Notes: generated by a model not told the origin, from the sequence alone. A stretch of DNA of 64,000 bases from an uncultured Acidobacteriota bacterium (GCA_963796275.1 CAWCKY010000007.1:992001-1056000); one strand, 5' to 3'; positions 1-64,000 are shown, counted from the first letter of the stretch. A program made the numbers and translations.

Positions 1-1401
1 CGGGGCGCCATCCTGCTCCACTACCTTCCAGGTCAGAATCGCACCATTCGTAACGGTGCCGTTAGCCGGCGAGAAACCCGCATCAGCGGCCACCGGGCCC
101 GCTATCGGCGCAAGCAGCCAACGAGTACCGTCGGAAGACTGCCAGCTTGAAAGTGCGCGTGGGGCGACGTCAGCACCCTTCGGAGCCGCCGGCGACGCCG
201 GCGAATAAGCCGGCGTTTGGTAGAGTGGCGTCTTCAGATCGGCGCCATCCTCCAGGGTCGAACTATCCAGCAGATGGACACGACCATCTTTGGTGGTCGC
301 GGCGATCAGGACTCTTCCTTTATATGCGAAGATTACCGGCGTGGAGGTGAATTCATCAGAACCCGGACTGTATTTCCCCTTCACCTTGAGCGTCCCCGGT
401 TCAAGCGCTACCAGCGATACGGGCGACTCTTCACCGGCTCCCGTCGTTACGTAGATCGTTCCATCGGCGCCGAATGCGGGACCAGCTGAACCGGATACGT
501 CGGCTTTCCAGGAGGTAACCTCCTTCGTAGCGAGGTCGAGCGACCACACGCCGTTCGGTACGCCACCGCAGTTCTGGCTGGTTACGACGTAAGCGAAATT
601 ATCGATGACCGTAAGGCCATAAGCGTTGGCATTGGGCGGGAGGAATTTCACCGGCGGTTGGTAATTTGCGCCATTCGACAGATGCATTGCGTGCAGCATC
701 CCATCGCTCGACAGAGCGTAGATTAGAAAAGGTCCTGCCCCTAAAGGGTTACTACTCGGCGCCGGTGGTGTTGTGCGTGTCCGCGGGGGTGTTGGGGGCC
801 GCTGTGGTGTGGGTGGCCGTGGTGCTGGAGGTGGAACGAGTGCAAGAGTTACCGCTCCCTGACCCGCTTCACCGACGGCGCTGCGCGCAGGATTTCTACG
901 CCCGCCTTGTCCTCCACCTCCGGCAGGCATGGATAGAATAGCGGTACCGGTGGGTCGCGTTACATTGGCAGTCATACCCCCGGGACAACCCGGAGTGCCG
1001 ACTTGCGACGGGACGCCTTGCCCGCCACCCGAAGATAAAAGCTTCTGCCACTCCAACCGTCCGAGATCGCTATCTATTACAAAGATGCCATCGGCACTGC
1101 CTCCGACGAATGCCAGGGCCCGAAATCCGCGATATCCGATCAGAAGATCGAGAAGTGCAGGGGGCGTCAGCGAGTTCAACTGTTTCGAGTCGTTTTTTAG
1201 CTTGAGCTTCCAAAGAAACTTGAAACCCGGTTTCTGCATGCTCTCTCTTGAAATCTTCGCGTCCGCCCTGACCCAGGAAGAACGCTGCGCATCGCCATTG
1301 CTCGTCATCCAGTCGGTGGGACCACGTCCCTGCGCTTTTGCATCACTCGTCCCTGCAATTACACAGACGGCACAGATAATGATTTCAGTAAGTCTCCTCA
1401 T
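1..1401 (-). CDS. Secreted PQQ-like beta-propeller protein, 3' end outside the window; paralog of the next gene
   Basis: Not in the ORF track. Partial manual translation from ATG 1401 (GAAGGAG RBS upstream): MRRLTEIIICAVCVIAG...DWMTSNGDAQRSSW...FLWKLKL...CPGGMTA...PVKFLPPN, matching motifs of 1585..3201. Confidence 0.8.
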   Translation of the reverse strand, partial: MRRLTEIIICAVCVIAGTSDAKAQGRGPTDWMTSNGDAQRSSWVRADAKISRESMQKPGFKFLWKLKLKNDSKQLNSLTPPALLDLLIGYRGFRALAFVGGSADGIFVIDSDLGRLEWQKLLSSGGGQGVPSQVGTPGCPGGMTANVTRPTGTAILSMPAGGGGQGGRRNPARSAVGEAGQGAVTLALVPPPAPRPPTPQRPPTPPRTRTTPPAPSSNPLGAGPFLIYALSSDGMLHAMHLSNGANYQPPVKFLPPNANAYGLTVIDNFAYVVTSQNCGGVPNGVWSLDLATKEVTSWKADVSGSAGPAFGADGTIYVTTGAGEESPVSLVALEPGTLKVKGKYSPGSDEFTSTPVIFAYKGRVLIAATTKDGRVHLLDSSTLEDGADLKTPLYQTPAYSPASPAAPKGADVAPRALSSWQSSDGTRWLLAPIAGPVAADAGFSPANGTVTNGAILTWKVVEQDGAP

Positions 1402-1530
1402 CTCAAGGAACTCCTTCGGTATAATTTCTATCCAACGTTGTTTAATCGTTTGTTGTGATTTCACGCTCCAGCGCATCCAGGCGATTGTTGAGATCGTTCA
1501 GCGAAGACCTCGCTGCATCCAGGTCCGCCT

Positions 1531-1564
1531 AGTTTCCAGTTTAGGGTGAGCTTGACTGGAAACT
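1531..1564. terminator. Intergenic hairpin (AGTTTCCAGT...ACTGGAAACT)
   Basis: Perfect 10-bp inverted repeat between the two propeller genes. Confidence 0.45.
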
Positions 1565-1584
1565 GAGGGCTAGCATTTTAACTG

Positions 1585-3201
1585 CTACTGGGCTGAACTA
1601 TCGGCGGCGCTCTTTATGCCGAAACAATACTGCATCCCGTCGAACGTGTTGAGGTAGACCTTACCGTTTGCCATAGAGAGTCCACCCCAGTGACTCCAGG
1701 ACGCGATGTCATCGCCGCTCGACCACAGCTCCTTGCCGGTCTGGGCATCCAGCGCATACAAAATCGCGTGAGACGAGTTCTTGATGCGGTTTTCCGCGGA
1801 GTTGTAGGCGAGTCCGATGTCGAAAGCGGCCTGATCCGTGTCTTCCCCATTGCCGTAGGCAAACACGATTCCATTGGCGATCACCGGCGGCTCAGCATGA
1901 TTCATGTCGCGCGAGAGCCACGCCGGAGCCAGATTCAACTTGCCGTTCTTCTCGTCGACTTTGAAGGCGGCTATCGCACCATACTTGATCGGACCGTGTT
2001 CGATCGGGGCCTTGAACTTCGAATGCTTCGGCCCCCAGAATGGCGTCAGCACCCAGCGCGTCCCTCTCGCATCTTCCCAGGTCGCCATCGATCCCCAGAT
2101 GCCCGCCGACGCGAAGTTGACCTCCTCATTGCAGATCAGCGGCGTGCGGTGCAGAGGCGAGCGGTGGTCATCTCCTCCGATCGATTCCGTATCCATCAGA
2201 TAGACCACGCACTCCTTGCCCGCATCAACCATCAGTTCCCTACCCTTGTAATTGAATATCGCAGGCGTGACTTGCATATCCAGATCGCGCTTGAAGAGCC
2301 ACTCGGCATTGGAAGGCCCATAATAATCGACCAGTTTCGCTGCTTTCGTCTCGGAATCCTGTTTTACCCCGATGATTCCATTTCCGAAAATCCCGTTCTC
2401 GGGATCCCACCGCCCATCGCCTGTGCCTGTGTACATTACGCCCTGGCTGCTGATCGCGGGGCCTGTCCGTCCCCACATCCCCCCGCCCGCCGGTCCCCAG
2501 GAACCGACCTTATCCGTGGCCAGATCGTAGATGTAGACCATGTTCGGATTCCCGCCGCAGCCCTGCGCGGTGTGCGTATAGATCACGTTGTTGAGCAGAT
2601 TCAGCGCGTATGGCTTCCCATTCGGCGGCATGAATTTCGCGGGCGGCGCGATCTCTTCTCCGTCGGCGATGTTCAACCGTCGCAAGGTCCCGTCCCATGC
2701 GGCAGCGTAGATCGTATATTTGCCCGGTGTGCCCGCAGGGCCAATTACAGGCGTCGCGGTGATGCCGCCTGGACACAGCACATACGGAGCCCTGCCGCCA
2801 ACCGGTGGAGTCCAGGTACTCTCGAAATGCTTTTTCCAGAGAAGCTGGCCGGTATCGGCATCTATCGCGTAAATGTTGTCCGAGACGCCCGTCACGATGG
2901 CGATCTGTTTCGGGCCATCTTTGGTTTCGACGCGGCCGGCAATGAGCACCGGCAACAAGTTGTGCATTTGTCGAGGCTCGTTGTCCAGCTTGAGCTTCCA
3001 TAGCAACTTCATGCTTTTGACATTGGCTGTGGTCAGGATCTTTTCCTCCTTTTGCCAGGCGGTCCGCTGCGTGTCTCCGCCGTCGGTGAGCCAATCAGCG
3101 ATTTTTCCGCCTTGCGCCAGATGAGGTTGGTTCCAGACCGCTATGCATCCTAGTAACAACAGCAACAGTCCGATGACTTTAGCTGATATTCGATAGTTCA
3201 C
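1585..3201 (-). CDS. Secreted PQQ-binding-like beta-propeller repeat protein
   Basis: 538 aa with signal peptide; [13 protein letters not shown]-terminal motif; [13 protein letters not shown] and [13 protein letters not shown] propeller repeats. Confidence 0.85.
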
Positions 3202-3418
3202 TTGGGGACTCCCTTCAGATTACACGGAGGCACTCGCTTTTACGCCGGTCAACGTGTCCAGAGTTACAGCAATTGAAGCTATATTTTAAATTGAGTACCT
3301 ATTTGTTTCTTGTGCTGGCGTGAATTTATCCACCCATCGGTATGAAGTCAATGGGAAGAAAGGCAAATGACGAAGAGAAAGCACGCCTCGGAATTCAACA
3401 AAAAATTCCCGAAGAACA

Positions 3419-3442
3419 ATAATGCCCGTTTTCCGGCATTAT
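3419..3442 (-). terminator. Hairpin downstream of the vWA gene
   Basis: ATAATGCC...GGCATTAT inverted repeat just past the stop at 3462. Confidence 0.5.
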
Positions 3443-3461
3443 GCGGTTAGTATTTTCTTGA

Positions 3462-4895
3462 TTACTCGTCTCGATTGCGCAATTTACTGTTTTTATTTTC
3501 GTAGATGCGCGTCTCTTCGAATCCCTGCCTGGGCTTTGAGCCGCTACCGGCTCTTCCCGCTTCGCGCGATTCTCCCGACGCTGCTGGTGAAAATCGCGAC
3601 TTTTGATTGCTGCGCGATGGCGGCAGCTTTATCCCTTTTCGATTGGGAATCTGTGGCAACGGCGTCACCGGCCAGACTATTTTCGGGATGCCCCACCAAA
3701 GCCCTGCCAGTATCGCAAGCGCTATAGCAAACCGGGCCATCAGCCACAACAACTCTTTCCATTGCGCGCTTGGCGGCTGTGGGGCATCCGCGCGTTCCGT
3801 CACCAGCCTCATCTCCTCTCTCGCCATGGGCTTGTCCGGGGCGCAACCGGCCGCGGCGCGGCAATTCCAGGGAATGATGCCTTGCAGGAGTTTCCCGTCG
3901 AGCGTCTCGATCTGGACCTTGAAATTGAGCGATTTCAGCTCGCGATAGTCGCGGCGCCGGGTGAAGAACATGATGCCAATCTGTTCGGTCAGCGACTGCT
4001 TCGCTCCCGCCAGAAATTTGACCAGCGACTGAGTATCATCGGTACTCGAATACTGCTCTTTGTTCTCTCGCGGAAAGACCATTTCCCTCAGCGCGCTGGC
4101 GTCTATCCCGTCGCCTACGCCGATAGTGAATGTCTGAATGTTGGTCTCGTTGAGTTTCTCGATGACGTCATCCAGCTCATCTTTCCTCTGCAACACTTCG
4201 GGGTCATCTCCCGGTTTGACTTCATTCTTCCCATCGGTCAGAACGACGAGCATGTATTGCCGATCCGTATTTTTCAGCCTTTGCAGCCGGTTCAGCGCGA
4301 AAATGGTTGCGCTGTAGAGCGCCGTATTTCCGTCGCGCCGAGCCTGGAGCCGGTCGATCTGAGCCTCCACCTCTTCGCGCGTCTCCGCGAAAGTCGCGCC
4401 ATCGATCTTCGCTTTAACATCGTGGCTTTCGAACGGAGCGATAGCGATTCGGTCGCCGGGACGGAACCTGTCAACCAGAACGCGCGCGGCCTCCTTTGCC
4501 GCATCGAGACGGGTTCGTCCTCCCAGGTTGTTGGAAATCATGCTGCCGCTGAGATCGAACACCATCATTACATCCAGCTTGCCCTCAGTCGCACGGTTTG
4601 AAACTTTGAACGGAATGAAGTCTCTGCCTTCGCGGATGAAAAGCGAGCTGGCTTCGCGAACTTTGATCCTTTGCTGAAGCTCCGCGGCACTGCCGGGCAG
4701 TCTGATCTGGTCGGCGTTCGCAAACTTGAGTTCCGCGTGAAAGTACGGCCGTGGATCGTTCTCATCCTGCACGAGCAGTTCGACCCTTTCAGCCGGTCGA
4801 ATGTCCTGCGCTTTTTCGGTTCGACACCCAAAAGAACAGAGGGCGATGAGGCAAATGTGGAAGATCAGCAATTTTCTCGTATATTTGTCAAACAT
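3462..4895 (-). CDS. vWA domain protein with signal/lipoprotein peptide and C-terminal TM anchor
   Basis: MIDAS DLSGS, NTALY and LTDG motifs; hydrophobic N-terminus ending SFGC; TM LLWLMARFAIALAILAGLWW; start overlaps the upstream stop at 4895. Confidence 0.85.
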   Translation of the reverse strand: MFDKYTRKLLIFHICLIALCSFGCRTEKAQDIRPAERVELLVQDENDPRPYFHAELKFANADQIRLPGSAAELQQRIKVREASSLFIREGRDFIPFKVSNRATEGKLDVMMVFDLSGSMISNNLGGRTRLDAAKEAARVLVDRFRPGDRIAIAPFESHDVKAKIDGATFAETREEVEAQIDRLQARRDGNTALYSATIFALNRLQRLKNTDRQYMLVVLTDGKNEVKPGDDPEVLQRKDELDDVIEKLNETNIQTFTIGVGDGIDASALREMVFPRENKEQYSSTDDTQSLVKFLAGAKQSLTEQIGIMFFTRRRDYRELKSLNFKVQIETLDGKLLQGIIPWNCRAAAGCAPDKPMAREEMRLVTERADAPQPPSAQWKELLWLMARFAIALAILAGLWWGIPKIVWPVTPLPQIPNRKGIKLPPSRSNQKSRFSPAASGESREAGRAGSGSKPRQGFEETRIYENKNSKLRNRDE

Positions 4896-6166
4896 CAGGG
4901 TCTGCCTCCTTTCCCACCGGAGAACATTATTGATGGGTGCGGTTCAATGTAGAAACGGCGGTCTCTCGATATAAGTATGGCGTGCCGTTGCTCGACCAGG
5001 CTGTCGGGGATGTATATCTGGAGTTCGGGAGAGAGCATCGTCGTCGATTGGCTGGCGCTCAACCGGCCGATCACATATTTCTCACCACTATGTATCTCCC
5101 ATTGTTTGTGGCTTTGCTTGTACCTCTTCTGCGTCGCCGGGTCGCTACTGTTGATGAACTCTAGCACTCCCTGACGGGTGAGTATCGGCGCGAGGCTGAT
5201 GAAGGTCGTAATGCCGAGTCCGGCCAGCGCCATCCCAATCGCCTGTGAATTGCTGCCGCCGATGAGATTTGCCAGCATGAGGTAGGCCAGGCCGCCCGTC
5301 ACCCCGCCGGCCATCCCGCCCAGCAAACCATTGAAGACGCGCGAGCGGTTGACCTGCCACCAGCGCAGGCTGATGCCGAATCCGATGAGCGCACCCGTGA
5401 TCAACCAGGAGAGCACATCGGCGATGAACTGGGCGTCGAGCATCGCTTCCCTGATGAACCGTGCGATCCACCCACCGGCCGCACCCGCAACGGCGCCTCC
5501 AACCGCGCCGATCAAGATCCAGAGAGGAACGATTGCGTCTCCGAGCCGACGATCATTGATGCCGACACTCAATCCGCCGATCAAGGCCCCGAGCAGAGTG
5601 AAGGCGATCATATCGTAGTATTCCACATCTACGGCGAGCGGTATCTGTATCAGCGACCAGATGAACCAGCAGATGACTCCGGCCAGCGCGCCGATCAGCG
5701 CCATCTCCCATATCGTTTGCTGAAAGCTGCGCCCCTGCTGTACGCGCTCGATGAAGGTCTTGCTCTGGTCGACCCGGCGCTGCTGATTTTTGATATTGAA
5801 GCGCAGCGTTGTCCGGCCGACGAGGATGTCATCGCCGCTGCGCAACTCAGTTCTCTCGGTTACCTCGTAGAGCTCGCCATCGCGGTTCAATTCGAGCGAT
5901 GGACGTTTGATCGACACCCGAATGACATCATTCGGTCTGACGCCTTGTTCGGGCAAGGTCCGCGAGCCGTTCAGCTCTTTCCCCTCCCACCGGCAGGCGG
6001 GATTTCCCAATCCTTCGCGCCACCCCCTCAGAACAAAGCCATCCCGCTCCTCGAACTCCGCCAGGATATCTCCCAATAGATCATCCAAAACTTCGTTCTC
6101 ATCGATCGTGACCGTGCGATGAATTTCGCCTTCCTGGGTATCGAAATAAATCTGGTATTTTGGCAT
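4895..6166 (-). CDS. YukD/EsaB-like ubiquitin-fold + six Gly-rich TM helices + split FHA-like domain
   Basis: N-terminal ...GKELNGSRTLPEQGVRPNDVIRV (Ubl-like); ELRSGDDILVGRTTLRF (FHA C-terminal strands); six hydrophobic GxxxG-rich segments; YVIGR...DSLVEQRHAIL...FYIE (FHA N-terminal strands). Confidence 0.7.
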   Translation of the reverse strand: MPKYQIYFDTQEGEIHRTVTIDENEVLDDLLGDILAEFEERDGFVLRGWREGLGNPACRWEGKELNGSRTLPEQGVRPNDVIRVSIKRPSLELNRDGELYEVTERTELRSGDDILVGRTTLRFNIKNQQRRVDQSKTFIERVQQGRSFQQTIWEMALIGALAGVICWFIWSLIQIPLAVDVEYYDMIAFTLLGALIGGLSVGINDRRLGDAIVPLWILIGAVGGAVAGAAGGWIARFIREAMLDAQFIADVLSWLITGALIGFGISLRWWQVNRSRVFNGLLGGMAGGVTGGLAYLMLANLIGGSNSQAIGMALAGLGITTFISLAPILTRQGVLEFINSSDPATQKRYKQSHKQWEIHSGEKYVIGRLSASQSTTMLSPELQIYIPDSLVEQRHAILISRDRRFYIEPHPSIMFSGGKGGRP

Positions 6167-6264
6167 TTTGAGAATTGGTTGATAGTTGAGACTTGATAAT
6201 AAATAGTAAAAAATCGGTCGTTAGGGCAGCCTCTTACCTTCAATTGCCAACTATCAACTATCAA

Positions 6265-7023
6265 TTACCCTTCTTCCAATATCCGGGCTTGAGACAAGTG
6301 ATAAATTTCCAAAGGTTGAGGCAAGTGAGGGATCACCCAGGCACAACCGATACAACGGCCGTTCTCCATGTCCCAGCAATGAGTGCACATAGCGCGCGGG
6401 CAGTTTCCGCATTTCCGCAGATCCCTCTCGTCAGCTTCGCGGCGGCAGCGAACGCAGCGGCCGACCGATTGCCGACTGCCCAATCGCTGCTCCCACCAAT
6501 CATCTTCTTCGATCGAGAGCAGAGGCATTCGGGTGCTTACGCAGCCGGCGCAACGAAATGAATCATCATTCCAGCAATTCAGGCAAACCGAATTGCCGCA
6601 GCGCGGGCAGTCTTGCTGCGATGAACTCCTCAGTATCCTTCGGCAGAGCTGACAGCGCGACGCGCGACTGCGCAAACGCCAGAGAATCACGGCGCCGCCG
6701 ACAGCCACCCCCAACACGACGGACCAGGTCTCTATCATTCCCGAGTCACCCGCGCTGATCGGCACTGAGTTGCCCGACAGCCGCATATATCTGCTCAGGA
6801 TGCCCCCTGTCGCGATCCCGATTCCCGCGGCGCAAACAGGAAGATAGAGGTCCAGCGACGAGTAGCCCGTAGTGCCGCGCAGCCCCCACAACCCATACGC
6901 CAGCAATCCCATCAAACCTCCGCACACAAGGATCGCCCCACCGTTCGTCGTCAATCCGACTACGAACTGGATCACTCCGATAACTAATGACGCGATGATT
7001 GTGAGTAGAATCCGCGATCCCAT
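6265..7023 (-). CDS. Membrane protein (about 4 TM) with two Cys8 zinc-finger repeats
   Basis: Two copies of C-x2-C-x11-C-x2-C-x4-C-x2-CW-x6-C-x2-C after the hydrophobic N-terminal half. Confidence 0.75.
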   Translation of the reverse strand: MGSRILLTIIASLVIGVIQFVVGLTTNGGAILVCGGLMGLLAYGLWGLRGTTGYSSLDLYLPVCAAGIGIATGGILSRYMRLSGNSVPISAGDSGMIETWSVVLGVAVGGAVILWRLRSRASRCQLCRRILRSSSQQDCPRCGNSVCLNCWNDDSFRCAGCVSTRMPLLSIEEDDWWEQRLGSRQSVGRCVRCRREADERDLRKCGNCPRAMCTHCWDMENGRCIGCAWVIPHLPQPLEIYHLSQARILEEG

Positions 7024-7164
7024 ACTGAGAATTTAACGCAAAGACAAGGCTTGAGGGAAGAGGCCCGGAGTCCGGGTCTGTGTTCTCGCGCGGGTCTTAT
7101 TTAATCGCAGAAGGTCAGAAACAGTCGTGGATCAAGAACACAGATTCCGGAATCCGGCATTTTC

Positions 7165-8442
<1,278 letters not shown>

Positions 8443-8540
8443 TTATTTACCTCGTTGTTGGATGGTTGCCGGTAATCGGGAGCCGGTGACCCTTTGCCGG
8501 TAACTATCTCGGTATGCCAGCCGTATACCGGCTACCGACT

Positions 8541-9692
8541 TTAACTCAATCCTGCTTCCTGGCGCAGACGCTCGGCACGATTGGTTTGCTCCCAGGTGAA
8601 CCCTTCTTCATTGCGTCCGAAATGCCCGAAGGCGGCGGTACGCCTGTAGATCGGGCGGCGCAGATCGAGCGATTCGATGATTCCCTTAGGCGTGAGTTGA
8701 AAATTGGCGCGGATCAGATCCGAGAGCTTCTCTTCGTCGATCTTCGATGTTCCGCCGCAATCGACGTAAACGGAGACCGGCTCGGCGATCCCGATGGCAT
8801 AGGCAAGCTGCACCTGACAAAGATCGGCGATGCCGGCAGCCACGACGTTTTTGGCGATGTATCGCGCCATATAGCACGCCGAACGGTCCACTTTCGTCGG
8901 ATCTTTACCGGAGAACGCGCCGCCTCCGTGGGGAGCCGCTCCGCCGTACGTATCGACTATGATCTTGCGCCCGGTCAAACCCGTGTCGCCTTGCGGTCCG
9001 CCCACCACGAAACGCCCGGTCGGATTGACATAGAATTTGGTGTTCTCCAGAAATTGAGCGGGGACCGTCGGCTTGATGACGAGGTCGATGATATCTTCAC
9101 GAATTTGATCGGCGCCGACCTCCGGACCATGCTGGGTCGAGATGACAACTGCATCGACTCGCACCGGTTTCCCATTCTCGTATTCGACGGTCACCTGTGA
9201 TTTCCCGTCGGGTCGAAGATAGGTCAGCTTCTGATCGCGCCGTACTCTGCTCAGCCGGTGAACGAGTTGATGCGCGAGCTGTATCGGCAGCGGCATCAAC
9301 TCAGGCGTCTCATTACAGGCGTAGCCGAACATGAGGCCCTGGTCACCCGCTCCTCCCGTATCGACGCCCATGGCGATATCAGGTGATTGCGTGTTGATCG
9401 CGGATATTACCGAGCAGGTCTCCGCATCGAACCCGAATTTAGCCCTCGTGTATCCGATCTCCTTCACCGTTTCGCGAGCGACTCGTGAATAGTCGATCTG
9501 CGCTTTGGTCGTGATCTCTCCGCCGACGATGATGAGGCCGGTCATTGCCATCGTTTCGCAGGCAACCCTTCCCGTCGGGTCTTGCCGCATTACCTCGTCG
9601 AGAATCGCATCTGAAACCTGATCGCATATCTTATCCGGATGTCCTTCCGTCACGGATTCAGAGGTGAACAGGAACTTACCATGTTGTTTCAC
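8541..9692 (-). CDS. metK: S-adenosylmethionine synthetase
   Basis: [19 protein letters not shown] and [16 protein letters not shown] motifs. Confidence 0.98.
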
Positions 9693-9933
9693 TTAGCCCT
9701 CCTTGGCTCATATGATTGCACGTAGATGATAGGCATCAAAGCGGGAAAGAATGTCATCACTTTATACCAGAGTCAAGCAAAGTAAGATTTGAATTTCGTC
9801 AGAATTCTCACATACAGGGCTCTGATAATAAACGCGGCGGCGCAGTGAAACCGATTTTATAGATTACACCTTGGTTTTGCCGACTCGCACGTTTATTATT
9901 TGGCCGCGTTATCATCACTGTACGGAGGAAGAA

Positions 9934-11884
9934 ATGTCGCAACCTGACATCAATTCATTACTCAGAGAAGAACGCGCCTTCGCGCCACCAGCTTCATTCT
10001 CCGCCGCCGCTCATATCAAGAGCCGCGCGGATTACGATCGAGTTTACCAACGTTCCATAGAAGATACCGGATGGATTTTGGTCTGAGATAGCGAGTGATC
10101 TGCACTGGTTCAAAAAATGGGACAAAGTATTGGAATGGAATGAACCGTTTTCCAAATGGTTCACGGGCGGACGAATCAACATCTCGTACAATTGCCTGGA
10201 CCGCCATCTCTCGAGCTGGCGCAAGAACAAAGCTGCCATCATCTGGGAAGGGGAGCCCGGTGATACGCGGACGCTGACCTATCAACAGCTGCATAGCGAG
10301 GTCTGCCGGTTCGCAAATGTGCTCAAATCGCTTGGAATACAGCAGGGTGACCGTGTTGCGATCTATATGCCGATGATACCGGAATTGCCGGTCGCGATGC
10401 TGGCCTGCGCGCGCATAGGTGCGGCTCACTCGGTGATTTTCGGGGGATTTTCCGCGGAAGCGCTGAAAGACAGGATTAATGACGCACAGGCCAAGGCCGT
10501 CGTCACGGCGGATGGAGGGTTTCGTCGCGGCGGGGTAGTGCAACTGAAACCGGCCGTCGACGAAGCGCTCAATTCCTGCCCGAGCGTGACTCAGGTCGTC
10601 GTAGTGCAGCGTTGTAAAAACGAGATAGCGATGAAGGAGGGACGCGACCACTGGTATCACAAGTTGATGGAGAACGCTTCGGATAAATGCGATGCCGAAC
10701 CGTTGGATTCCGAACATCTGCTCTATACCCTCTATACCTCGGGGACGACCGGTAAACCCAAAGGGATCGTCCACACCACTGGCGGTTACTCAGTTCAGAC
10801 TTACATTACCACGAAGTGGGTCTTCGATCTGCACGACGACGACACGTACTGGTGCACGGCGGACATCGGCTGGGTTACCGGCCACAGCTACATTGTTTAC
10901 GGACCACTGCAGAACGGCGCGACGACGGTTATGTACGAAGGGGCTCCAAACAGCCCCGACTTCGGCCGCTTCTGGTCGATCGTCGAACGCCATAAGGTCA
11001 ATATCTTATACACGGCTCCGACAGCAATCCGCACATTCGTTAAGTGGGGCGAGGAGTGGCCGCTGAAATACGATCTTTCTTCACTGCGATTGCTCGGCAC
11101 CGTGGGAGAACCGATCAATCCGGAGGCGTGGATCTGGTACCACAGGGTGATCGGGAAAGAGCGCTGCCCGATAGTCGATACGTGGTGGCAGACCGAGACC
11201 GGCGCAATTATGATCGCACCGATTCCGGGCGCGGTCACGACCAAACCCGGATCTGCGACATTTCCCTTCCCCGGCATAGTCCCCGATATTCAGACGAGAG
11301 ACGGAAAGTCTGTCGGACCTAATCAGGGCGGTTATCTGGTGATCACCAGACCCTGGCCGGGAATGCTGAGAACGATCTACGGCGACCCGGAGCGCTATAA
11401 AAAACAGTACTGGACCGACATTCCCGGGCGCTATTTCACGGGGGACGGCGCACGGCGCGATGAGGAAGGATATTACTGGCTGATGGGCCGCGTCGACGAT
11501 GTCATCAATGTGAGCGGTCACCGGCTAGGAACGATGGAGATCGAAAGCGCACTCGTATCGCACCCGATGGTAGCTGAAGCGGCCGTCGTGGGGCGTCCCG
11601 ATGAGCTCAAAGGTCAGGCCGTTTCGGCATTCGTGACCCTCGAGTCGGGCCATAATCCCACCGCCGAGTTAAAAGATGAGTTGCGGCGGCATGTGCAGAA
11701 GGAGATAGGCGCGATGGCTAAACCGGATGATATCCGCTTCACGGACGCGCTGCCGAAGACGCGTTCCGGGAAGATCATGCGCCGTCTCCTGCGTGACATA
11801 GCTTCCGGCGCGCAAACCGTGGGCGACACGACGACTCTGGAAGACTATACGGTGCTCGCCAAACTACGTGATGAAGAGGAGTAA
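9934..11884 (+). CDS. acs: Acetyl-CoA synthetase with a +1 frameshift at about 10066 (likely sequencing error)
   Basis: [16 protein letters not shown]...RSIED joins [18 protein letters not shown] once one A is removed; [20 protein letters not shown] and [12 protein letters not shown] motifs. Confidence 0.95.
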
Positions 11885-11962
11885 TCCGAGAAGCGAAAGG
11901 CGGAAGGTGGCAAACAATATTTGCTGCTTTCTCCTTTTGCTTCCTTATCGAAAGAAAATCCT

Positions 11963-12472
11963 ATGTATACGAGAATCGCATTTTTATTACTGATTTTATG
12001 TTCGGCCTCAATTGCGCAGGATGTTCCGCCGATCAGAAATTTTTTGCAGGTCAATGAACAATTCTGCACGGGCGGTCAACCTCGTCCTGAACATCTGACC
12101 AAACTCAAGGCCGATGGGGTAAAGGCGATTATCAATCTGAGGCAGCCCAGCGAACACAGGGCTGAAGAAGAAGAGGCTGAGGCGAAAAAAGTCGGATTGA
12201 AGTATTTCAATATCCCGGTCGTCTTCGGGAGCCCGAAAACCGAGCAGGTCGACGAGTTTCTCAAGATTACGGATGATCCGGCGAATCGGCCCGCTTTTAT
12301 TCATTGCACGGCGGCGATCCGAGTGGGTGCATTCTGGATGATCCGCCGCGTCCTGCGCGACGGCTGGACCTTTGAAAAAGCCGAAGAAGAGGCGAAGAAA
12401 ATTGGTCTGGTCAATGCTCCACACCTTAACGAATTCGCGCGCACCTACGTCGATCAGCACAAAAAGAAGTGA
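11963..12472 (+). CDS. Exported DUF442/PTP-like phosphatase or sulfur-transferase domain protein
   Basis: Signal peptide; GGQP, IINLR and HCTAAIR (Cx4R) motifs. Confidence 0.75.
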   Translation: MYTRIAFLLLILCSASIAQDVPPIRNFLQVNEQFCTGGQPRPEHLTKLKADGVKAIINLRQPSEHRAEEEEAEAKKVGLKYFNIPVVFGSPKTEQVDEFLKITDDPANRPAFIHCTAAIRVGAFWMIRRVLRDGWTFEKAEEEAKKIGLVNAPHLNEFARTYVDQHKKK

Positions 12473-12483
12473 ATCAGCCGGCG

Positions 12484-12520
12484 ATGGGTAGGAGGGGTGT
12501 AACTTCCTACCCACCCTCTT
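12484..12520 (+). terminator. Probable intrinsic terminator
   Basis: TGGGTAGGA...TCCTACCCA stem followed by a T-rich tract. Confidence 0.5.
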
Positions 12521-12654
12521 TGATTTTTCTTCCCTCTCCTCGATGCCGCGTTTGACAACATACTGATGCCACCGTATAGTGTGCATTCGTAATTAAACAA
12601 CGCAATAAATTGTGGTTACCCGGTGATCCCCCCCTAGATTACCAAGTATTTTAA

Positions 12655-15600
12655 ATGCTCAGAATCGAGAAACTCTTTCTTCAAGGATTTAAGTCTTTCT
12701 GTGATCCTACCGAGGTCATATTCGATAACGAAGGCATTACCGCGGTGGTCGGCCCCAATGGATGCGGTAAGTCGAATGTCGCGGATGGGCTGAGTTGGGT
12801 GATCGGCGAACAGCGCGCGAAGGCGCTGCGCGGCGGTAAGATGGAAGATGTGATCTTCCAGGGCAGCCGAAACCGCCAACCCTCCGGACTGGCCGAGGTC
12901 ATTCTGACTCTCGTCGTTCACCAGTCCTTTGAGATTCAGGGGGAAGCCAGCCAGCCTGAAACAGAGGCGCTGAGGCAGGCAGAAGAATCGCTCGAACAGG
13001 CTGATGCTGCGATTGAAGCATCAACCGCGGTAGTTGAAGGCGCCGGTGATATCACACCGCTCGAAGGCGCCGCCGTTCCGGAAGGAGCGGGAGCAGAGCA
13101 ATCCGAGAAACAAGCCAATCCGCAATCTACCCAGGCGGCCAAGAAGCGCCGCAGACACGCGATCCCGGGAACCACCAGGGTTTTTCACGAAGGCGAGCGC
13201 ATAACCATTGGCCGCAGGCTGTACCGCACCGGAGAGAGCGAGTATGAGATGGACGGGCGCGCCTGTCGCCTGCGTGACATTCAGGACCTGTTCGCGGGAA
13301 CCGGCCTGGGCGGCGCGCATTACGCGATCATCGAGCAGGGACGGATCGGCCAGGTGCTCTCGGCCAAACCGATGGACCGCAGGGCGCTGATCGAAGAAGC
13401 GGCGGGCATTTCGAAGTTCAAGATGCGCCAGCACACGGCCGAAGTTAAACTCGACGCGTCCAAACAGAATCTCTCGCGCGTCTCCGATATCCTGGCGGAG
13501 ATCGAACGCCAGCAGAATAGCCTCAAACGCCAGGCCGCCCGCGCGCGTCGCTACCAGCGATTGAAACAGGAGTCGCGCGACCTGATGCGCGCCGTCTATC
13601 TTCTGGATTACCGCGCGACCAGGACTACGCTCTCAGACCTGGAATCAACGCTAGGCCAGATATCGACGCGCGAGTCCGATGTAGCCGCATCGATAGCAAC
13701 GCTCGAGGAGGATCATAGTAAGGCGGCGCAGGATGCCCGAGCTACCGAAAGCGCCTTGAACGATACCAGGCAGATTTCCACAAAGACTGACCTGGAGACC
13801 GATCGCGCACGCCAGCAACACACCTATCTAAGCGAGCAATTACATGCGCTCGGCCGCCGGTCCGCGCAGTTTGCACAGGATCAGTCATCGATCACCGAGA
13901 GGCGGCATTTGATCGAGCAGGAGACGGCGCGACTTCGAGAGGAGCAGCACAGGCTCGAATCTGAGATCAATAGTGAGAGCAAGACGCTCGCCGACGCCGA
14001 GGACGAATATCGGCTCAGGCTGGAGAAGGATGCCGAATCGGAGGGCCGGCTCGAGGTGGCGCGGAAGAAGGTTTATGAGAGCGTTACCCATCTCGAACGA
14101 TGGCGACAGCTCAAGCGACAATTTACAGACTCGGTCGATCGCAGCCAATCCAGATTGGCCGGATTGAGCTCAGAGGGCCAGCGTGCGATGGCGCAAGCGC
14201 TCGCCGCCCGGGAACAACACGCCGGACAAACCGAGGAACTGGAGGAGACGACACACAGGCAAGGGCGAATTAACGCCGAACTCTCAGAGGTTACGGACGG
14301 CCTCGCAGAATTGCGCCAGACCCGCGATGAGCGCGAACAAAAGTTGTCCGCGCTTCAGCACGACCTCACCGCTACTGAGCACCGCCTGATGTCTCTTAAC
14401 GAACTGGACCAGAGACACGCCTATTTTTCAGAGGCCGTTCAGGCGTTGATGAATCTGCCCAACTTGCCCCATTCGTCATTAAATGGATTTAAGACGCTCG
14501 GGACACTAGCCGATTTCGTGCAAGTCGCCCCTGAGCACGAGACGATGATCGAGACGGCAATGCGCGACGAACTCCAGTACGTCGTCGTGCCGACATTCGA
14601 TGATGCATTGGGAGCCATTGATTTTCTTAAATCTGAAGGCGCGGGAAGAGCCACTTTCCTCGTTCTTGGGCTCCATGGCAGTGAGCCTATTGAGTTTACT
14701 CAAAATGGCGATGGTCACACATTCCGTTATCAGACGCTGGGAGCGGCACTTGGGCTTCGAACGGAGTTTGCCGATGCGTTCAGGCTGGCGTTGCCTGGGT
14801 TAGCGGGTGCGCGGATAGTCGAGGATGCGGCATTAGCGATTGACGCTTCCATCGTTACTAACGGAGGCAACGGGGGCAACGGTGTAAATTTAAGCAATGG
14901 GTTTAGTTTGGATGATAGTGATGGTCGTGATGATCGTGACGATAAGAAGGATTGGAGCAATGATGGACCCCGGGGTCATGGGGGTAATGGTGATAATAAT
15001 GGGGGCAACGGCGCCGGATGGCCGGTGAGTAATATTGCGCTCACTCTTTCGGGTGAGCGTGTCGTTGCGGGGCGGCTAATTACAGGCGGGAGCGTATCGG
15101 AGAAAGGTGTAGGGGTGCTGGCGCTCAAGCGCGAGATTGGGGAATTGTCCGATCGTCTTGAATCGCTGGCGGCCGATCGGGCTGCAGCCGAGGCGGCATT
15201 AACTTCGGTGAAATCCCAGATCGTCGAGTTCGAGGAAAACGAGCGGCAGTTGAATGAAGAGGGGCGCCGCATCGACAAAAGGATCGCAGTCCTCCGGGAA
15301 CAATTGCAGCAATGCGATCGTGAGATCGAGCGGACTTCGACTCACATTCGTGTAGTCGAGGGGGAGACGCTGCAGGCTGAAGAAGAGTTGCTGGAATCCG
15401 AAACGAAGCTGCAACAGGCAGCCTCCCAGACCGATGAAGCCGAGCAGTCGCGAGCCGATGCTGAAAAGGTCGTCGAAGTCGCTCAGGCGGAGATCGCTGA
15501 ACTTCGCCGGGATGCCGAGCAACGCTTACAGGAACTATCGCGGCGCCGCGCTGAATTTGCCGCGAAAACCGAGCGCCGTAGAGGCGTCCAGAACGACATC

Positions 15601-16753
15601 CGCAGGCTCGAGTCCGAGGCGAACGATCTGGAAAATCGATTGGCGCGTTCGCGCATGGAGGCCGTCGAGGCTGACGATCAAACGAACGCGATACAGTCGT
15701 CTATTCACAACATGGCCGAGCAGATGCAGAAGCTGATGGCTGATCAGCAGCTCCAGGCCGCAGAGCTGGAACAGCGCGGCGCGGCTTTGGCCGCGGCTCG
15801 CGAAAGCCTCGAATCGATCGATCTCGCCTTGCGCTCCGCCCGCGAGGCTGCAACTCAATCCCGCGAGGAGCGCGCGCAGAGGGAGATCGAGATGACTCGC
15901 TTGTCCAGCAATCTCGAGCACCTCATGCATTCCTGCCAGATGGAATTGGGCGAGAATATCGCCGAGGTATCTGAACGACTGGAAGCAGGTACTGACGAGC
16001 AGATGCCCGAGACGGCTCAATTCCCTGCCGGCGATGCAGATCAGGAAGACCAGGAAGATGTGGGAGAGATATCGGTCTCTTTCTGGAACGTTCCGGAAGA
16101 CTTCAACCTCGAGGAAGCAAAGGCGCGGCTTGATGAGTTGCGTTCAAAGATCGATGGACTGGGACCAGTCAATATGATGGCTCTCGAGGAACTGACTGAG
16201 GTCGAAGAGCGCTACCTTTTCCTCATCACACAAAAAGAGGACATAGAGAAAGCGATTTCCGACACACAAGCTGCCATTGCGGAGATCAAACGCCGGTCGC
16301 GGGAAAAATTTGTGGAGGCCTTCCACGCGATCAATGAGTACTTCAAACGAATGTTTGAGGAACTATTCGGCGGCGGGCATGGCGAGATGCGACTGATCGA
16401 CGAGACCGATGTCCTCGAAAGCGGGATCGAGATAATCGCGCAGCCGCCCGGGAAGCGGCTGCAGAATGTCCTTCTGCTATCCGGCGGAGAAAAAGCGATG
16501 GCCGCGCTCTCACTGGTGATGGCGATTTTCAAGTATCGCCCTAGCCCGTTCTGCCTGCTCGATGAGGTCGATGCGCCACTCGATGACATGAATATTGGGC
16601 GGTTCGCCGACAAGATACTCGAGATGAGCACAAATACTCAGTTTATGGTCATCACCCACAGCAAGAGGACTATGGAAGCGGCGAAGGTTCTTTATGGCGT
16701 AACGATGGAAGATACCTGGTGTGTCAAAACTGATATCGGTAAAGTTGACTTGA
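12655..16753 (+). CDS. smc: Chromosome segregation protein SMC with a +1 frameshift at about 16714 near the C-terminus
   Basis: GFKSF, Walker A GPNGCGKSN, LLSGGEK, LDEVDAPLD; removing one A restores the canonical end GVTMEDPGVSKLISVKLT* (TGA 16751-16753). Confidence 0.95.
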
Positions 16754-18020
16754 GGTCGATCTTGTTTGAGAAGGAAGATCGATCTTCTACCACGTTCTCC
16801 AGAATCAGGACCTTGTACAGCAGCCTGCCGAATTCCTTAGCGACGATCGAACGCAGGTGAACGCCGCGCAGCAGCTCGGCTCCCGGTTTCGCCGGTATAC
16901 GGCCGATCAGATGCTTCCGATACCTGAGCCGGACGCTCTCCGGCCGATTCTCGTCGAGTAATCTTTCAGCAGCCTCCAACCCATCGTATAGGTCTATTTC
17001 AACTTCGCCCCTTCCCGCATTCGCCTTTGTCGATCCGCGCGCCTGAAATCCACTCAACTCCTGTTTCGTCTTCAATTCGCTGGCCACACCGACCCAATAA
17101 AAATAATCGAGCACGATGTCTACCAACGATCGCCAGCGATATCGCCGGCGCGCCAGTTTTAGCAATCTCAGATGCAGACGGAGGATGAAGACGATGGTAC
17201 GGGCGGCTCTGGGGCTCTGGAATACTAAGGGCCGCAGGATGCGCGTCAGATTTGAGAAAGGCAGGTTGTAATGGATCAAGGGGAGTGCGGGGATAATTTC
17301 GGGGTGGCGGATGCCGAGCAGGACGTCCCCTCTTCCCTCGTCCTGTTTACGCCTGAATGAGCCATTGAGGTCACGGCATTCGTAATGGTCGGCCATAGCA
17401 TCGGCGGCGAATATTAACTCGGCGCCCGCTTTGATGAGGCGCACGCCCAATTCGTAATCTTCATGCGCGTGGCTTGCGGAGAATCCTGTGTCAAATCCGC
17501 CGGTGCTTGCAAAGAGTTCGGCCCGGATTGAGAAGTTGCCGCTCAGAAAGTCGCGAAATGTGAAGCGATGGCCCTGTTCGCACATACGATAGAACATGCC
17601 CATCCACCATCTCCGCAGCTCTATCCAATATAAATCAGTGTGATCAGGGATAACCGGACGTGAGTATCCAACCACAACTCGATCCGGTTTCTGAAGACGC
17701 TCGTGAGCTCTTATGAAACCGGGCGCGGGCACGATATCGTCATCGATGAAGATGAGCAGTCGGCCTTCAGCTCCGGCTGCTCCAAAGTTGCGTGCGTCGG
17801 CCGCCCCCCTCCCAGGCACCTCAAAAACTTTCATCTTGAATGGAGCTGTGTAGTCCTGAGCCATAGCGATGGTATCATCGATACAACGGTCAGCCGCTAC
17901 AATAACTTCCAGCTGATGCATCGGATAGTCTTGAGAGCATAAGGCGTCGAGCGTGCGCTTCAAGGCATCGCTCCGGTTATGGGTGGGAATGATGATGCTG
18001 ATTTTTGGACTGTGTGTCAT
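16692..18020 (-). CDS. Glycosyltransferase family 2
   Basis: ISIIIPTHNR, ARNFGA, FIDDD and HEDYELG motifs; 3' end overlaps smc convergently. Confidence 0.9.
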   Translation of the reverse strand: MTHSPKISIIIPTHNRSDALKRTLDALCSQDYPMHQLEVIVAADRCIDDTIAMAQDYTAPFKMKVFEVPGRGAADARNFGAAGAEGRLLIFIDDDIVPAPGFIRAHERLQKPDRVVVGYSRPVIPDHTDLYWIELRRWWMGMFYRMCEQGHRFTFRDFLSGNFSIRAELFASTGGFDTGFSASHAHEDYELGVRLIKAGAELIFAADAMADHYECRDLNGSFRRKQDEGRGDVLLGIRHPEIIPALPLIHYNLPFSNLTRILRPLVFQSPRAARTIVFILRLHLRLLKLARRRYRWRSLVDIVLDYFYWVGVASELKTKQELSGFQARGSTKANAGRGEVEIDLYDGLEAAERLLDENRPESVRLRYRKHLIGRIPAKPGAELLRGVHLRSIVAKEFGRLLYKVLILENVVEDRSSFSNKIDLKSTLPISVLTHQVSSIVTP

Positions 18021-18039
18021 AAGAATATAGAGGAAATCG

Positions 18040-19248
18040 TTATTTCCTCCGCCTTTCTTCTCTCGAGCGGCGGATCCGCGATATGAAATAAGCCCATGGA
18101 CCGAAGAGACAACCGCGCAACTCGGCCAGAATCAGATCGGGCGGCAATCCCCCGGGGCGTCCCAGCAGCGAGCGAATGAGGGTCGCAAGCTGTTGGTGGC
18201 GAAACCATGCCCACGGCCCCTTCATCACATCTATTTCACCCTCGCGCATTATGCTGCGCGTCCAGGCTGCATATGCTCCGACTCCGTATCCGTAATATGT
18301 TCTGCGCAGTTCTTCCAAGGTTCGGCGGTGGCGATGCCAGCTCAGGGCGGCAGGTTCGTATACGATACGAAACCCCCGGCCAAGGATGCGCGCAATGTAT
18401 TCGGTGTCTCCTCCCGAACAGGTCAGTGTCCCGGCGTCTAGCGCCTCGTCAAAGTCCCCGATATGCTCCAGCGCGCTTCGCCGCAGCGACATATTGGCTC
18501 CGGCGCCTGCTCGGCCTGCCTCCCACGGGCAAAGATTGCAATTGTCAAAAACCACTCGCTTGAATCCTCGACCGAATGGGCTGTAGCGCTCGAATATTTC
18601 CTGAGCCTCGGTCTCCAACTCGAGCGGCATGGTCAAACCGGTAACGCACATCACCATGGGATCGTCGAAATTCCTGAGATGCGCTCTGAGCCAATACCGA
18701 TCAGGGGAGGCGTCGTCATCGCAGAAGACAACGATTTCACCGTTGGCTTCGCGCAGCGCTCGGTTGCGAGCGATGTTCAGACCCGGGCGCTCCTCGTAGA
18801 TGTAGCGTATCCGCCTGTGTAACTTCACCAGATCGAATGTATCGGTAGTGGAGGGACAGTTATCGATGATGAGTATCTCCTGCTGGTCATCCGGAAGCTC
18901 GCGGATAGCTTGAATGCATCGTCGCAGATCCTCTGTACGATCGCGCGTGCAAATTGCAATGGTTGATGTGCTCGACGGCTTGTCATCCAACGATGGCAGT
19001 TCATCCCATCCCAAATAATCTTTTATCCAGTTATCCCACAGATGCTGTTCGGAGACGGTTCTGAGGACCGCGCTATGGAGCATCACGGGGTCCAGGTGGC
19101 CGTCGATGACCGGCAACGTGAATTTGTCTATCGGTTGCCGGCGCCAGCGAATCAGAATGAGAGCCTTGTCGTAATTGTCGAGCCCGTTGATCTCATAAGG
19201 TAGCTGCTGAAGATCAAAGTCTAAAACCGCAGTGGCCATATGATCCAC
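18040..19248 (-). CDS. Glycosyltransferase family 2
   Basis: IAICTRDR, IIDN, GLNIARN, FCDDD and GAGANM motifs. Confidence 0.9.
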   Translation of the reverse strand: MDHMATAVLDFDLQQLPYEINGLDNYDKALILIRWRRQPIDKFTLPVIDGHLDPVMLHSAVLRTVSEQHLWDNWIKDYLGWDELPSLDDKPSSTSTIAICTRDRTEDLRRCIQAIRELPDDQQEILIIDNCPSTTDTFDLVKLHRRIRYIYEERPGLNIARNRALREANGEIVVFCDDDASPDRYWLRAHLRNFDDPMVMCVTGLTMPLELETEAQEIFERYSPFGRGFKRVVFDNCNLCPWEAGRAGAGANMSLRRSALEHIGDFDEALDAGTLTCSGGDTEYIARILGRGFRIVYEPAALSWHRHRRTLEELRRTYYGYGVGAYAAWTRSIMREGEIDVMKGPWAWFRHQQLATLIRSLLGRPGGLPPDLILAELRGCLFGPWAYFISRIRRSREERRRK

Positions 19249-19342
19249 TTCTCTGCCCTTCAGAGGAGATGGAGGTTATGTTTGGAATGGAGTTGGATTC
19301 TCGATCCGGTTGGGGTTATATTCTAGCTGAAAATCCTCCAAT

Positions 19343-20290
19343 ATGAAATTTTCAATGATCGAGAGGCGAGAAAATCCATATAATTCCGCATTGGTATCGA
19401 TTGTAATCCCCTGTTATAAGCAAGGGCATTTTCTAGCCGAATCGATCGAGAGCATCCTCTCGCAGACATACCAGAACTACGAAATCATAGTCATCGACGA
19501 CGGCTCTCCGGACAATACCGCGCAAGTCGCATCACGCTATGCCGAGGTGAGGGTCATACGCCAGGAGAACCAAGGCCTTTCTGCCGCGCGCAATAAAGGA
19601 ATCAGTGAGAGTCATGGGGAGTTTCTGGTCTGTCTGGACGCGGATGATCGTCTGTTGCCGGGAGCGCTTGAATCGGGTTTGGTCTGTATGGCACGGAGCC
19701 CTGAATCGGAATTCGTCTTTGGCCGCTACCGGGGGATCAAAATAGATGGTGCACCGACAGGTGTAATTTCGAAATTGAGCGACGAGAACATCTATTTGGG
19801 GCTTCTGGCCAGAAACTGTATTGGCCCTTTGGCCCCGGTGATGTTCCGTCGACGCGTCTTCGACAAAGTAGGAGGGTTCGATACGAGCATAAATTCTGCA
19901 TCGGACTATGACATATATCTGCGGATATCGAGCAGCTTTCCTACTCACAGATATGATGAAATTGTTGCCGAATACCGCGTATATGATTCGAGTATGTCCG
20001 CGGATATGGGATTGATGCTGCGTTCTGTCATCATTTCATTGCGATTGCAACAAAGATACGTGAAGGGTGAAGTTGAGCGCGAACGAGCATATAAGATGGG
20101 TTTGAAGTTCTGGCGGGAATTATATGGCGAGCCTCTTTATAATCAAACATCGAGAAGACTGCGGGATATCGGGAACTGGAGACGAACAATCCGCGATTTG
20201 TGCTATCTGATTCGTTATTATCCACAATCGATCACACTGCACGGTTCCAGTAGAATCTCAAAACTAATTGCCCACCTGAAGGGAGCTTGA
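19343..20290 (+). CDS. Glycosyltransferase family 2
   Basis: VSIVIPCY, IDDGSPD, NQGLSAARNKG and LDADD motifs. Confidence 0.92.
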   Translation: MKFSMIERRENPYNSALVSIVIPCYKQGHFLAESIESILSQTYQNYEIIVIDDGSPDNTAQVASRYAEVRVIRQENQGLSAARNKGISESHGEFLVCLDADDRLLPGALESGLVCMARSPESEFVFGRYRGIKIDGAPTGVISKLSDENIYLGLLARNCIGPLAPVMFRRRVFDKVGGFDTSINSASDYDIYLRISSSFPTHRYDEIVAEYRVYDSSMSADMGLMLRSVIISLRLQQRYVKGEVERERAYKMGLKFWRELYGEPLYNQTSRRLRDIGNWRRTIRDLCYLIRYYPQSITLHGSSRISKLIAHLKGA

Positions 20291-20539
20291 CAGATTTACG
20301 GCTGGTTCATATAGTGGGACAACTTTTGGGAGGTCGTCTAAGGTAAGACTGCGGACTCTGGATCCGCCTGATAAGGCCGCAGGCATGGCTGCAAGTTGAA
20401 TTTGAAGGACTTACAGGTGTAGTGGTGATAACGACAACTCAAATAGAGTGCATTCTGTGTGTAAGTGATGTAGGAGTGATGTAGGATGTGTGCAAATGAT
20501 GTAGAATGCCGCAGTAATTTTGAGTGGGATTTTTGATAT

Positions 20540-20612
20540 TCCGGGATGGTGTAATTGGCAACACGCTCGGCTCTGAACCGAGAGAGTCTAGGTTCGACCC
20601 CTAGTCCCGGAG
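20540..20612 (+). tRNA. tRNA-Gln (CTG), CCA not encoded
   Basis: Acceptor TCCGGGA/TCCCGGA, anticodon arm CTCGG-CT-CTG-AA-CCGAG, T-arm CTAGG-TTCGACC-CCTAG. Confidence 0.95.
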
Positions 20613-20617
20613 CTGAT

Positions 20618-20667
20618 AAAAAGAGGCGCTTTGGTAAATTAACTACCTGAGCGCCTCTTTTGTTTTA
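20618..20667. terminator. Bidirectional intrinsic terminator after the tRNA
   Basis: AAAAAGAGGCGCT...AGCGCCTCTTTTGTTTT inverted repeat. Confidence 0.8.
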
Positions 20668-20684
20668 GTGACTGCCATCGTGTT

Positions 20685-20963
20685 CTACTCTGTGATGCTG
20701 TCGGCACTGGAAAGTGCTTTTCCAGAACTCCTCTTTAGCCCCCAACTCTTCTTCAGCCTGCTGACCTTTGCAAGCATATCTGTAGCAGAAATAACAAATG
20801 GATCGAGATATTGAATCCGTTTCTTTTCACGCTCCCGCTCTCTTTCGGCGAGTTGTTCGTACTCCAAACGTTTGATTTGAGAACGCGTTGTGATCAATGC
20901 GGTTACAAGAGCCACCGATGCAGCTATTCCGGCAGATATAACAACTCCAACCGATTGTTCCAT
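20685..20963 (-). pseudogene. Truncated gene-cassette ORF with N-terminal TM
   Basis: Short ORF beginning about 30 nt after the attC R' site; ends at the tRNA terminator. Confidence 0.45.
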
Positions 20964-20993
20964 TGGACGGTATCCTATAGTGGATGTTTTGCA

Positions 20994-21054
20994 GCATAAC
21001 GGTTCGCGTCAGCGGCGCCCGCAAGCGGGCTTCTGCTGCACGCGAATGTTTGGC
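20994..21054 (-). repeat. Integron attC recombination site
   Basis: Minus strand GCCAAAC-ATTCGCGT-G-CAGC...GCCCGC TT GCGGGC...GCTG-ACGCGAA-CC-GTTATGC: imperfect palindrome with R''/R' boxes and one extrahelical base; an ORF remnant (VFARGTDNAIWTRWQ...*) stops just before R''. Confidence 0.75.
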
Positions 21055-21259
21055 AAAGACTACTCAACTGTCTGGAACCAGTTACAATTAGGGGATGTTT
21101 GCCAACGTGTCCAGATTGCGTTGTCGGTGCCCCGAGCGAAGACGTTAATCGGATAGCGCCGAGCCAGCCGATTGACCCACGTCTCAACATTGCTGGCTGA
21201 TGTCCCAACTCCTGCCGGACCACCCCCACGAGAAATTGAAGTCTGCGACCACCATCTGA

Positions 21260-21733
21260 TTACAACAAACGAATCACCGTGAAGCCTTCGGCTTCCGCGG
21301 CATCCGAGAGATTTCCATCAGCGCCAATGAAATGGCGTCCGCGCGGTCGGTCAGAACACCAAATCAATGCCGCAGCCAATTGAAGCGCATCCGCGGCCCG
21401 TAGTTTATGTCTCCCCAACAGTCGCTCCGCCTTCTCTCGCACTTCTTCCGACGGTTGGACTTCATTCCAGCGACGGCGCAGGTGATCCAGCCGAGCGCAG
21501 GCCTGTTTGCCGTCTCGGCCTGTGATATAACCTTCACGAATCAGCCGATTGAAAGAACTGATCGCTTCGATCGGGGCTGCCCACCAAACTACTTGCCGAG
21601 CATAAAGGCGAGCAGCTTGTCTAGCCTGCGTAGTTTGCGACTGAAAACAACACAAAGGTGTAATCCCGCTCGTATCCCAGAAAGCCGTTAGAATGGCCAC
21701 AGAAGCAGATTGTCGTTTCTTTTTAGTCTTCAT
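21260..21733 (-). CDS. vapC: VapC-family PIN-domain toxin
   Basis: FWDTSG and LRAADALQLAAAL motifs; overlaps the antitoxin stop. Confidence 0.88.
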   Translation of the reverse strand: MKTKKKRQSASVAILTAFWDTSGITPLCCFQSQTTQARQAARLYARQVVWWAAPIEAISSFNRLIREGYITGRDGKQACARLDHLRRRWNEVQPSEEVREKAERLLGRHKLRAADALQLAAALIWCSDRPRGRHFIGADGNLSDAAEAEGFTVIRLL

Positions 21734-22010
21734 CGCGCTCTTGTTCTATGGTCCGGTGTAGAGCTTCAGATGAGATGCGCGGTGCAGGCAAGTCCCAGAA
21801 TGATTCATCGAGTTCCCCTTCACCAAGGCGCAACTTTCCTTGTGCTGCCAATGCGAGCAGCTCTGCGTCTTGATCATGAACGAGTTGCAGAGGCACGATG
21901 CGAGCAATAGGCAGATTGCGATCACGGACCAAGATTTCCTCTCCGGCCCTGACCTCATTGAGATACCAACTCAGGCGATTTTTGAGTTCAGCAATGTTTA
22001 CGCTCTTCAT
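21723..22010 (-). CDS. Phd/YefM-family antitoxin
   Basis: MKSVNIAELKNRLSWYLNEVRAGEEILVRDRNLPIARIVP. Confidence 0.9.
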   Translation of the reverse strand: MKSVNIAELKNRLSWYLNEVRAGEEILVRDRNLPIARIVPLQLVHDQDAELLALAAQGKLRLGEGELDESFWDLPAPRISSEALHRTIEQERDED

Positions 22011-22504
22011 CAGAAACCTCAAAAGGATACCCCATCCATAGCAGCCATCCTGGGCGGCTTGGATGGGGAGGAATTTTGAGATCGTGCGCTAGCACAATTA
22101 ATTCCATAGCCATCAGCCTTATGAATCACCCGGCAGTATCGATGGCTGATCCCCTGGATCAGGCCCGCAGCGCCAGAGGTTTTTTGTTTTTATCGATGAC
22201 TGCTACTTGCATTGTGAGAATGGCCCTTTCGAGCCGCTGGCATTGCTGCCGTTAAGTTAGCCTCGACAATGATGTCTGAGCTTCTTAGTTCAACGCACTG
22301 GCGATTACCCGTAACCGCTGTTTAACGCTAAACGACAGTGGCCACGAACTGGCTATCGCATCCGTGGGTGTCTCGGTTTAAACCTAACTCAAACATCGTA
22401 GCTGCAAGCCTTTTGCCCCCAGCTTAGTCTGGTCAACCGGGCTCATCGGTTACCCGACAAGCCCCCACTATAGTTGCAAAGCAACTTAGTGGCGGGTGAG
22501 TGAC
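22011..22504 (-). mobile_element. Non-autonomous IS200/IS605-type IscB element with internally deleted iscB
   Basis: Begins GTCAC with the omegaRNA; MQVAVIDKNKKPLA (IscB PLMP N-terminus, ATG 22212) is fused out of frame to the C-terminal GLIQGISHRYCRVIHKADGY; right-end hairpin TTCCTCCCCATCCA...TGGATGGGGTATCC; followed by ATGA. Confidence 0.85.
22225..22504 (-). ncRNA. omegaRNA / HEARO RNA scaffold
   Basis: HEARO-like blocks in the expected order: GTCA..CACCC..GGGGCTTG..GTTGACCAGACTAAG..CTACG..GACACC..GGATGC..CCAGT..TTAAACAG..CAGTG..CATTGTCGAGGCTAAC; 3' end approximate. Confidence 0.85.
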
Positions 22505-22535
22505 AACCTCTTTATCCAAGCATCCATAATCTTTG

Positions 22536-22591
22536 CGGCTATCATAGTCATACATACATAGCTATTATAGCCATATCTTCTTAAGATTCAA
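22536..22591 (-). promoter_or_regulatory. Sigma70 promoter and paired operator palindromes of the TA operon
   Basis: TTGAAT-16 nt-TATAAT; TGGCTA-TAA-TAGCTA overlaps the -10 and TGACTA-TGA-TAGCCG lies downstream. Confidence 0.6.
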
Positions 22592-22714
22592 GTGTTGATT
22601 GACCGGCGTGATCTCGTAGCAAGAGACTTTCGGAGATATCCAGTTCATAGATAAAAGACTAGGGTTCTGCGCGCCATCTCAGCCAAACGCTGCCAGAGGT
22701 AATTATCGCCGTCA

Positions 22715-23009
22715 CGAATTGACGTGCTGCCTTTTTGGGTGTACTCATCGAAGCTCGACATAATCAGGCATCTTTTGACTTCACGATAGGGGTGAGGCTT
22801 AAGCGGCACGCACTTCAATCTCTAGTTTGTGAATCGTCGGTGTGACGGTAGCGACAGGTGGTTCGAAATGCAATATTCAAGTGCTTCACGTAAATTGTTT
22901 AATGCCTCTTCTTCACTATGTCCCTGACTGGCTATATCTACTTCGAGACATTGGCAACAAACCAATCACCTTCCAGTGAGACACTAGCTGTAAATTCTAA
23001 TCGGTTCAT
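22715..23009 (-). pseudogene. hicB: Degenerate hicB-hicA toxin-antitoxin pair
   Basis: Manual translation with frameshifts: MNRLEFTASVSLEGDWFVA/CLEVDIASQGHSEEEALNNLREALE/HFEPP... (22799-23009), then a truncated HicA-like PLKPHPYREVKRCL...QKGS. Confidence 0.75.
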
Positions 23010-23413
23010 AATCCTCCAACTGACCGAACTCTACAAAAGAAAGTATACAGTTTAGAGTATACTCGTCAAAATATGCTAAGGTCAGGCCAGAGTATTTATG
23101 GGTTCAATAATCTTCAGGCCGGGCGTACCAATTATTTCCTTCGGTAAGCGAGATAATAGGTTGTAAGTCCGGTTTGGCGCTTACTCGGGAACAAAGTTTC
23201 ATTAGCTCCAAGATACAGTACACTTAGGAACGCTATAGGGGTTGGCCGTACTTGCATTTTGGTAACATCCTCTATGTTTTGCTGCAAGAATAAGCGGTAT
23301 CCGGCGCTTCCTCAGGTGGCAATCCGGTGCCGTCGCGCGGGCTCATTGGACCTGGCGTTCGGCAGCAGCGGTGGAGAATTTGGATACCGGCAGCGTAGTA
23401 AGAGGGAAACCAC

Positions 23414-23794
23414 ATGGGCCGTATCTTATGTTCCAAGCATGGCGAATCAGGCATTGCCTTCGTATGTTCGCACGTAAGAAGAGCCGTGATCTCCAATGAG
23501 GCAATCTCGGAAATTCAATATTGGCACTTCGAATTTACGGGTGGGATTGGAATTGAACTATATTTCTGCCCGAATTGCACTAATGAACTCCAAATGCATG
23601 ACCTACCGCGCTCGGGAGAAAAGTCATCAAGTGAACAAGAGGACGATCGCGTTGAGGCGATCATCGCAAAGGTCTGGGATGGTTCCGATGTGGTATGCTC
23701 CAGCTGCCTCTATGACGCAGCTGGAGTTCCGATTCAGACGGCAAGCATATCCGACGTGGAGCAAGGTAACGAACTCTACGGTGCTCGGAAGTAA
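23414..23794 (+). CDS. Cys-rich hypothetical protein; 3' end abuts the group II intron
   Basis: 126 aa with RBS GAGGG; CxxHG, VCSH, FCPNC and VCSSC motifs. Confidence 0.55.
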   Translation: MGRILCSKHGESGIAFVCSHVRRAVISNEAISEIQYWHFEFTGGIGIELYFCPNCTNELQMHDLPRSGEKSSSEQEDDRVEAIIAKVWDGSDVVCSSCLYDAAGVPIQTASISDVEQGNELYGARK

Positions 23795-24556
23795 ACGCCA
23801 CAGCTGCCATAACGACATAGAGCGTTATCGGTGGGAGCGACCTGGGTGGCAAGCAAACCTGGAGGCCTGAACATCAAGAAATGTCTGCCGCTCCGAAATA
23901 GAGTTCCCGTGCTGAAGTCGCCGCATGGATAGTGGTTGGGAAAGCCGACATAGCCTAACGTAGGGAAGGCCGATGACTGGCGGGAAGAAACGGGTAAGTG
24001 CACCGCCAGACCCGCCGGGGTAGAAGACCAAGCATCCGGGGAAGGATTCGCAGAGATAAGGTCGGGAAGGTCCTGGTGACCAGCCGCGGGTGGTCCAAGC
24101 GGCAAAGACTTGATCAATAGCCGAAAAGCGAAGTGATCGAGAGGCAACAGGACTGGCACATGAGGCCGTAGTAGCGATGAAGGGAAGGCAACGCTTCCTG
24201 AGCGAAGGGCCTCTGGGTACGTAGCTACTACTTTAACGAACCAGAGACTGGACACAGAGCCAGACAATCTCAGGGAGACGGAAGTTAGAAAGGCTGTGAG
24301 CAAACCTCACAGGGAAGAGGGAATGTTGACCACAACTAAAGCTCAACTCGATGGGGGAAGGCTCACAGGTGAAGGGGGAATAGGGTACCTCGGCTGCGAC
24401 TTGAAACTGGACTCGGGAAAACCGACCGTCCGGGATTATAGGGGGGCTCTGGGAAACATAGACTATGGAGGAATTAGGTTCCCGTTCCACAGATCGAAAG
24501 AGTGGAGATCGGTCACTCCCCTCCTAAGGTGCTATGCGCCCAGTTTCTATCCCAAT
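23781..24556 (+). ncRNA. ORF-less group II intron-like RNA
   Basis: DI-DIII-like motifs (CCGCCGGGGTAGAAG, GAGGCCGTAGTAGCGATGAAG...GAGCGAAGGGCCTC); DV-like ACTGGACTCGGGAAAACCGACCGTCCGG; DVI ending TTCTATCCCAAT; DIV about 180 nt with no RT. The 5' end is approximate. Confidence 0.8.
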
Positions 24557-25034
24557 CGTCATACCGTATTTCCACTGTTGCGCCCGCCTCACGCAACGCT
24601 TTTTCTAACGCAGCAAATTGCATTGGCCAACCTTGAGCTATTTGAAACACGTTTTGATTTAACAAATCTTGAACGGCACTTGGGGCCGCATTAGTTGAAG
24701 CCCGTATAACCGCAAACACTTTTGCTCTATTGGGGCCCACATTTGTAACCCAGAGCGTTGGATCTGTGACGAGACCATACTCACGGTGCGACAGAACTAC
24801 ATTCAGTTTCGTACGAAGAGCCCCTACAGCCTGATCGAGTGTCATGCCTTTACATAATTTGGCTTCCTTAGCGTGCTGAGCGCAGAACCACCCAGCCCCC
24901 CGAGGATGACCACCTACCATATTCTCCGGCAGTGGCTCGTAGTCCGAAAATAAAATGAGTTCCCCACCCTTGTTGGTATGGAAGTGCTCCGACCTGAAGT
25001 CTTTCCCGCAAAGTTCGCAAATTGGTGGTTTCAT
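24513..25034 (-). CDS. Hypothetical protein: N-terminal Cys/His motif + ribosomal L7/L12 C-terminal-like domain; native stop displaced by the intron
   Basis: CELC...WFCAQH; VGPNRAKVFAVIR...LEKALREAGATVEIR resembles the L7/L12 CTD; GTTAGGC lies just upstream of the start. Confidence 0.65.
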   Translation of the reverse strand: MKPPICELCGKDFRSEHFHTNKGGELILFSDYEPLPENMVGGHPRGAGWFCAQHAKEAKLCKGMTLDQAVGALRTKLNVVLSHREYGLVTDPTLWVTNVGPNRAKVFAVIRASTNAAPSAVQDLLNQNVFQIAQGWPMQFAALEKALREAGATVEIRYDDWDRNWAHSTLGGE

Positions 25035-25134
25035 ATTTTCTTAGCGCCTAACTCACAATACTGTTAACACCTTTTGACTTGGCATTGCAATAAAACGGGC
25101 CGTTTAGCAGGATGGGGTTGTGGCAACAACTCCG

Positions 25135-25400
25135 TTTTCTAACCGCACGACCCGTGACGATTGTCACGGCAACCTTAAATCAGCTGTCGGCGATCTCCAA
25201 GCCGCAACGCAAATTCGTCGCCGCGCTGTTGGCCACGATTCTGGCCCTGAGTGAGCGCTTCAATTATCGTAATCTGGCGCGTTACGGTAGCTATTCAGAG
25301 CGCACTCTGGTATGCCAACTACAAATACATTGACGTTGTTCTCAGGGGCGGCTTCCACGTGGTTTCCAAATTGAGATCAGACGCCAATTCATTATCTATC
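25135..25400 (+). pseudogene. Internally deleted DDE (IS4/IS701-like) transposase remnant
   Basis: KPQRKFVAALLATIL...FNYRNLARYGSYSERT and VVSKLRSDAN fragments. Confidence 0.55.
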
Positions 25401-25538
25401 TTCAGCAAGTCGTCAAGCGTTTCCTGGCGGTTGAGCTGGTCACGCGCTAGAATCGGCCTTCACATTTGCCCACTGTTGTTGCGTTTTCTTGAAGGGGCGA
25501 ATCCTCTGGCACCTCCTCAAACCGGGCATCTCACGCGA

Positions 25539-26738
25539 CTATTCTTTGAAAGTCGGGGACAACCGGAGCCGCAACAACAACACGGCGGCTACCAGCATGA
25601 CCACAAGAAAAAGAGAGAATGCCAGTCGATAGGAATGAGTTCGACCAAGCCACAACAGCACTGGGGCGAGCACGCTACCTAATCGCGTAGTGAAGAATAG
25701 ATAGCCATAAATCTCTCCGAAAGAGCGTATACCAAAAAAGAGGCATATGAGATATGGCACCGCGCTCATAATGGCGCCGTAACTGAAACCGATCAGCGCG
25801 GCAGCAAGGCAGGCGCTCACGCTGGTCACACCAACGAGAAGTAGGGCAACCCCCAGTGTTACCGCAGCGAATGTGAGGCCCACCACGCGAATCGCTGGAA
25901 ATAGGTCTAGCAACCACCCCGTAACTAAACACCCGATCAGGCCCGCTGGCACCAGCAAGGAGAGAGCAAATTCAGCGGTCTGAGCCGAGATACCATGATC
26001 CGTCATTAAGTATTCCAGGTAGAACATGCAGGACCGTATTATGGCTGAAACCAGGATAAAGGCGAACATCATAAGCCAAAAGGTCCCACTAAGAAGGGCT
26101 TCGCGGCGGCCGATTCCTGAGGTTCGGTCCTTTATCGATGAGGCTTCCTGCGGAGGGGGCTCTTTGAGAAAGTACAGCAAGACCGGTATTGCAACCAGCA
26201 GCACAGCGCCGCCGAGCAGCGCATATGAGATTCGCCAGTCGAATCTGTCGATCAGGCCGTGCACTACTATCGGCCAGACAATTCCTCCGATTCCCGTAGC
26301 GCATAATATGACACCAAGTGCTAGCCCGCGCCGTGTAGTAAACCAGCGGGATATCAGGCTGGCATGCGGCACAGCTGAAGTTCCCGCGCCGAGCAACCCG
26401 AGAATGACGAGGAGAAGATAAAGAACCCAGAGATGGTGTGTGAACAATGAAAGCGCCGCGAAGAGCGTGCCGTAAAGCGACATAGAGATAATGATCAGCC
26501 GCTGCGCTCCGAAGTGATCGGTTAACCGGCCAACCACCAGCATGCCGCAGATCGTCCCCAGGCTGCCCATCGAGAATGCCAGTGTGACTTGTATATTTGT
26601 CCAACTGAATTGCTCACTCAGCGGCACGATAAACATGCGGTTGGTAACTACCAGCAACGATCCATAACTGAAAAACAGTCCAATAACCGAGGCCGCCACT
26701 ACAGGCCAGGCCTTTCTATTTAGATGGGTACTTTCCAT
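25539..26738 (-). CDS. MFS transporter (OFA/MCT-like)
   Basis: 399 aa, about 12 TM; GRLTDHFGAQR motif A; RWFTTRRGLALG. Confidence 0.9.
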   Translation of the reverse strand: MESTHLNRKAWPVVAASVIGLFFSYGSLLVVTNRMFIVPLSEQFSWTNIQVTLAFSMGSLGTICGMLVVGRLTDHFGAQRLIIISMSLYGTLFAALSLFTHHLWVLYLLLVILGLLGAGTSAVPHASLISRWFTTRRGLALGVILCATGIGGIVWPIVVHGLIDRFDWRISYALLGGAVLLVAIPVLLYFLKEPPPQEASSIKDRTSGIGRREALLSGTFWLMMFAFILVSAIIRSCMFYLEYLMTDHGISAQTAEFALSLLVPAGLIGCLVTGWLLDLFPAIRVVGLTFAAVTLGVALLLVGVTSVSACLAAALIGFSYGAIMSAVPYLICLFFGIRSFGEIYGYLFFTTRLGSVLAPVLLWLGRTHSYRLAFSLFLVVMLVAAVLLLRLRLSPTFKE

Positions 26739-27425
26739 TTCGGATTATTGCATCCTTCGAATCTAAATCGTACTGCGATCTGGAATGCATGCGGAGCATC
26801 GTGTCCCTGCTGTGAAGAAGCTTGTCTCGGCACTTCGGTATCTTGATTGCTCTCTGGTTGGGAGCCTCACCTACGCCCCTTTCGGAGGCTGTGTGAGCCT
26901 TCGGTGCGCTGGTACCTTGTCGTACCAACGCACCGAAAGCTCACGATTGATCTGCGGCACCTATAACCATGGCAACACTACCTACAGTACCGGAGCTTGT
27001 TCCGCTATCACTCTCCCGCATGCAGCGAAAGCCGTAGATATCGAATCGTCAACCGCCACCTGTAAGCCGTAACGCATGGACGCTATTCTCGGGTCATTCG
27101 CCACACGATCGAAAGGGTGAGCGCGGGTTGGACGTACCTCAAATTTCGCGCTTCAATCCACCGCGCGGAGGAATATTCGATCACCCACTTTTCTTGCATG
27201 CAGAACATCAACCCTTCAGCCTCCCTAAGAATGAATATGGCGAACTTCGGAACAGGCTCATGTCCGCGTTCGGCGGCCCCCGCTACTATGAAATCCAGTC
27301 AGCTAGCCGTTGCGGGAGAGACGAGCGGTCGAACGCGACGGCTGACCGCAGGATATCGCACTGCACTTCGTATCGCGTAGCGTGTTTTCGATAAGATTTA
27401 CTCGTCGCATATCGCGGCATTCTTT

Positions 27426-28455
27426 TTATTTGGCCTTCGGCCATAGCAGATGGCCCGTTATATTCAGGCGGATGCGAAACAGCGTCTTTCCCGCCGTGAT
27501 GTAGAGTGTTTTCAAGTCCGGATCGCCGAATGTGCAGTTGGTTACCATATCTTCCGGGACGGGAATTACGCCGATCTGCCTCCCTGCGGGAGAAAATATG
27601 TAGACGCCTGCCTTGGCCAGCCCGCTCTCCGATGGAGGATTCGGCGTATTGAGCCCGGCGGTCACATAGAGATTCCCACGGCTGTCGAGACACATCCCAT
27701 CACCGCCGCGACTCACACCAAAGTCGTGAATGACACGGCGTTTGCCTGTTGAGCCATCGGCGCTCAATTCATAAGCAATGACTTGGCGCGAGCCACCCGC
27801 CAGGTTGTTGTTGTCTATCACATAGAGCGTCTTCTGATCAGGGGAGACAGCGATCCCGTTCGGACGTTCTAGGTCATCGATCACCCGGTTTATCTTTCCA
27901 TCCGGATCAATGCGGTAAACCGCTTCCTTATCCATCTCCATTCCCGACCTATCGCCATAGCGTGGGTCGGTGAAGTAGAGCCGGCCCTGAGCATCCACAT
28001 CAATATCATTGGGGCTGTTGAATGGCTTGCCCTGGTACGAGGCTGCCAACACGGTGAGACTGCCGTTATGCTCCGTTCGCGTAACTCTGCGGCTACCTCC
28101 TTCGCAAGCCACGAGTCGCCCTTCGAGATCGAAGACCAATCCGTTGGCGCGACCTGAAGGCTGGCGATAGACCTCAATCAGTCGACGGGGGACGGGGTCC
28201 GGGCCCGGCGCCGAGCGCATAATTCGATTATTGCTGACATCGGTAAAATAGACGCTGCCATCCGCGTGATACACCGGCCCTTCCGTGAAGGCTACTGTTG
28301 AAACCACCTCAAGTTTCGGCTTCTGTTGGCAAGACAGGAACCTGTGCCTGAATGCCAGCTGACAGTATCATCAGAAATAGAGTCGTTATCGATCTTTGGA
28401 TTCGCTGAATCAAATTATCCATAATCTTAGTGCTCGGATCCTTGCCATAAATCAT
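27426..28455 (-). CDS. Secreted SMP-30/gluconolactonase family protein, frameshifted at about 28318
   Basis: FTEGP, FNSPND, LYFTDP, RPNGIAVSPD and GDGMCLD motifs; signal peptide in the upstream frame (ATG 28422 or in-frame ATG 28455). Confidence 0.88.
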
Positions 28456-28925
28456 CTAAAAACCTCAAAAAGATACCCCATCCATAGCGAACATCTGGGT
28501 GAGCTTGGAGGGAGAAAGAATTTTGAGATCGTGCTCCAGTACGATTAATTCTGTAGCCGTTCGCCTTCTACAACACCCGGCAGTATCGATGGCTGATCCC
28601 CTGGACTGTGCTGCCCCAGTTACCACATTGAATGAGCCGCTGCTACGTACTGCGACTCGCCCTACATAACAGCCGATCTTTTGGCCAGATCTGACGATTG
28701 CCTTAATGATATCTCCGGTTCTGAAGCCTTTGACAGTACGCGGTCCTTTGGCTGATGTGCGCGGAAACCCGTACTTGTCCATCCGACACATCTGGCGAGT
28801 GTTATGCCCTGTCGCCTTGATCTCAAATGGGATAACTCCGTCGACAGCGACCTGTGCGGCGTAGACTTCCCGACGCAGGCTGCGTCGGTCCAGTGGGCCT
28901 TGGGTAGTTCTCGCACAGTCCGGTT
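28456..28925 (-). pseudogene. iscB: iscB C-terminal remnant with IS right end
   Basis: LPKAHWTDAAC (RuvC-III), RQMCRMDKYGFPR, GFRTGDII, GRVAVRSSGSF and QGISHRYC; end hairpin homologous to 22011-22075; followed by ATGA. Confidence 0.85.
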
Positions 28926-29145
28926 ATATTTGGTCAGTCCGCCTGGCTGATGAGACCGACATCACCAAAACATTTCTCCCCATACTTGGCGTCATACGAT
29001 TGCGACTGAACTCCTCGACGCTGGTGCGCCGCTCTCCAAAGTATCCAACCTTCTTGGGCACAGCGACACGAAGATCACAGCAAAAACTTACTACTCGGAC
29101 CCTGAGGGCCTGAACGTCGAAGATTACATCGAGAAGGATAACTGA
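28926..29145 (+). pseudogene. Tyrosine recombinase C-terminal fragment
   Basis: ISPHTWRHTIATELLDAGAPLSKVSNLLGHSDTKITAKTY*. Confidence 0.75.
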
Positions 29146-29221
29146 CAAAACTGGTGTTTCGCTCTAACTCGGGCTCGTCAGCAGTTCTTGATTCCGGATT
29201 GGAGCCTATGGGCGTGCTCGA

Positions 29222-30232
29222 CTAATCATTGCGTTTAAGAGTCGGCCGCTCTGTTTGCAGCTGTGTGGAATTGATGCTATCGGTGGCCGGAGCTGGACGA
29301 CGCTTGAGCGTCGGGCGTTCGCGCTCGTTCTGTACGCTCTCCGAACGCCGTGACGTGTTGATCGCGACCAGCCGTGCCTTGACGGTGCTGAAATCGGAAG
29401 AGCTGACCTCATACTCATTCCTCTCCGGGAAACGGATGACAAGCTCGCTCACTTCTTTGATCCGATCACCGGTCAGCGGATGAGTGCTGAAGAGCTTGGA
29501 GATAGTGCCCGGTTTCTTCTTCTCTTTGGCCTCAAGCTTTTCGAAGAAGCTGACCATCGCCTGCGGATCATATCCGGTAGCCCACATATATTGAGCACCA
29601 AGCCGGTCGGCCTCTTCCTCGGCGCCGCGCGAGAATTTGAGAAAGCCCAGCGGAATCGCCAATCCGGCGGCCTGCTGAATCGCGTAACCACCGATCCCGC
29701 CCAGGAAGATCAGCGGAAGCGAGGCATAATTGATCAGGCTGCTTTTGGATGCCTGCTCGACACCATGACGTGCTGCCACGTGCGCGGTCTCGTGCGCGAT
29801 CACCCCAGCCAGCTCAGCTTCATTGTCGGCGGCTTCGAGAACACCGCGGTTGATATAGAGAAAGCCGCCCGGCAGCGCGAAGGCATTGATCTCGTTAGAA
29901 TCGATCACCTTGATTGCGAACGGTACTTTGGAGTCTGAGTGGAGGGCTATGTTCTGCCCGACGCGGTTAACATACTCAGTCACCAGAGGGTCGGTGACGA
30001 ACTTTGATTCCCGGTCGATCTCTGCGGCGAGCTGCCGACCGAGGGTGACCTCTTTATCGATCGAGTAAAAATCGATCTGACCCTTGTTGATATTCCGCTT
30101 GCCGATCAAGAGCGGATTTTCTTTGTCTTCCAGCGGCTTCTGTTTCGTTTGCGCGAGTCCTGGCGCCACCGCCAGCAATAGTGACATTACGAGCAAGCTT
30201 ACTTTGGGCAGAAATATGGTGTTCATCTTCAT
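29222..30232 (-). CDS. M48 family metallopeptidase (BepA-like)
   Basis: Signal peptide; INAFALPGG, AHETAH (HEXXH), EEEADRLG and STHP motifs. Confidence 0.92.
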   Translation of the reverse strand: MKMNTIFLPKVSLLVMSLLLAVAPGLAQTKQKPLEDKENPLLIGKRNINKGQIDFYSIDKEVTLGRQLAAEIDRESKFVTDPLVTEYVNRVGQNIALHSDSKVPFAIKVIDSNEINAFALPGGFLYINRGVLEAADNEAELAGVIAHETAHVAARHGVEQASKSSLINYASLPLIFLGGIGGYAIQQAAGLAIPLGFLKFSRGAEEEADRLGAQYMWATGYDPQAMVSFFEKLEAKEKKKPGTISKLFSTHPLTGDRIKEVSELVIRFPERNEYEVSSSDFSTVKARLVAINTSRRSESVQNERERPTLKRRPAPATDSINSTQLQTERPTLKRND

Positions 30233-30320
30233 CCTCCGGTAACATTGTCTTCACCTTTCGTTACGAGAGAGCTTTCCCATCAGATTTGCTATCTATTCAA
30301 ACTCAATTATTTTCACACGG

Positions 30321-30848
30321 CTACCTTTCCATCCACGAGAGTAAGAGCGAATGCGATGGGATATAGATTTCACCTCTCCCCAAACCCATCGCCCGTTTTT
30401 TCTCCCGCACGTAGCGGCGCACAGTCGATTCACCGATCTCCACTTTTAGTTCCTGATCGATCCCGACATAGATTCGATGTGCCGCGTGCGGTTGTTTCCG
30501 TGGCGCTCTGCGATCACTCTCCAATATCTCATCGATGAAGGCTTGTACCGGACCAAGAATTGGGCGATTGCGGACTGGGTTCTTGCGCTCCGGCGGCAAG
30601 GCATCCTGGAGCGCTTGCCGGACCATCCGTCGATGCACTCCGAATTTCTCTGCAACACCTTTAATGGTTCCTATTCCGTACTGATATTCGCGGCGTATTG
30701 CTTCGAATAGTTCCACTTTGGCTCTCCTATCCATCCCATCCTCCCCTTGTTGGACGTATCTAAATCCAACACAGGATAGATGGGTTGTGGCTTAAGGGGT
30801 GGGCCAAATGAGATGATCGAAGTGGGCCGATTTAGAGTATCGGAATCA
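30321..30848 (-). mobile_element. istA: Truncated IS21-family element (left end + istA 5' part)
   Basis: [17 protein letters not shown]...[11 protein letters not shown]...[11 protein letters not shown]; terminus TGATTCCG with repeated GGCCCAC boxes. Confidence 0.85.
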
Positions 30849-31262
30849 ATCTTCTGGGTTTCTTGTGCTCTGGTTTCTGCCGCACGTCGCAGTTCATCAT
30901 CTCCACTACTATTTCCTGTGGTGTAAGAAACAACGTAAATATCTTCTCCATAGGGATCAACATATTTCAGCGGATTGTTCCAGACATAGGTATATCGGTT
31001 CCAGTTTTGTGGTTGGCTTAAGTATTCTTCAAAATCATCTTCATTATCTATTGAAAGGGATCTGGACTCGTGAAGCTTCCCTGAAATGAAGCAAAATAAC
31101 GTGCCTGAGCGAAATCGAGCCCCGTCTCATCATCTCTCTCATACCCGGTAAACTTCTGCCGCACCGAATTGTCGCCATAACCGAGCTCTGCGCTTCTGAG
31201 CTCAACTCCGTTTCCGAGCTGTTCGCCGAAGGGTAAAAAATCGTTCCGTCTTACTTCTCCCA
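30849..31262 (-). pseudogene. Rhs repeat-associated core fragment; toxin tip cut off by IS21
   Basis: RQKFTGYERDDETGLDFAQARY...FTSPDP, then after a frameshift PQNWNRYTYVWNNPLKYVDPYG. Confidence 0.85.
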
Positions 31263-31545
31263 GGCTACCTGAAGAAGGCTTACATGTCGCGCGCATTCGA
31301 TATTGAAACTATAGATTTGGCAAAGCATTCTCAGTCAGGAGGCCAGTTCTTCGATATATCGAGCGCGACGCGCCGGGGAGTCAGGCATGAAAGTGCAACG
31401 ACCTGCAATCTCACCAACCCCGCGCCAATCGAAGACTGCCGCACTTGCCCCGATCCAGGTAATTTCGATTTGGATCAGACGCCAGCTCTTCCTTCGACGC
31501 ACTCAATCAGAGTATACTCGGCGCTCCCCAGTCCTAGAGGTGTAT

Positions 31546-32046
31546 ATGATAAAAACTCGAGTCTCACTCCTTCTTTTTGCTGTGTTCGGTTTGTCCGTTG
31601 AAGCTTCCGTCATTGCACAGGTAACTCCGAATCCGCAGACGCAGCCCGAAACAGGCGCCTGCAAAGGCTATAAGATGCCGATCATCAAGCCGGATGAAAG
31701 CATCGACTATAAGACGCCGGTTCGGAAACCTCCCGAGGGGATCGATTATAAAATGATCGTCATTAATCCTTGCCCAATGGATACGCTCGCTGGAAATTTG
31801 ACGCCGCCGCCGAATCGTGGCTTTGGTCTGAATCCACGTCTGACAACGCCAGGAATCGGGCCAGGGACTCGTTCTTTCGAACCGAGGTTTCCGTCTCCGC
31901 AGTGGACGCCGCCGTCGGGTGGATCAGGTACGTTGCAACCAAAGCTTCCATTCCAATTACAATCGAGTGAGGGCGCCGAAAAAAGCAAATCTCCCTCCGA
32001 CCTTCTCCGGAAATTTGCGACGCCCGTCGAAGGGAAAAAGCCCTGA
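31546..32046 (+). CDS. Secreted Pro-rich hypothetical protein
   Basis: RBS GAGG, signal peptide and a short KPxExIDYK repeat; strong terminator follows. Confidence 0.6.
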   Translation: MIKTRVSLLLFAVFGLSVEASVIAQVTPNPQTQPETGACKGYKMPIIKPDESIDYKTPVRKPPEGIDYKMIVINPCPMDTLAGNLTPPPNRGFGLNPRLTTPGIGPGTRSFEPRFPSPQWTPPSGGSGTLQPKLPFQLQSSEGAEKSKSPSDLLRKFATPVEGKKP

Positions 32047-32070
32047 CAAAACAAGCGACAAGTTCAAAAC

Positions 32071-32120
32071 AAAAGCGAGGCCGGCGAAAATCCTGAACTT
32101 TCGCCGGCCTCGCTCTTTTT
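32071..32120 (+). terminator. Intrinsic terminator
   Basis: AGCGAGGCCGGCGAAA...TTTCGCCGGCCTCGCT followed by a T tract. Confidence 0.85.
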
Positions 32121-32195
32121 GCTGGTTCTTATGCTTTTTCCTATCTCCTCATCGATTTTGAGCTTCGATTGTGACCATGCTGATCATCCGTAAGC

Positions 32196-32352
32196 TTTCG
32201 GCATTCACGCGTCAAACGATGGCAAGATCATGATTTTCGCTGGCGGCATCCCGCTGAAGCGCGAGGGCAAAGTAGTAGGTGCAATTGGTGTCAGCGGTGG
32301 TAGCGGCGATCAGGACCTTGCCGTCGCGACAGCTGGCGCAGCTGCATTTTAA
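32196..32352 (+). pseudogene. GlcG/HbpS heme-binding protein C-terminal fragment
   Basis: FAGGIPLKREGKVVGAIGVSGGSGDQDLAVA. Confidence 0.75.
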
Positions 32353-32396
32353 TGATGTCACAATGGCCGGACACTGACCGACGATGAGGTGTAAGG

Positions 32397-32550
32397 ATGA
32401 CTTGGAATCGAAATCGACTGACTGAAAAACTCGGCATCGACTACCCGATCATTCAAACGGGAGGAGCGATTGTCGCTTATCAATCCAACTTTGGCGGATT
32501 GGGATATTTCGGAGCGCTTAGTCTGTCACCGGAAGAAATTAAGAAGGAAC
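32397..32550 (+). pseudogene. Nitronate monooxygenase N-terminal fragment
   Basis: LTEKLGIDYPIIQ...SNFGGLG; similarity lost afterwards. Confidence 0.6.
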
Positions 32551-32729
32551 CGACAATGTTTGTTAAATCAGATCAGAAGACTTTCCTTCACCGCCAAGGA
32601 CACGCACATATATCCACCGTATGTTTAACGGCTAACCCAGATCAGATAATGCCTGCTCGATTATTGGCTGGATCATTATTGATTACACGTTTCAAAAGAG
32701 CTTTGGCTTTTACCTGTTGACCAGTTTCC

Positions 32730-33260
32730 TTAAGGAATCTTTAACGTGAGGTAAAACGGCCACAGGCCGAGCACAAACCGAACAATAAGGTTACGCCGCG
32801 GCTCATTATAGATTCCCACGCCGATGCTCAGAACTTTGATTTGCTCTTTTGGGATTTTGTAGGCGTGTACTGCTGCATCTGCGATGGCAAACAGAGTGGG
32901 GTTGTTGGCCACGAAACCGCCATCAATCACCTCTTGTCTTCTCTGGTTCACCGTATCAACGTGCTGTCTTTTGAAGAATGGAAAAGCCGCAGTGGATGCC
33001 ATTAGAGCATCGGTAATCGTGCAGCCGAAACCAGGGACAAACGTGCTCTTAAGGCCATGCGCCTGTGCCACTGAGGATTTGAAAATCATCGGTTTTTCAA
33101 GCACCAGGCTTGTTGCTACAATTCCGATATTGGTCTTGAATTCATCGAATTTTTTATCTTTCAAGACTGCTCCTGCGTTTCTCCTGAGGGCCTGACTCCT
33201 TCCATGTGCTGACTTGTGCCCCATCACATCGGAAATCAGTTTGAAGTATATGCTGGTCAT
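32730..33260 (-). pseudogene. Patatin-like phospholipase fragment
   Basis: ASTAAFPFF, IDGGFVANNP and VLSIGVG present; N-terminal GGGxxG and GxSxG motifs absent. Confidence 0.7.
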
Positions 33261-33556
33261 CTACCAACGTTCCACGGCGTTTCACGATTCAAGGTTTATG
33301 TCCAGAAGGCCACCCGAAATAGCTCTCTTGAAAGATGTAAGGTCAGCGTTCCACGATGTTTCACAGCAGGTGATTTTGGCATTCTGAATATGGACCATTT
33401 CGGGAGAAGCTGTCCGGTAGACTCGGCCGCAACGTACTGCGTGATCCAAAGCCACCTTCTGAGAGGATCACCGAGATTCCGATTTGCCTGATTGATTGAC
33501 AGCCTTCTGTCATTCACCTATGGACATTGCAATGAGAGAGGGGTATCTTCCTTGGT

Positions 33557-33900
33557 ATGTCCAAAGGGAAAACTACAGAGAAATCGGAAGTTCTCCAGGG
33601 TACGCTCAACCTGATGGTCCTGAAAGTTCTCGATGCGCTCGGTTCGCAGATGTGTATGGCATCGCCCGCCGGATCGAGCAAGTGAGCGAGCAGGTTCTGC
33701 AATTGAATGAAGGAACGGTCTACACCACGCTCTTGCGGCTCCAACAGCGGGGATGGATCGCTTCAGACTGGGGACGATCGCAGGCGAAATACTATTCGAT
33801 CACAAAGAACGGCCGAAAACAGCTTGCGAGAGAGACGGAGAATTGGGAGCGGATCGCAGGAGTGATCAGGCACCTATTGAGGCTGGAAGGCCAGGAGTAA
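33557..33900 (+). CDS. Acidobacterial PadR-family regulator, frameshifted near 33650
   Basis: LQGTLNLMVLKVL then YGIARRIEQVSEQVLQLNEGTVY...YYSITKNGRKQL. Confidence 0.8.
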
Positions 33901-33902
33901 AG

Positions 33903-36557
33903 ATGACCCATTACTTGCGCACTCTATTGACGAGACTGCGAGGATTGTTCGGATATCGAGGAACGGAGCGAGAACTCAACGACGAGATCGAAACGCACAT
34001 GCGCCTGCTCGCTGAGCGGTATGTCCGCCAGGGGATGAGTGAGGCCGAGGCCGCCCAAGCCGCCCGCCGCCAGTTCGGAAACGTAACCTTGCTAAAGGAG
34101 GTCAATCGCGAGATGCGTGGAATCAGATTCATAGAGACGATCTTTCAGGATGTTCGGTACGTACTCTGGATGCTGAGGAGGAATCCCGGATTCACTTGCG
34201 TCGCCGTACTCACCCTGGCGCTGGGCGTCGGGGCGAACACGGCGATCTTCAGTCTCGTCAATGCTGCTCTAATCCGGCCGCTGCCAGTCGTACGTGAGCC
34301 TAATCAACTTGTAGAAGTCTTCACTAGGGACGCCACCACTTCATATCCCGATTACGTTGATTATAGGAATCAAAACCAGGTGCTCTCCGGACTCTTCGCT
34401 CACGCTCCGGTGCAATTAATTCTGAATACTGACGGCTCAAGTGAGATGATCCTGGGTGAACTCGTTACCGGCAACTATTTTCAGGTATTAGGTGTGAACG
34501 CAGCCATTGGTCGGACCTTACTACCCGAAGATGACCAGACTCCTGGCGGAAGCCCGGTGGCAGTTATCAATTACGATCTTTGGCAGAATCGCTTCGGCTC
34601 CGATCCAAACATAACTGGAAGGTCAATTTCTCTCAACGGGCGCTCCTTTAATATTGTTGGAGTTGCTCCGAAAGGCTTCGTCGGCATAAATCTTGGATTC
34701 ACTCGGCAACTTTGGGTTCCAATGATGATGCAGGAGCAGGCGCTGCCCGGAAGCAAGGTTTTGGAACATCGTGGCGCGAACTGGCTCAGAGTAACGGGAC
34801 GTCTCAAGCCCGGCACAACTCTCGAGCAGGCGCAGTCTAATTTGGCATTCCTTGCGAATCAATTGACGCAAGCCTATCCCAAAACTAACAAGGGGAAGGT
34901 TGTCACTCTGGCGCCATCCGATAGCGCTGGAATTCCACCGGCAAGTCGGGCGGCGTTTCTTAAAAGCGTGAGAATCGCCATGGGCGTAGTGGCCCTGGTG
35001 TTGCTCATCGCCTGCGCAAATGTAGCGAGCTTACTACTATCACGATCCATCGCGCGTCGGAAAGAGATCGCAATCAGGTCGGCAATGGGTGCTGGTTCCG
35101 CTCGCCTTGTGCGACAGTTGCTCACTGAAAGCATCATGATCTCGTTAATCGGTGGCTCCCTGGGTCTGTTGCTGGCGCTCTGGCTCAGCAAGATATTGCT
35201 GACCTTCCCTCTTCCTTACTTCAATCCTAACACGTTCGACGTAGGATTGGATTGGAGAGTGTTTACCTTTTCATTAGTTATTTCGATTGTGAGCGGCATA
35301 ATCTTTGGGTTAGCTCCAGCACTGCAATTCATGCACCCAGATGTGGTAACCGCGCTTAAAGATGATGTGCAAATACGCCATATAGGCAAATATCGTCTCA
35401 ACACCTTAATCGTAGCTTTCCAGATCGCACTTTCATTAGTCTTGCTGATTGCAGCCGGTTTATTTGTCAGAAGCTTTCGCCACGCGCAAGCTATCATACT
35501 CGGCTTCGATACAGAAAAAGTGACAGTCATACCACTTGAGCTCCGCCTGAACGGATATGCTCCTGACGAGGGCAAACTGCTCTATCGGCGAATGGTAGAG
35601 CGCCTGGAGTCTCTGCCTGGCGTAGAATCTTTGAGCCTTGCCAGCATTGTTCCACTTAGCGGAAGCGGGAGTCAGTCCGGCATACTTGTTCCAGGCGTTA
35701 CTCCACCTCAGGGCAAGGACTACTTTACAATCGAGAACGTGATTGTAGGGCCGAAGTATTTTCAGACGATGGGCATACCTCTGCTCAAAGGGCGTGATTT
35801 CACCTTACAAGACGTACAAGACACTCCGCTGGTGGTCATTATTAATCAGGCAATGGCCCGTAGTTTTTGGCCCCATGAAGATCCGATCGGTAAGGAATTC
35901 ACCACCATCCGAGGAACTAGATATCGGATCGTCGGGTTAGCAAGTGACAGCAAGTATCGCTATCTCTGGACAGACCCTCAACCCCTGTATTATGTGCCGT
36001 TTCTCCAACTCTACAGCTCCAGGATGAATTTCCTTGTGCGCACGAGTGGTGACCCGAGGCATACTCTGACTGTATTGGCGCGAGAAGTTCATGAGTTTGA
36101 TAAGAATGTGCCGTTGGCGAAGGCTACGGAACTAAAAGAGGAGATTGCCAAATTGCTCGAGCCTCAACGGACGGCGGCGATATTCTCAACCGGTTTTAGT
36201 CTCCTGGCGTTGCTATTAGCAATACTGGGACTCTACGGTGTGATGTCCTATTCGGTAAATCAGCGCGAACGTGAGATCGGCATCCGCATGGCCCTCGGCG
36301 CGAATAAGCGCGAGGTGATCAGTTTAATTATCAAACGGGGAATGGGGACGGTATTGATTGGTATTACCCTCGGTGTGGTTGCTGCGTTGCTCATGACTCG
36401 TTTTCTCAAGACCCTGCTTTACGATATCAGTGTCACTGACCCGGTAACGTTCGTAGTTAGTTCAGTAGGATTGATTGTAGTAGCGCTATTCGCTAGCTAT
36501 ATACCTGCCCGGAGAGCAGCGAAAGTTGATCCGATAGCTACATTGCGGCGCGAGTAG
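33903..36557 (+). CDS. ADOP-type duplicated ABC permease (MacB/FtsX-like)
   Basis: ELNDEIETH, AARRQFGN, ALGVGANTAIFS, LLIACANVA, REIGIRMALGA and PARRAAKVDP motifs; directly downstream of padR. Confidence 0.92.
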   Translation: MTHYLRTLLTRLRGLFGYRGTERELNDEIETHMRLLAERYVRQGMSEAEAAQAARRQFGNVTLLKEVNREMRGIRFIETIFQDVRYVLWMLRRNPGFTCVAVLTLALGVGANTAIFSLVNAALIRPLPVVREPNQLVEVFTRDATTSYPDYVDYRNQNQVLSGLFAHAPVQLILNTDGSSEMILGELVTGNYFQVLGVNAAIGRTLLPEDDQTPGGSPVAVINYDLWQNRFGSDPNITGRSISLNGRSFNIVGVAPKGFVGINLGFTRQLWVPMMMQEQALPGSKVLEHRGANWLRVTGRLKPGTTLEQAQSNLAFLANQLTQAYPKTNKGKVVTLAPSDSAGIPPASRAAFLKSVRIAMGVVALVLLIACANVASLLLSRSIARRKEIAIRSAMGAGSARLVRQLLTESIMISLIGGSLGLLLALWLSKILLTFPLPYFNPNTFDVGLDWRVFTFSLVISIVSGIIFGLAPALQFMHPDVVTALKDDVQIRHIGKYRLNTLIVAFQIALSLVLLIAAGLFVRSFRHAQAIILGFDTEKVTVIPLELRLNGYAPDEGKLLYRRMVERLESLPGVESLSLASIVPLSGSGSQSGILVPGVTPPQGKDYFTIENVIVGPKYFQTMGIPLLKGRDFTLQDVQDTPLVVIINQAMARSFWPHEDPIGKEFTTIRGTRYRIVGLASDSKYRYLWTDPQPLYYVPFLQLYSSRMNFLVRTSGDPRHTLTVLAREVHEFDKNVPLAKATELKEEIAKLLEPQRTAAIFSTGFSLLALLLAILGLYGVMSYSVNQREREIGIRMALGANKREVISLIIKRGMGTVLIGITLGVVAALLMTRFLKTLLYDISVTDPVTFVVSSVGLIVVALFASYIPARRAAKVDPIATLRRE

Positions 36558-36793
36558 GACCACCTTCTTCGTAGCTCTAACCAAGCTGAAAACTCGATTT
36601 GGAAGTTATTCACTTTACGACTCCGGTGAGGCGGTCTACCGTTCCGTTGGTCCAGGTTTTCTATCGCTTTTCTTAGGGTTTCTGAAGTCTCGAATCAATG
36701 TAGTCTTCAGATAGTTCATCGAAGTCTCCTTCCGCAATTTTTAGTCCATCTATCGATATCCGCTAATCGGCTCGACCGCCAACGGAGTCGCGT

Positions 36794-36967
36794 TTATCTC
36801 TTCAAACGTCTGGCGATCTCCTTACCGAACTTGTCGCGCCTGACGGCGATCCGTTGCACGTATACGCGCGTCGTCGCCGCGTGCTTGTGGCCGAGCGCCT
36901 CCTGTGTCTCGCTCAAGCTGCCGCTGCCCTCCGCCACCATGCGCGCGAAGGAATGGCGCAATTGATG
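36794..36967 (-). pseudogene. Tyrosine recombinase C-terminal fragment
   Basis: HQLRHSFARMV...TQEALGHKHAATTRVY. Confidence 0.75.
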
Positions 36968-36974
36968 CAAAATG

Positions 36975-37945
36975 GATGTCGCCGATCTTCGGGTTCGAGA
37001 ACGATTCGCCTAAAAATTCTCCACTTCTCTAATCTCGAAGAGATCCATATGGAGTGGGAAGCTTACGACGGTTCCGGGGCTCGCCATCGACATATCGCCC
37101 GAATTCGCGAATATCTCGGGGTGAAGAAGTTCGATGAAACAGCGCACTCGATTTTATCGGCGACTGTGCGCCAAGCCGCACTGTTACGCGAAGATCTCGT
37201 TGATATCATCAATATTGTTATTGAGGAGCTTGTGCGTCGCCGTTACGAGTTGCCGCCTTTCCCCACCCTGCAGGCGTAATCGCAAAGAGCACGGACGGCG
37301 ACCAATCGCGAATTTTTCGAGCGAGTCTCTCAATCCTTGGGAATAGATCGATGCCAGACAATCGATCGGTTGGCCGAAGTGGATGGGGTCGAGAGAAGAT
37401 CATTATGGCAATCATTGAAAGCGGATCCGGGCGCGCCGACACTCAAACAAATACGTGGGTGGGTGAAGCGGCTTTCCTGGCTCAAGTCTTTGGATATGCA
37501 TTCGGCAAAATTCTTTGCCGGCGTTCCCGCCGTCAGAATGCAATCATTTGCTTTGGAAGCCCGCAGTTTGAACGCCGCGCGAATGCTCGAAATGGAATCG
37601 CACAAGCGTTATACGTTGGCGGCGGCATTGGTGTCCCGACAGATTGCGCAATGTCTCGACGATCTTGGGGAGATGCTGATCAGAAGGTTCGTAAGATGCA
37701 CCGCCAGGCGCATGAAGAATTTCAGCAGGCGTTGCTCGAGCGACAGACGCAGACCGATCAACTCATCAGCGCCTTTTCCAGGTCCTCTCGGTTTGGGTGG
37801 AGGGGACCTCCGTTAACCAAAAGCATACGGCTTTGGAATCGATTCTCAATCACCAGGCCGAGTCATTGATCGAGCTTTGCCGTCTGCATGAAGCCCTGAC
37901 CAGGCACAACTATCTCGGTTTTTTGTGGAAGAACTATCTGACATT
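36975..37945 (+). pseudogene. Tn3-family transposase N-terminal fragment (frameshifted)
   Basis: RHIARIREYLG, IEELVRRRYELPPFPTL, WQSLKADPG and LDDLGEMLIR fragments (DUF4158-like). Confidence 0.75.
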
Positions 37946-38447
37946 GGGGAAAGCGATCGTCATCCTCGACCCGGCGTCCGCACAGGCGATTCCCGACGAG
38001 CTTCTCACGCTCGTGGATTACATCACTCCCAACGAGACAGATCTCGCGATGCTGAATGGTGTCACACGCGAGGGCAGTCTCGATTGCAATGATGCTTCGC
38101 AGATGGCTCGCCGATCGTTATCACGAGGCGCGAAGCGAGTGATCGTCAAATTGGGGTCACAGGGCGCTCTGCTGGTAGGAGAAGACTACGAGCACTTTTG
38201 GCCGGCCGTGTCAGTCGTAGCGGTCGATACGGCAGCTGCCGGAGACGCGTTCAACGCCGCTTTAGCCGTCGCCTTGGCCGCCGGGAAATCTGAGATCGAG
38301 GCGGGAGAGTTTGCCGCAGTGGCAGCGGCATATTCAGTCACGCGCAAAGGCGCGCAGCCGAGCATGCCGACCTTGCAGGAGATTGAGAATCTGCTTCGGA
38401 AAGAATCACTACAAAAATCACAAACGGAACAAAAGGCGCAAAGTTGA
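37946..38447 (+). pseudogene. rbsK: Ribokinase (PfkB) C-terminal fragment
   Basis: ITPNETD, VIVKLGSQGA, DTAAAGDAFN and KGAQPSMP motifs; N-terminus replaced by the Tn3 remnant. Confidence 0.75.
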
Positions 38448-38493
38448 CTTCTTTGTACCTTTTATTCCTTTTATCTTCTGTTTTTTTGTGACG

Positions 38494-40318
38494 TCAGTAA
38501 CCTACGGCACACCCGTTAAGCCCTGAGGGCGCGGCCCCGATCCGTTTACCCGTCTTCGGATCGATTTGAATCGCAACCCAATAACCGAGCTGGGCCCTCG
38601 CCTCTGTCTTCGAGAGAAGCTTAATGGCCTGTCCTTTGGCGATGACAGCTCCGACCAATTTTTCCGAAAAGTCGCCCTCCGCCATCGCCTCCCGGTAGGC
38701 TTGCGGAGTTGTTGACCCGCCAGCGGGGTCTATTTCTAAAAACGGTCCCCTGAAATTGGGAGTATCGATTGACCTTTTCAGGATCCATGTCGAAATCGAG
38801 CACATTGACTAGGTTATTCAGCATCGTTGTGTGTAGTGCCGGGCCGCCAATACAGCTTGAAACCAGGTAAGGCTTGTTGTTTTTCAGCACAATCACTGGG
38901 TTGGTCGTTTCAGCCAATCGGTCGCCCGGTTTGAGTTTGGCGATCGCTGATTGCTGAAACGTGGCCGAATCGGGGATCGAGATCCCATCGACGAATATCC
39001 CGGTGGCCCCCCAATTAATTGTGTTTATCGAATGGAGAAGGGCGGCAACGTTGCCTTGTGCATCCATGGCAACGACTCCGGCTGAGTGGTTGTTGCCGGT
39101 CTTCGACTCTCTTGCCGATAACATCTTTTGCCAGGCCGATTCATTCATCTTCCGCCAGAGGAGCCGGGCGCTCTCCTTCTTCACTCGGGACTCAGGTGAA
39201 GGATCGATCTCGGGCACATACGTCTTGATGAACGCCGGTTGCCAAAAAGAAAGTGCAATACCCGCACGACAGATCTGAATAAAGTGATACAACGATTCGG
39301 ATGAGGTTGTGTAATGACCATGCCGTTTCAGATCAGCCGCCTCCAGCAGATTGAATGCCTCAATCGTTTGTACGCCGCCAAGACTAGGAAGACCGAGTGA
39401 GTATACCTGATAGCCGTGATAGCTGGTTTGCACAGGTTCGGACCAAATGGCCCGATATGCCTTCAGGTCTGTGAGCGTAATCTTGCCACCCTCGCTCTGC
39501 ACCGCGGCCACCAACTTCTTCGCCCATTCTCCCTGGTAGATATAATCAGCCCCTTTTGCGGCTACCTTTCGCAGTGTCTCCGCCAATTGCGGCTGTTTGA
39601 AAAGATCGCCCGTTTCGTAGAATTCGCCGTTCTCTTTGGTGAAGATCCGCATCGTCTCAGGCCGCCGGGTGATGACCTTCTTTTCCTGGCTGATGTAGTA
39701 ACTAAGAAGGCGGTCCACAATGACGCCTTTTTCTGCCAGATAGATAGCCGGGTCGAACAGGCTGGTGAAAGGGAGCTTGCCGAAACGATCGTGCGCAGCC
39801 TGCACTCCGGCGAAAAATCCAGGCACGAGCGCGGTGCGTCCGCTCGACATACCTCCCCCCGGAATGGTGAGCGGGTCTTTCTCCTCCAGCAGCGTGTTGT
39901 AGCCGGCATTGAGCGAGTAGACCTTTTTGCTAGCTGCGTCATAGTAGACCATCGTCAGAATTCCGGCGTAGCTGATCGTGGCGCCCGCTTTCAGTGCCAC
40001 CTGTGCGAGCGCGGTGGTCAATGCGGCATCGACTGCGCTGCCGCCCTGCTGCAGTGCTTCCAGCCCAACACGCGCGGCTAATGCATCAGAGGTTACCGCG
40101 ACCATCCCCTTGCTGCTTTCAGCCGCCGGATGCGGCTTCATGTAGATATTTTGTAATTGCCAATACTTTTCCAGCTCGCCTTGCGGCCAGGCATCGGGAG
40201 ACAGCTTGACCTCGCCCGATTGGCGCAACTGTGCGGAAATATTGCCTGTCGGTGCTACCTGCAATAGAAGCGCCAGTAGAACGAGAAAATAAAGGCTGAG
40301 AGAGATACTATTTTTCAT
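38494..40318 (-). CDS. Secreted gamma-glutamyltransferase-like Ntn-hydrolase, frameshifted at about 38773
   Basis: LQQGGSAVDAA, VPGFFAG, HDRFGKLPF, QPQLAETL and GGKITLTDL motifs; C-terminus continues in the 38494..38805 frame. Confidence 0.85.
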
Positions 40319-40454
40319 AAAACAGCTCCTCAATATAGTTGGTCGGATTCGGGATTTGAGATAGTAGTAATTCAGAATTCAGTGATGCATAAGTTTTCAA
40401 TTTTTAGTATTAGTTTTCTTGATCCTGCCGGATTTGTGAATCAGGCAATCACGC

Positions 40455-40595
40455 AAGCATCAGAGGCGCCCAATGTTTATAGCTCTGGCAACAAAGTATC
40501 TCGCAAGCTCCGACGGAGCAACATATCAGTATAGATACGCCGCCCCGCTGGGGCTGCAGGGCTTTAACTATAAACATACCTCCCCTCCGGGATTG
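40455..40595. repeat. Degenerate REP-like palindrome cluster
   Basis: ATGTTTATAG/CTATAAACAT inverted pair flanking GCTCCGACGGAGC and GCCCCGCTGGGGC hairpins. Confidence 0.5.
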
Positions 40596-40802
40596 ACTCA
40601 CAAAATCCGATGCGGCCAGCAATTTTAGATTATCGGATTTAGGGAAGTGAGATAGATTCAGTGGCCGTCCTGATATTCCGTTGATGTATCGTACTCTTTG
40701 ATCATCTCAAGTTCCCGCGCTTTGTTCTGATGATCTCGCATAATATATTGCATTCTCCAGCTCAATGTACCTCTCAATGTACCTCTACGCCGGATTATAG
40801 TC

Positions 40803-40937
40803 CAAGTGAGCGCGACTGATCCGGCAACCTTCGTGGTCATTGCTTTGCTGCTGGTCGGTGTCGCGCTGATTGCCAGCTACATTCCGGCGCGGCGCGCAAC
40901 GAAGGTCGATCCGCTACAGGCTCTTCGACACGAATGA
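40803..40937 (+). pseudogene. ADOP permease C-terminal fragment
   Basis: [43 protein letters not shown]. Confidence 0.8.
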
Positions 40938-41040
40938 TGCGGCTTCAGGGCGAGCTTGGATGGAGAGGCATTTTGAGACCGCGCGACTTAGCACGGTAAA
41001 TCACTTCAAGTATAGAACGTATTGTAGTATCATTCGTTCC

Positions 41041-41125
41041 GTGAAATTGACGATAGGATTGAAATTGAATCCGACGAAAGAGCAAGCTCTCGCATTGAAA
41101 GAGACGCTTGAGCGAGCCAATACGG
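41041..41125 (+). pseudogene. tnpB: TnpB N-terminal fragment
   Basis: VKLTIGLKLNPTKEQALALKETLERAN, truncated at the cob cluster boundary. Confidence 0.6.
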
Positions 41126-41139
41126 ATGACCTTAATGAT

Positions 41140-42441
41140 TCATGGCAAAAAGAGCATGGCGGCGGCCTCTGGATTTGAAGCGAAGTAGCAGTGAAGGTAA
41201 CTCGCGGTCAGTCGCTCCAGTTGATAAATTCCTTCCCCTGGCGAGGTCTTGAACAAACGCTCACCGGATGCAATCGGGGAGAGCGGCGTATCGATCACGG
41301 AATGGTGAAAGGTGTGACTGCGCAAGGCACCGCCTGGCATCAACGCCGTTTGATAACCCAAGCCTTGGAGCCGCGATTTCATGGCAGCACTCCCCGGCAA
41401 CAGGCCGACCATCTCGCCGCGCGCTCCGGCCTGGTCGCTCAGCGACTCGAGCAGATAGAGCATCCCCCCGCATTCCGCATAGATCGGTTTGCCGGCTCGA
41501 AAGTGATCTTGCAGCGCGGCCTTCAATGCTACGTTCTCCTGCAATTGCTGCAGATGCAACTCCGGATAGCCTCCCGGCAGGTAAAGACTGTCGACCGCCG
41601 GCAACTGTCGATCGATGAGCGGCGAAAAGAAGACCAGTTCGGCGCCCATCCCTCGCAATATATCCAGGTTGGCCGGATAGATAAAAGAGAACGCCGGATC
41701 ACGAGCGACACCGATCCGAATGCCACCCAGTAGCGGCGGTGCCGGCTCGGGAGCGGAGCAAATGAATTCGACGGCCTCCGGCAAAGCGGCCAGAGCGGTC
41801 GAGCCAATTGAAGCAGCGGCGGCCGACAACCGGGGTTCGAGATCGTTCACTTCCGCAGCCTGAACCAGACCCAGATGCCGCGACGGCATAGCAAACTGAG
41901 TCGAACGCGGCAATCCGCCAAGATAACGAATGTCCGCGGGCACGCCCTTCGCGATCATTTCGGCATGGCGCGGACTCGCAATCGAATTGGCCACTACACC
42001 GGCGAACGGCAGTTCGGAACGATAGTTGGCAAGTCCGAGCGCGATCGCGCCCAGAGTTTGCGCGGTGCCGCCTGCATCGATCACTGCCAGCACTGGCACT
42101 CCCAGTTTTTCGGCCAGATCGGCGCTGCATGGATCGCCGTCGTAGAGGCCCATGACGCCCTCGATCAGAATCAGGTCCGCCTCTTGCGTGGCGTCATAGA
42201 CCTGGCGCCGGCATTCGGCCTCGCCCGCCAGCCAGAGGTCGAGTTGGTAGACCGGCCTGCCGCAGGCACGCTCCAGGATCATGGGATCGAGAAAATCCGG
42301 GCCGGTCTTGAAGACTCTGACCTTGCGGCTTCGATCGGCGTGGAAGCGAGCGAGCGCGGCCGTCACGGTCGTTTTACCATGATCGGAACCGGGAGCGCTG
42401 ATGAAGAGCGCCGGGCAGCGTCGCGTTGGTAGGTTTTGCAT
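41140..42441 (-). CDS. cbiA: Cobyrinate a,c-diamide synthase
   Basis: GSDHGKTT, FKTGPDFLDP, IEGVMGLYDG, LPGGYPE, YAECGG and ASYLH motifs. Confidence 0.95.
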   Translation of the reverse strand: MQNLPTRRCPALFISAPGSDHGKTTVTAALARFHADRSRKVRVFKTGPDFLDPMILERACGRPVYQLDLWLAGEAECRRQVYDATQEADLILIEGVMGLYDGDPCSADLAEKLGVPVLAVIDAGGTAQTLGAIALGLANYRSELPFAGVVANSIASPRHAEMIAKGVPADIRYLGGLPRSTQFAMPSRHLGLVQAAEVNDLEPRLSAAAASIGSTALAALPEAVEFICSAPEPAPPLLGGIRIGVARDPAFSFIYPANLDILRGMGAELVFFSPLIDRQLPAVDSLYLPGGYPELHLQQLQENVALKAALQDHFRAGKPIYAECGGMLYLLESLSDQAGARGEMVGLLPGSAAMKSRLQGLGYQTALMPGGALRSHTFHHSVIDTPLSPIASGERLFKTSPGEGIYQLERLTASYLHCYFASNPEAAAMLFLP

Positions 42442-42446
42442 GGCGA

Positions 42447-43589
42447 TCAGCTCCAGGGTGTGCCCGTCGATTCGGATAAGAGCGCCGCGACCCTGGCGCG
42501 GTTCGGATGATAGCCGATAAATACCAGCTCCGATCTGTTCACTGATACCTGAACGGCACGGTCGCCGATCGTCACGCGCGAGCGCACCCCCTGCACCAGC
42601 ACCGGGCGTGCAAAATCGGTTGTGCAGACAAATCCCTTGATTCGCAAGATCGGGTGTTCTCCAGCTAATTCGACCAGCGCGGCCTTCAGTCGTTCAATAA
42701 GCTGCGGAGCATGGCTATGCAGAGTGAACGACATCCATCCCGGATCCTGCTCGTGGAAATGCTGGTGCGTGGCCAGACCATGACCGTGCGCTCGCAGACC
42801 GGAATGCGCATGACCGTTCAAGCGGTCCTGATTGCCAGGTAACGGTGAGCCGGAATCCGGGATCGCCGCCGTTTGTGATTGATCGTGATCCTGTACCGCC
42901 AGGGTCGGCTGGTGTAGCCGTAATCCCAGAGCGAGCCTCAGATCGAGCTGTGCGTGATAGGCGAGTTCAAGGAAGCGCACGTTCGAGGCGCGCTGACGGA
43001 TCCGGGTCTCAGCCTGTAAGAGCGCGTCTTCATCGAGCCCGTCGATCTTGTTCAGCACCACGACGTCGGCGGATTCGAGCTGCCGCTCGAACAAGGCCGC
43101 CACGGAGTTCGAGGCCTCGATCTGCGTACCCTCGACTCCCCCGGCTCGGTCGAATTGATCGGCTAATAACAATGGAGTGTCCACCACTGCCAGCGTGGCA
43201 TCCAGAATAAAATCGGCGGCCAGTTCGGGTCCCTGGAGTCTCTCCATGACGGCTGTCGGCAAAGCCAGGCCCGAGGTCTCGATCAGCACCTGGTCGACCT
43301 GGGAACGGCGCACGGCTATGGCCCGCATAGTCGGGATAAAAAGTTCATCATCGCCATAAGCGATCAGACCGTGCGGGAGATCGTGAATCCGGATCCGGCC
43401 ATGATCTTCAGCCTGGCCGCGCAGCAACATGCCATCGATTGAGACTTCGCCGAATTCGTTGATCACGAGCGCGAGCCGGCGGGCCGGTTCGCGTTTGGTA
43501 GAGACAGGATTAATCAACCGGCTCAGCAAGGTGGTCTTACCCGAGCCCAAAAAACCGGTGACGATGGTGACCGGGATCAATTGATTCAT
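42447..43589 (-). CDS. cobW: CobW-like COG0523 GTPase
   Basis: IPVTIVTGFLGSGKTT, INEFGE, IETSGLALP and LNKID motifs; His-rich linker; ILRIKG. Confidence 0.9.
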   Translation of the reverse strand: MNQLIPVTIVTGFLGSGKTTLLSRLINPVSTKREPARRLALVINEFGEVSIDGMLLRGQAEDHGRIRIHDLPHGLIAYGDDELFIPTMRAIAVRRSQVDQVLIETSGLALPTAVMERLQGPELAADFILDATLAVVDTPLLLADQFDRAGGVEGTQIEASNSVAALFERQLESADVVVLNKIDGLDEDALLQAETRIRQRASNVRFLELAYHAQLDLRLALGLRLHQPTLAVQDHDQSQTAAIPDSGSPLPGNQDRLNGHAHSGLRAHGHGLATHQHFHEQDPGWMSFTLHSHAPQLIERLKAALVELAGEHPILRIKGFVCTTDFARPVLVQGVRSRVTIGDRAVQVSVNRSELVFIGYHPNRARVAALLSESTGTPWS

Positions 43590-45130
43590 AATATCTCCCA
43601 TTTTGTCAGTTGCTCTAAAACTGCATTGAAGGTCGAGACGACCATTGGATAAGCCAGCTTGGGCCGTTGAATCACCAGCAATGGGATTCCGAGGGCCTGC
43701 GCCGCCGCCGCTTTGGCGCAATAGCCGCCGGCGTCGCCGGAGTCCTTGGTCACCACGCAGTCGATCTGCCAATCGCGCCACATCGCTTCATTGAATGCCT
43801 GCGAGAACGGCCCCTGCATCGCGCAGAGATGACTGCGTGGCACGCCCAGATCGATCGCTCGTTGAACGAACGCTGGCTCTGGGGTGATCCGGACGAACCA
43901 CTGCCGTTCGGCTGCTCCTGGCGCGTGCAGAAAAGTCGCCAGGTCCTTGGATCCCGTCGCCAAAAAAATACGCCGCCCGAGCGCAATGGCACGTTCAGCC
44001 GCCTGCTCCATCGATTCGCAGACCTCGCCGTGATCCGGGGCCAGCGCGCCGGGCCGTTCATAGCGCAAGTACGGAATGCCGATCTCACGCGACAGACCGA
44101 TTAATTGTTCGGAGATGATGGCAGCATAGGGATGAGTCGCATCGACCAGAACCCGCGCCCGACTGAGGGTCAGCGCCTCCCGGCGCGCATCGACACCTCG
44201 ACATCCAGCCCAGACAGAAACGCCGGGGCAGTCTTTGACCGCCACCTCGCCGCCATATTCGGTCGCGGCGGAGATCACCACCTGAGCCCCTCGCGCCGCC
44301 AGCCTGCTCGCCAGCGCATTGCCATCGCCGGTGCCGGAGAAGACCCAGACCGCCCGCTCAGGCAGTGATTGATCGCCGACAGTCTCATCAGCCGGCCGCC
44401 AGCCGTGGTATCCCCGGGGCGTAAAGATGTAACCGCGCTTGCGCTGGGTGAATCGGTTACCGATCACGATCGTGGTGAGCATATCGAATCGCAGCGCCGG
44501 TAACTCTTCCAGGCGGTGGATGCCGATCTGCTGGCCAGGCCGATAAGCGTTCTTCACCACGCCGCACCAAGTCTGCGGCGCCTTGGATCGAAGCATAATG
44601 TTCAGTATCCGGTAGACGCCGGTTTGCCGTCCGGCGCTCTGCACGTTATACAAGACGCAGGCCAGATCGGCCTCGGCGATGCACCGGGCGCGCTCCTCGA
44701 TCCATTCCCATGGGCAGAGCAGATCGGACAAGCTGAGGGTGGCGAAATCGTGCGACAGCGGCGAGCCCAGCAATGAGGCGCAGGCGTTCGCCGAGGTGAT
44801 GCCGGGCACCACGTTCACCTCATATGGCTCGTCTTCCTTCATCTCCTCGAAGGCCAGCGCCGCCATGGCATAGATGCCGATGTCTCCGCCGGAGATTAAG
44901 GCGACTTTGGCGCCATGGCGAGCGTGATCAATAGCCAGCCGGGCGCGTTCTCGCTCCTGCGTCAGTGGCGGCGTGTGAATCTCCTTGCCCGCGAGCCACG
45001 GCTCGATCCAATGCAAGTAGAACTTGTAGGCCACGATCACCTCACTCTCGCGCAGCGCCGCTTCGGCACGCGGAACGATCAGGTCGCTAAATCCAGGCCC
45101 GACTGAAACCAGGTTCAGAATTCCGCTCAT
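43586..45130 (-). CDS. cbiH: Fused C17-methyltransferase / precorrin-6x reductase (CbiH-CbiJ)
   Basis: GGDIGIYAMA, HDFATLSLSDLLCPW and FTPRGY; then SGTGDG, VDATHPYA, AMQGPFS and VTKDSG. Confidence 0.93.
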   Translation of the reverse strand: MSGILNLVSVGPGFSDLIVPRAEAALRESEVIVAYKFYLHWIEPWLAGKEIHTPPLTQERERARLAIDHARHGAKVALISGGDIGIYAMAALAFEEMKEDEPYEVNVVPGITSANACASLLGSPLSHDFATLSLSDLLCPWEWIEERARCIAEADLACVLYNVQSAGRQTGVYRILNIMLRSKAPQTWCGVVKNAYRPGQQIGIHRLEELPALRFDMLTTIVIGNRFTQRKRGYIFTPRGYHGWRPADETVGDQSLPERAVWVFSGTGDGNALASRLAARGAQVVISAATEYGGEVAVKDCPGVSVWAGCRGVDARREALTLSRARVLVDATHPYAAIISEQLIGLSREIGIPYLRYERPGALAPDHGEVCESMEQAAERAIALGRRIFLATGSKDLATFLHAPGAAERQWFVRITPEPAFVQRAIDLGVPRSHLCAMQGPFSQAFNEAMWRDWQIDCVVTKDSGDAGGYCAKAAAAQALGIPLLVIQRPKLAYPMVVSTFNAVLEQLTKWEIL

Positions 45131-45897
45131 GCTTTCACCCAGATTAGATCTTCCACAACGGCCACGGCCACGCCGTTCAGGGCCGTCTTTGGTACCACAA
45201 GTTTTCCGCGCGGGCAGGCGATCAGGGCGCACGGTTCGCAGACACCAGCCAGCCCCACGTTCTGCCGAACCCATTCCGATGGCTGCGTCACCCAGGACCG
45301 CGCCGCCACGGTTTCACGCGCCACCCCACGCAACGGCAAGCCGTTCCGTTCACAAAATTCAATCAATCCCGCTTCTTCAGCCTTCAAGTCAATGGTCGCC
45401 ACCTCCCGTACCTCGCTCAGAAGACGCCCGTTCAGGGCCTGGCTGACCGCCGCCTCGATCCGTTCGGCGGTCACTCCTTTGCGACAGCCGACCCCCATCA
45501 CCAGCGGTTTCAGGGCCTCGGTGGCCGTAGTGATGACCGGGACCGCGCCGATAGCGTTGGCCACGCGATAAGCCAGGCGGTTGGCTCCGCCTTCGTGACC
45601 GGCCAACAGTGCCACGGCATAGCGGCCTGCCTCGTCGAGCACGACGACCGCCGGATCGTGATGCTTGTCCATCGTCAAACCGTCGAGAAAGCGCACCGCG
45701 ATGCCGCTCGCCGCGATCATCACCCACTGTGAGTGCTCATGATAAGCTGCGGCAAACTGTTCTCGCTGCGAACCAGCCACCTGCAACCAGGGCCGATATC
45801 GCCGGCCGCCGAGTCGTGATTGCAGCCAATCCGCGAGAGCCTCGCTCTCCGCCCGCACCGACCAAATCCCGAGCGATTCATCCAGTGATTTGGTCAT
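45127..45897 (-). CDS. cbiG: Cobalt-precorrin-5A hydrolase
   Basis: ASGIAVR, DPAVVVLDE, GHEGGAN, GVGCRKG and GVCEPCA motifs. Confidence 0.93.
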   Translation of the reverse strand: MTKSLDESLGIWSVRAESEALADWLQSRLGGRRYRPWLQVAGSQREQFAAAYHEHSQWVMIAASGIAVRFLDGLTMDKHHDPAVVVLDEAGRYAVALLAGHEGGANRLAYRVANAIGAVPVITTATEALKPLVMGVGCRKGVTAERIEAAVSQALNGRLLSEVREVATIDLKAEEAGLIEFCERNGLPLRGVARETVAARSWVTQPSEWVRQNVGLAGVCEPCALIACPRGKLVVPKTALNGVAVAVVEDLIWVKA

Positions 45898-46676
45898 GCC
45901 TCCCTCTTTCGTTCGTTCGGCCTCACTCCGCGAAATAGATGCTTGAAGTCTTGAGCGTAGAGCCTCGATTCGGTCACCAGGTCGTGCCCCAACGCCGCGC
46001 CGACCAGCAGCATGGTCGTGAGATTCCAATCGTCGCGCCGGGTCTCCTGCAGCACGGTGCCCAGCGTCCCTTGATATATCCGTTGTTCGGGCCAACTAGC
46101 CCGGTAGACGAGCGTCAACGGCGTCTCTTCAGGGTAGTGCCGGGACAGGTCGGCGACGATCTTTTTCAGATGCGGCCCCGATAAGAAGATGCACATGGTC
46201 GCACGGTGCTCAGCCAATTTGGCGAGGGCTTCCGCTTCCGGCACCGCCGAAGCTCGGCCCGAGACGCGGGTAAGGATAATGGTCTGCGACACTTCCGGCC
46301 TGGTCAGCTCAGTCTTGACCTCAGCGGCGGCGGCGCAGAATGATGAGACCCCGGGGACCACTTCATATTCGATGCCCAGCGCCGCGAGCCGCCGCATCTG
46401 CTCGGCCGTCGCGCCGTAGATCGCCGGGTCGCCCGAGTGCAGCCGAGCTACGTCGCGGTCGGCCGCCTGGGCGCTCCGGTAGCAGGCCTCTTGCTGTTCG
46501 AGGTCGAGCCCGGCGGTATCGATCAACTCGGCGCCCGGTCGGCAGTGCTGCAGCAGATCGGTCGGCACCAGCGAACCGGCATACAACACCAGGTCGACGC
46601 AGCCCAGTATCCGGGCGCCGCGAATCGTGATCAGGTCGGCCGCGCCGGGACCGGCGCCGATGAAATAGACCTTCAT
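45894..46676 (-). CDS. cbiF: Precorrin-4 C11-methyltransferase
   Basis: GAGPGAADLIT, YAGSLV, RLHSGDPAIYGA and PEVSQTIILTR motifs. Confidence 0.95.
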   Translation of the reverse strand: MKVYFIGAGPGAADLITIRGARILGCVDLVLYAGSLVPTDLLQHCRPGAELIDTAGLDLEQQEACYRSAQAADRDVARLHSGDPAIYGATAEQMRRLAALGIEYEVVPGVSSFCAAAAEVKTELTRPEVSQTIILTRVSGRASAVPEAEALAKLAEHRATMCIFLSGPHLKKIVADLSRHYPEETPLTLVYRASWPEQRIYQGTLGTVLQETRRDDWNLTTMLLVGAALGHDLVTESRLYAQDFKHLFRGVRPNERKREA

Positions 46677-47413
46677 AAATGACTCCTCCTCGGTGTCTTG
46701 CGAATCAGCAGTGTGGCGAGATAACCCATGGCCCCGGTCGCGGAGAGCGTTCCGACTTCGGCCGACAACAACTCACCCGGCAACCCGATGCGGCGTGCGA
46801 ACGCGCAATTTTCGGCAATCCCCATTTCGCACAGCAGATCGAGTATCCAGGGCAAGCGCGCGCCGACTTTCATCAAGACCACGATGTCATGCGTCTCGAT
46901 CTCACTCCGCAACGTCAGGGGATCGTCCGGGCAAGGCAGGATCAGCACTCGCTCCTTGCCCTCGCCCAACGGCCAGCTCAGAGCGGCGGCGGCGGCGGCG
47001 TAACTGGTAATCCCGGGAAAGGTCCGGTACCGCAATACCGGCAGTCGCTCGCGCAGCGCGGCCAGCACATAGCCATAGGTGGAGTAGGTCAGCGAATCGC
47101 CGATCGTCAGGTAGGCAACGTTGCGCCCGGCGCAGAGTTCGGCAGCGATCGTCCCGGCCAACTGCCCGTAATGCTCGCGCAATACCGTTCGGTCCGGATC
47201 CATATTGAACTCGATCTCTCTTAATCGTTCCGGCGGAATGTCGATCCCTTCCAGACATTGCAGGGCAACCGAGGTCTCGGCGCCGCGCACACGAGGAGCG
47301 AATACCACCTCAGCTCGCCGCAAGACTTCAAGAGCCGCCAGCGGAAGATAACCGGCCGGCCCCGGGCCGACCCCAATTCCCCAGAACGTGCCAAGCGATG
47401 CCTGTTCCCTCAT
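46673..47413 (-). CDS. cbiL: Precorrin-2 C20-methyltransferase
   Basis: GIGVGPG, LTIGDSLTYST, PGITS and VVLMKVG motifs. Confidence 0.92.
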   Translation of the reverse strand: MREQASLGTFWGIGVGPGPAGYLPLAALEVLRRAEVVFAPRVRGAETSVALQCLEGIDIPPERLREIEFNMDPDRTVLREHYGQLAGTIAAELCAGRNVAYLTIGDSLTYSTYGYVLAALRERLPVLRYRTFPGITSYAAAAAALSWPLGEGKERVLILPCPDDPLTLRSEIETHDIVVLMKVGARLPWILDLLCEMGIAENCAFARRIGLPGELLSAEVGTLSATGAMGYLATLLIRKTPRRSHL

Positions 47414-48567
47414 GCGTCCTTCCTCAACAGATTACCGGATAGATCGAATAACCGGACTTCTACCCGCGCCACCGCCGGTACCCGATCGCACACTCGCTCC
47501 GCGATCCGCCGCTCAATTTCAATCCACAATTCCTGCCAGTCGGGGTCACTCTTCATTCGTTCGATCGCCGCTTCCACAGTGTTGGCGTTCTCGATCTCTT
47601 TCACCAGGCCTGGCGCGAATCCACACTCCGCCGCCACCCGCGCCACACCGACCATCGCCATTCCGCTCTTGCTCGAATGTGTGTCCCATACTCCGTCCAG
47701 CACCTTGGCCAGTTTACCGGGGTGCCCCAGGAGCCAGAGCACATCCAACCGACGTCCGTCTTCTTCCAGCGCCCGCTGCGTGAAGTCGAGCGCATCGCCC
47801 AGAAAGTTGGCAATCTGGACCATGCGCTCTTCGGGTAACCCCAGAACCTCTCGGACATAGTCACGGCCGATCTTGCCCGGCAGGTAGGCGACGCTTGGCG
47901 CTCCGCCGCCGAGCGCGACCCGGATATAGACTTCGACCGAAGCGATCCAGGCCGCCAGCGACATCGGCTCGACGATCCCGGTCGTCCCGAGGATCGAGAT
48001 GCCGCCCAGGATACCGAGTCGAGGGTTGAAGGTCTTTCTAGCGATCACCTCGCCATTTTCACAACCGATGGTCAGATCGAAGCCCTCTTCACTAGTTTCA
48101 AATCCGATTGGTCTTCCTACCGCCAGCACTTCGGCGACCGCCTGCCGCATCATTCGGCGCGGCACCGGGTTGATCGCGGGCTCTCCCACCGCCACGCGCA
48201 ACCCAGGCTTGGTCGCGATGCCGACACCGCTCCCGGCGATAAAACGAATCAGTCCCAGGTCATTCCGCCGGACCTCGGCGAAGATGGTTGCGCCATGCGT
48301 GCCGTCCGGATCATCGCCGCCGTCTTTGAGCACCTCAGCGCGGACCAAGCCACGATCGAGCCACCGCGCATCCTGAATCGGCACCATTAGATATTGGGTG
48401 CCGTCCGGCAACGACACTGCCACACGTTCGGGTTGTTCGCCGCGCAACAGCAGACTGAGTGCGGTCTTGACCGCCGCCGTGGCGCAACTGCCGGTCGTGC
48501 GCCCGCGCCGCAGACCATTGGGCGCCAAAAGACCGAGATCGAATTCTGCGAGTTCAATCTTGCTCAT
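47410..48567 (-). CDS. cbiD: Cobalt-precorrin-5B C1-methyltransferase
   Basis: [30 protein letters not shown] and [19 protein letters not shown] motifs. Confidence 0.96.
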
Positions 48568-50159
48568 ATTTCCGGATGCCCGGCCAGCCAGTTGACCGCC
48601 TCGATCATCAAGGCATTGACTACGCTCGCCGCCCATGGCGAACCGCCGCGGGTGCCGCGATTGGTAATGCGTGGTACTTGCAGACAGCGTCGCAGATCAT
48701 CCTTGCTCTCCCGGGTCCCGACGAAACCGACGGGCAGTCCGATTACCAATTGCGGCCTCCAACCGTTTTCGCGGATCAGGCGAGTCGCTTCCGCCAAAGC
48801 GGTCGGCGCATCGCCGATCGCCAACACGATGTCGTTACCGAACTTCTCCCAGGCCCGCCGGATGCCTGCGGCCGAGCGAGTGACCACATGCATTTGTGCC
48901 ATGAGCTGCGTCTCGCGGTCGTGGACTCCGCACCAGGTTTCAATGCCAAGCTGTGTAAGCAGCGCACGTTTCAAGCCGGCCTGCACCATGGTGACATCGG
49001 TAACGATGCGCTTGCAGCGTAACAGCGCACGGAAGCCGGTCTCGACGGCTCCCGGCGACAGGTAGAGATCATCAACCGCATCGAGATCGCCGCTCGTGTG
49101 GACCAGCCGTTGTAATACTGAAAGGTGCGCGGCTGGGAAAGCCGACCAGTCGCGCCTGGCGGCGATCAGGCGGAAGCTCTCGGCCTCGATCGGATGCGGC
49201 TGGTAGGGCCTGAATTCAGGTTCGGGTTCGATCGGCCGCGCCTCGACAGTTCCCTCCTTTTCCAGCAATCCTCGCACTCGCAGATGATGCGCCCGCTGCG
49301 GCTCGCCGACCTGCTCCTCGAAACCGACGATCTGCACCCGGTATTTACATAACGAGCAGTTCATCGCCGCACGCCCGGCTACCGCCTCGCGTGCACGTTC
49401 GATCATTACGTCGGCCACGTGCGGATGCACGCCGAGATAACCGGCTTTGAGGACCTCCAGTTCCGGTTCGCCTTCCTGCAATAGATCGGCTGCCGCGTAA
49501 ATCCGCTTGACCAGAACGCCGTCAAAGAGCATGAACGGCAAGACTATGAGTCGCGCAGATCCCAGTCGGGCGGCGGAGCGCAAACCGTCGGCGACCAGCG
49601 GTTTGGCGGTACCCGAATAACAGACGACGGCTCCGCCGAATCCCATTCCCTCCTCCAGCATCCGCGCCAGCTTGGCGATCTCGCCATTGGCGTCCGGGTC
49701 GCTGGTGCCGCGGCCGACCAGCACCAGACAGGTCTCGTCGCGCCTCACGATGCGCGGTGAGGTCGATTCGGCGGCGACGATCCGTTCCTGAGCGAGTTGC
49801 AATAGTTGCGGATGTAGATTGAGCGGGGTGCCGAAGTGAAAATCGATCCCGGGATGCTCGCGTGCCAGCGCCAGCAATTCGCTCGGCAGATCGTTCTTCG
49901 CATGGCGCGCCGCCAACAGCACACCCGGCACTACCGCCACCTGCCGCACACCGGCGGCGAGGTTCGCGGCGACCGCTTCGGCAATCGTCGGACTGGCGAA
50001 CTCCAGATAGCCGTGGGTGACCACATGCTGTGGGGCACGCATCCGGATCAATTCGACCAGCGCCTCAAACTCCCGGACCCCGTCTGAATCCCGGCTCCCA
50101 TGACCGGCAACCACGATTCCGAACTGTCCGAACTGATCAGCTTGAACAATCGGCATCAT
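48564..50159 (-). CDS. cbiX: Fused sirohydrochlorin cobaltochelatase / precorrin-8x methylmutase (CbiX-CbiC)
   Basis: [20 protein letters not shown] and MNCSLC; then [22 protein letters not shown] and RGGSP. Confidence 0.93.
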
Positions 50160-50867
50160 GCTCCCTCCGGCGGTTCGATCTGGCTCGGCATCGGATGACG
50201 GGTGCGGATCAGCATAATGCTCATCTTGCTGAACTCGCGTTGTCCCAGACACTCGGCCAGAGTGCCGCGCCAGGCCGCCTCGGCGCCGGTCAGATTCTCC
50301 CAGACCTCGGCCGGATGGTCGGGCGATATCTCGTTCTCGATCAAATAGGCAGCGATCTCATGCGGGCATGAACGAGCGTTCGGCATCCCATGGGCAAGGG
50401 ATCACAATCGCATTCCGCCGGTCTTGCAGCACATGGACCAGATGACGTTTGAACGGCGTGAGATCGCCGCGTCGATGAAAGGTGATGAAGGTCGTCTCGT
50501 CGAAGCAGACTTTGCTCCGTGAAGCGAGAATCTGCGCCGAGGATATCCCCGGCAGACTCTCCACCGCATGGCCGCAGGCCCGTTCAACCCGCTCCAGATA
50601 TTGAAAGCCGCTGAAATGGAGATCGCCCATGAAGACCACGACACAACGTTGACCGGCATGATGCGCCCGCGCCACTCGCGCCAGCTGGTCGACCTGATCG
50701 CGATATCCCATGGTCACCACCTCCGCCGTCGCTGGAATCAGATCGCGCACGATCTTAACCACGGCGTCGAACCCGGCCACTACATCGGCCGAGCGAATCA
50801 ACTCCGCGCCGCGCTGGGTTAGGTAACCGATGTCGCCCGGTCCAGCGCCGATACAAATGATCATCAT
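50156..50867 (-). CDS. cbiE: Cobalt-precorrin-7 C5-methyltransferase, frameshifted at about 50365
   Basis: [20 protein letters not shown] and PGISSAQ; C-terminus HEIAAYLIE...VWENLT in the shifted frame. Confidence 0.88.
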
Positions 50868-51620
50868 TTTTCCTCGGTTGTTTTCATTGTGCTCGAAAAA
50901 CCGGCGGCCAAACCCACCACGTCACCGACCACCACGATGGCCGGGCTGCCGAGCCCCTGCGCACTGACTGCCGCCGGCAACTCGACCAGGGTCGTCATGA
51001 CGCTGCGCTGGTGGGGCAAGGTGCCATGCTGTATCGCCGCTGCAGGCCGGGTTGGCGATGCGCCTGCGGCCAATAATTCGGCGACGATCTGCGGCAGGTT
51101 GGCCATGCCCATATAGATCACCAGCGTCTCTCCAACCTCGGCCAACCTTCGCCAATTCACCGATCCATCCGGGCGGGAATGCCCGGTCACAAAGGTGATG
51201 CTGCGCGAGTAATCGCGATGCGACAGGGGAATGCCCAAGGCCGCGGGCACGGCCACACCGGCCGTCACTCCGCTGACAACCTCGACCGGCACCCCGGCTA
51301 CCAGCAGGCACTGCATCTCTTCACCGCCCCGACCGAAGACGAATGGATCGCCCCCCTTGAGTCGCGCCACAATCTTGCCGTTAGTCGGCATGCTTGAGCA
51401 TGAGTTCGTGAATCGTGATCTGTGAGGTCGATCGGCAGCCGCCGCGCTTGCCGACCTCCATGATCTGCGCATCGGGCCGGGCGAAACACAGGACTTCGCG
51501 ACTGACCAGATCGTCGAGCAGCACGACATCCGCCTCCCCGAGAACCCTCACCGCTTTGAGCGTCAATAGCTCGATATCACCGGGACCGGCGCCGATCAAA
51601 TAGACTTTCCCTGTTTTCAT
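50864..51620 (-). CDS. cobA: Uroporphyrinogen-III C-methyltransferase, frameshifted at about 51387
   Basis: [18 protein letters not shown]...VGKRGG, then [24 protein letters not shown] and LVIYMG. Confidence 0.93.
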
Positions 51621-51780
51621 ATGAGCTTAGACATCCGAGCCGCGTGGCACCGAATTCCCGGCCGACAATCGCATCTGAAGCGGGAAATTTAGAGTGGAGT
51701 GATTGCTGAAAAGCTGGAAAATAGAGACCCGAACCCAAGCCGCACTCTTAATCCCCGAAGAGTTCATCTGCACGACCGAA

Positions 51781-51995
51781 CTTCAGGTAGGTCTCCTGAC
51801 TTAAGCCCCCGAAGTCGAAAGCAATTGAATGCTGGCGGCTTCTCTTTTCCTCGTCGCCTTCCCACGCGCTCGCGCAGTGGCATAAAGTAGGAGAGGAAAA
51901 GTATCAAAGGGCCTTCACAGTGGCGGGACCGTGCGGGAGTTTCACCCGCTTCCCTATTCTCCCGTTACCATAGAAACGGCAACAGGCACCTGAAG
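51781..51995 (-). promoter_or_regulatory. Cobalamin riboswitch upstream of the cob/cbi operon
   Basis: AATAGGGAAGCGGGTGAAACTCCCGCACGGTCCCGCCACTGT, GCCACTG..GGGAAGGC and B12 box AAGTCAGGAGACCT. Confidence 0.95.
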
Positions 51996-52096
51996 CCAAA
52001 ACTGTTAGATCAAAGCGTTGTTGAATATATGCCAGGGGATATTAATAACGCAAATTCAATCTCGCAATCGATCAAGACCGTCCATCTGGACCTCGT

Positions 52097-53752
52097 TCAG
52101 TTCGCCGGCGGTAACGCCGCTCGCCTGCCTTCCCGATCGGAGATGCTGACCGGCGACGGTTGGAGATCGATTTGACCGGGCACAACCGCCAGGCGGGAAG
52201 CGCGCCGCCGTTTAAAGTTGCGCGCCGTTCGGCGCCAGGTCAACCAAACCGCCGTCAAACTCAAAGCGCATCCGCCCAGGCTCAAAGCGATCACCGTCAA
52301 GTCCCACGCCGGGCGGCTCTGATAAAGATAAGGGAAATCGAGGCTGTGGAGCCCGTTGTATAGCCAGCGTTCGATCCGGCTGCGAGCCTCTTCCTTCTGA
52401 ACCACCGCGCCCAGTTGTGGGTCGAGATAGAGCCAGGTCTGTTGCGGGTCCTCGTATTTCACTCGCAGCACCGGAAGGCGGCGGCCTCGCGCCCGGTGAT
52501 AATAGTAAGCGTCATACCGGTCGAGCCAGGCCGCGTCTCTAATTTCAACCCCGGGCATTGCTTCCCGGGCTGCAGCCATCACCTCGTCGCGGGCGAACTC
52601 GTGCAGCCTCGTCTTCGTCTCGTCAGCCGCGATCAGCAGGTGCGGCAACGGCGCTTCGGCAGCGAGAATCGCCGACGAATCAGTGTTCGAACCGGTCTTC
52701 AGTTGATCCGGCGATTGAAGGGCAAGGTAATACGGCCACCCGCGAAATTGCGCGAGTTCGATCTCCTTTGGTTGAAACTCGGTCTGAAACTCGCGCAGGG
52801 CTTTGGCCGGGCTCAGGTTGAACAGCCGCGGATCGAGCGCCCCGCCCGCCACGGCGTTGACCTGGGCCTCGGTCGGACTGCTGCCGGGCGACCACTTGCC
52901 GGGATTCATCGAGAAGAGCCCGCTCAGAATCCAGGTGAACGTAATCAGCCCGAAGAACAGCCCGAAGTAATGATGCCAGCGCATCATTCCCGCGTAGGGC
53001 GTGCCGCTCAGTTCGCCCCTGAGGCGGTACTGTTTTCTGAATCGGTACCGCCAGAGCCCGGCGATGATGCCGCTCAAACACATGACGCAGCCGGCGCCCG
53101 AGCCGTACACGATCACGTCGTGCCAGAGGTCGGGACGCTGCCGCAGCGGGGTGAAGTAGATCCAGTGAATCACCGCCCCGATCCAACCCCAGAAGCGGCT
53201 CGCGTGCGTCGTCTTCATGACGACTTCACCAGTCACCTGCGAGACATATAGATGCGTGCCCGGCTCGTCATCCAGTGCGAACTTATGCAATGGCTTGAAC
53301 GGCCGGAGCGCGCCGCTGAGCGTCCATTGATCGGCGATCTCGATCGTCTCGATGTACTTCACACCGCCGAGGTGTTCCGGCACGAAAGCCCCGGCGAGCT
53401 CCAGCCCTTGCGCGGGGGTTACCGGTTCGAGTCGCCCGCCGTCGTCGGCAAAAATCGTCACCCAGCCTCGGTCCGAGAGGAACCGATAGACCGGGCGCCC
53501 ATTGACCATCCCCAGCCGGACTTTCCCCGGCGCATCGATCCAGCCGAGACGTTGATACGCCTGCTCCGGCGTCAGCGCGGCACGTGAGAAGTCGAGGGCG
53601 GGCAAGCGCATCAATCGCTCTTCCGATGAGAGCCGGGGCATCCGCTTGTACATCATGATGACGCCCGAGATGAACCAGAGCGCGAACAGCAGGCAGAAGG
53701 CCAGGCCGAGGTAGCGATGCATGTATATCAAATATTTCTTCAGCTTTTGCAT
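52097..53752 (-). CDS. PepSY-associated TM helix domain protein
   Basis: HRYLGL..WFISG, IHWIYF, WHHYFG and YNGLHSLDF conserved His motifs. Confidence 0.88.
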   Translation of the reverse strand: MQKLKKYLIYMHRYLGLAFCLLFALWFISGVIMMYKRMPRLSSEERLMRLPALDFSRAALTPEQAYQRLGWIDAPGKVRLGMVNGRPVYRFLSDRGWVTIFADDGGRLEPVTPAQGLELAGAFVPEHLGGVKYIETIEIADQWTLSGALRPFKPLHKFALDDEPGTHLYVSQVTGEVVMKTTHASRFWGWIGAVIHWIYFTPLRQRPDLWHDVIVYGSGAGCVMCLSGIIAGLWRYRFRKQYRLRGELSGTPYAGMMRWHHYFGLFFGLITFTWILSGLFSMNPGKWSPGSSPTEAQVNAVAGGALDPRLFNLSPAKALREFQTEFQPKEIELAQFRGWPYYLALQSPDQLKTGSNTDSSAILAAEAPLPHLLIAADETKTRLHEFARDEVMAAAREAMPGVEIRDAAWLDRYDAYYYHRARGRRLPVLRVKYEDPQQTWLYLDPQLGAVVQKEEARSRIERWLYNGLHSLDFPYLYQSRPAWDLTVIALSLGGCALSLTAVWLTWRRTARNFKRRRASRLAVVPGQIDLQPSPVSISDREGRRAALPPAN

Positions 53753-53759
53753 GGAACCT

Positions 53760-56150
53760 CTATTTCGATCGAAAACGTAAGGTCATCAGCCAATTGAAAG
53801 GCTTGCCGGGATACAACTGCGTGCGGTAGATGCCGCCGACGAAGTACCTTTCTTTATTGAGCGCGTTATAAATATTGATATTGAACTCCCACCGCTCGCG
53901 CCGGTAACAAGCCGTCGCATCCCAGGTGGCATACCCGCCCAGGCGGATGTCGTTTTCGTTGCTCGTGAAGACGCTGCTGAGATAGCGCCCGCCGACGCCT
54001 CCGCCGAAACCGTTCTTCCATTGATAGGTCGCCCACAGGTTGCCGACCTGGCGCGGGACGAAGTTCGGGACTTTACCCGTGTAGACGAAGTTGTTGCTCG
54101 GCGAAAAGTAGTCCAGAAATTTGGTGTCGGTGAAACCGTAATTCATCATAACCTGCAAATTCGGCAGACGTTTCAGAGGCTGCCCCATCAAGTCGAATTC
54201 AAAACCTCGTGAACGCTGCTTCGCGGCCTGCTCGTAGATATGTCCGGTGCCCTGTGATTGGCCGGTTTGAGGATCGATGATCGGGACGCTTCTCACGAAG
54301 ACCGCCAGGTTCCGGCGTTCGATCTCATACCCGGCCATCGTCAAATTCATCCGCCCATTGAGGAGATCGAATCGCTGTCCGATCTCGAACTGCCGGCCCT
54401 CCTCCGGCTGCAACGTGATCTGATTGAACGGGACGACATTGACCGGCGTGAACGAGGTCGCGAACGATCCATAGAGCGTCCACCAATCGCTGGCCTGATA
54501 GACCGCACCGGCCCGGTAGGTCGGCGCATTCCTGGCGAGCTCGATTCGCTCTCCGGAGAATTGCACGCCGTTCGTGACCGGATCGTTGCGGCTCCAACGG
54601 CGGTAGATGTCCATCCGCACCCCGAGCATCGTTTTCAGCCGCCGGGTCAGGTTCAATTGATCCTGGAAGTAAAAAGCATTGAATGTGTTAGCGAAGTAGT
54701 CGATGCGGGAGAGCGGAAAGTCGCGATTGACGTGCGTCTCCACCGGATTGAAGAGGTCGATGGGAGTCGTCGCGGTGGATGCGGCGGCGCTGCGATTGGA
54801 AAAATTGAAGAACCGCTGGTACTCCCAGCCGCCGATGAGTTGATGCTGAAAGCCGGTGCTGAATCGCCAACTGGCCTCCGCCTGATTGAAGACCGGGCGG
54901 CGGTGATGCTTGAAATATAGGAACTGGCGATCGACTAGATTGAGGCTCTGCTGTTCAACGCTGAGCGTCTCCGCGCTGAAATACTCGTCGTTGAAATACC
55001 GGTAGGACAACGTGTTTCGCAGTTGGAGGTGGTCGGAGAAGAGATGGGTGTAATAGATCCGCCCGTTGTAATCCTCGGAGAGCGCGAAATCCTGCGGCGT
55101 ATTGAAACGGCGATCGAGCGGGATGTTCGGCACCTGGTTATCAACCACGGGAATCCCGGCATCGGTCGCAAACCGGTCGCGGTTGATCGTCAGATGAAAA
55201 TTGATCTGATCTCGGGGCGTGACCAGCCACAACACGGAAGGCGTGAAGTTGAATCGCCGCGCGAGATTGTGGCGCCAGCCCTCGGCGTCTTCAAAACCAA
55301 AATCGGCCCGGCCAAGCAGGTGTTCACTGAAGAGCTGGCCGGTCGCGCCGCCGGCGAAGCGCTTGGTGCCGAAACTGCCGCCGGCCAGGGTGAAATCATA
55401 AGCCGGATTGGATTGCGGTTTCTTACGCACCAGGTTGATCGCGCCCCCTATGGCACCGCCGCCATAGAGCACCGAAGCCGGCCCCTTGAGAACCTCGACC
55501 GACTCGATGCTGTTGAGTTGCGTGTTCATGCGGTTGCCTTCATTCCGCACGCCGTCGAGTAACTGGACGGCATCGGCAAAACCGCGAACCCGGTAGTACT
55601 CATAGACCCCATAACCGGTATAAGAATTGAGGCTACTGACATTGCGCAGCGCGGAGACCAAATCGTTCTGTCCCTGCACCTCCAGCGTCTGACGGTCGAT
55701 CCGGTTGAGCGAGATCGGTAGCTCACGTAAGGGCACATCGAGTTTGGAGGCCGTCAGCACTCCCGCATCGGCCACAATGTTGACCGTTTCGCTGACTTCG
55801 CTGACGGCAAGTTTGAAGTCAAGAGACTCGCCCGAAGTCGAAGAGGAATGATTCAATTCGCGGGTGATCGATTGAAACCCGACTTTTTCAACCGTCAGGC
55901 GATAGCTGCTCCATGGCAACTGACTGAACCGGTAAGAACCGTCGGTGTCGCTGACCACCCTTAGCGTGACGGCGGGGGTGCCCGCCCTGGAGATAATAGT
56001 CAATTCGGTGCCTGGAATAGCCGCGCCCTGAGAATCTGTAATCCGTCCGCTCAGGCTACCGGCGGTTTGTGCGAAAGCCGGTATAGGCCCAACTCCCGGC
56101 CATGAGATGAAGGAAACGGCGAGGGCGATAATCGCCAGAAATCTACTCAT
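53760..56150 (-). CDS. TonB-dependent receptor (siderophore-receptor type) with N-terminal carboxypeptidase-regulatory-like domain
   Basis: Signal peptide; RVRGF, IESVEVLKGPASVLYG and GGAINLVRKKP motifs; C-terminal barrel strand. Confidence 0.92.
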   Translation of the reverse strand: MSRFLAIIALAVSFISWPGVGPIPAFAQTAGSLSGRITDSQGAAIPGTELTIISRAGTPAVTLRVVSDTDGSYRFSQLPWSSYRLTVEKVGFQSITRELNHSSSTSGESLDFKLAVSEVSETVNIVADAGVLTASKLDVPLRELPISLNRIDRQTLEVQGQNDLVSALRNVSSLNSYTGYGVYEYYRVRGFADAVQLLDGVRNEGNRMNTQLNSIESVEVLKGPASVLYGGGAIGGAINLVRKKPQSNPAYDFTLAGGSFGTKRFAGGATGQLFSEHLLGRADFGFEDAEGWRHNLARRFNFTPSVLWLVTPRDQINFHLTINRDRFATDAGIPVVDNQVPNIPLDRRFNTPQDFALSEDYNGRIYYTHLFSDHLQLRNTLSYRYFNDEYFSAETLSVEQQSLNLVDRQFLYFKHHRRPVFNQAEASWRFSTGFQHQLIGGWEYQRFFNFSNRSAAASTATTPIDLFNPVETHVNRDFPLSRIDYFANTFNAFYFQDQLNLTRRLKTMLGVRMDIYRRWSRNDPVTNGVQFSGERIELARNAPTYRAGAVYQASDWWTLYGSFATSFTPVNVVPFNQITLQPEEGRQFEIGQRFDLLNGRMNLTMAGYEIERRNLAVFVRSVPIIDPQTGQSQGTGHIYEQAAKQRSRGFEFDLMGQPLKRLPNLQVMMNYGFTDTKFLDYFSPSNNFVYTGKVPNFVPRQVGNLWATYQWKNGFGGGVGGRYLSSVFTSNENDIRLGGYATWDATACYRRERWEFNINIYNALNKERYFVGGIYRTQLYPGKPFNWLMTLRFRSK

Positions 56151-56192
56151 CGATAAAACCTCCTCTTTTTCCCATCGAAAGTCGGTGAGGCC

Positions 56193-56380
56193 AGTGCTCA
56201 AAATCGGTCTCCTGACTTGCGGTTTTCCGTCGATGACCGGTCGAAGATCGATCACCGACATCCCTTCCTCCGCGCCTTCCCGTTGGTGACGAACAGTGGC
56301 TGAATGCGGAGTCAGTCGCCGTTACAGTTGCGTGGGCAGTGGCGGATTTACACCGCGCTTCCCGTTCACTTTCAGCACTC
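56193..56380 (-). promoter_or_regulatory. Cobalamin riboswitch (proximal copy of the tandem)
   Basis: AACGGGAAGCGCGGTGTAAATCCGCCACTGCCCACGCAACTGT, GCCACTG..GGGAAGGC and AAGTCAGGAGACC. Confidence 0.88.
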
Positions 56381-56610
56381 GGTGGTTAATGGTGAACCGG
56401 AGCCGGCTCCGGCATGAATGGTTCGGCGGCAGTTCCTCCTGAATCCGGTTTCGTTATTCAGGCCACGGGCGCTGCCGCTCGGGTTTTGAAGATCGGATGT
56501 GGATGAACTGAAATTTGGAGAGTGGAATGAGATATATACCGGCGGGAACACTTGAGTTGACACCAAAGCCGCACTCTCAATCCACGAAGAGTCCATCGAT
56601 ACCGACCGAA

Positions 56611-56815
56611 CTTCAGGCAGGTCTCCTGACTTAAGCCTCGACGTCGATAACGAACGACGTCTCTTTTCCTTGGAAGCCTTCCCACGCTCTTGCGCAGTGG
56701 CAGAAAGTAGGCAAGGAAAAGAATCGAAGGCTTTCACAGTGGCGGGACCGTGCGGGAGTTTCACCCGCTTCCCTATTCTCCTGCTACCTGAGAAAAGGCA
56801 ACAGGCACCTGAAGC
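56611..56815 (-). promoter_or_regulatory. Cobalamin riboswitch (distal copy of the tandem; paralog of 51781-51995)
   Basis: Same core as the cob-operon riboswitch, with B12 box AAGTCAGGAGACCTGCC. Confidence 0.95.
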
Positions 56816-57256
56816 CAAAACTGTTCTATCAAGACGTCGCCTAATATACACCGAACTATGTGTGAAAGAAATACTGAGGTAATAGGGGTGTCGAGCCGGA
56901 TCGGGGCAAAGCCAGTTCACTATATCTCGACAATCACGGTTTTTTCCTCGCACGGCGACGCGGAGACGATATCAGAGGGAGACTAATCGATCAGGGGCAT
57001 CTGCTGTTCATCATTGAAGGGAAGATCAAGTTTCAGTTGGGAGATAGTTCCAAGTTCTTAGCGAAACGTGGAAAGTGATGCGTGATATTGCTCCTTGTAA
57101 CCGCAATGCGAATGTGTGCAGTACCTGTGATCGAGCCTAACCCACGTTGGATCCGAGCCGCGCGGAGCTAGCCTCTCATAAACTTTTCGTGGCGGGATCT
57201 GATGAGCTTCTGCCTGCGTAGGATATGCACTTATGGAAGCAGGAGAAGAATGGGCA

Positions 57257-57490
57257 CGGCTCACCCGACGGAAAGCGGCTTGCGACCGGGAGCGCCGATA
57301 GCACAGCCAGGTTGTTAGACACTGTCACCCACCAGGAACTCCTCACATTCAAGAGTCATTCGAATAGTGTCTTATCAGTGGCCTTCTCGCCTGACGGGAA
57401 GAGGCTGGCGACCGGATGTCGCGATAGCACAGTCAGGTTGTGGGATGCAATCACCTGTCAGGAACTGCTCAATTTCAAAGGGCATTCAGC
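57257..57490 (+). pseudogene. WD40 repeat fragment
   Basis: Two repeats: SPDGKRLATGSADSTARL and SVAFSPDGKRLATGCRDSTVRLWD. Confidence 0.75.
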
Positions 57491-57877
57491 CTTATCGCAC
57501 AAACGACGCAGTGATCCTACACGAATATCTACCGTTTGTCGGTTTGTAATTGACTCTGTGAATGGCTGATTCAGTCAGGAGCATACCCTGCCTCTGGTGA
57601 GAGAAAATACCCGATCGCCCGGCTGATCGCCTGGCAGCATTCGCACACGGCGACTTCGAGCTCTTCTCAACTCAGGATATGCCCGCGCACATAGTGAATC
57701 AGTCCTCTACTCTGAAGTGCGCCCTGCAGCCAGGCTGACAGCGGGAAACTCAGAGCATCTATCTCAGTTTGTCATGTGTGAGAATCATCGAGTCGGAAGA
57801 TGCAGGAAGAGACGCGATCCTGCGCGTTCAGCAGCCAGCGTGCCAAGCGCTTTTAAACAATTTGCCCGTCTCCTTCC

Positions 57878-60800
57878 TTATTCAGCATTGACACAAATAC
57901 GGCGACAGTCTTCCTCAATTGGCTCTGTCAATACATTGGATTGGAGAACTAAGCTAAACCAAGTAGCTAATGCCTGAATATATGGCGGTCTGAGAGCGCT
58001 CATATGATTACCGGGACCATGCCAAAAGGAGAGATTAGGCGCCCAGCGCCTCCATCCTGCGACGCGCTGTCCGTGTTGATTCCAGTTGGTTTCTTCATCG
58101 AGTTTCGGATCATCCAGGAGCACCAACCGAACGAGCTCTGGGTAAACCTTATCGGGCTGGTAATGAGTGCGCAAGCAAGCAGCGAAGGTACGCAATGGAC
58201 CACCTAGGATTTCAGGCTCTGAGCGCCGGGGCAGAAGGCCAATCGCCACTAGACGCTCATGAATAAGCTCCCCTTGTGCCGCGGCATCGCAAGACTCGAG
58301 ATCGCTTGAGGTGATTTCGAGCTGGCATCCGGCAACCTGCTCGTAAATTTCGATCAACTTCATGACCACTTCGGTGCGATTGTATTCCCGGACGAAAGTG
58401 TCATCAGTATCCGGGGCCTCGCTATCAAGAATGGTAAGCGACGCAATAACGCGTCCGGCTGCGCGCATCCGTTGGGCCATCTCGAATACTACCCAACCAC
58501 CAAAAGAATGCCCCAATAGATGCACCGGACCTTGGGGATGTATCTCGTTGACCGTTTGCAGATATAATTTTGCGGCAGCGGAAACAGTCGAATGAGGAAC
58601 AAGCACGCCGTCCAATCCACGCGGTTGAAGTCCGTAAATCAGCTGTATCTTATCCAGAGAGTGAGCCAATTGTGCAAAGCTGGACACACTATCACCAGCG
58701 CCAGGCACACAGAAGAGTGCTGTATCACTGCGTCGCTCGGTATGAAGCGTTACAAGGGGTGAATAGCTTCGCTCTTTCAAACTTTGACTTTCCTCGCTCG
58801 CATTGCGGATGGCGTCTGATAGAGCTCTACCAAGTAGTTCGATGTTTGGGGGTTTCACCATTGATTGGTGGGTTCCTGGCACTGGTATCACGCGGATTTG
58901 CTCCGTGGGCAAAACCGCGTCCCAGTGCCGCAGAGGATTGGCAATCTCCTCGCACTGTGCAGTAAAGAGATAGATTGGAATTGGAATTGGTTGCGCAATA
59001 TACTGCAAATTTGCCAGATAGAACATTCGCTCACGACTCAAATAGTGAGCGACCTCCTCGGTCGTAAACCCCATGATATGTCGAGGTAATATCGACATAT
59101 CATGGCACTTTCTCACTAAGGTCCCGAAATCCACCTCTAGCTCTAAGCACTTCAGTTCCTCGATCCTCGATTGCAAGCTCTCATTTGAGCCCGATTCGAG
59201 ATAGAGCCTGTGGAAAAGCCAATTCTTATCGTCTAGTGCTTGCTCGGGCATGAAAGCATCAGCGCAATATCCATAGTTCGTATCGAAGAGTCCAAGGAAC
59301 TGAACTATCTGATCCTCGCCAATGAGTTGCGTGGCGATTTCATAGGCTAGTGTCCCCCCAAAAGACCAACCGGCAATAAAGTAAGGCCCAATTGGCTGGA
59401 CGGCACGGATCATTCGCACCATGCGCGCCGCCATTCCCTCAATAGTACGAAACTGAGCTTCGGCCAGTGGCTTCGGTGGCAACCCATAAATGGGGATATC
59501 TGCATCTATATAGGGCGTGAGCTTAAGTGCGTACAGCAGCAAACCAGCACCCTCATGAATCAAGAATAGAGGTGGGCTCCCACTTCCTGCTCGTATAGGT
59601 ATCGCCATGTAATCCCAGGTCCCGCCGTCTTGCTGCAAGATTTGCTGTGCAAGAGACTCAATCGTCGGATGCATTAACACATCCGCTATAGAAATGCAGA
59701 TACCTATGCGCTTGAGAGAACTTACCAATTGCAAGGTAAGCAACGAATGCCCCCCGAGTTCGAAGAAGTTGTCGTGCCGGCCGATCCTCTCCACCTTCAG
59801 CACCTCCGACCAGATGCCCGCCAGCACACTCTCCATCTCGCCTTTGGGCGCAACATATCCGCGCACGGCATAGGCATCTGCTTCCGGTGCCGGCAGGGCC
59901 TTGCGGTCCAGCTTCCCATTCGGCGTCAGCGGCAACGACTCCAGCCGCACATACGCTGCCGGCACCATATAGTCAGGCAGGTTTGCCGCCAGATACGTCC
60001 GCAAGACCTCCGCGCCTACTGTGTCTTCACCCATTTCCGCACCGGTGTAGTAGGCCACGAGCCGTTGATCCCCAGGACTCTCCTCCCTGGCTACCACCAC
60101 CCCCTCTCGTATCCCCGGGTGCCTTTCCAACTGTGCCTCGATCTCTCCCAGTTCGATCCGGAACCCTCGCACCTTCACCTGGTAGTCGTTGCGGCCCGCG
60201 AACTCAATCGTTCCATCCGGCAGCCATCTTCCAAGATCGCCGGTCCTATACATCCGACCTCCGCCCTCTCCAGCGAAGGGATCAGCCACGAATCTCTCCG
60301 CCGTCAACTCCGGCCGGTTCAGATAGCCCAGCGCTACTCCCGCTCCTCCGATGTACAGTTCTCCCATCACTCCTATCGGCGCCGGCTCTCCATCGACATT
60401 CAAAATATAGATCCGTGTGTTGGTGATCGGACGACCTATTGGAATACTCCGCTCATCTCTCCTTATCTCACTGATTTCGTAGGTGGTAGCGAAAGTCGTC
60501 GTTTCGGTCGGTCCATACCCGTTGATCAGGTGTTTCGGCGGATTGCTGAGCAACACCCGCGCAATCACCTTCGGATCGACCACATCTCCTCCGATAATCA
60601 TGTAACGCAGGTTGACAATATCTTCGCTCAATTCGTCCGCATACTGATTGAATAATCCAACGGTCAACCATAAAACATTGACCCCTTGCCGCCTCAGCAT
60701 TTCCCTGAACCGTCGGGGCTCAAGCAATACCGCCTGCTCGATAACCACGATGCGGCCCCCATTGAGCAACGGCGCCCACACCTCCAACGTCGTGGCATCA

Positions 60801-63800
60801 AACGCCGGATTGGCTGCGAAAGCCACCGCGTCCTCAGCATTGAATTGCGCATACCCGTTGTTGATTACCACTCGCGCCACCGCTCGATGCGGTATCACCA
60901 CTCCCTTCGGCTGGCCCGTCGAACCAGATGTGTACATGATGTAGGCCATTGCCCCACTATCGAGCGGCTGGTCCAGATTTTCCGCCACACCATCAATCAG
61001 CCTCTCCTCATCCAGATTGACTCTCTCTGTAGCAGGCATCTCGACCAGCTCCATACTCTCCATTGTGAGCACGATCCTGGCTCCGCTATCTCCGACAATG
61101 AATCGAATCCGCTCGCGGGGGAAGCTCGGATCGATCGGCACATAGGCAGCACCACACTTGAGAATGGCAAGTTCAGCGACCACCAGCTCAATCGAGCGCT
61201 CCAGTAGAATCACCGCTCGGCCCCCCGGTCCTAGACCTCTCTCTCTCAGGTGGTGTGCTAGACAGTTGGCTCGGGCATTGAGCTCTCCATAACTCAGATG
61301 ATTCCCTTCACAGACCACCGCCACTGCCTGCGGCGTCCTCTCCGCCTGTCTCTCAAACAGCTCGTGGATGCACTCTTCGCTCGGATACTCTGCTTCCGTC
61401 CGGTTCCATTCCTCCACCACCTGTCGCCGTTCACATTCCGACAACAACGGCAACCGGCCGATCATCTCTGTCTCGTCGGCCACCATCCCTCTCAGCAGCG
61501 CGCGCCAATACCCCAGATAGCGTTCCACCGTGGAGCTTTCGAACAGCGAAGTGGCGTACTCAAGTCCACCAATGACCGTCTCTTCAGCTTCCTGCAGCAC
61601 CAGCGTCAGATCAAATCTTGTAGTAACGTGAGGACTGGTACCCAGAGGAGCAACTTCCAGTCCGGGCAGTTTGAAGACATCTTTGGAGGCGCTCTGCCAG
61701 GCGAACATCGCCTGGAACAGTGGACTGTGAGCTAGACTGCGCACCGGCCCTACCATCTCCACTACCTGCTCAAATGGAATGTCTTGATGTTGTTGCGCCG
61801 CTACAACCTGCGCCTTTACCCTCTCCAGTACCTCACCCACACTGCGTGTACCCAAGACATCCAGCCGCAGCGCCAGCGTGTTGACGAAGAATCCAATCAG
61901 TCCTTCGATCTCTGTCCGCCCTCGATTGGCCACCGGAGTGCCGATCACCACCTCCTCCTGACCAGCCAGCCGCCCCAGCAACGCCCCCCACCCCGCCAGC
62001 AGGGTCATAAACAGGGTCGTGCCATGGCGTTGGCTGAGGGCTTTTAGCCCCTCCGTCAATTCCGGCTCCAACTCGACTTTGATCAAGGATCCGGCGTAGT
62101 CCTGCTCGGCAGGACGTTCCTGATCTGGCGCCAACTCCAGCAATGCCGGGGCTCCCTCCAGAGTTTCTCTCCAGTAATCGGCTTGCCGTTTCAGAATGTC
62201 CCCGCCCATCCAGCCCCGCTGCCACACGGCGTAATCGGCGTACTGCACCCTCAAGCTCGGTAAGGGATCAGCTTCTCCGTTCCGATATGCATCGTAGAGC
62301 ACCCCCAATTCCCCCATCAACACACCTATCGACCATCCATCCGAAACGATGTGGTGCATGGTGATCAGTAGTGTGTATACATCTTCCTCCTGCCGGATGA
62401 GTCGCCCCCGGATCAGCGGGCCCTGTTCCAGATCGAAAGTGGCCAGCGCTTCCTGACCAATCAAATGGCAGATTTCACCCTCAGCATCGGCCTTGTGCCG
62501 CAAGTCGTGTTCGAGCAGATGAAAGCGGCTCTCCTCCTCGGTGGCGATTCGCTGCACGGGTTGCCCATCGATTTGGCCGAAGGTGGTGCGTAAGATTTCG
62601 TGTCGGGCCACGATCCGATCCAGCGCCTTGCGGAGGGCGGTGCGATCAAGGTCTCCCACCAGTCGCAGGCCAATTGGAATGTGATAGGCTTTGCTGGCTC
62701 TTCCCAGTTGGGATATAAACCACAGGCGCTGTTGAGCGAATGAGAGGGCAAGCCGTTCCGGACCTTCGACAGGCGTGATCGAGGGCAGTTCAGTGTGTGC
62801 AGCGATCTCAAGGCCACTGGCGAAATCGGAGAGCACCGGATGGGCGAATAGGTCACCAAATGGGACTTCCACACTCAATGCATCCCGCAGGCGTGAGATG
62901 ACCTGCATCGCCAGCAGCGAATGGCCCCCCAGTTCAAAGAAGTTGTCGTGCCGGCCGATCCTCTCCACCTTCAACACCTCCGACCATATATCCGCCAGCG
63001 CTCGCTCGACTTCTCCCACTGGTTGTTCATAGCTTCGCGTTGCGTAGGCGCCGGATTCTGGCGCCGGCAGTGCCCTGCGGTCCAGCTTCCCATTCGGCGT
63101 CAGCGGCAACGACTCCAGTCGCACATACGCTGCCGGCACCATATGCTCAGGCAGGCTCGCCGCCAAATACGTCCGCAAGACCTCCGCGCCTACTGTGTCT
63201 TCACCCATCTCCGCACCGGTGTAGTAGGCCACTAGCCGTTGATCCCCAGGACTCTCCTCCCTGGCTACCACCACCCCCTCTCGTATCCCCGGGTGCTTTT
63301 CCAACTGTGCCTCGATCTCTCCCAGTTCGATCCGGAACCCTCGCACCTTCACCTGGTAGTCGTTGCGGCCCGCGAACTCAATCGTTCCATCCGGTAGCCA
63401 TCTTCCAAGATCGCCAGTCCTATACATCCGACCTCCGCCCTCTCCAGCGAAGGGATCAGCCACGAATCTCTCCGCCGTCAACTCCGGCCGGTTCCGATAA
63501 CCGCGCCCAACCTGCACTCCGCCAATATGGATTTCGCCAGCCACACCAACGGGTGCTGGTCGTCCTGCTTCGTCGAGAATGTATATCCGGGTGTTGGCGA
63601 TCGGGCTTCCGATTGACACACTCACCTTTGACAACTCTGTGCGATACACCCCGGCGGTCACATCCACCGCTGCTTCCGTCGGTCCGTACAGGTTGTGAAG
63701 CCCTGCCCTCATTAACCGCTCTTGGAATCTTCGGGCGAGAGTGGCCTGTAGAGTCTCTCCACTGCAAATCACTCGCTCCAGGCTGGAGCACTTCCCGACC

Positions 63801-64000
63801 TCAAGAGGCTCAAGGAAGGCCTGCAGCATCGAGGGAACGAAATGGATAGTGCTGATTTTCTCTCGCTGGATGGTCTCGATAAGATAGGCTGGATCCTTCT
63901 GTCCTCCCGGTCGCGCCATCACCAGTCTGGCGCCGACCTGTAACGGCCAGAAGAATTCCCACACCGATACATCAAAGCTGAACGGCGTCTTCTGCAACAC
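57878..64000 (-). CDS. NRPS terminal part: A(partial)-T-C-A-T-TE-TE, 5' end outside the window
   Basis: YGPTE twice, FFELGGHSLL twice, HHIVSDGWS, YTSGSTGQPKG, and TE motifs GWSFGG and GHSFGG. Confidence 0.97.
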   Translation of the reverse strand: MLQKTPFSFDVSVWEFFWPLQVGARLVMARPGGQKDPAYLIETIQREKISTIHFVPSMLQAFLEPLEVGKCSSLERVICSGETLQATLARRFQERLMRAGLHNLYGPTEAAVDVTAGVYRTELSKVSVSIGSPIANTRIYILDEAGRPAPVGVAGEIHIGGVQVGRGYRNRPELTAERFVADPFAGEGGGRMYRTGDLGRWLPDGTIEFAGRNDYQVKVRGFRIELGEIEAQLEKHPGIREGVVVAREESPGDQRLVAYYTGAEMGEDTVGAEVLRTYLAASLPEHMVPAAYVRLESLPLTPNGKLDRRALPAPESGAYATRSYEQPVGEVERALADIWSEVLKVERIGRHDNFFELGGHSLLAMQVISRLRDALSVEVPFGDLFAHPVLSDFASGLEIAAHTELPSITPVEGPERLALSFAQQRLWFISQLGRASKAYHIPIGLRLVGDLDRTALRKALDRIVARHEILRTTFGQIDGQPVQRIATEEESRFHLLEHDLRHKADAEGEICHLIGQEALATFDLEQGPLIRGRLIRQEEDVYTLLITMHHIVSDGWSIGVLMGELGVLYDAYRNGEADPLPSLRVQYADYAVWQRGWMGGDILKRQADYWRETLEGAPALLELAPDQERPAEQDYAGSLIKVELEPELTEGLKALSQRHGTTLFMTLLAGWGALLGRLAGQEEVVIGTPVANRGRTEIEGLIGFFVNTLALRLDVLGTRSVGEVLERVKAQVVAAQQHQDIPFEQVVEMVGPVRSLAHSPLFQAMFAWQSASKDVFKLPGLEVAPLGTSPHVTTRFDLTLVLQEAEETVIGGLEYATSLFESSTVERYLGYWRALLRGMVADETEMIGRLPLLSECERRQVVEEWNRTEAEYPSEECIHELFERQAERTPQAVAVVCEGNHLSYGELNARANCLAHHLRERGLGPGGRAVILLERSIELVVAELAILKCGAAYVPIDPSFPRERIRFIVGDSGARIVLTMESMELVEMPATERVNLDEERLIDGVAENLDQPLDSGAMAYIMYTSGSTGQPKGVVIPHRAVARVVINNGYAQFNAEDAVAFAANPAFDATTLEVWAPLLNGGRIVVIEQAVLLEPRRFREMLRRQGVNVLWLTVGLFNQYADELSEDIVNLRYMIIGGDVVDPKVIARVLLSNPPKHLINGYGPTETTTFATTYEISEIRRDERSIPIGRPITNTRIYILNVDGEPAPIGVMGELYIGGAGVALGYLNRPELTAERFVADPFAGEGGGRMYRTGDLGRWLPDGTIEFAGRNDYQVKVRGFRIELGEIEAQLERHPGIREGVVVAREESPGDQRLVAYYTGAEMGEDTVGAEVLRTYLAANLPDYMVPAAYVRLESLPLTPNGKLDRKALPAPEADAYAVRGYVAPKGEMESVLAGIWSEVLKVERIGRHDNFFELGGHSLLTLQLVSSLKRIGICISIADVLMHPTIESLAQQILQQDGGTWDYMAIPIRAGSGSPPLFLIHEGAGLLLYALKLTPYIDADIPIYGLPPKPLAEAQFRTIEGMAARMVRMIRAVQPIGPYFIAGWSFGGTLAYEIATQLIGEDQIVQFLGLFDTNYGYCADAFMPEQALDDKNWLFHRLYLESGSNESLQSRIEELKCLELEVDFGTLVRKCHDMSILPRHIMGFTTEEVAHYLSRERMFYLANLQYIAQPIPIPIYLFTAQCEEIANPLRHWDAVLPTEQIRVIPVPGTHQSMVKPPNIELLGRALSDAIRNASEESQSLKERSYSPLVTLHTERRSDTALFCVPGAGDSVSSFAQLAHSLDKIQLIYGLQPRGLDGVLVPHSTVSAAAKLYLQTVNEIHPQGPVHLLGHSFGGWVVFEMAQRMRAAGRVIASLTILDSEAPDTDDTFVREYNRTEVVMKLIEIYEQVAGCQLEITSSDLESCDAAAQGELIHERLVAIGLLPRRSEPEILGGPLRTFAACLRTHYQPDKVYPELVRLVLLDDPKLDEETNWNQHGQRVAGWRRWAPNLSFWHGPGNHMSALRPPYIQALATWFSLVLQSNVLTEPIEEDCRRICVNAE

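Follow-up and report, generated by a model that had tools for sequence, protein, structure and literature searches.

The three genes studied here, A, B and C, probably represent a conjugation-free descendant of an Acidobacteriota module that lies beside a divergent T6SS-like contractile machine, with a membrane or regulatory role. They occupy positions 3,462 to 7,023 of the window, the 64,000-nucleotide stretch of DNA from an uncultured Acidobacteriota bacterium (GCA_963796275.1 CAWCKY010000007.1:992001-1056000) that was analysed. The ancestral module would have encoded a ThiF-type E1, A as a presumed membrane E3, a free ubiquitin-like protein (Ubl) ending in Gly and an HPN...Cys E2, together with two proteins whose genes lie directly upstream of sheath genes, one with 6 TM helices and an FHA domain at its C-terminus, the other an exported vWA protein. 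In the window's clade no E1 or E2 was found, the Ubl is fused to the TM6-FHA protein and the FHA domain is permuted around the TM block.

The features of the locus are the following.

6265–7023, minus: gene A, an ORF of 252 aa
6667–7023, minus: A residues 1–119, four TM helices (hydropathy and AF2)
6541–6654, minus: A finger 1, C124...C161, C4C4 (CxxC spacing)
6343–6456, minus: A finger 2, C190...C227, C4C4, aligning to RING-H2 (family profile)
4895–6166, minus: gene B, an ORF of 423 aa; Ubl, FHA C-terminal half, six TM helices, FHA N-terminal half
5903–6166, minus: B residues 1–88, YukD/EccD-like beta-grasp, the Ubl (structure match)
5777–5902, minus: B residues 89–130, FHA C-terminal half, displaced ahead of the TM region
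5174–5728, minus: B residues 147–331, six Gly-rich TM helices (hydropathy, alignment and AF2)
4922–5173, minus: B residues 332–415, FHA N-terminal half (Pfam FHA and colinearity)
4893–4897, minus: stop/start overlap of B and C, TGATG
3462–4895, minus: gene C, an ORF of 477 aa
4815–4895, minus: C residues 1–27, signal peptide or signal anchor (hydropathy)
4032–4574, minus: C residues 108–288, vWA domain with intact MIDAS
3675–3749, minus: C residues 383–407, TM anchor with a conserved W/P motif (hydropathy and alignment)
3465–3674, minus: C residues 408–477, predicted cytoplasmic tail, basic and Ser/Thr-rich, in which ..TR[IML] is conserved (alignment)
3419–3442, minus: terminator-like hairpin, 20 nt past the C stop

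The three co-oriented genes, the B/C overlap at 4895 and the closing hairpin (3442–3419) are all present as the sequence-only reading had described them. One base is common to the TGA of B and the ATG of C (cccTGATGttt), and an AGGAGG lies 9 nt 5′ of the overlap. Because the entire scan yields 4 terminator-like sites against 4.6 expected, the argument from the hairpin is its position and not the count. The trio is flanked by genes for two PQQ-type propellers, AhcY, MetK and an acetyl-CoA synthetase-like ORF, and no kinase, E1, E2, JAB or FtsK gene was found in positions 1–14000 of the window, in agreement with the earlier remark that none is adjacent. The host is described as a soil acidobacterium. 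Purifying selection acts on all three genes, with dN/dS values of 0.15 for A, 0.06–0.07 for B (0.04 for its Ubl part) and 0.15 for C in comparisons with a dS of about 0.8–1.3.

A begins with four hydrophobic helices, placed by AF2 (pLDDT 91.2) at residues 2–23, 28–47, 56–83 and 91–119, followed by 16 Cys in two CxxC-x11-CxxC-x4-CxxC-x7-CxxC units; hydropathy, Cys spacing and the model thus bear out the proposed ~4TM protein with two C4C4 fingers. All 16 Cys are intact in the window's A. Among 36 family sequences the finger Cys are invariant or nearly so and W151 of finger 1 is invariant. By profile comparison the fingers probably belong to the Prok-RING_2 family (PF14445): 24 of the 36 members reach E≤0.1, the best at 4.9e-7, and the L014 orthologue scores 22.5 bits, the window's own A scoring 14.8 bits (E 0.034) and so falling below the 22.4 cut-off. 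The eight predicted Zn ligands per finger have the binuclear, cross-brace-type spacing of Prok-RING_2. Compared with PDB sequences, the family profile of finger 2 gives RLIM RING at E=0.01, NOT4 at 0.04 and Arkadia at 0.05, and the RING Trp has its counterpart in the conserved W217. Foldseek returned no row at E≤0.001 for the fingers, its weak rows including HOIP RBR, double PHD, FYVE and RNF12 RING, and a VIA-wide structural comparison of A was swamped by TM bundle matches. The fingers are probably RING-like and would face the cytoplasm. Their family had been overlooked in the sequence-only reading.

B has 82 homologues and an AF2 model with pLDDT 77.4. Its first 88 residues are modelled as a beta-grasp (pLDDT 74–86), and the closest solved structure is that of the EccD5 Ubl (7b7j_A; Z 11.3, rmsd 1.9 Å over 84 residues), so that the suspected Ubl fold of the N-terminal ~88 residues is upheld. 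Ubiquitin and SUMO chains follow at Z 9–10; in Foldseek they reach TM-scores of 0.57–0.73, with no row at E≤0.001. Pfam YukD matches neither B at E≤1 nor the free Ubl of locus L007 at E≤0.1. The identity of 47–59% with the free 86-aa Ubl ORFs of 54 related loci indicates that B 1–88 is homologous to them. The free Ubl ends in Gly in 52/52 cleanly delimited copies. In B the Ubl reads on into ..SIKRPSLELNRDG.. without a stop, the terminal ..NG is lost at the Ubl-FHA junction and there is no Gly-Gly, so the exposed C-terminal Gly for conjugation is missing; the junction and both adjoining domains are kept as one frame in the 82 homologues.

The six Gly-rich helices span residues 138–329 and contain an invariant glycine zipper (G283/284/287/288/291/292). 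FHA-like strands had been noticed in B before, but not that they form two permuted halves. Residues 364–410 match Pfam FHA (PF00498) over profile positions 1–38 of 67 only, at 17.9 bits (cut-off 20.7), whereas unfused and non-permuted relatives match at 7–67 or 1–67. This N-terminal half is colinear with that of the unfused homologues. B residues 102–~130 align to the extreme C-terminus (about residues 287–315) of 8/8 unfused TM6-FHA proteins, and AF2 places strands at 91–126. Alignment thus shows that the FHA domain of B is circularly permuted, its C-terminal half preceding and its N-terminal half following the TM helices. A pLDDT of 74–87 suggests that the two halves may reassemble. FHA domains bind phosphothreonine through the Arg of GR, the Ser of SxxH and the Asn of NG. 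B retains GR, which is GS in most homologues; Glu occupies the canonical Ser position, where most homologues have Ala, and the break created by the permutation lies at the NG loop. Classical FHA signalling by B is doubtful because the phosphothreonine-binding Ser is missing and the NG loop lies at the break.

C matches VWA (PF00092) with 62.3 bits (cut-off 23.8), and its MIDAS is intact, with DLSGS at 114 and the NT and TDG motifs conserved in a 22-homologue alignment; no Pkinase match was found in C. The vWA assignment made earlier is therefore secure. The N-terminal signal, the TM segment at ~383–407 and the basic tail, also named then, are predicted from hydropathy only; in L063, a natural B-C fusion, the segment equivalent to C 1–27 is a seventh TM helix.

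Our synteny sample comprised 60 related loci, almost all from Acidobacteriota, of which 6 are of the fused and 54 of the unfused type. A occurs in 60/60. The fused loci and the window form one clade in which the TM6-FHA protein carries the Ubl at its N-terminus; a single split with support 99/96 separates this clade in the tree. A and B adjoin in all six fused-type loci and C is present in five, the sixth contig stopping inside B, and in 50 of the 54 unfused loci every part has a homologue; the expected co-occurrence of the trio was therefore observed. The unfused gene order is ThiF-type E1, A, free Ubl and then E2, with the TM6-FHA and vWA genes ahead of the T6SS-like sheath genes. The unfused E1 is a ThiF protein with a Zn ribbon; the E2 is UQ_con-like and keeps H90, P91, N92 and C101 of the HPN...Cys motif. 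Pfam support at the related loci covers ThiF, UQ_con, VWA, TssC, VipA, VgrG domains and ImpA_N. A VipA-like gene comes after the vWA gene in 49/60 loci; a TssC-like gene is found in 39, and the remainder are truncated at the edge of the locus. A survey of fusions in a 1.84-billion-protein library gave TM6-FHA-vWA proteins (L063, P0175, P0181), a Ubl-TM6-FHA protein with a canonical FHA domain (P0088), a kinase-TM6-FHA protein (P0095) and Ubl-E2 proteins (P0144 and L055, the latter with a GGG junction and alongside a JAB gene).

E1 was found in 52/60 loci, and so was E2; each is missing from the six fused loci and from two loci that are cut at the edge. The E2 profile found its target at E≤8e-48 in 5/5 unfused genomes and nothing credible in 5/5 fused-type genomes (best E 0.2). 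The E1 profile scored 300–513 bits over its full length in 5/5 unfused genomes and at most 66 bits, at positions 22–175 only, in 5/5 fused ones. Cognate E1 and E2 thus appear to have been lost from the window's clade, as judged from five profiled genomes, most of the genomes used being MAGs that may be incomplete. The suggestion that partners act in trans is not supported, as neither enzyme was found in the window's genome or in four other fused-type genomes. Since E1 and E2 are absent and the Ubl is internal with no free Gly, A cannot be a conventional E3 here; its candidacy as a RING-type E3 in this genome, where cognate E2, E1 and free Ubl are missing, was rejected, in contrast to the unfused relatives, in which a cognate E2 is encoded at 52 of 54 loci.

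The sheath genes of the window's genome lie at C7:953-970 kb, 26 kb downstream of the trio on the same strand. In the closest relatives, L001 and L002 (90%-identical), C, a baseplate-like 580-aa gene, VipA and TssC are contiguous, and the cluster at C7:953-970 kb has the same gene set. In this genome Pfam identifies TssC (72.7 bits, cut-off 25) and VipA (30 bits, cut-off 24), and the genome also encodes VgrG domains and a PAAR-RHS gene. In the relatives, a T6SS-like cluster of sheath, baseplate and VgrG genes accompanies the complete E1-E2-RING-Ubl set. NCBIfam equivalogs for sheath and baseplate stay under their cut-offs, except TssA in L055. PF06761, our test for the TssM/TssL membrane complex of a canonical type i T6SS, occurs in two genomes: G000, on a separate contig (C3), and G008, at a distance of 4.8 Mb from the module. 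It was not found in G001–G007, G009 and G128, in a set of MAGs that may be incomplete; G128 and G003 are probably one assembly.

The sequence-only reading had taken the trio for a trans-envelope sensing or signalling complex. That remains a fair description, but as an autonomous complex with no T6SS-like tie, its sheath neighbourhood being only island co-residence, we consider it unlikely and rank it below the T6SS-like module. The trio does have its own hairpin, its housekeeping flanks (ahcY, metK) and ~26 kb of unrelated genes between it and the sheath genes, so that the two need not be co-regulated. No T6SS gene was seen among the 10 ORFs scanned around the TM6-FHA-vWA fusion L063, and in the unfused loci L008 and L018 the E1-RING-Ubl-E2 set stands with no TM6-FHA or vWA gene within 8 kb. 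However, the placing of a VipA-like gene straight after the vWA gene recurs across several orders, and in L001 and L002, and this conserved order makes chance co-residence hard to accept. Slightly less likely again is a conflict or abortive-infection module, in which the glycine-zipper 6-TM region of B would perforate the membrane, gated by the vWA sensor and Ubl/RING. The invariant zipper and a patchy spread (3/151 class and 8/401 phylum genomes) would suit it, as would the Bryobacterales operon L007, in which caspase-TPR, STK-FGE and two DUF4384 genes stand between E2 and TM6-FHA. Kaur et al. (2020, eLife; PMC7159879) also describe ternary vWA-MoxR/FtsH conflict systems that include E1, JAB, a prokaryotic RING, Ubl-E2 and caspase effectors. 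However, PADLOC gave no match for the trio, the ORFs scanned included no MoxR or FtsH partner, and the caspase insert is limited to one sub-clade, the conserved feature being the sheath linkage.

That the Ubl of B is still freed by an unrecognised protease and conjugated by an E1 and E2 encoded elsewhere strikes us as very improbable. The genome does hold two ThiF-like genes (C6:389480-390952 and C3:1322724-1323752), the first adjoined by a JAB-like ORF, and L055 shows that a Ubl-E2 protein and JAB can coexist. But the ThiF matches cover the Rossmann part only, at the background level of all genomes, the family E2 HMM (51 sequences) has no match in the window's genome even at E≤10, and the single-frame junction lacks both ..NG and Gly-Gly. 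Least credible is a functionless, decaying remnant left after E1/E2 loss. The loss of the catalytic partners and the distance from the sheath cluster would fit; the dN/dS of 0.04–0.15, intact frames, 16 retained Cys and intact MIDAS disfavour it.

Several known systems resemble parts of the module. Prokaryotic Ubl-E1-E2-RING systems with YukD-like Ubls were reportedly described by Burroughs, Iyer and Aravind in Mol Biosyst in 2011, work from which Pfam Prok-RING_1 and Prok-RING_2 presumably stem. The unfused relatives carry exactly this set (E1, E2, Gly-ended Ubl and Prok-RING_2 TM protein), whereas E1 and E2 are missing from the window's version, whose Ubl is an internal N-terminal domain with no free Gly. 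Degenerate cytoplasmic FHA domains that lack phosphothreonine-binding residues also sit on membrane-embedded components of the T3SS YscD/PrgH family and T7SS EssC. The FHA domain of B is likewise degenerate and on a membrane component, but it has no sequence relationship to theirs, which are unpermuted and on 1–2 TM helices. The analogy to EccD and type VII secretion drawn earlier stands for the fold, a YukD/EccD-type beta-grasp attached, within a secretion apparatus, to a polytopic membrane domain. It does not extend to the whole protein or its setting: B has 6 TM helices against 11–12 in EccD, no T7SS gene, whether for EccC/FtsK ATPase, WXG100 or mycosin, was seen, the phylum differs and the machine is T6SS-like. 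B as an EccD was rejected on its TM count, its non-T7SS neighbours and a whole-chain rmsd of 13 Å to 7b9f_X. YukD is reported as not conjugated (PMC1779556), whereas the free orthologue of B's Ubl ends in Gly beside E1 and E2.

The vWA-MoxR/FtsH systems share with the family a vWA protein, a Ubl-conjugation set with a RING E3, Ubl-E2 with JAB (L055) and a caspase-like protein (L007). They differ in that MoxR AAA+, FtsH and EAD adaptor domains were not seen in the ORFs scanned, and in that C is predicted to be exported and membrane-anchored and its conserved neighbour is a contractile sheath. The T6SS threonine-phosphorylation pathway offers a further parallel in PpkA, which carries a periplasmic vWA domain. 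Here too an FHA protein and a predicted periplasmic-vWA membrane protein are encoded with T6SS-type sheath genes, and kinases appear in P0095 and as the STK of the L007 operon. Unlike PpkA, C has no kinase domain; unlike the soluble T6SS Fha, B's FHA domain is held by 6 TM helices, permuted and devoid of the phosphate-binding Ser. The family described here also has a Ubl and RING layer. In the accessible text of a 2026 review of T6SS accessory factors, which covers the pathway (PpkA/TagE, Fha1/TagH and PppA), 'ubiquitin' and 'von Willebrand' have 0 occurrences each (PMC13584744).

For the descendant module that we favour, we propose that the three proteins assemble into a single complex in the inner membrane. 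The vWA domain of C would act in the periplasm as a metal-dependent adhesion or sensor domain, and on the cytoplasmic side B would supply a platform in which the FHA sandwich, put together again from its halves, stands beside the permanently linked Ubl. The RING fingers of A would contact this Ubl by binding it, not catalyse its transfer. In B, a former tag has become fused to what was likely its partner. The complex may serve to recruit or license the baseplate and sheath of the T6SS-like machine, which would link it to firing.

Bacterial E1-E2-RING-Ubl sets have been predicted through comparative genomics, and we know of no substrate identified for any of them; Burroughs, Iyer and Aravind reportedly made such a prediction in 2011 for a core of E1, E2, RING and a YukD-like Ubl. 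The evidence assembled here shows that the trio in the window is a derived, enzyme-less form of a module comprised of Ubl, E1, E2, RING, TM6-FHA and vWA components, and that this module was ancestrally part of a T6SS-like gene cluster. The trio and the hairpin that follows it are arranged as follows:

6265-7023, minus strand: gene A, an ORF of 252 aa (4-TM double-RING-like protein)
4895-6166, minus strand: gene B, an ORF of 423 aa (Ubl, TM6 and split FHA)
3462-4895, minus strand: gene C, an ORF of 477 aa (exported vWA protein)
3442-3419, minus strand: hairpin after the stop of C

The stop codon of B (TGA) and the start codon of C (ATG) have one base in common in the sequence TGATG, an AGGAGG sits 9 nt 5' of this overlap, and A and B are spaced by 98 nt. 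The terminator scan overall gave four sites versus 4.6 expected and thus no enrichment. Immediately 3' of the trio, window positions 1-3201 (minus strand) encode tandem secreted PQQ/BamB-like beta-propeller proteins, at 1-1476, which runs past the window edge and bears a long Pro/Thr-rich insert, and at 1585-3201. A 1401-aa SMC-like ORF at 12655-16860 (plus strand) contains a Gly/Asn/Asp-rich low-complexity mid-insert (…NGGNGGNG…GGNGDNNGGNG…) and an unusual C-terminal extension past the ATPase tail.

In protein A, four hydrophobic helices precede 16 cysteines that form two units of CxxC-x11-CxxC-x4-CxxC-x7-CxxC (AF2 model, pLDDT 91.2). All 16 cysteines and a WW(D/E) linker are conserved in the family. 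Prok-RING_2 matches 24 of its 36 members (best 4.9e-7) and Prok-RING_1 matches 12 of the 36; the orthologue from locus L014 attains the Prok-RING_2 cut-off. The family profile gave weak RING-H2 matches in the PDB (RLIM 0.01, NOT4 0.04, Arkadia 0.05), with the RING Trp aligned to the invariant Trp past the sixth Cys of A. Foldseek returned no significant match for the fingers, a second structural search saw the 4-helix bundle alone, and NCBIfam contained no useful match for A or B.

The AF2 model of B, obtained from 29 homologues (mean pLDDT 77.4, pTM 0.53), contains the following regions:

Residues 1-88: β-β-α-β…β unit
Residues 91-126: five strands
Residues 138-329: six helices
Residues 332-409: six strands

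In an all-against-all structural search the best match of residues 1-88 was the Ubl domain of EccD5 (7b7j_A; Z 11.3, rmsd 1.9 Å for 84 residues), and ubiquitin, SUMO and NEDD8-type chains reached Z 9-10. Foldseek gave TM-scores of 0.57-0.73 for B against ubiquitin/SUMO chains with no row at E ≤ 0.001, and fold searches with the whole B model reported the Ubl part alone. Whole-protein homology to EccD, whose architecture the sequence-only reading had invoked, was rejected because the whole-chain rows had rmsds of 13-26 Å. At E ≤ 0.001 there are 82 homologues of B; almost all have a length of 400-437 aa and stay colinear at identities as low as 46%, and those that are named carry the labels Blastocatellia or Acidobacteriota.

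The Pfam FHA profile matched residues 364-410 of B over profile positions 1-38 of 67 (17.9 bits versus a cut-off of 20.7). In all eight unfused TM6-FHA proteins examined, residues 2-~275 align to B 147-~415, while the extreme C-terminus (~287-315) aligns to B 102-~130. The N-terminus of the unfused proteins is the pre-TM amphipathic segment itself, and their FHA match extends to profile position 67, so that the order in B is Ubl, FHA C-half, six TM helices and FHA N-half. As judged from these alignments, the FHA domain of B is circularly permuted relative to its unfused relatives, and the permutation was seen in frame by tblastn in four loci. The helix count is even (six), which would place both FHA halves on the cytoplasmic side, where they could reassemble into one domain. 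Since the canonical FHA order is universal, the permuted form is the derived one. P0088, a 416-aa Ubl-TM6-FHA protein from the global library, has a complete canonical FHA domain (profile positions 1-67), an architecture that is a possible intermediate toward the permuted form; a metagenome scan with P0088 returned one irrelevant fragment. The FHA motifs include a phosphate-binding Ser and an NG loop. In B a Glu stands at the Ser position, where most homologues have Ala, and the permutation breaks the domain at the NG loop; we therefore regard the FHA as a structural module, not a phosphothreonine reader. B is a clear natural example of an FHA domain that is circularly permuted and interrupted by an insert of six membrane helices.

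Protein C consists of an N-terminal hydrophobic signal, a vWA domain (62.3 bits versus a cut-off of 23.8) with the MIDAS motif DLSGS, a TM segment near residues 383-407 and a basic tail. Across 22 homologues the signal segment is conserved, as are the MIDAS residues (D-x-S-G-S, NT and TDG), a W…P…WP motif in the TM segment and a ..TR[IML] motif in the tail. A genome of the same class (G138) encodes a 751-aa protein in which TM6-FHA, in canonical order, is followed by a hydrophobic segment equivalent to the signal peptide of C, a vWA domain and a TM anchor. Similar library proteins are P0175 (848 aa) and P0181 (836 aa), the latter also matching the Ubl at its N-terminus, and in eight further library proteins, 724-791 aa in length, TM6-FHA forms the N-terminal part. 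Taken with the TGATG coupling, the TM6-FHA-vWA fusions speak for B and C working as a single unit whose vWA domain is extracytoplasmic. The region around the G138 gene (L063:4955-13576) encodes three unannotated genes, a GlnD/GlnE-like nucleotidyltransferase, a HEAT-repeat protein and a small radical-SAM/4Fe-4S protein, and no T6SS genes were found among the ORFs scanned there. P0095 (649 aa) is a protein kinase-TM6-FHA fusion and P0193 (728 aa) a Ubl-DUF4062-protein kinase fusion; these suggest that some versions may include a kinase layer.

A scan of one genome per species provided 60 loci, which were typed by tblastn with A, B and C. In six loci of the fused type (L001-L006), A, full-length B and C adjoin, with C present in five and the sixth contig stopping within B. 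The 54 unfused loci (Terriglobia, Bryobacterales, Vicinamibacterales and others) have a small separate ORF immediately after A that matches B 1-85, and the gene immediately before the C homologue matches B ~140-420. The Granulicella and Terriglobus records among them are isolates, which makes the reading proposed below open to ordinary genetics. Pfam searches of Bryobacterales locus L007 and of 70 ORFs from eight more loci identified the unfused set as, in order, a ThiF E1 with a Zn ribbon, A, Ubl, a UQ_con-like E2, TM6-FHA, vWA, a VipA/TssB-like and a TssC-like protein, with further baseplate-like and VgrG genes and, in the Vicinamibacterales locus L055, also TssK- and TssA-like genes.

Occurrence of the genes among the 60 loci
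A: 60/60
E1: 52/60 (absent from L001-L006, and from L013 and L033, cut at the edge)
E2: 52/60 (absent from L001-L006, and from L023 and L057, cut at the edge)
TM6-FHA: 55/60
VipA-like after vWA: 49/60
TssC-like: 39/60 (remainder cut by the locus end)

In L008 and L018, E1-A-Ubl-E2 is present with no TM6-FHA or vWA within 8 kb. Bryobacterales loci L007, L009-L013, L015 and L017 contain ~6 kb inserted between E2 and TM6-FHA (L007:2319-7924), encoding a Ser/Thr kinase-FGE-sulfatase fusion, two DUF4384 proteins and a caspase-PEGA-TPR protein.

In nearly all loci the free Ubl has 86 residues, and Gly is C-terminal in 52/52 cleanly delimited copies (NG 50, IG 1, VG 1). In the E2 alignment H90, P91, N92 and C101 are conserved, as are the glycine-rich nucleotide loop and four CxxC pairs in that of E1; by these residues the free Ubl and its enzymes look active. 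A search for longer proteins containing the free Ubl found none, which is weak evidence. At L055:4612-6166 the Ubl and E2 are joined in one protein at a GGG junction, and the next gene encodes a Prok-JAB peptidase, the only JAB found in the 60 loci with that query. G008, the complete Acidobacteriaceae genome behind L060, contains an additional pair of more divergent E1 (170 bits) and E2 (31 bits) at G008:C1:892972-898222, ~660 kb from the first pair; the additional pair may represent a paralogous Ubl system. A tree of the finger region, with 61 rows, groups all seven fused rows in a single split (support 99/96) beside L055; read as unrooted, it is compatible with a single origin of the fusion. 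Loci L005, L006, L014, L015 and L033 bear non-acidobacterial labels (Heliomicrobium, Desulfobacteraceae, Methylomirabilota, Arcobacter and Verrucomicrobia) and nest among acidobacterial sequences in the tree, which may reflect mis-binning or transfer.

The sheath genes of the window's own genome lie 26 kb downstream of C on contig C7, on the strand of the trio:

C7:967890-969632, strand of the trio: baseplate-like 580-aa gene
C7:967023-967505, strand of the trio: VipA-like
C7:965668-967026, strand of the trio: TssC-like
C7:962488-964119, strand of the trio: VgrG
C7:953293-957801 (L061:1293-5801), minus strand: PAAR-RHS (1502 aa) with Imm49, at the distal end of the T6SS-like cluster

The PAAR-RHS gene is followed by an Imm49-like gene, and a small ORF resembling a ribonuclease (L061:12174-12533) is placed between TssC and VgrG. 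In L001 and L002, whose B is 90% identical, C, the 580-aa gene (82% identical), VipA and TssC are contiguous, indicating that the window's genome gained an insertion or rearrangement between C and the sheath cluster. The NCBIfam equivalog scores are far under the cut-offs, except for TssA in L055, and by this measure the machine is divergent. TssM (PF06761) was not found in G001-G007, G009 or G128 (the last probably the G003 assembly); it is present in G008, 4.8 Mb away from the module, and in the window's genome, where a contig other than C7 carries it together with TssL. In the window's genome, a second, canonical T6SS region (C3:1481000-1507000) contains TssL (C3:1489950) and TssM (C3:1492223). 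Near it, tblastn matched STK-FGE-sulfatase, DUF4384 and caspase-TPR proteins, the gene types inserted in the L007 operon.

Several other explanations of the trio were considered. Were Ubl conjugation to persist in trans, the enzymes would be encoded elsewhere in the genome. In that of the window (9.46 Mb, 94.7% complete), an HMM of 51 E2 sequences found no E2 at E ≤ 10 and the Ubl HMM matches B only. The E2 profile reached a best E of 0.2 in five fused-type genomes, and E ≤ 8e-48 in all five unfused-type genomes. The E1 profile gave ≤ 66 bits over positions 22-175 of 372 only in the fused-type genomes, and 300-513 bits over its full length in the unfused-type genomes; the weak matches are at the background level of the housekeeping ThiF-like genes found in every genome. 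As the five fused-type genomes are kin and MAGs may be incomplete, the absence of E1 and E2 is a consistent pattern, not five independent events. Loss of the enzymes could also mean that the trio is a product of decay. Relative to L001 and L002 (dS 0.65-1.3), dN/dS is 0.15 for A, 0.06-0.07 for B and 0.15 for C, and the separate parts of B have values of 0.04 (Ubl), 0.09-0.14 (FHA C-half), 0.08 (TM block) and 0.04-0.05 (FHA N-half).

The trio might instead be an autonomous sensor, and its neighbours in the window, AhcY and MetK on the upstream side and two PQQ-type propellers on the downstream side, are housekeeping or unrelated; in L001 and L002 it adjoins the sheath genes. A conflict effector, with the glycine-zipper bundle forming a pore, is a further alternative. 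TM helix 5 of B contains such a zipper with invariant G283, G284, G287, G288, G291 and G292, and PADLOC had no match for A, B or C. The module is rare, being present in 3/151 sampled class genomes (the window's genome counted) and in 8/401 phylum genomes (query P0088). Among 1.84 billion proteins there were 152 representatives at E ≤ 0.001, and only P0083 and P0084, plus fragments, have the full permuted architecture.

YukD/EccD proteins were described by Iyer et al. 2006 (PMC1779556), and vWA systems with E1, JAB, prokaryotic RING and Ubl-E2 by Kaur et al. 2020 (PMC7159879). A 2026 review of T6SS accessory factors (PMC13584744) contains zero mentions of 'ubiquitin', 'von Willebrand' or 'Acidobacter'. 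Our literature search, whose coverage did not extend to Burroughs 2011 and 2012, returned no paper joining T6SS with FHA, vWA and Ubl in Acidobacteria and no description of the fused, permuted, E1/E2-less form, nor was a ubiquitin-like layer tied to T6SS found in the T6SS literature searched.

With the enzymes lost and the Ubl covalently part of a TM6-FHA protein that is otherwise encoded nearby, that protein or its complex emerges as the likely partner of the Ubl. In the derived, enzyme-less trio, a Ubl that E1, E2 and the RING membrane protein once attached would now be permanently built into its partner, and a membrane complex made up of A, B and C would anchor or license the contractile machine. 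That the TM double-RING, TM6-FHA and exported vWA proteins are the envelope anchor of a TssJLM-independent T6SS subtype, with assembly licensed by Ubl modification of the FHA subunit, is a tentative proposal that we consider rather unlikely as it stands. The locus serves as a 'Rosetta stone' for the partner of a bacterial E1-E2-RING-Ubl set and joins a ubiquitin-like layer to a T6SS-like contractile machine. If the TssJLM-free anchor proposal is true, the clade of the window would be a natural 'constitutively modified' mutant, in which a gene fusion takes the place of the E1-E2-E3 reaction, and the fusion would name the physiological target of a bacterial RING E3.
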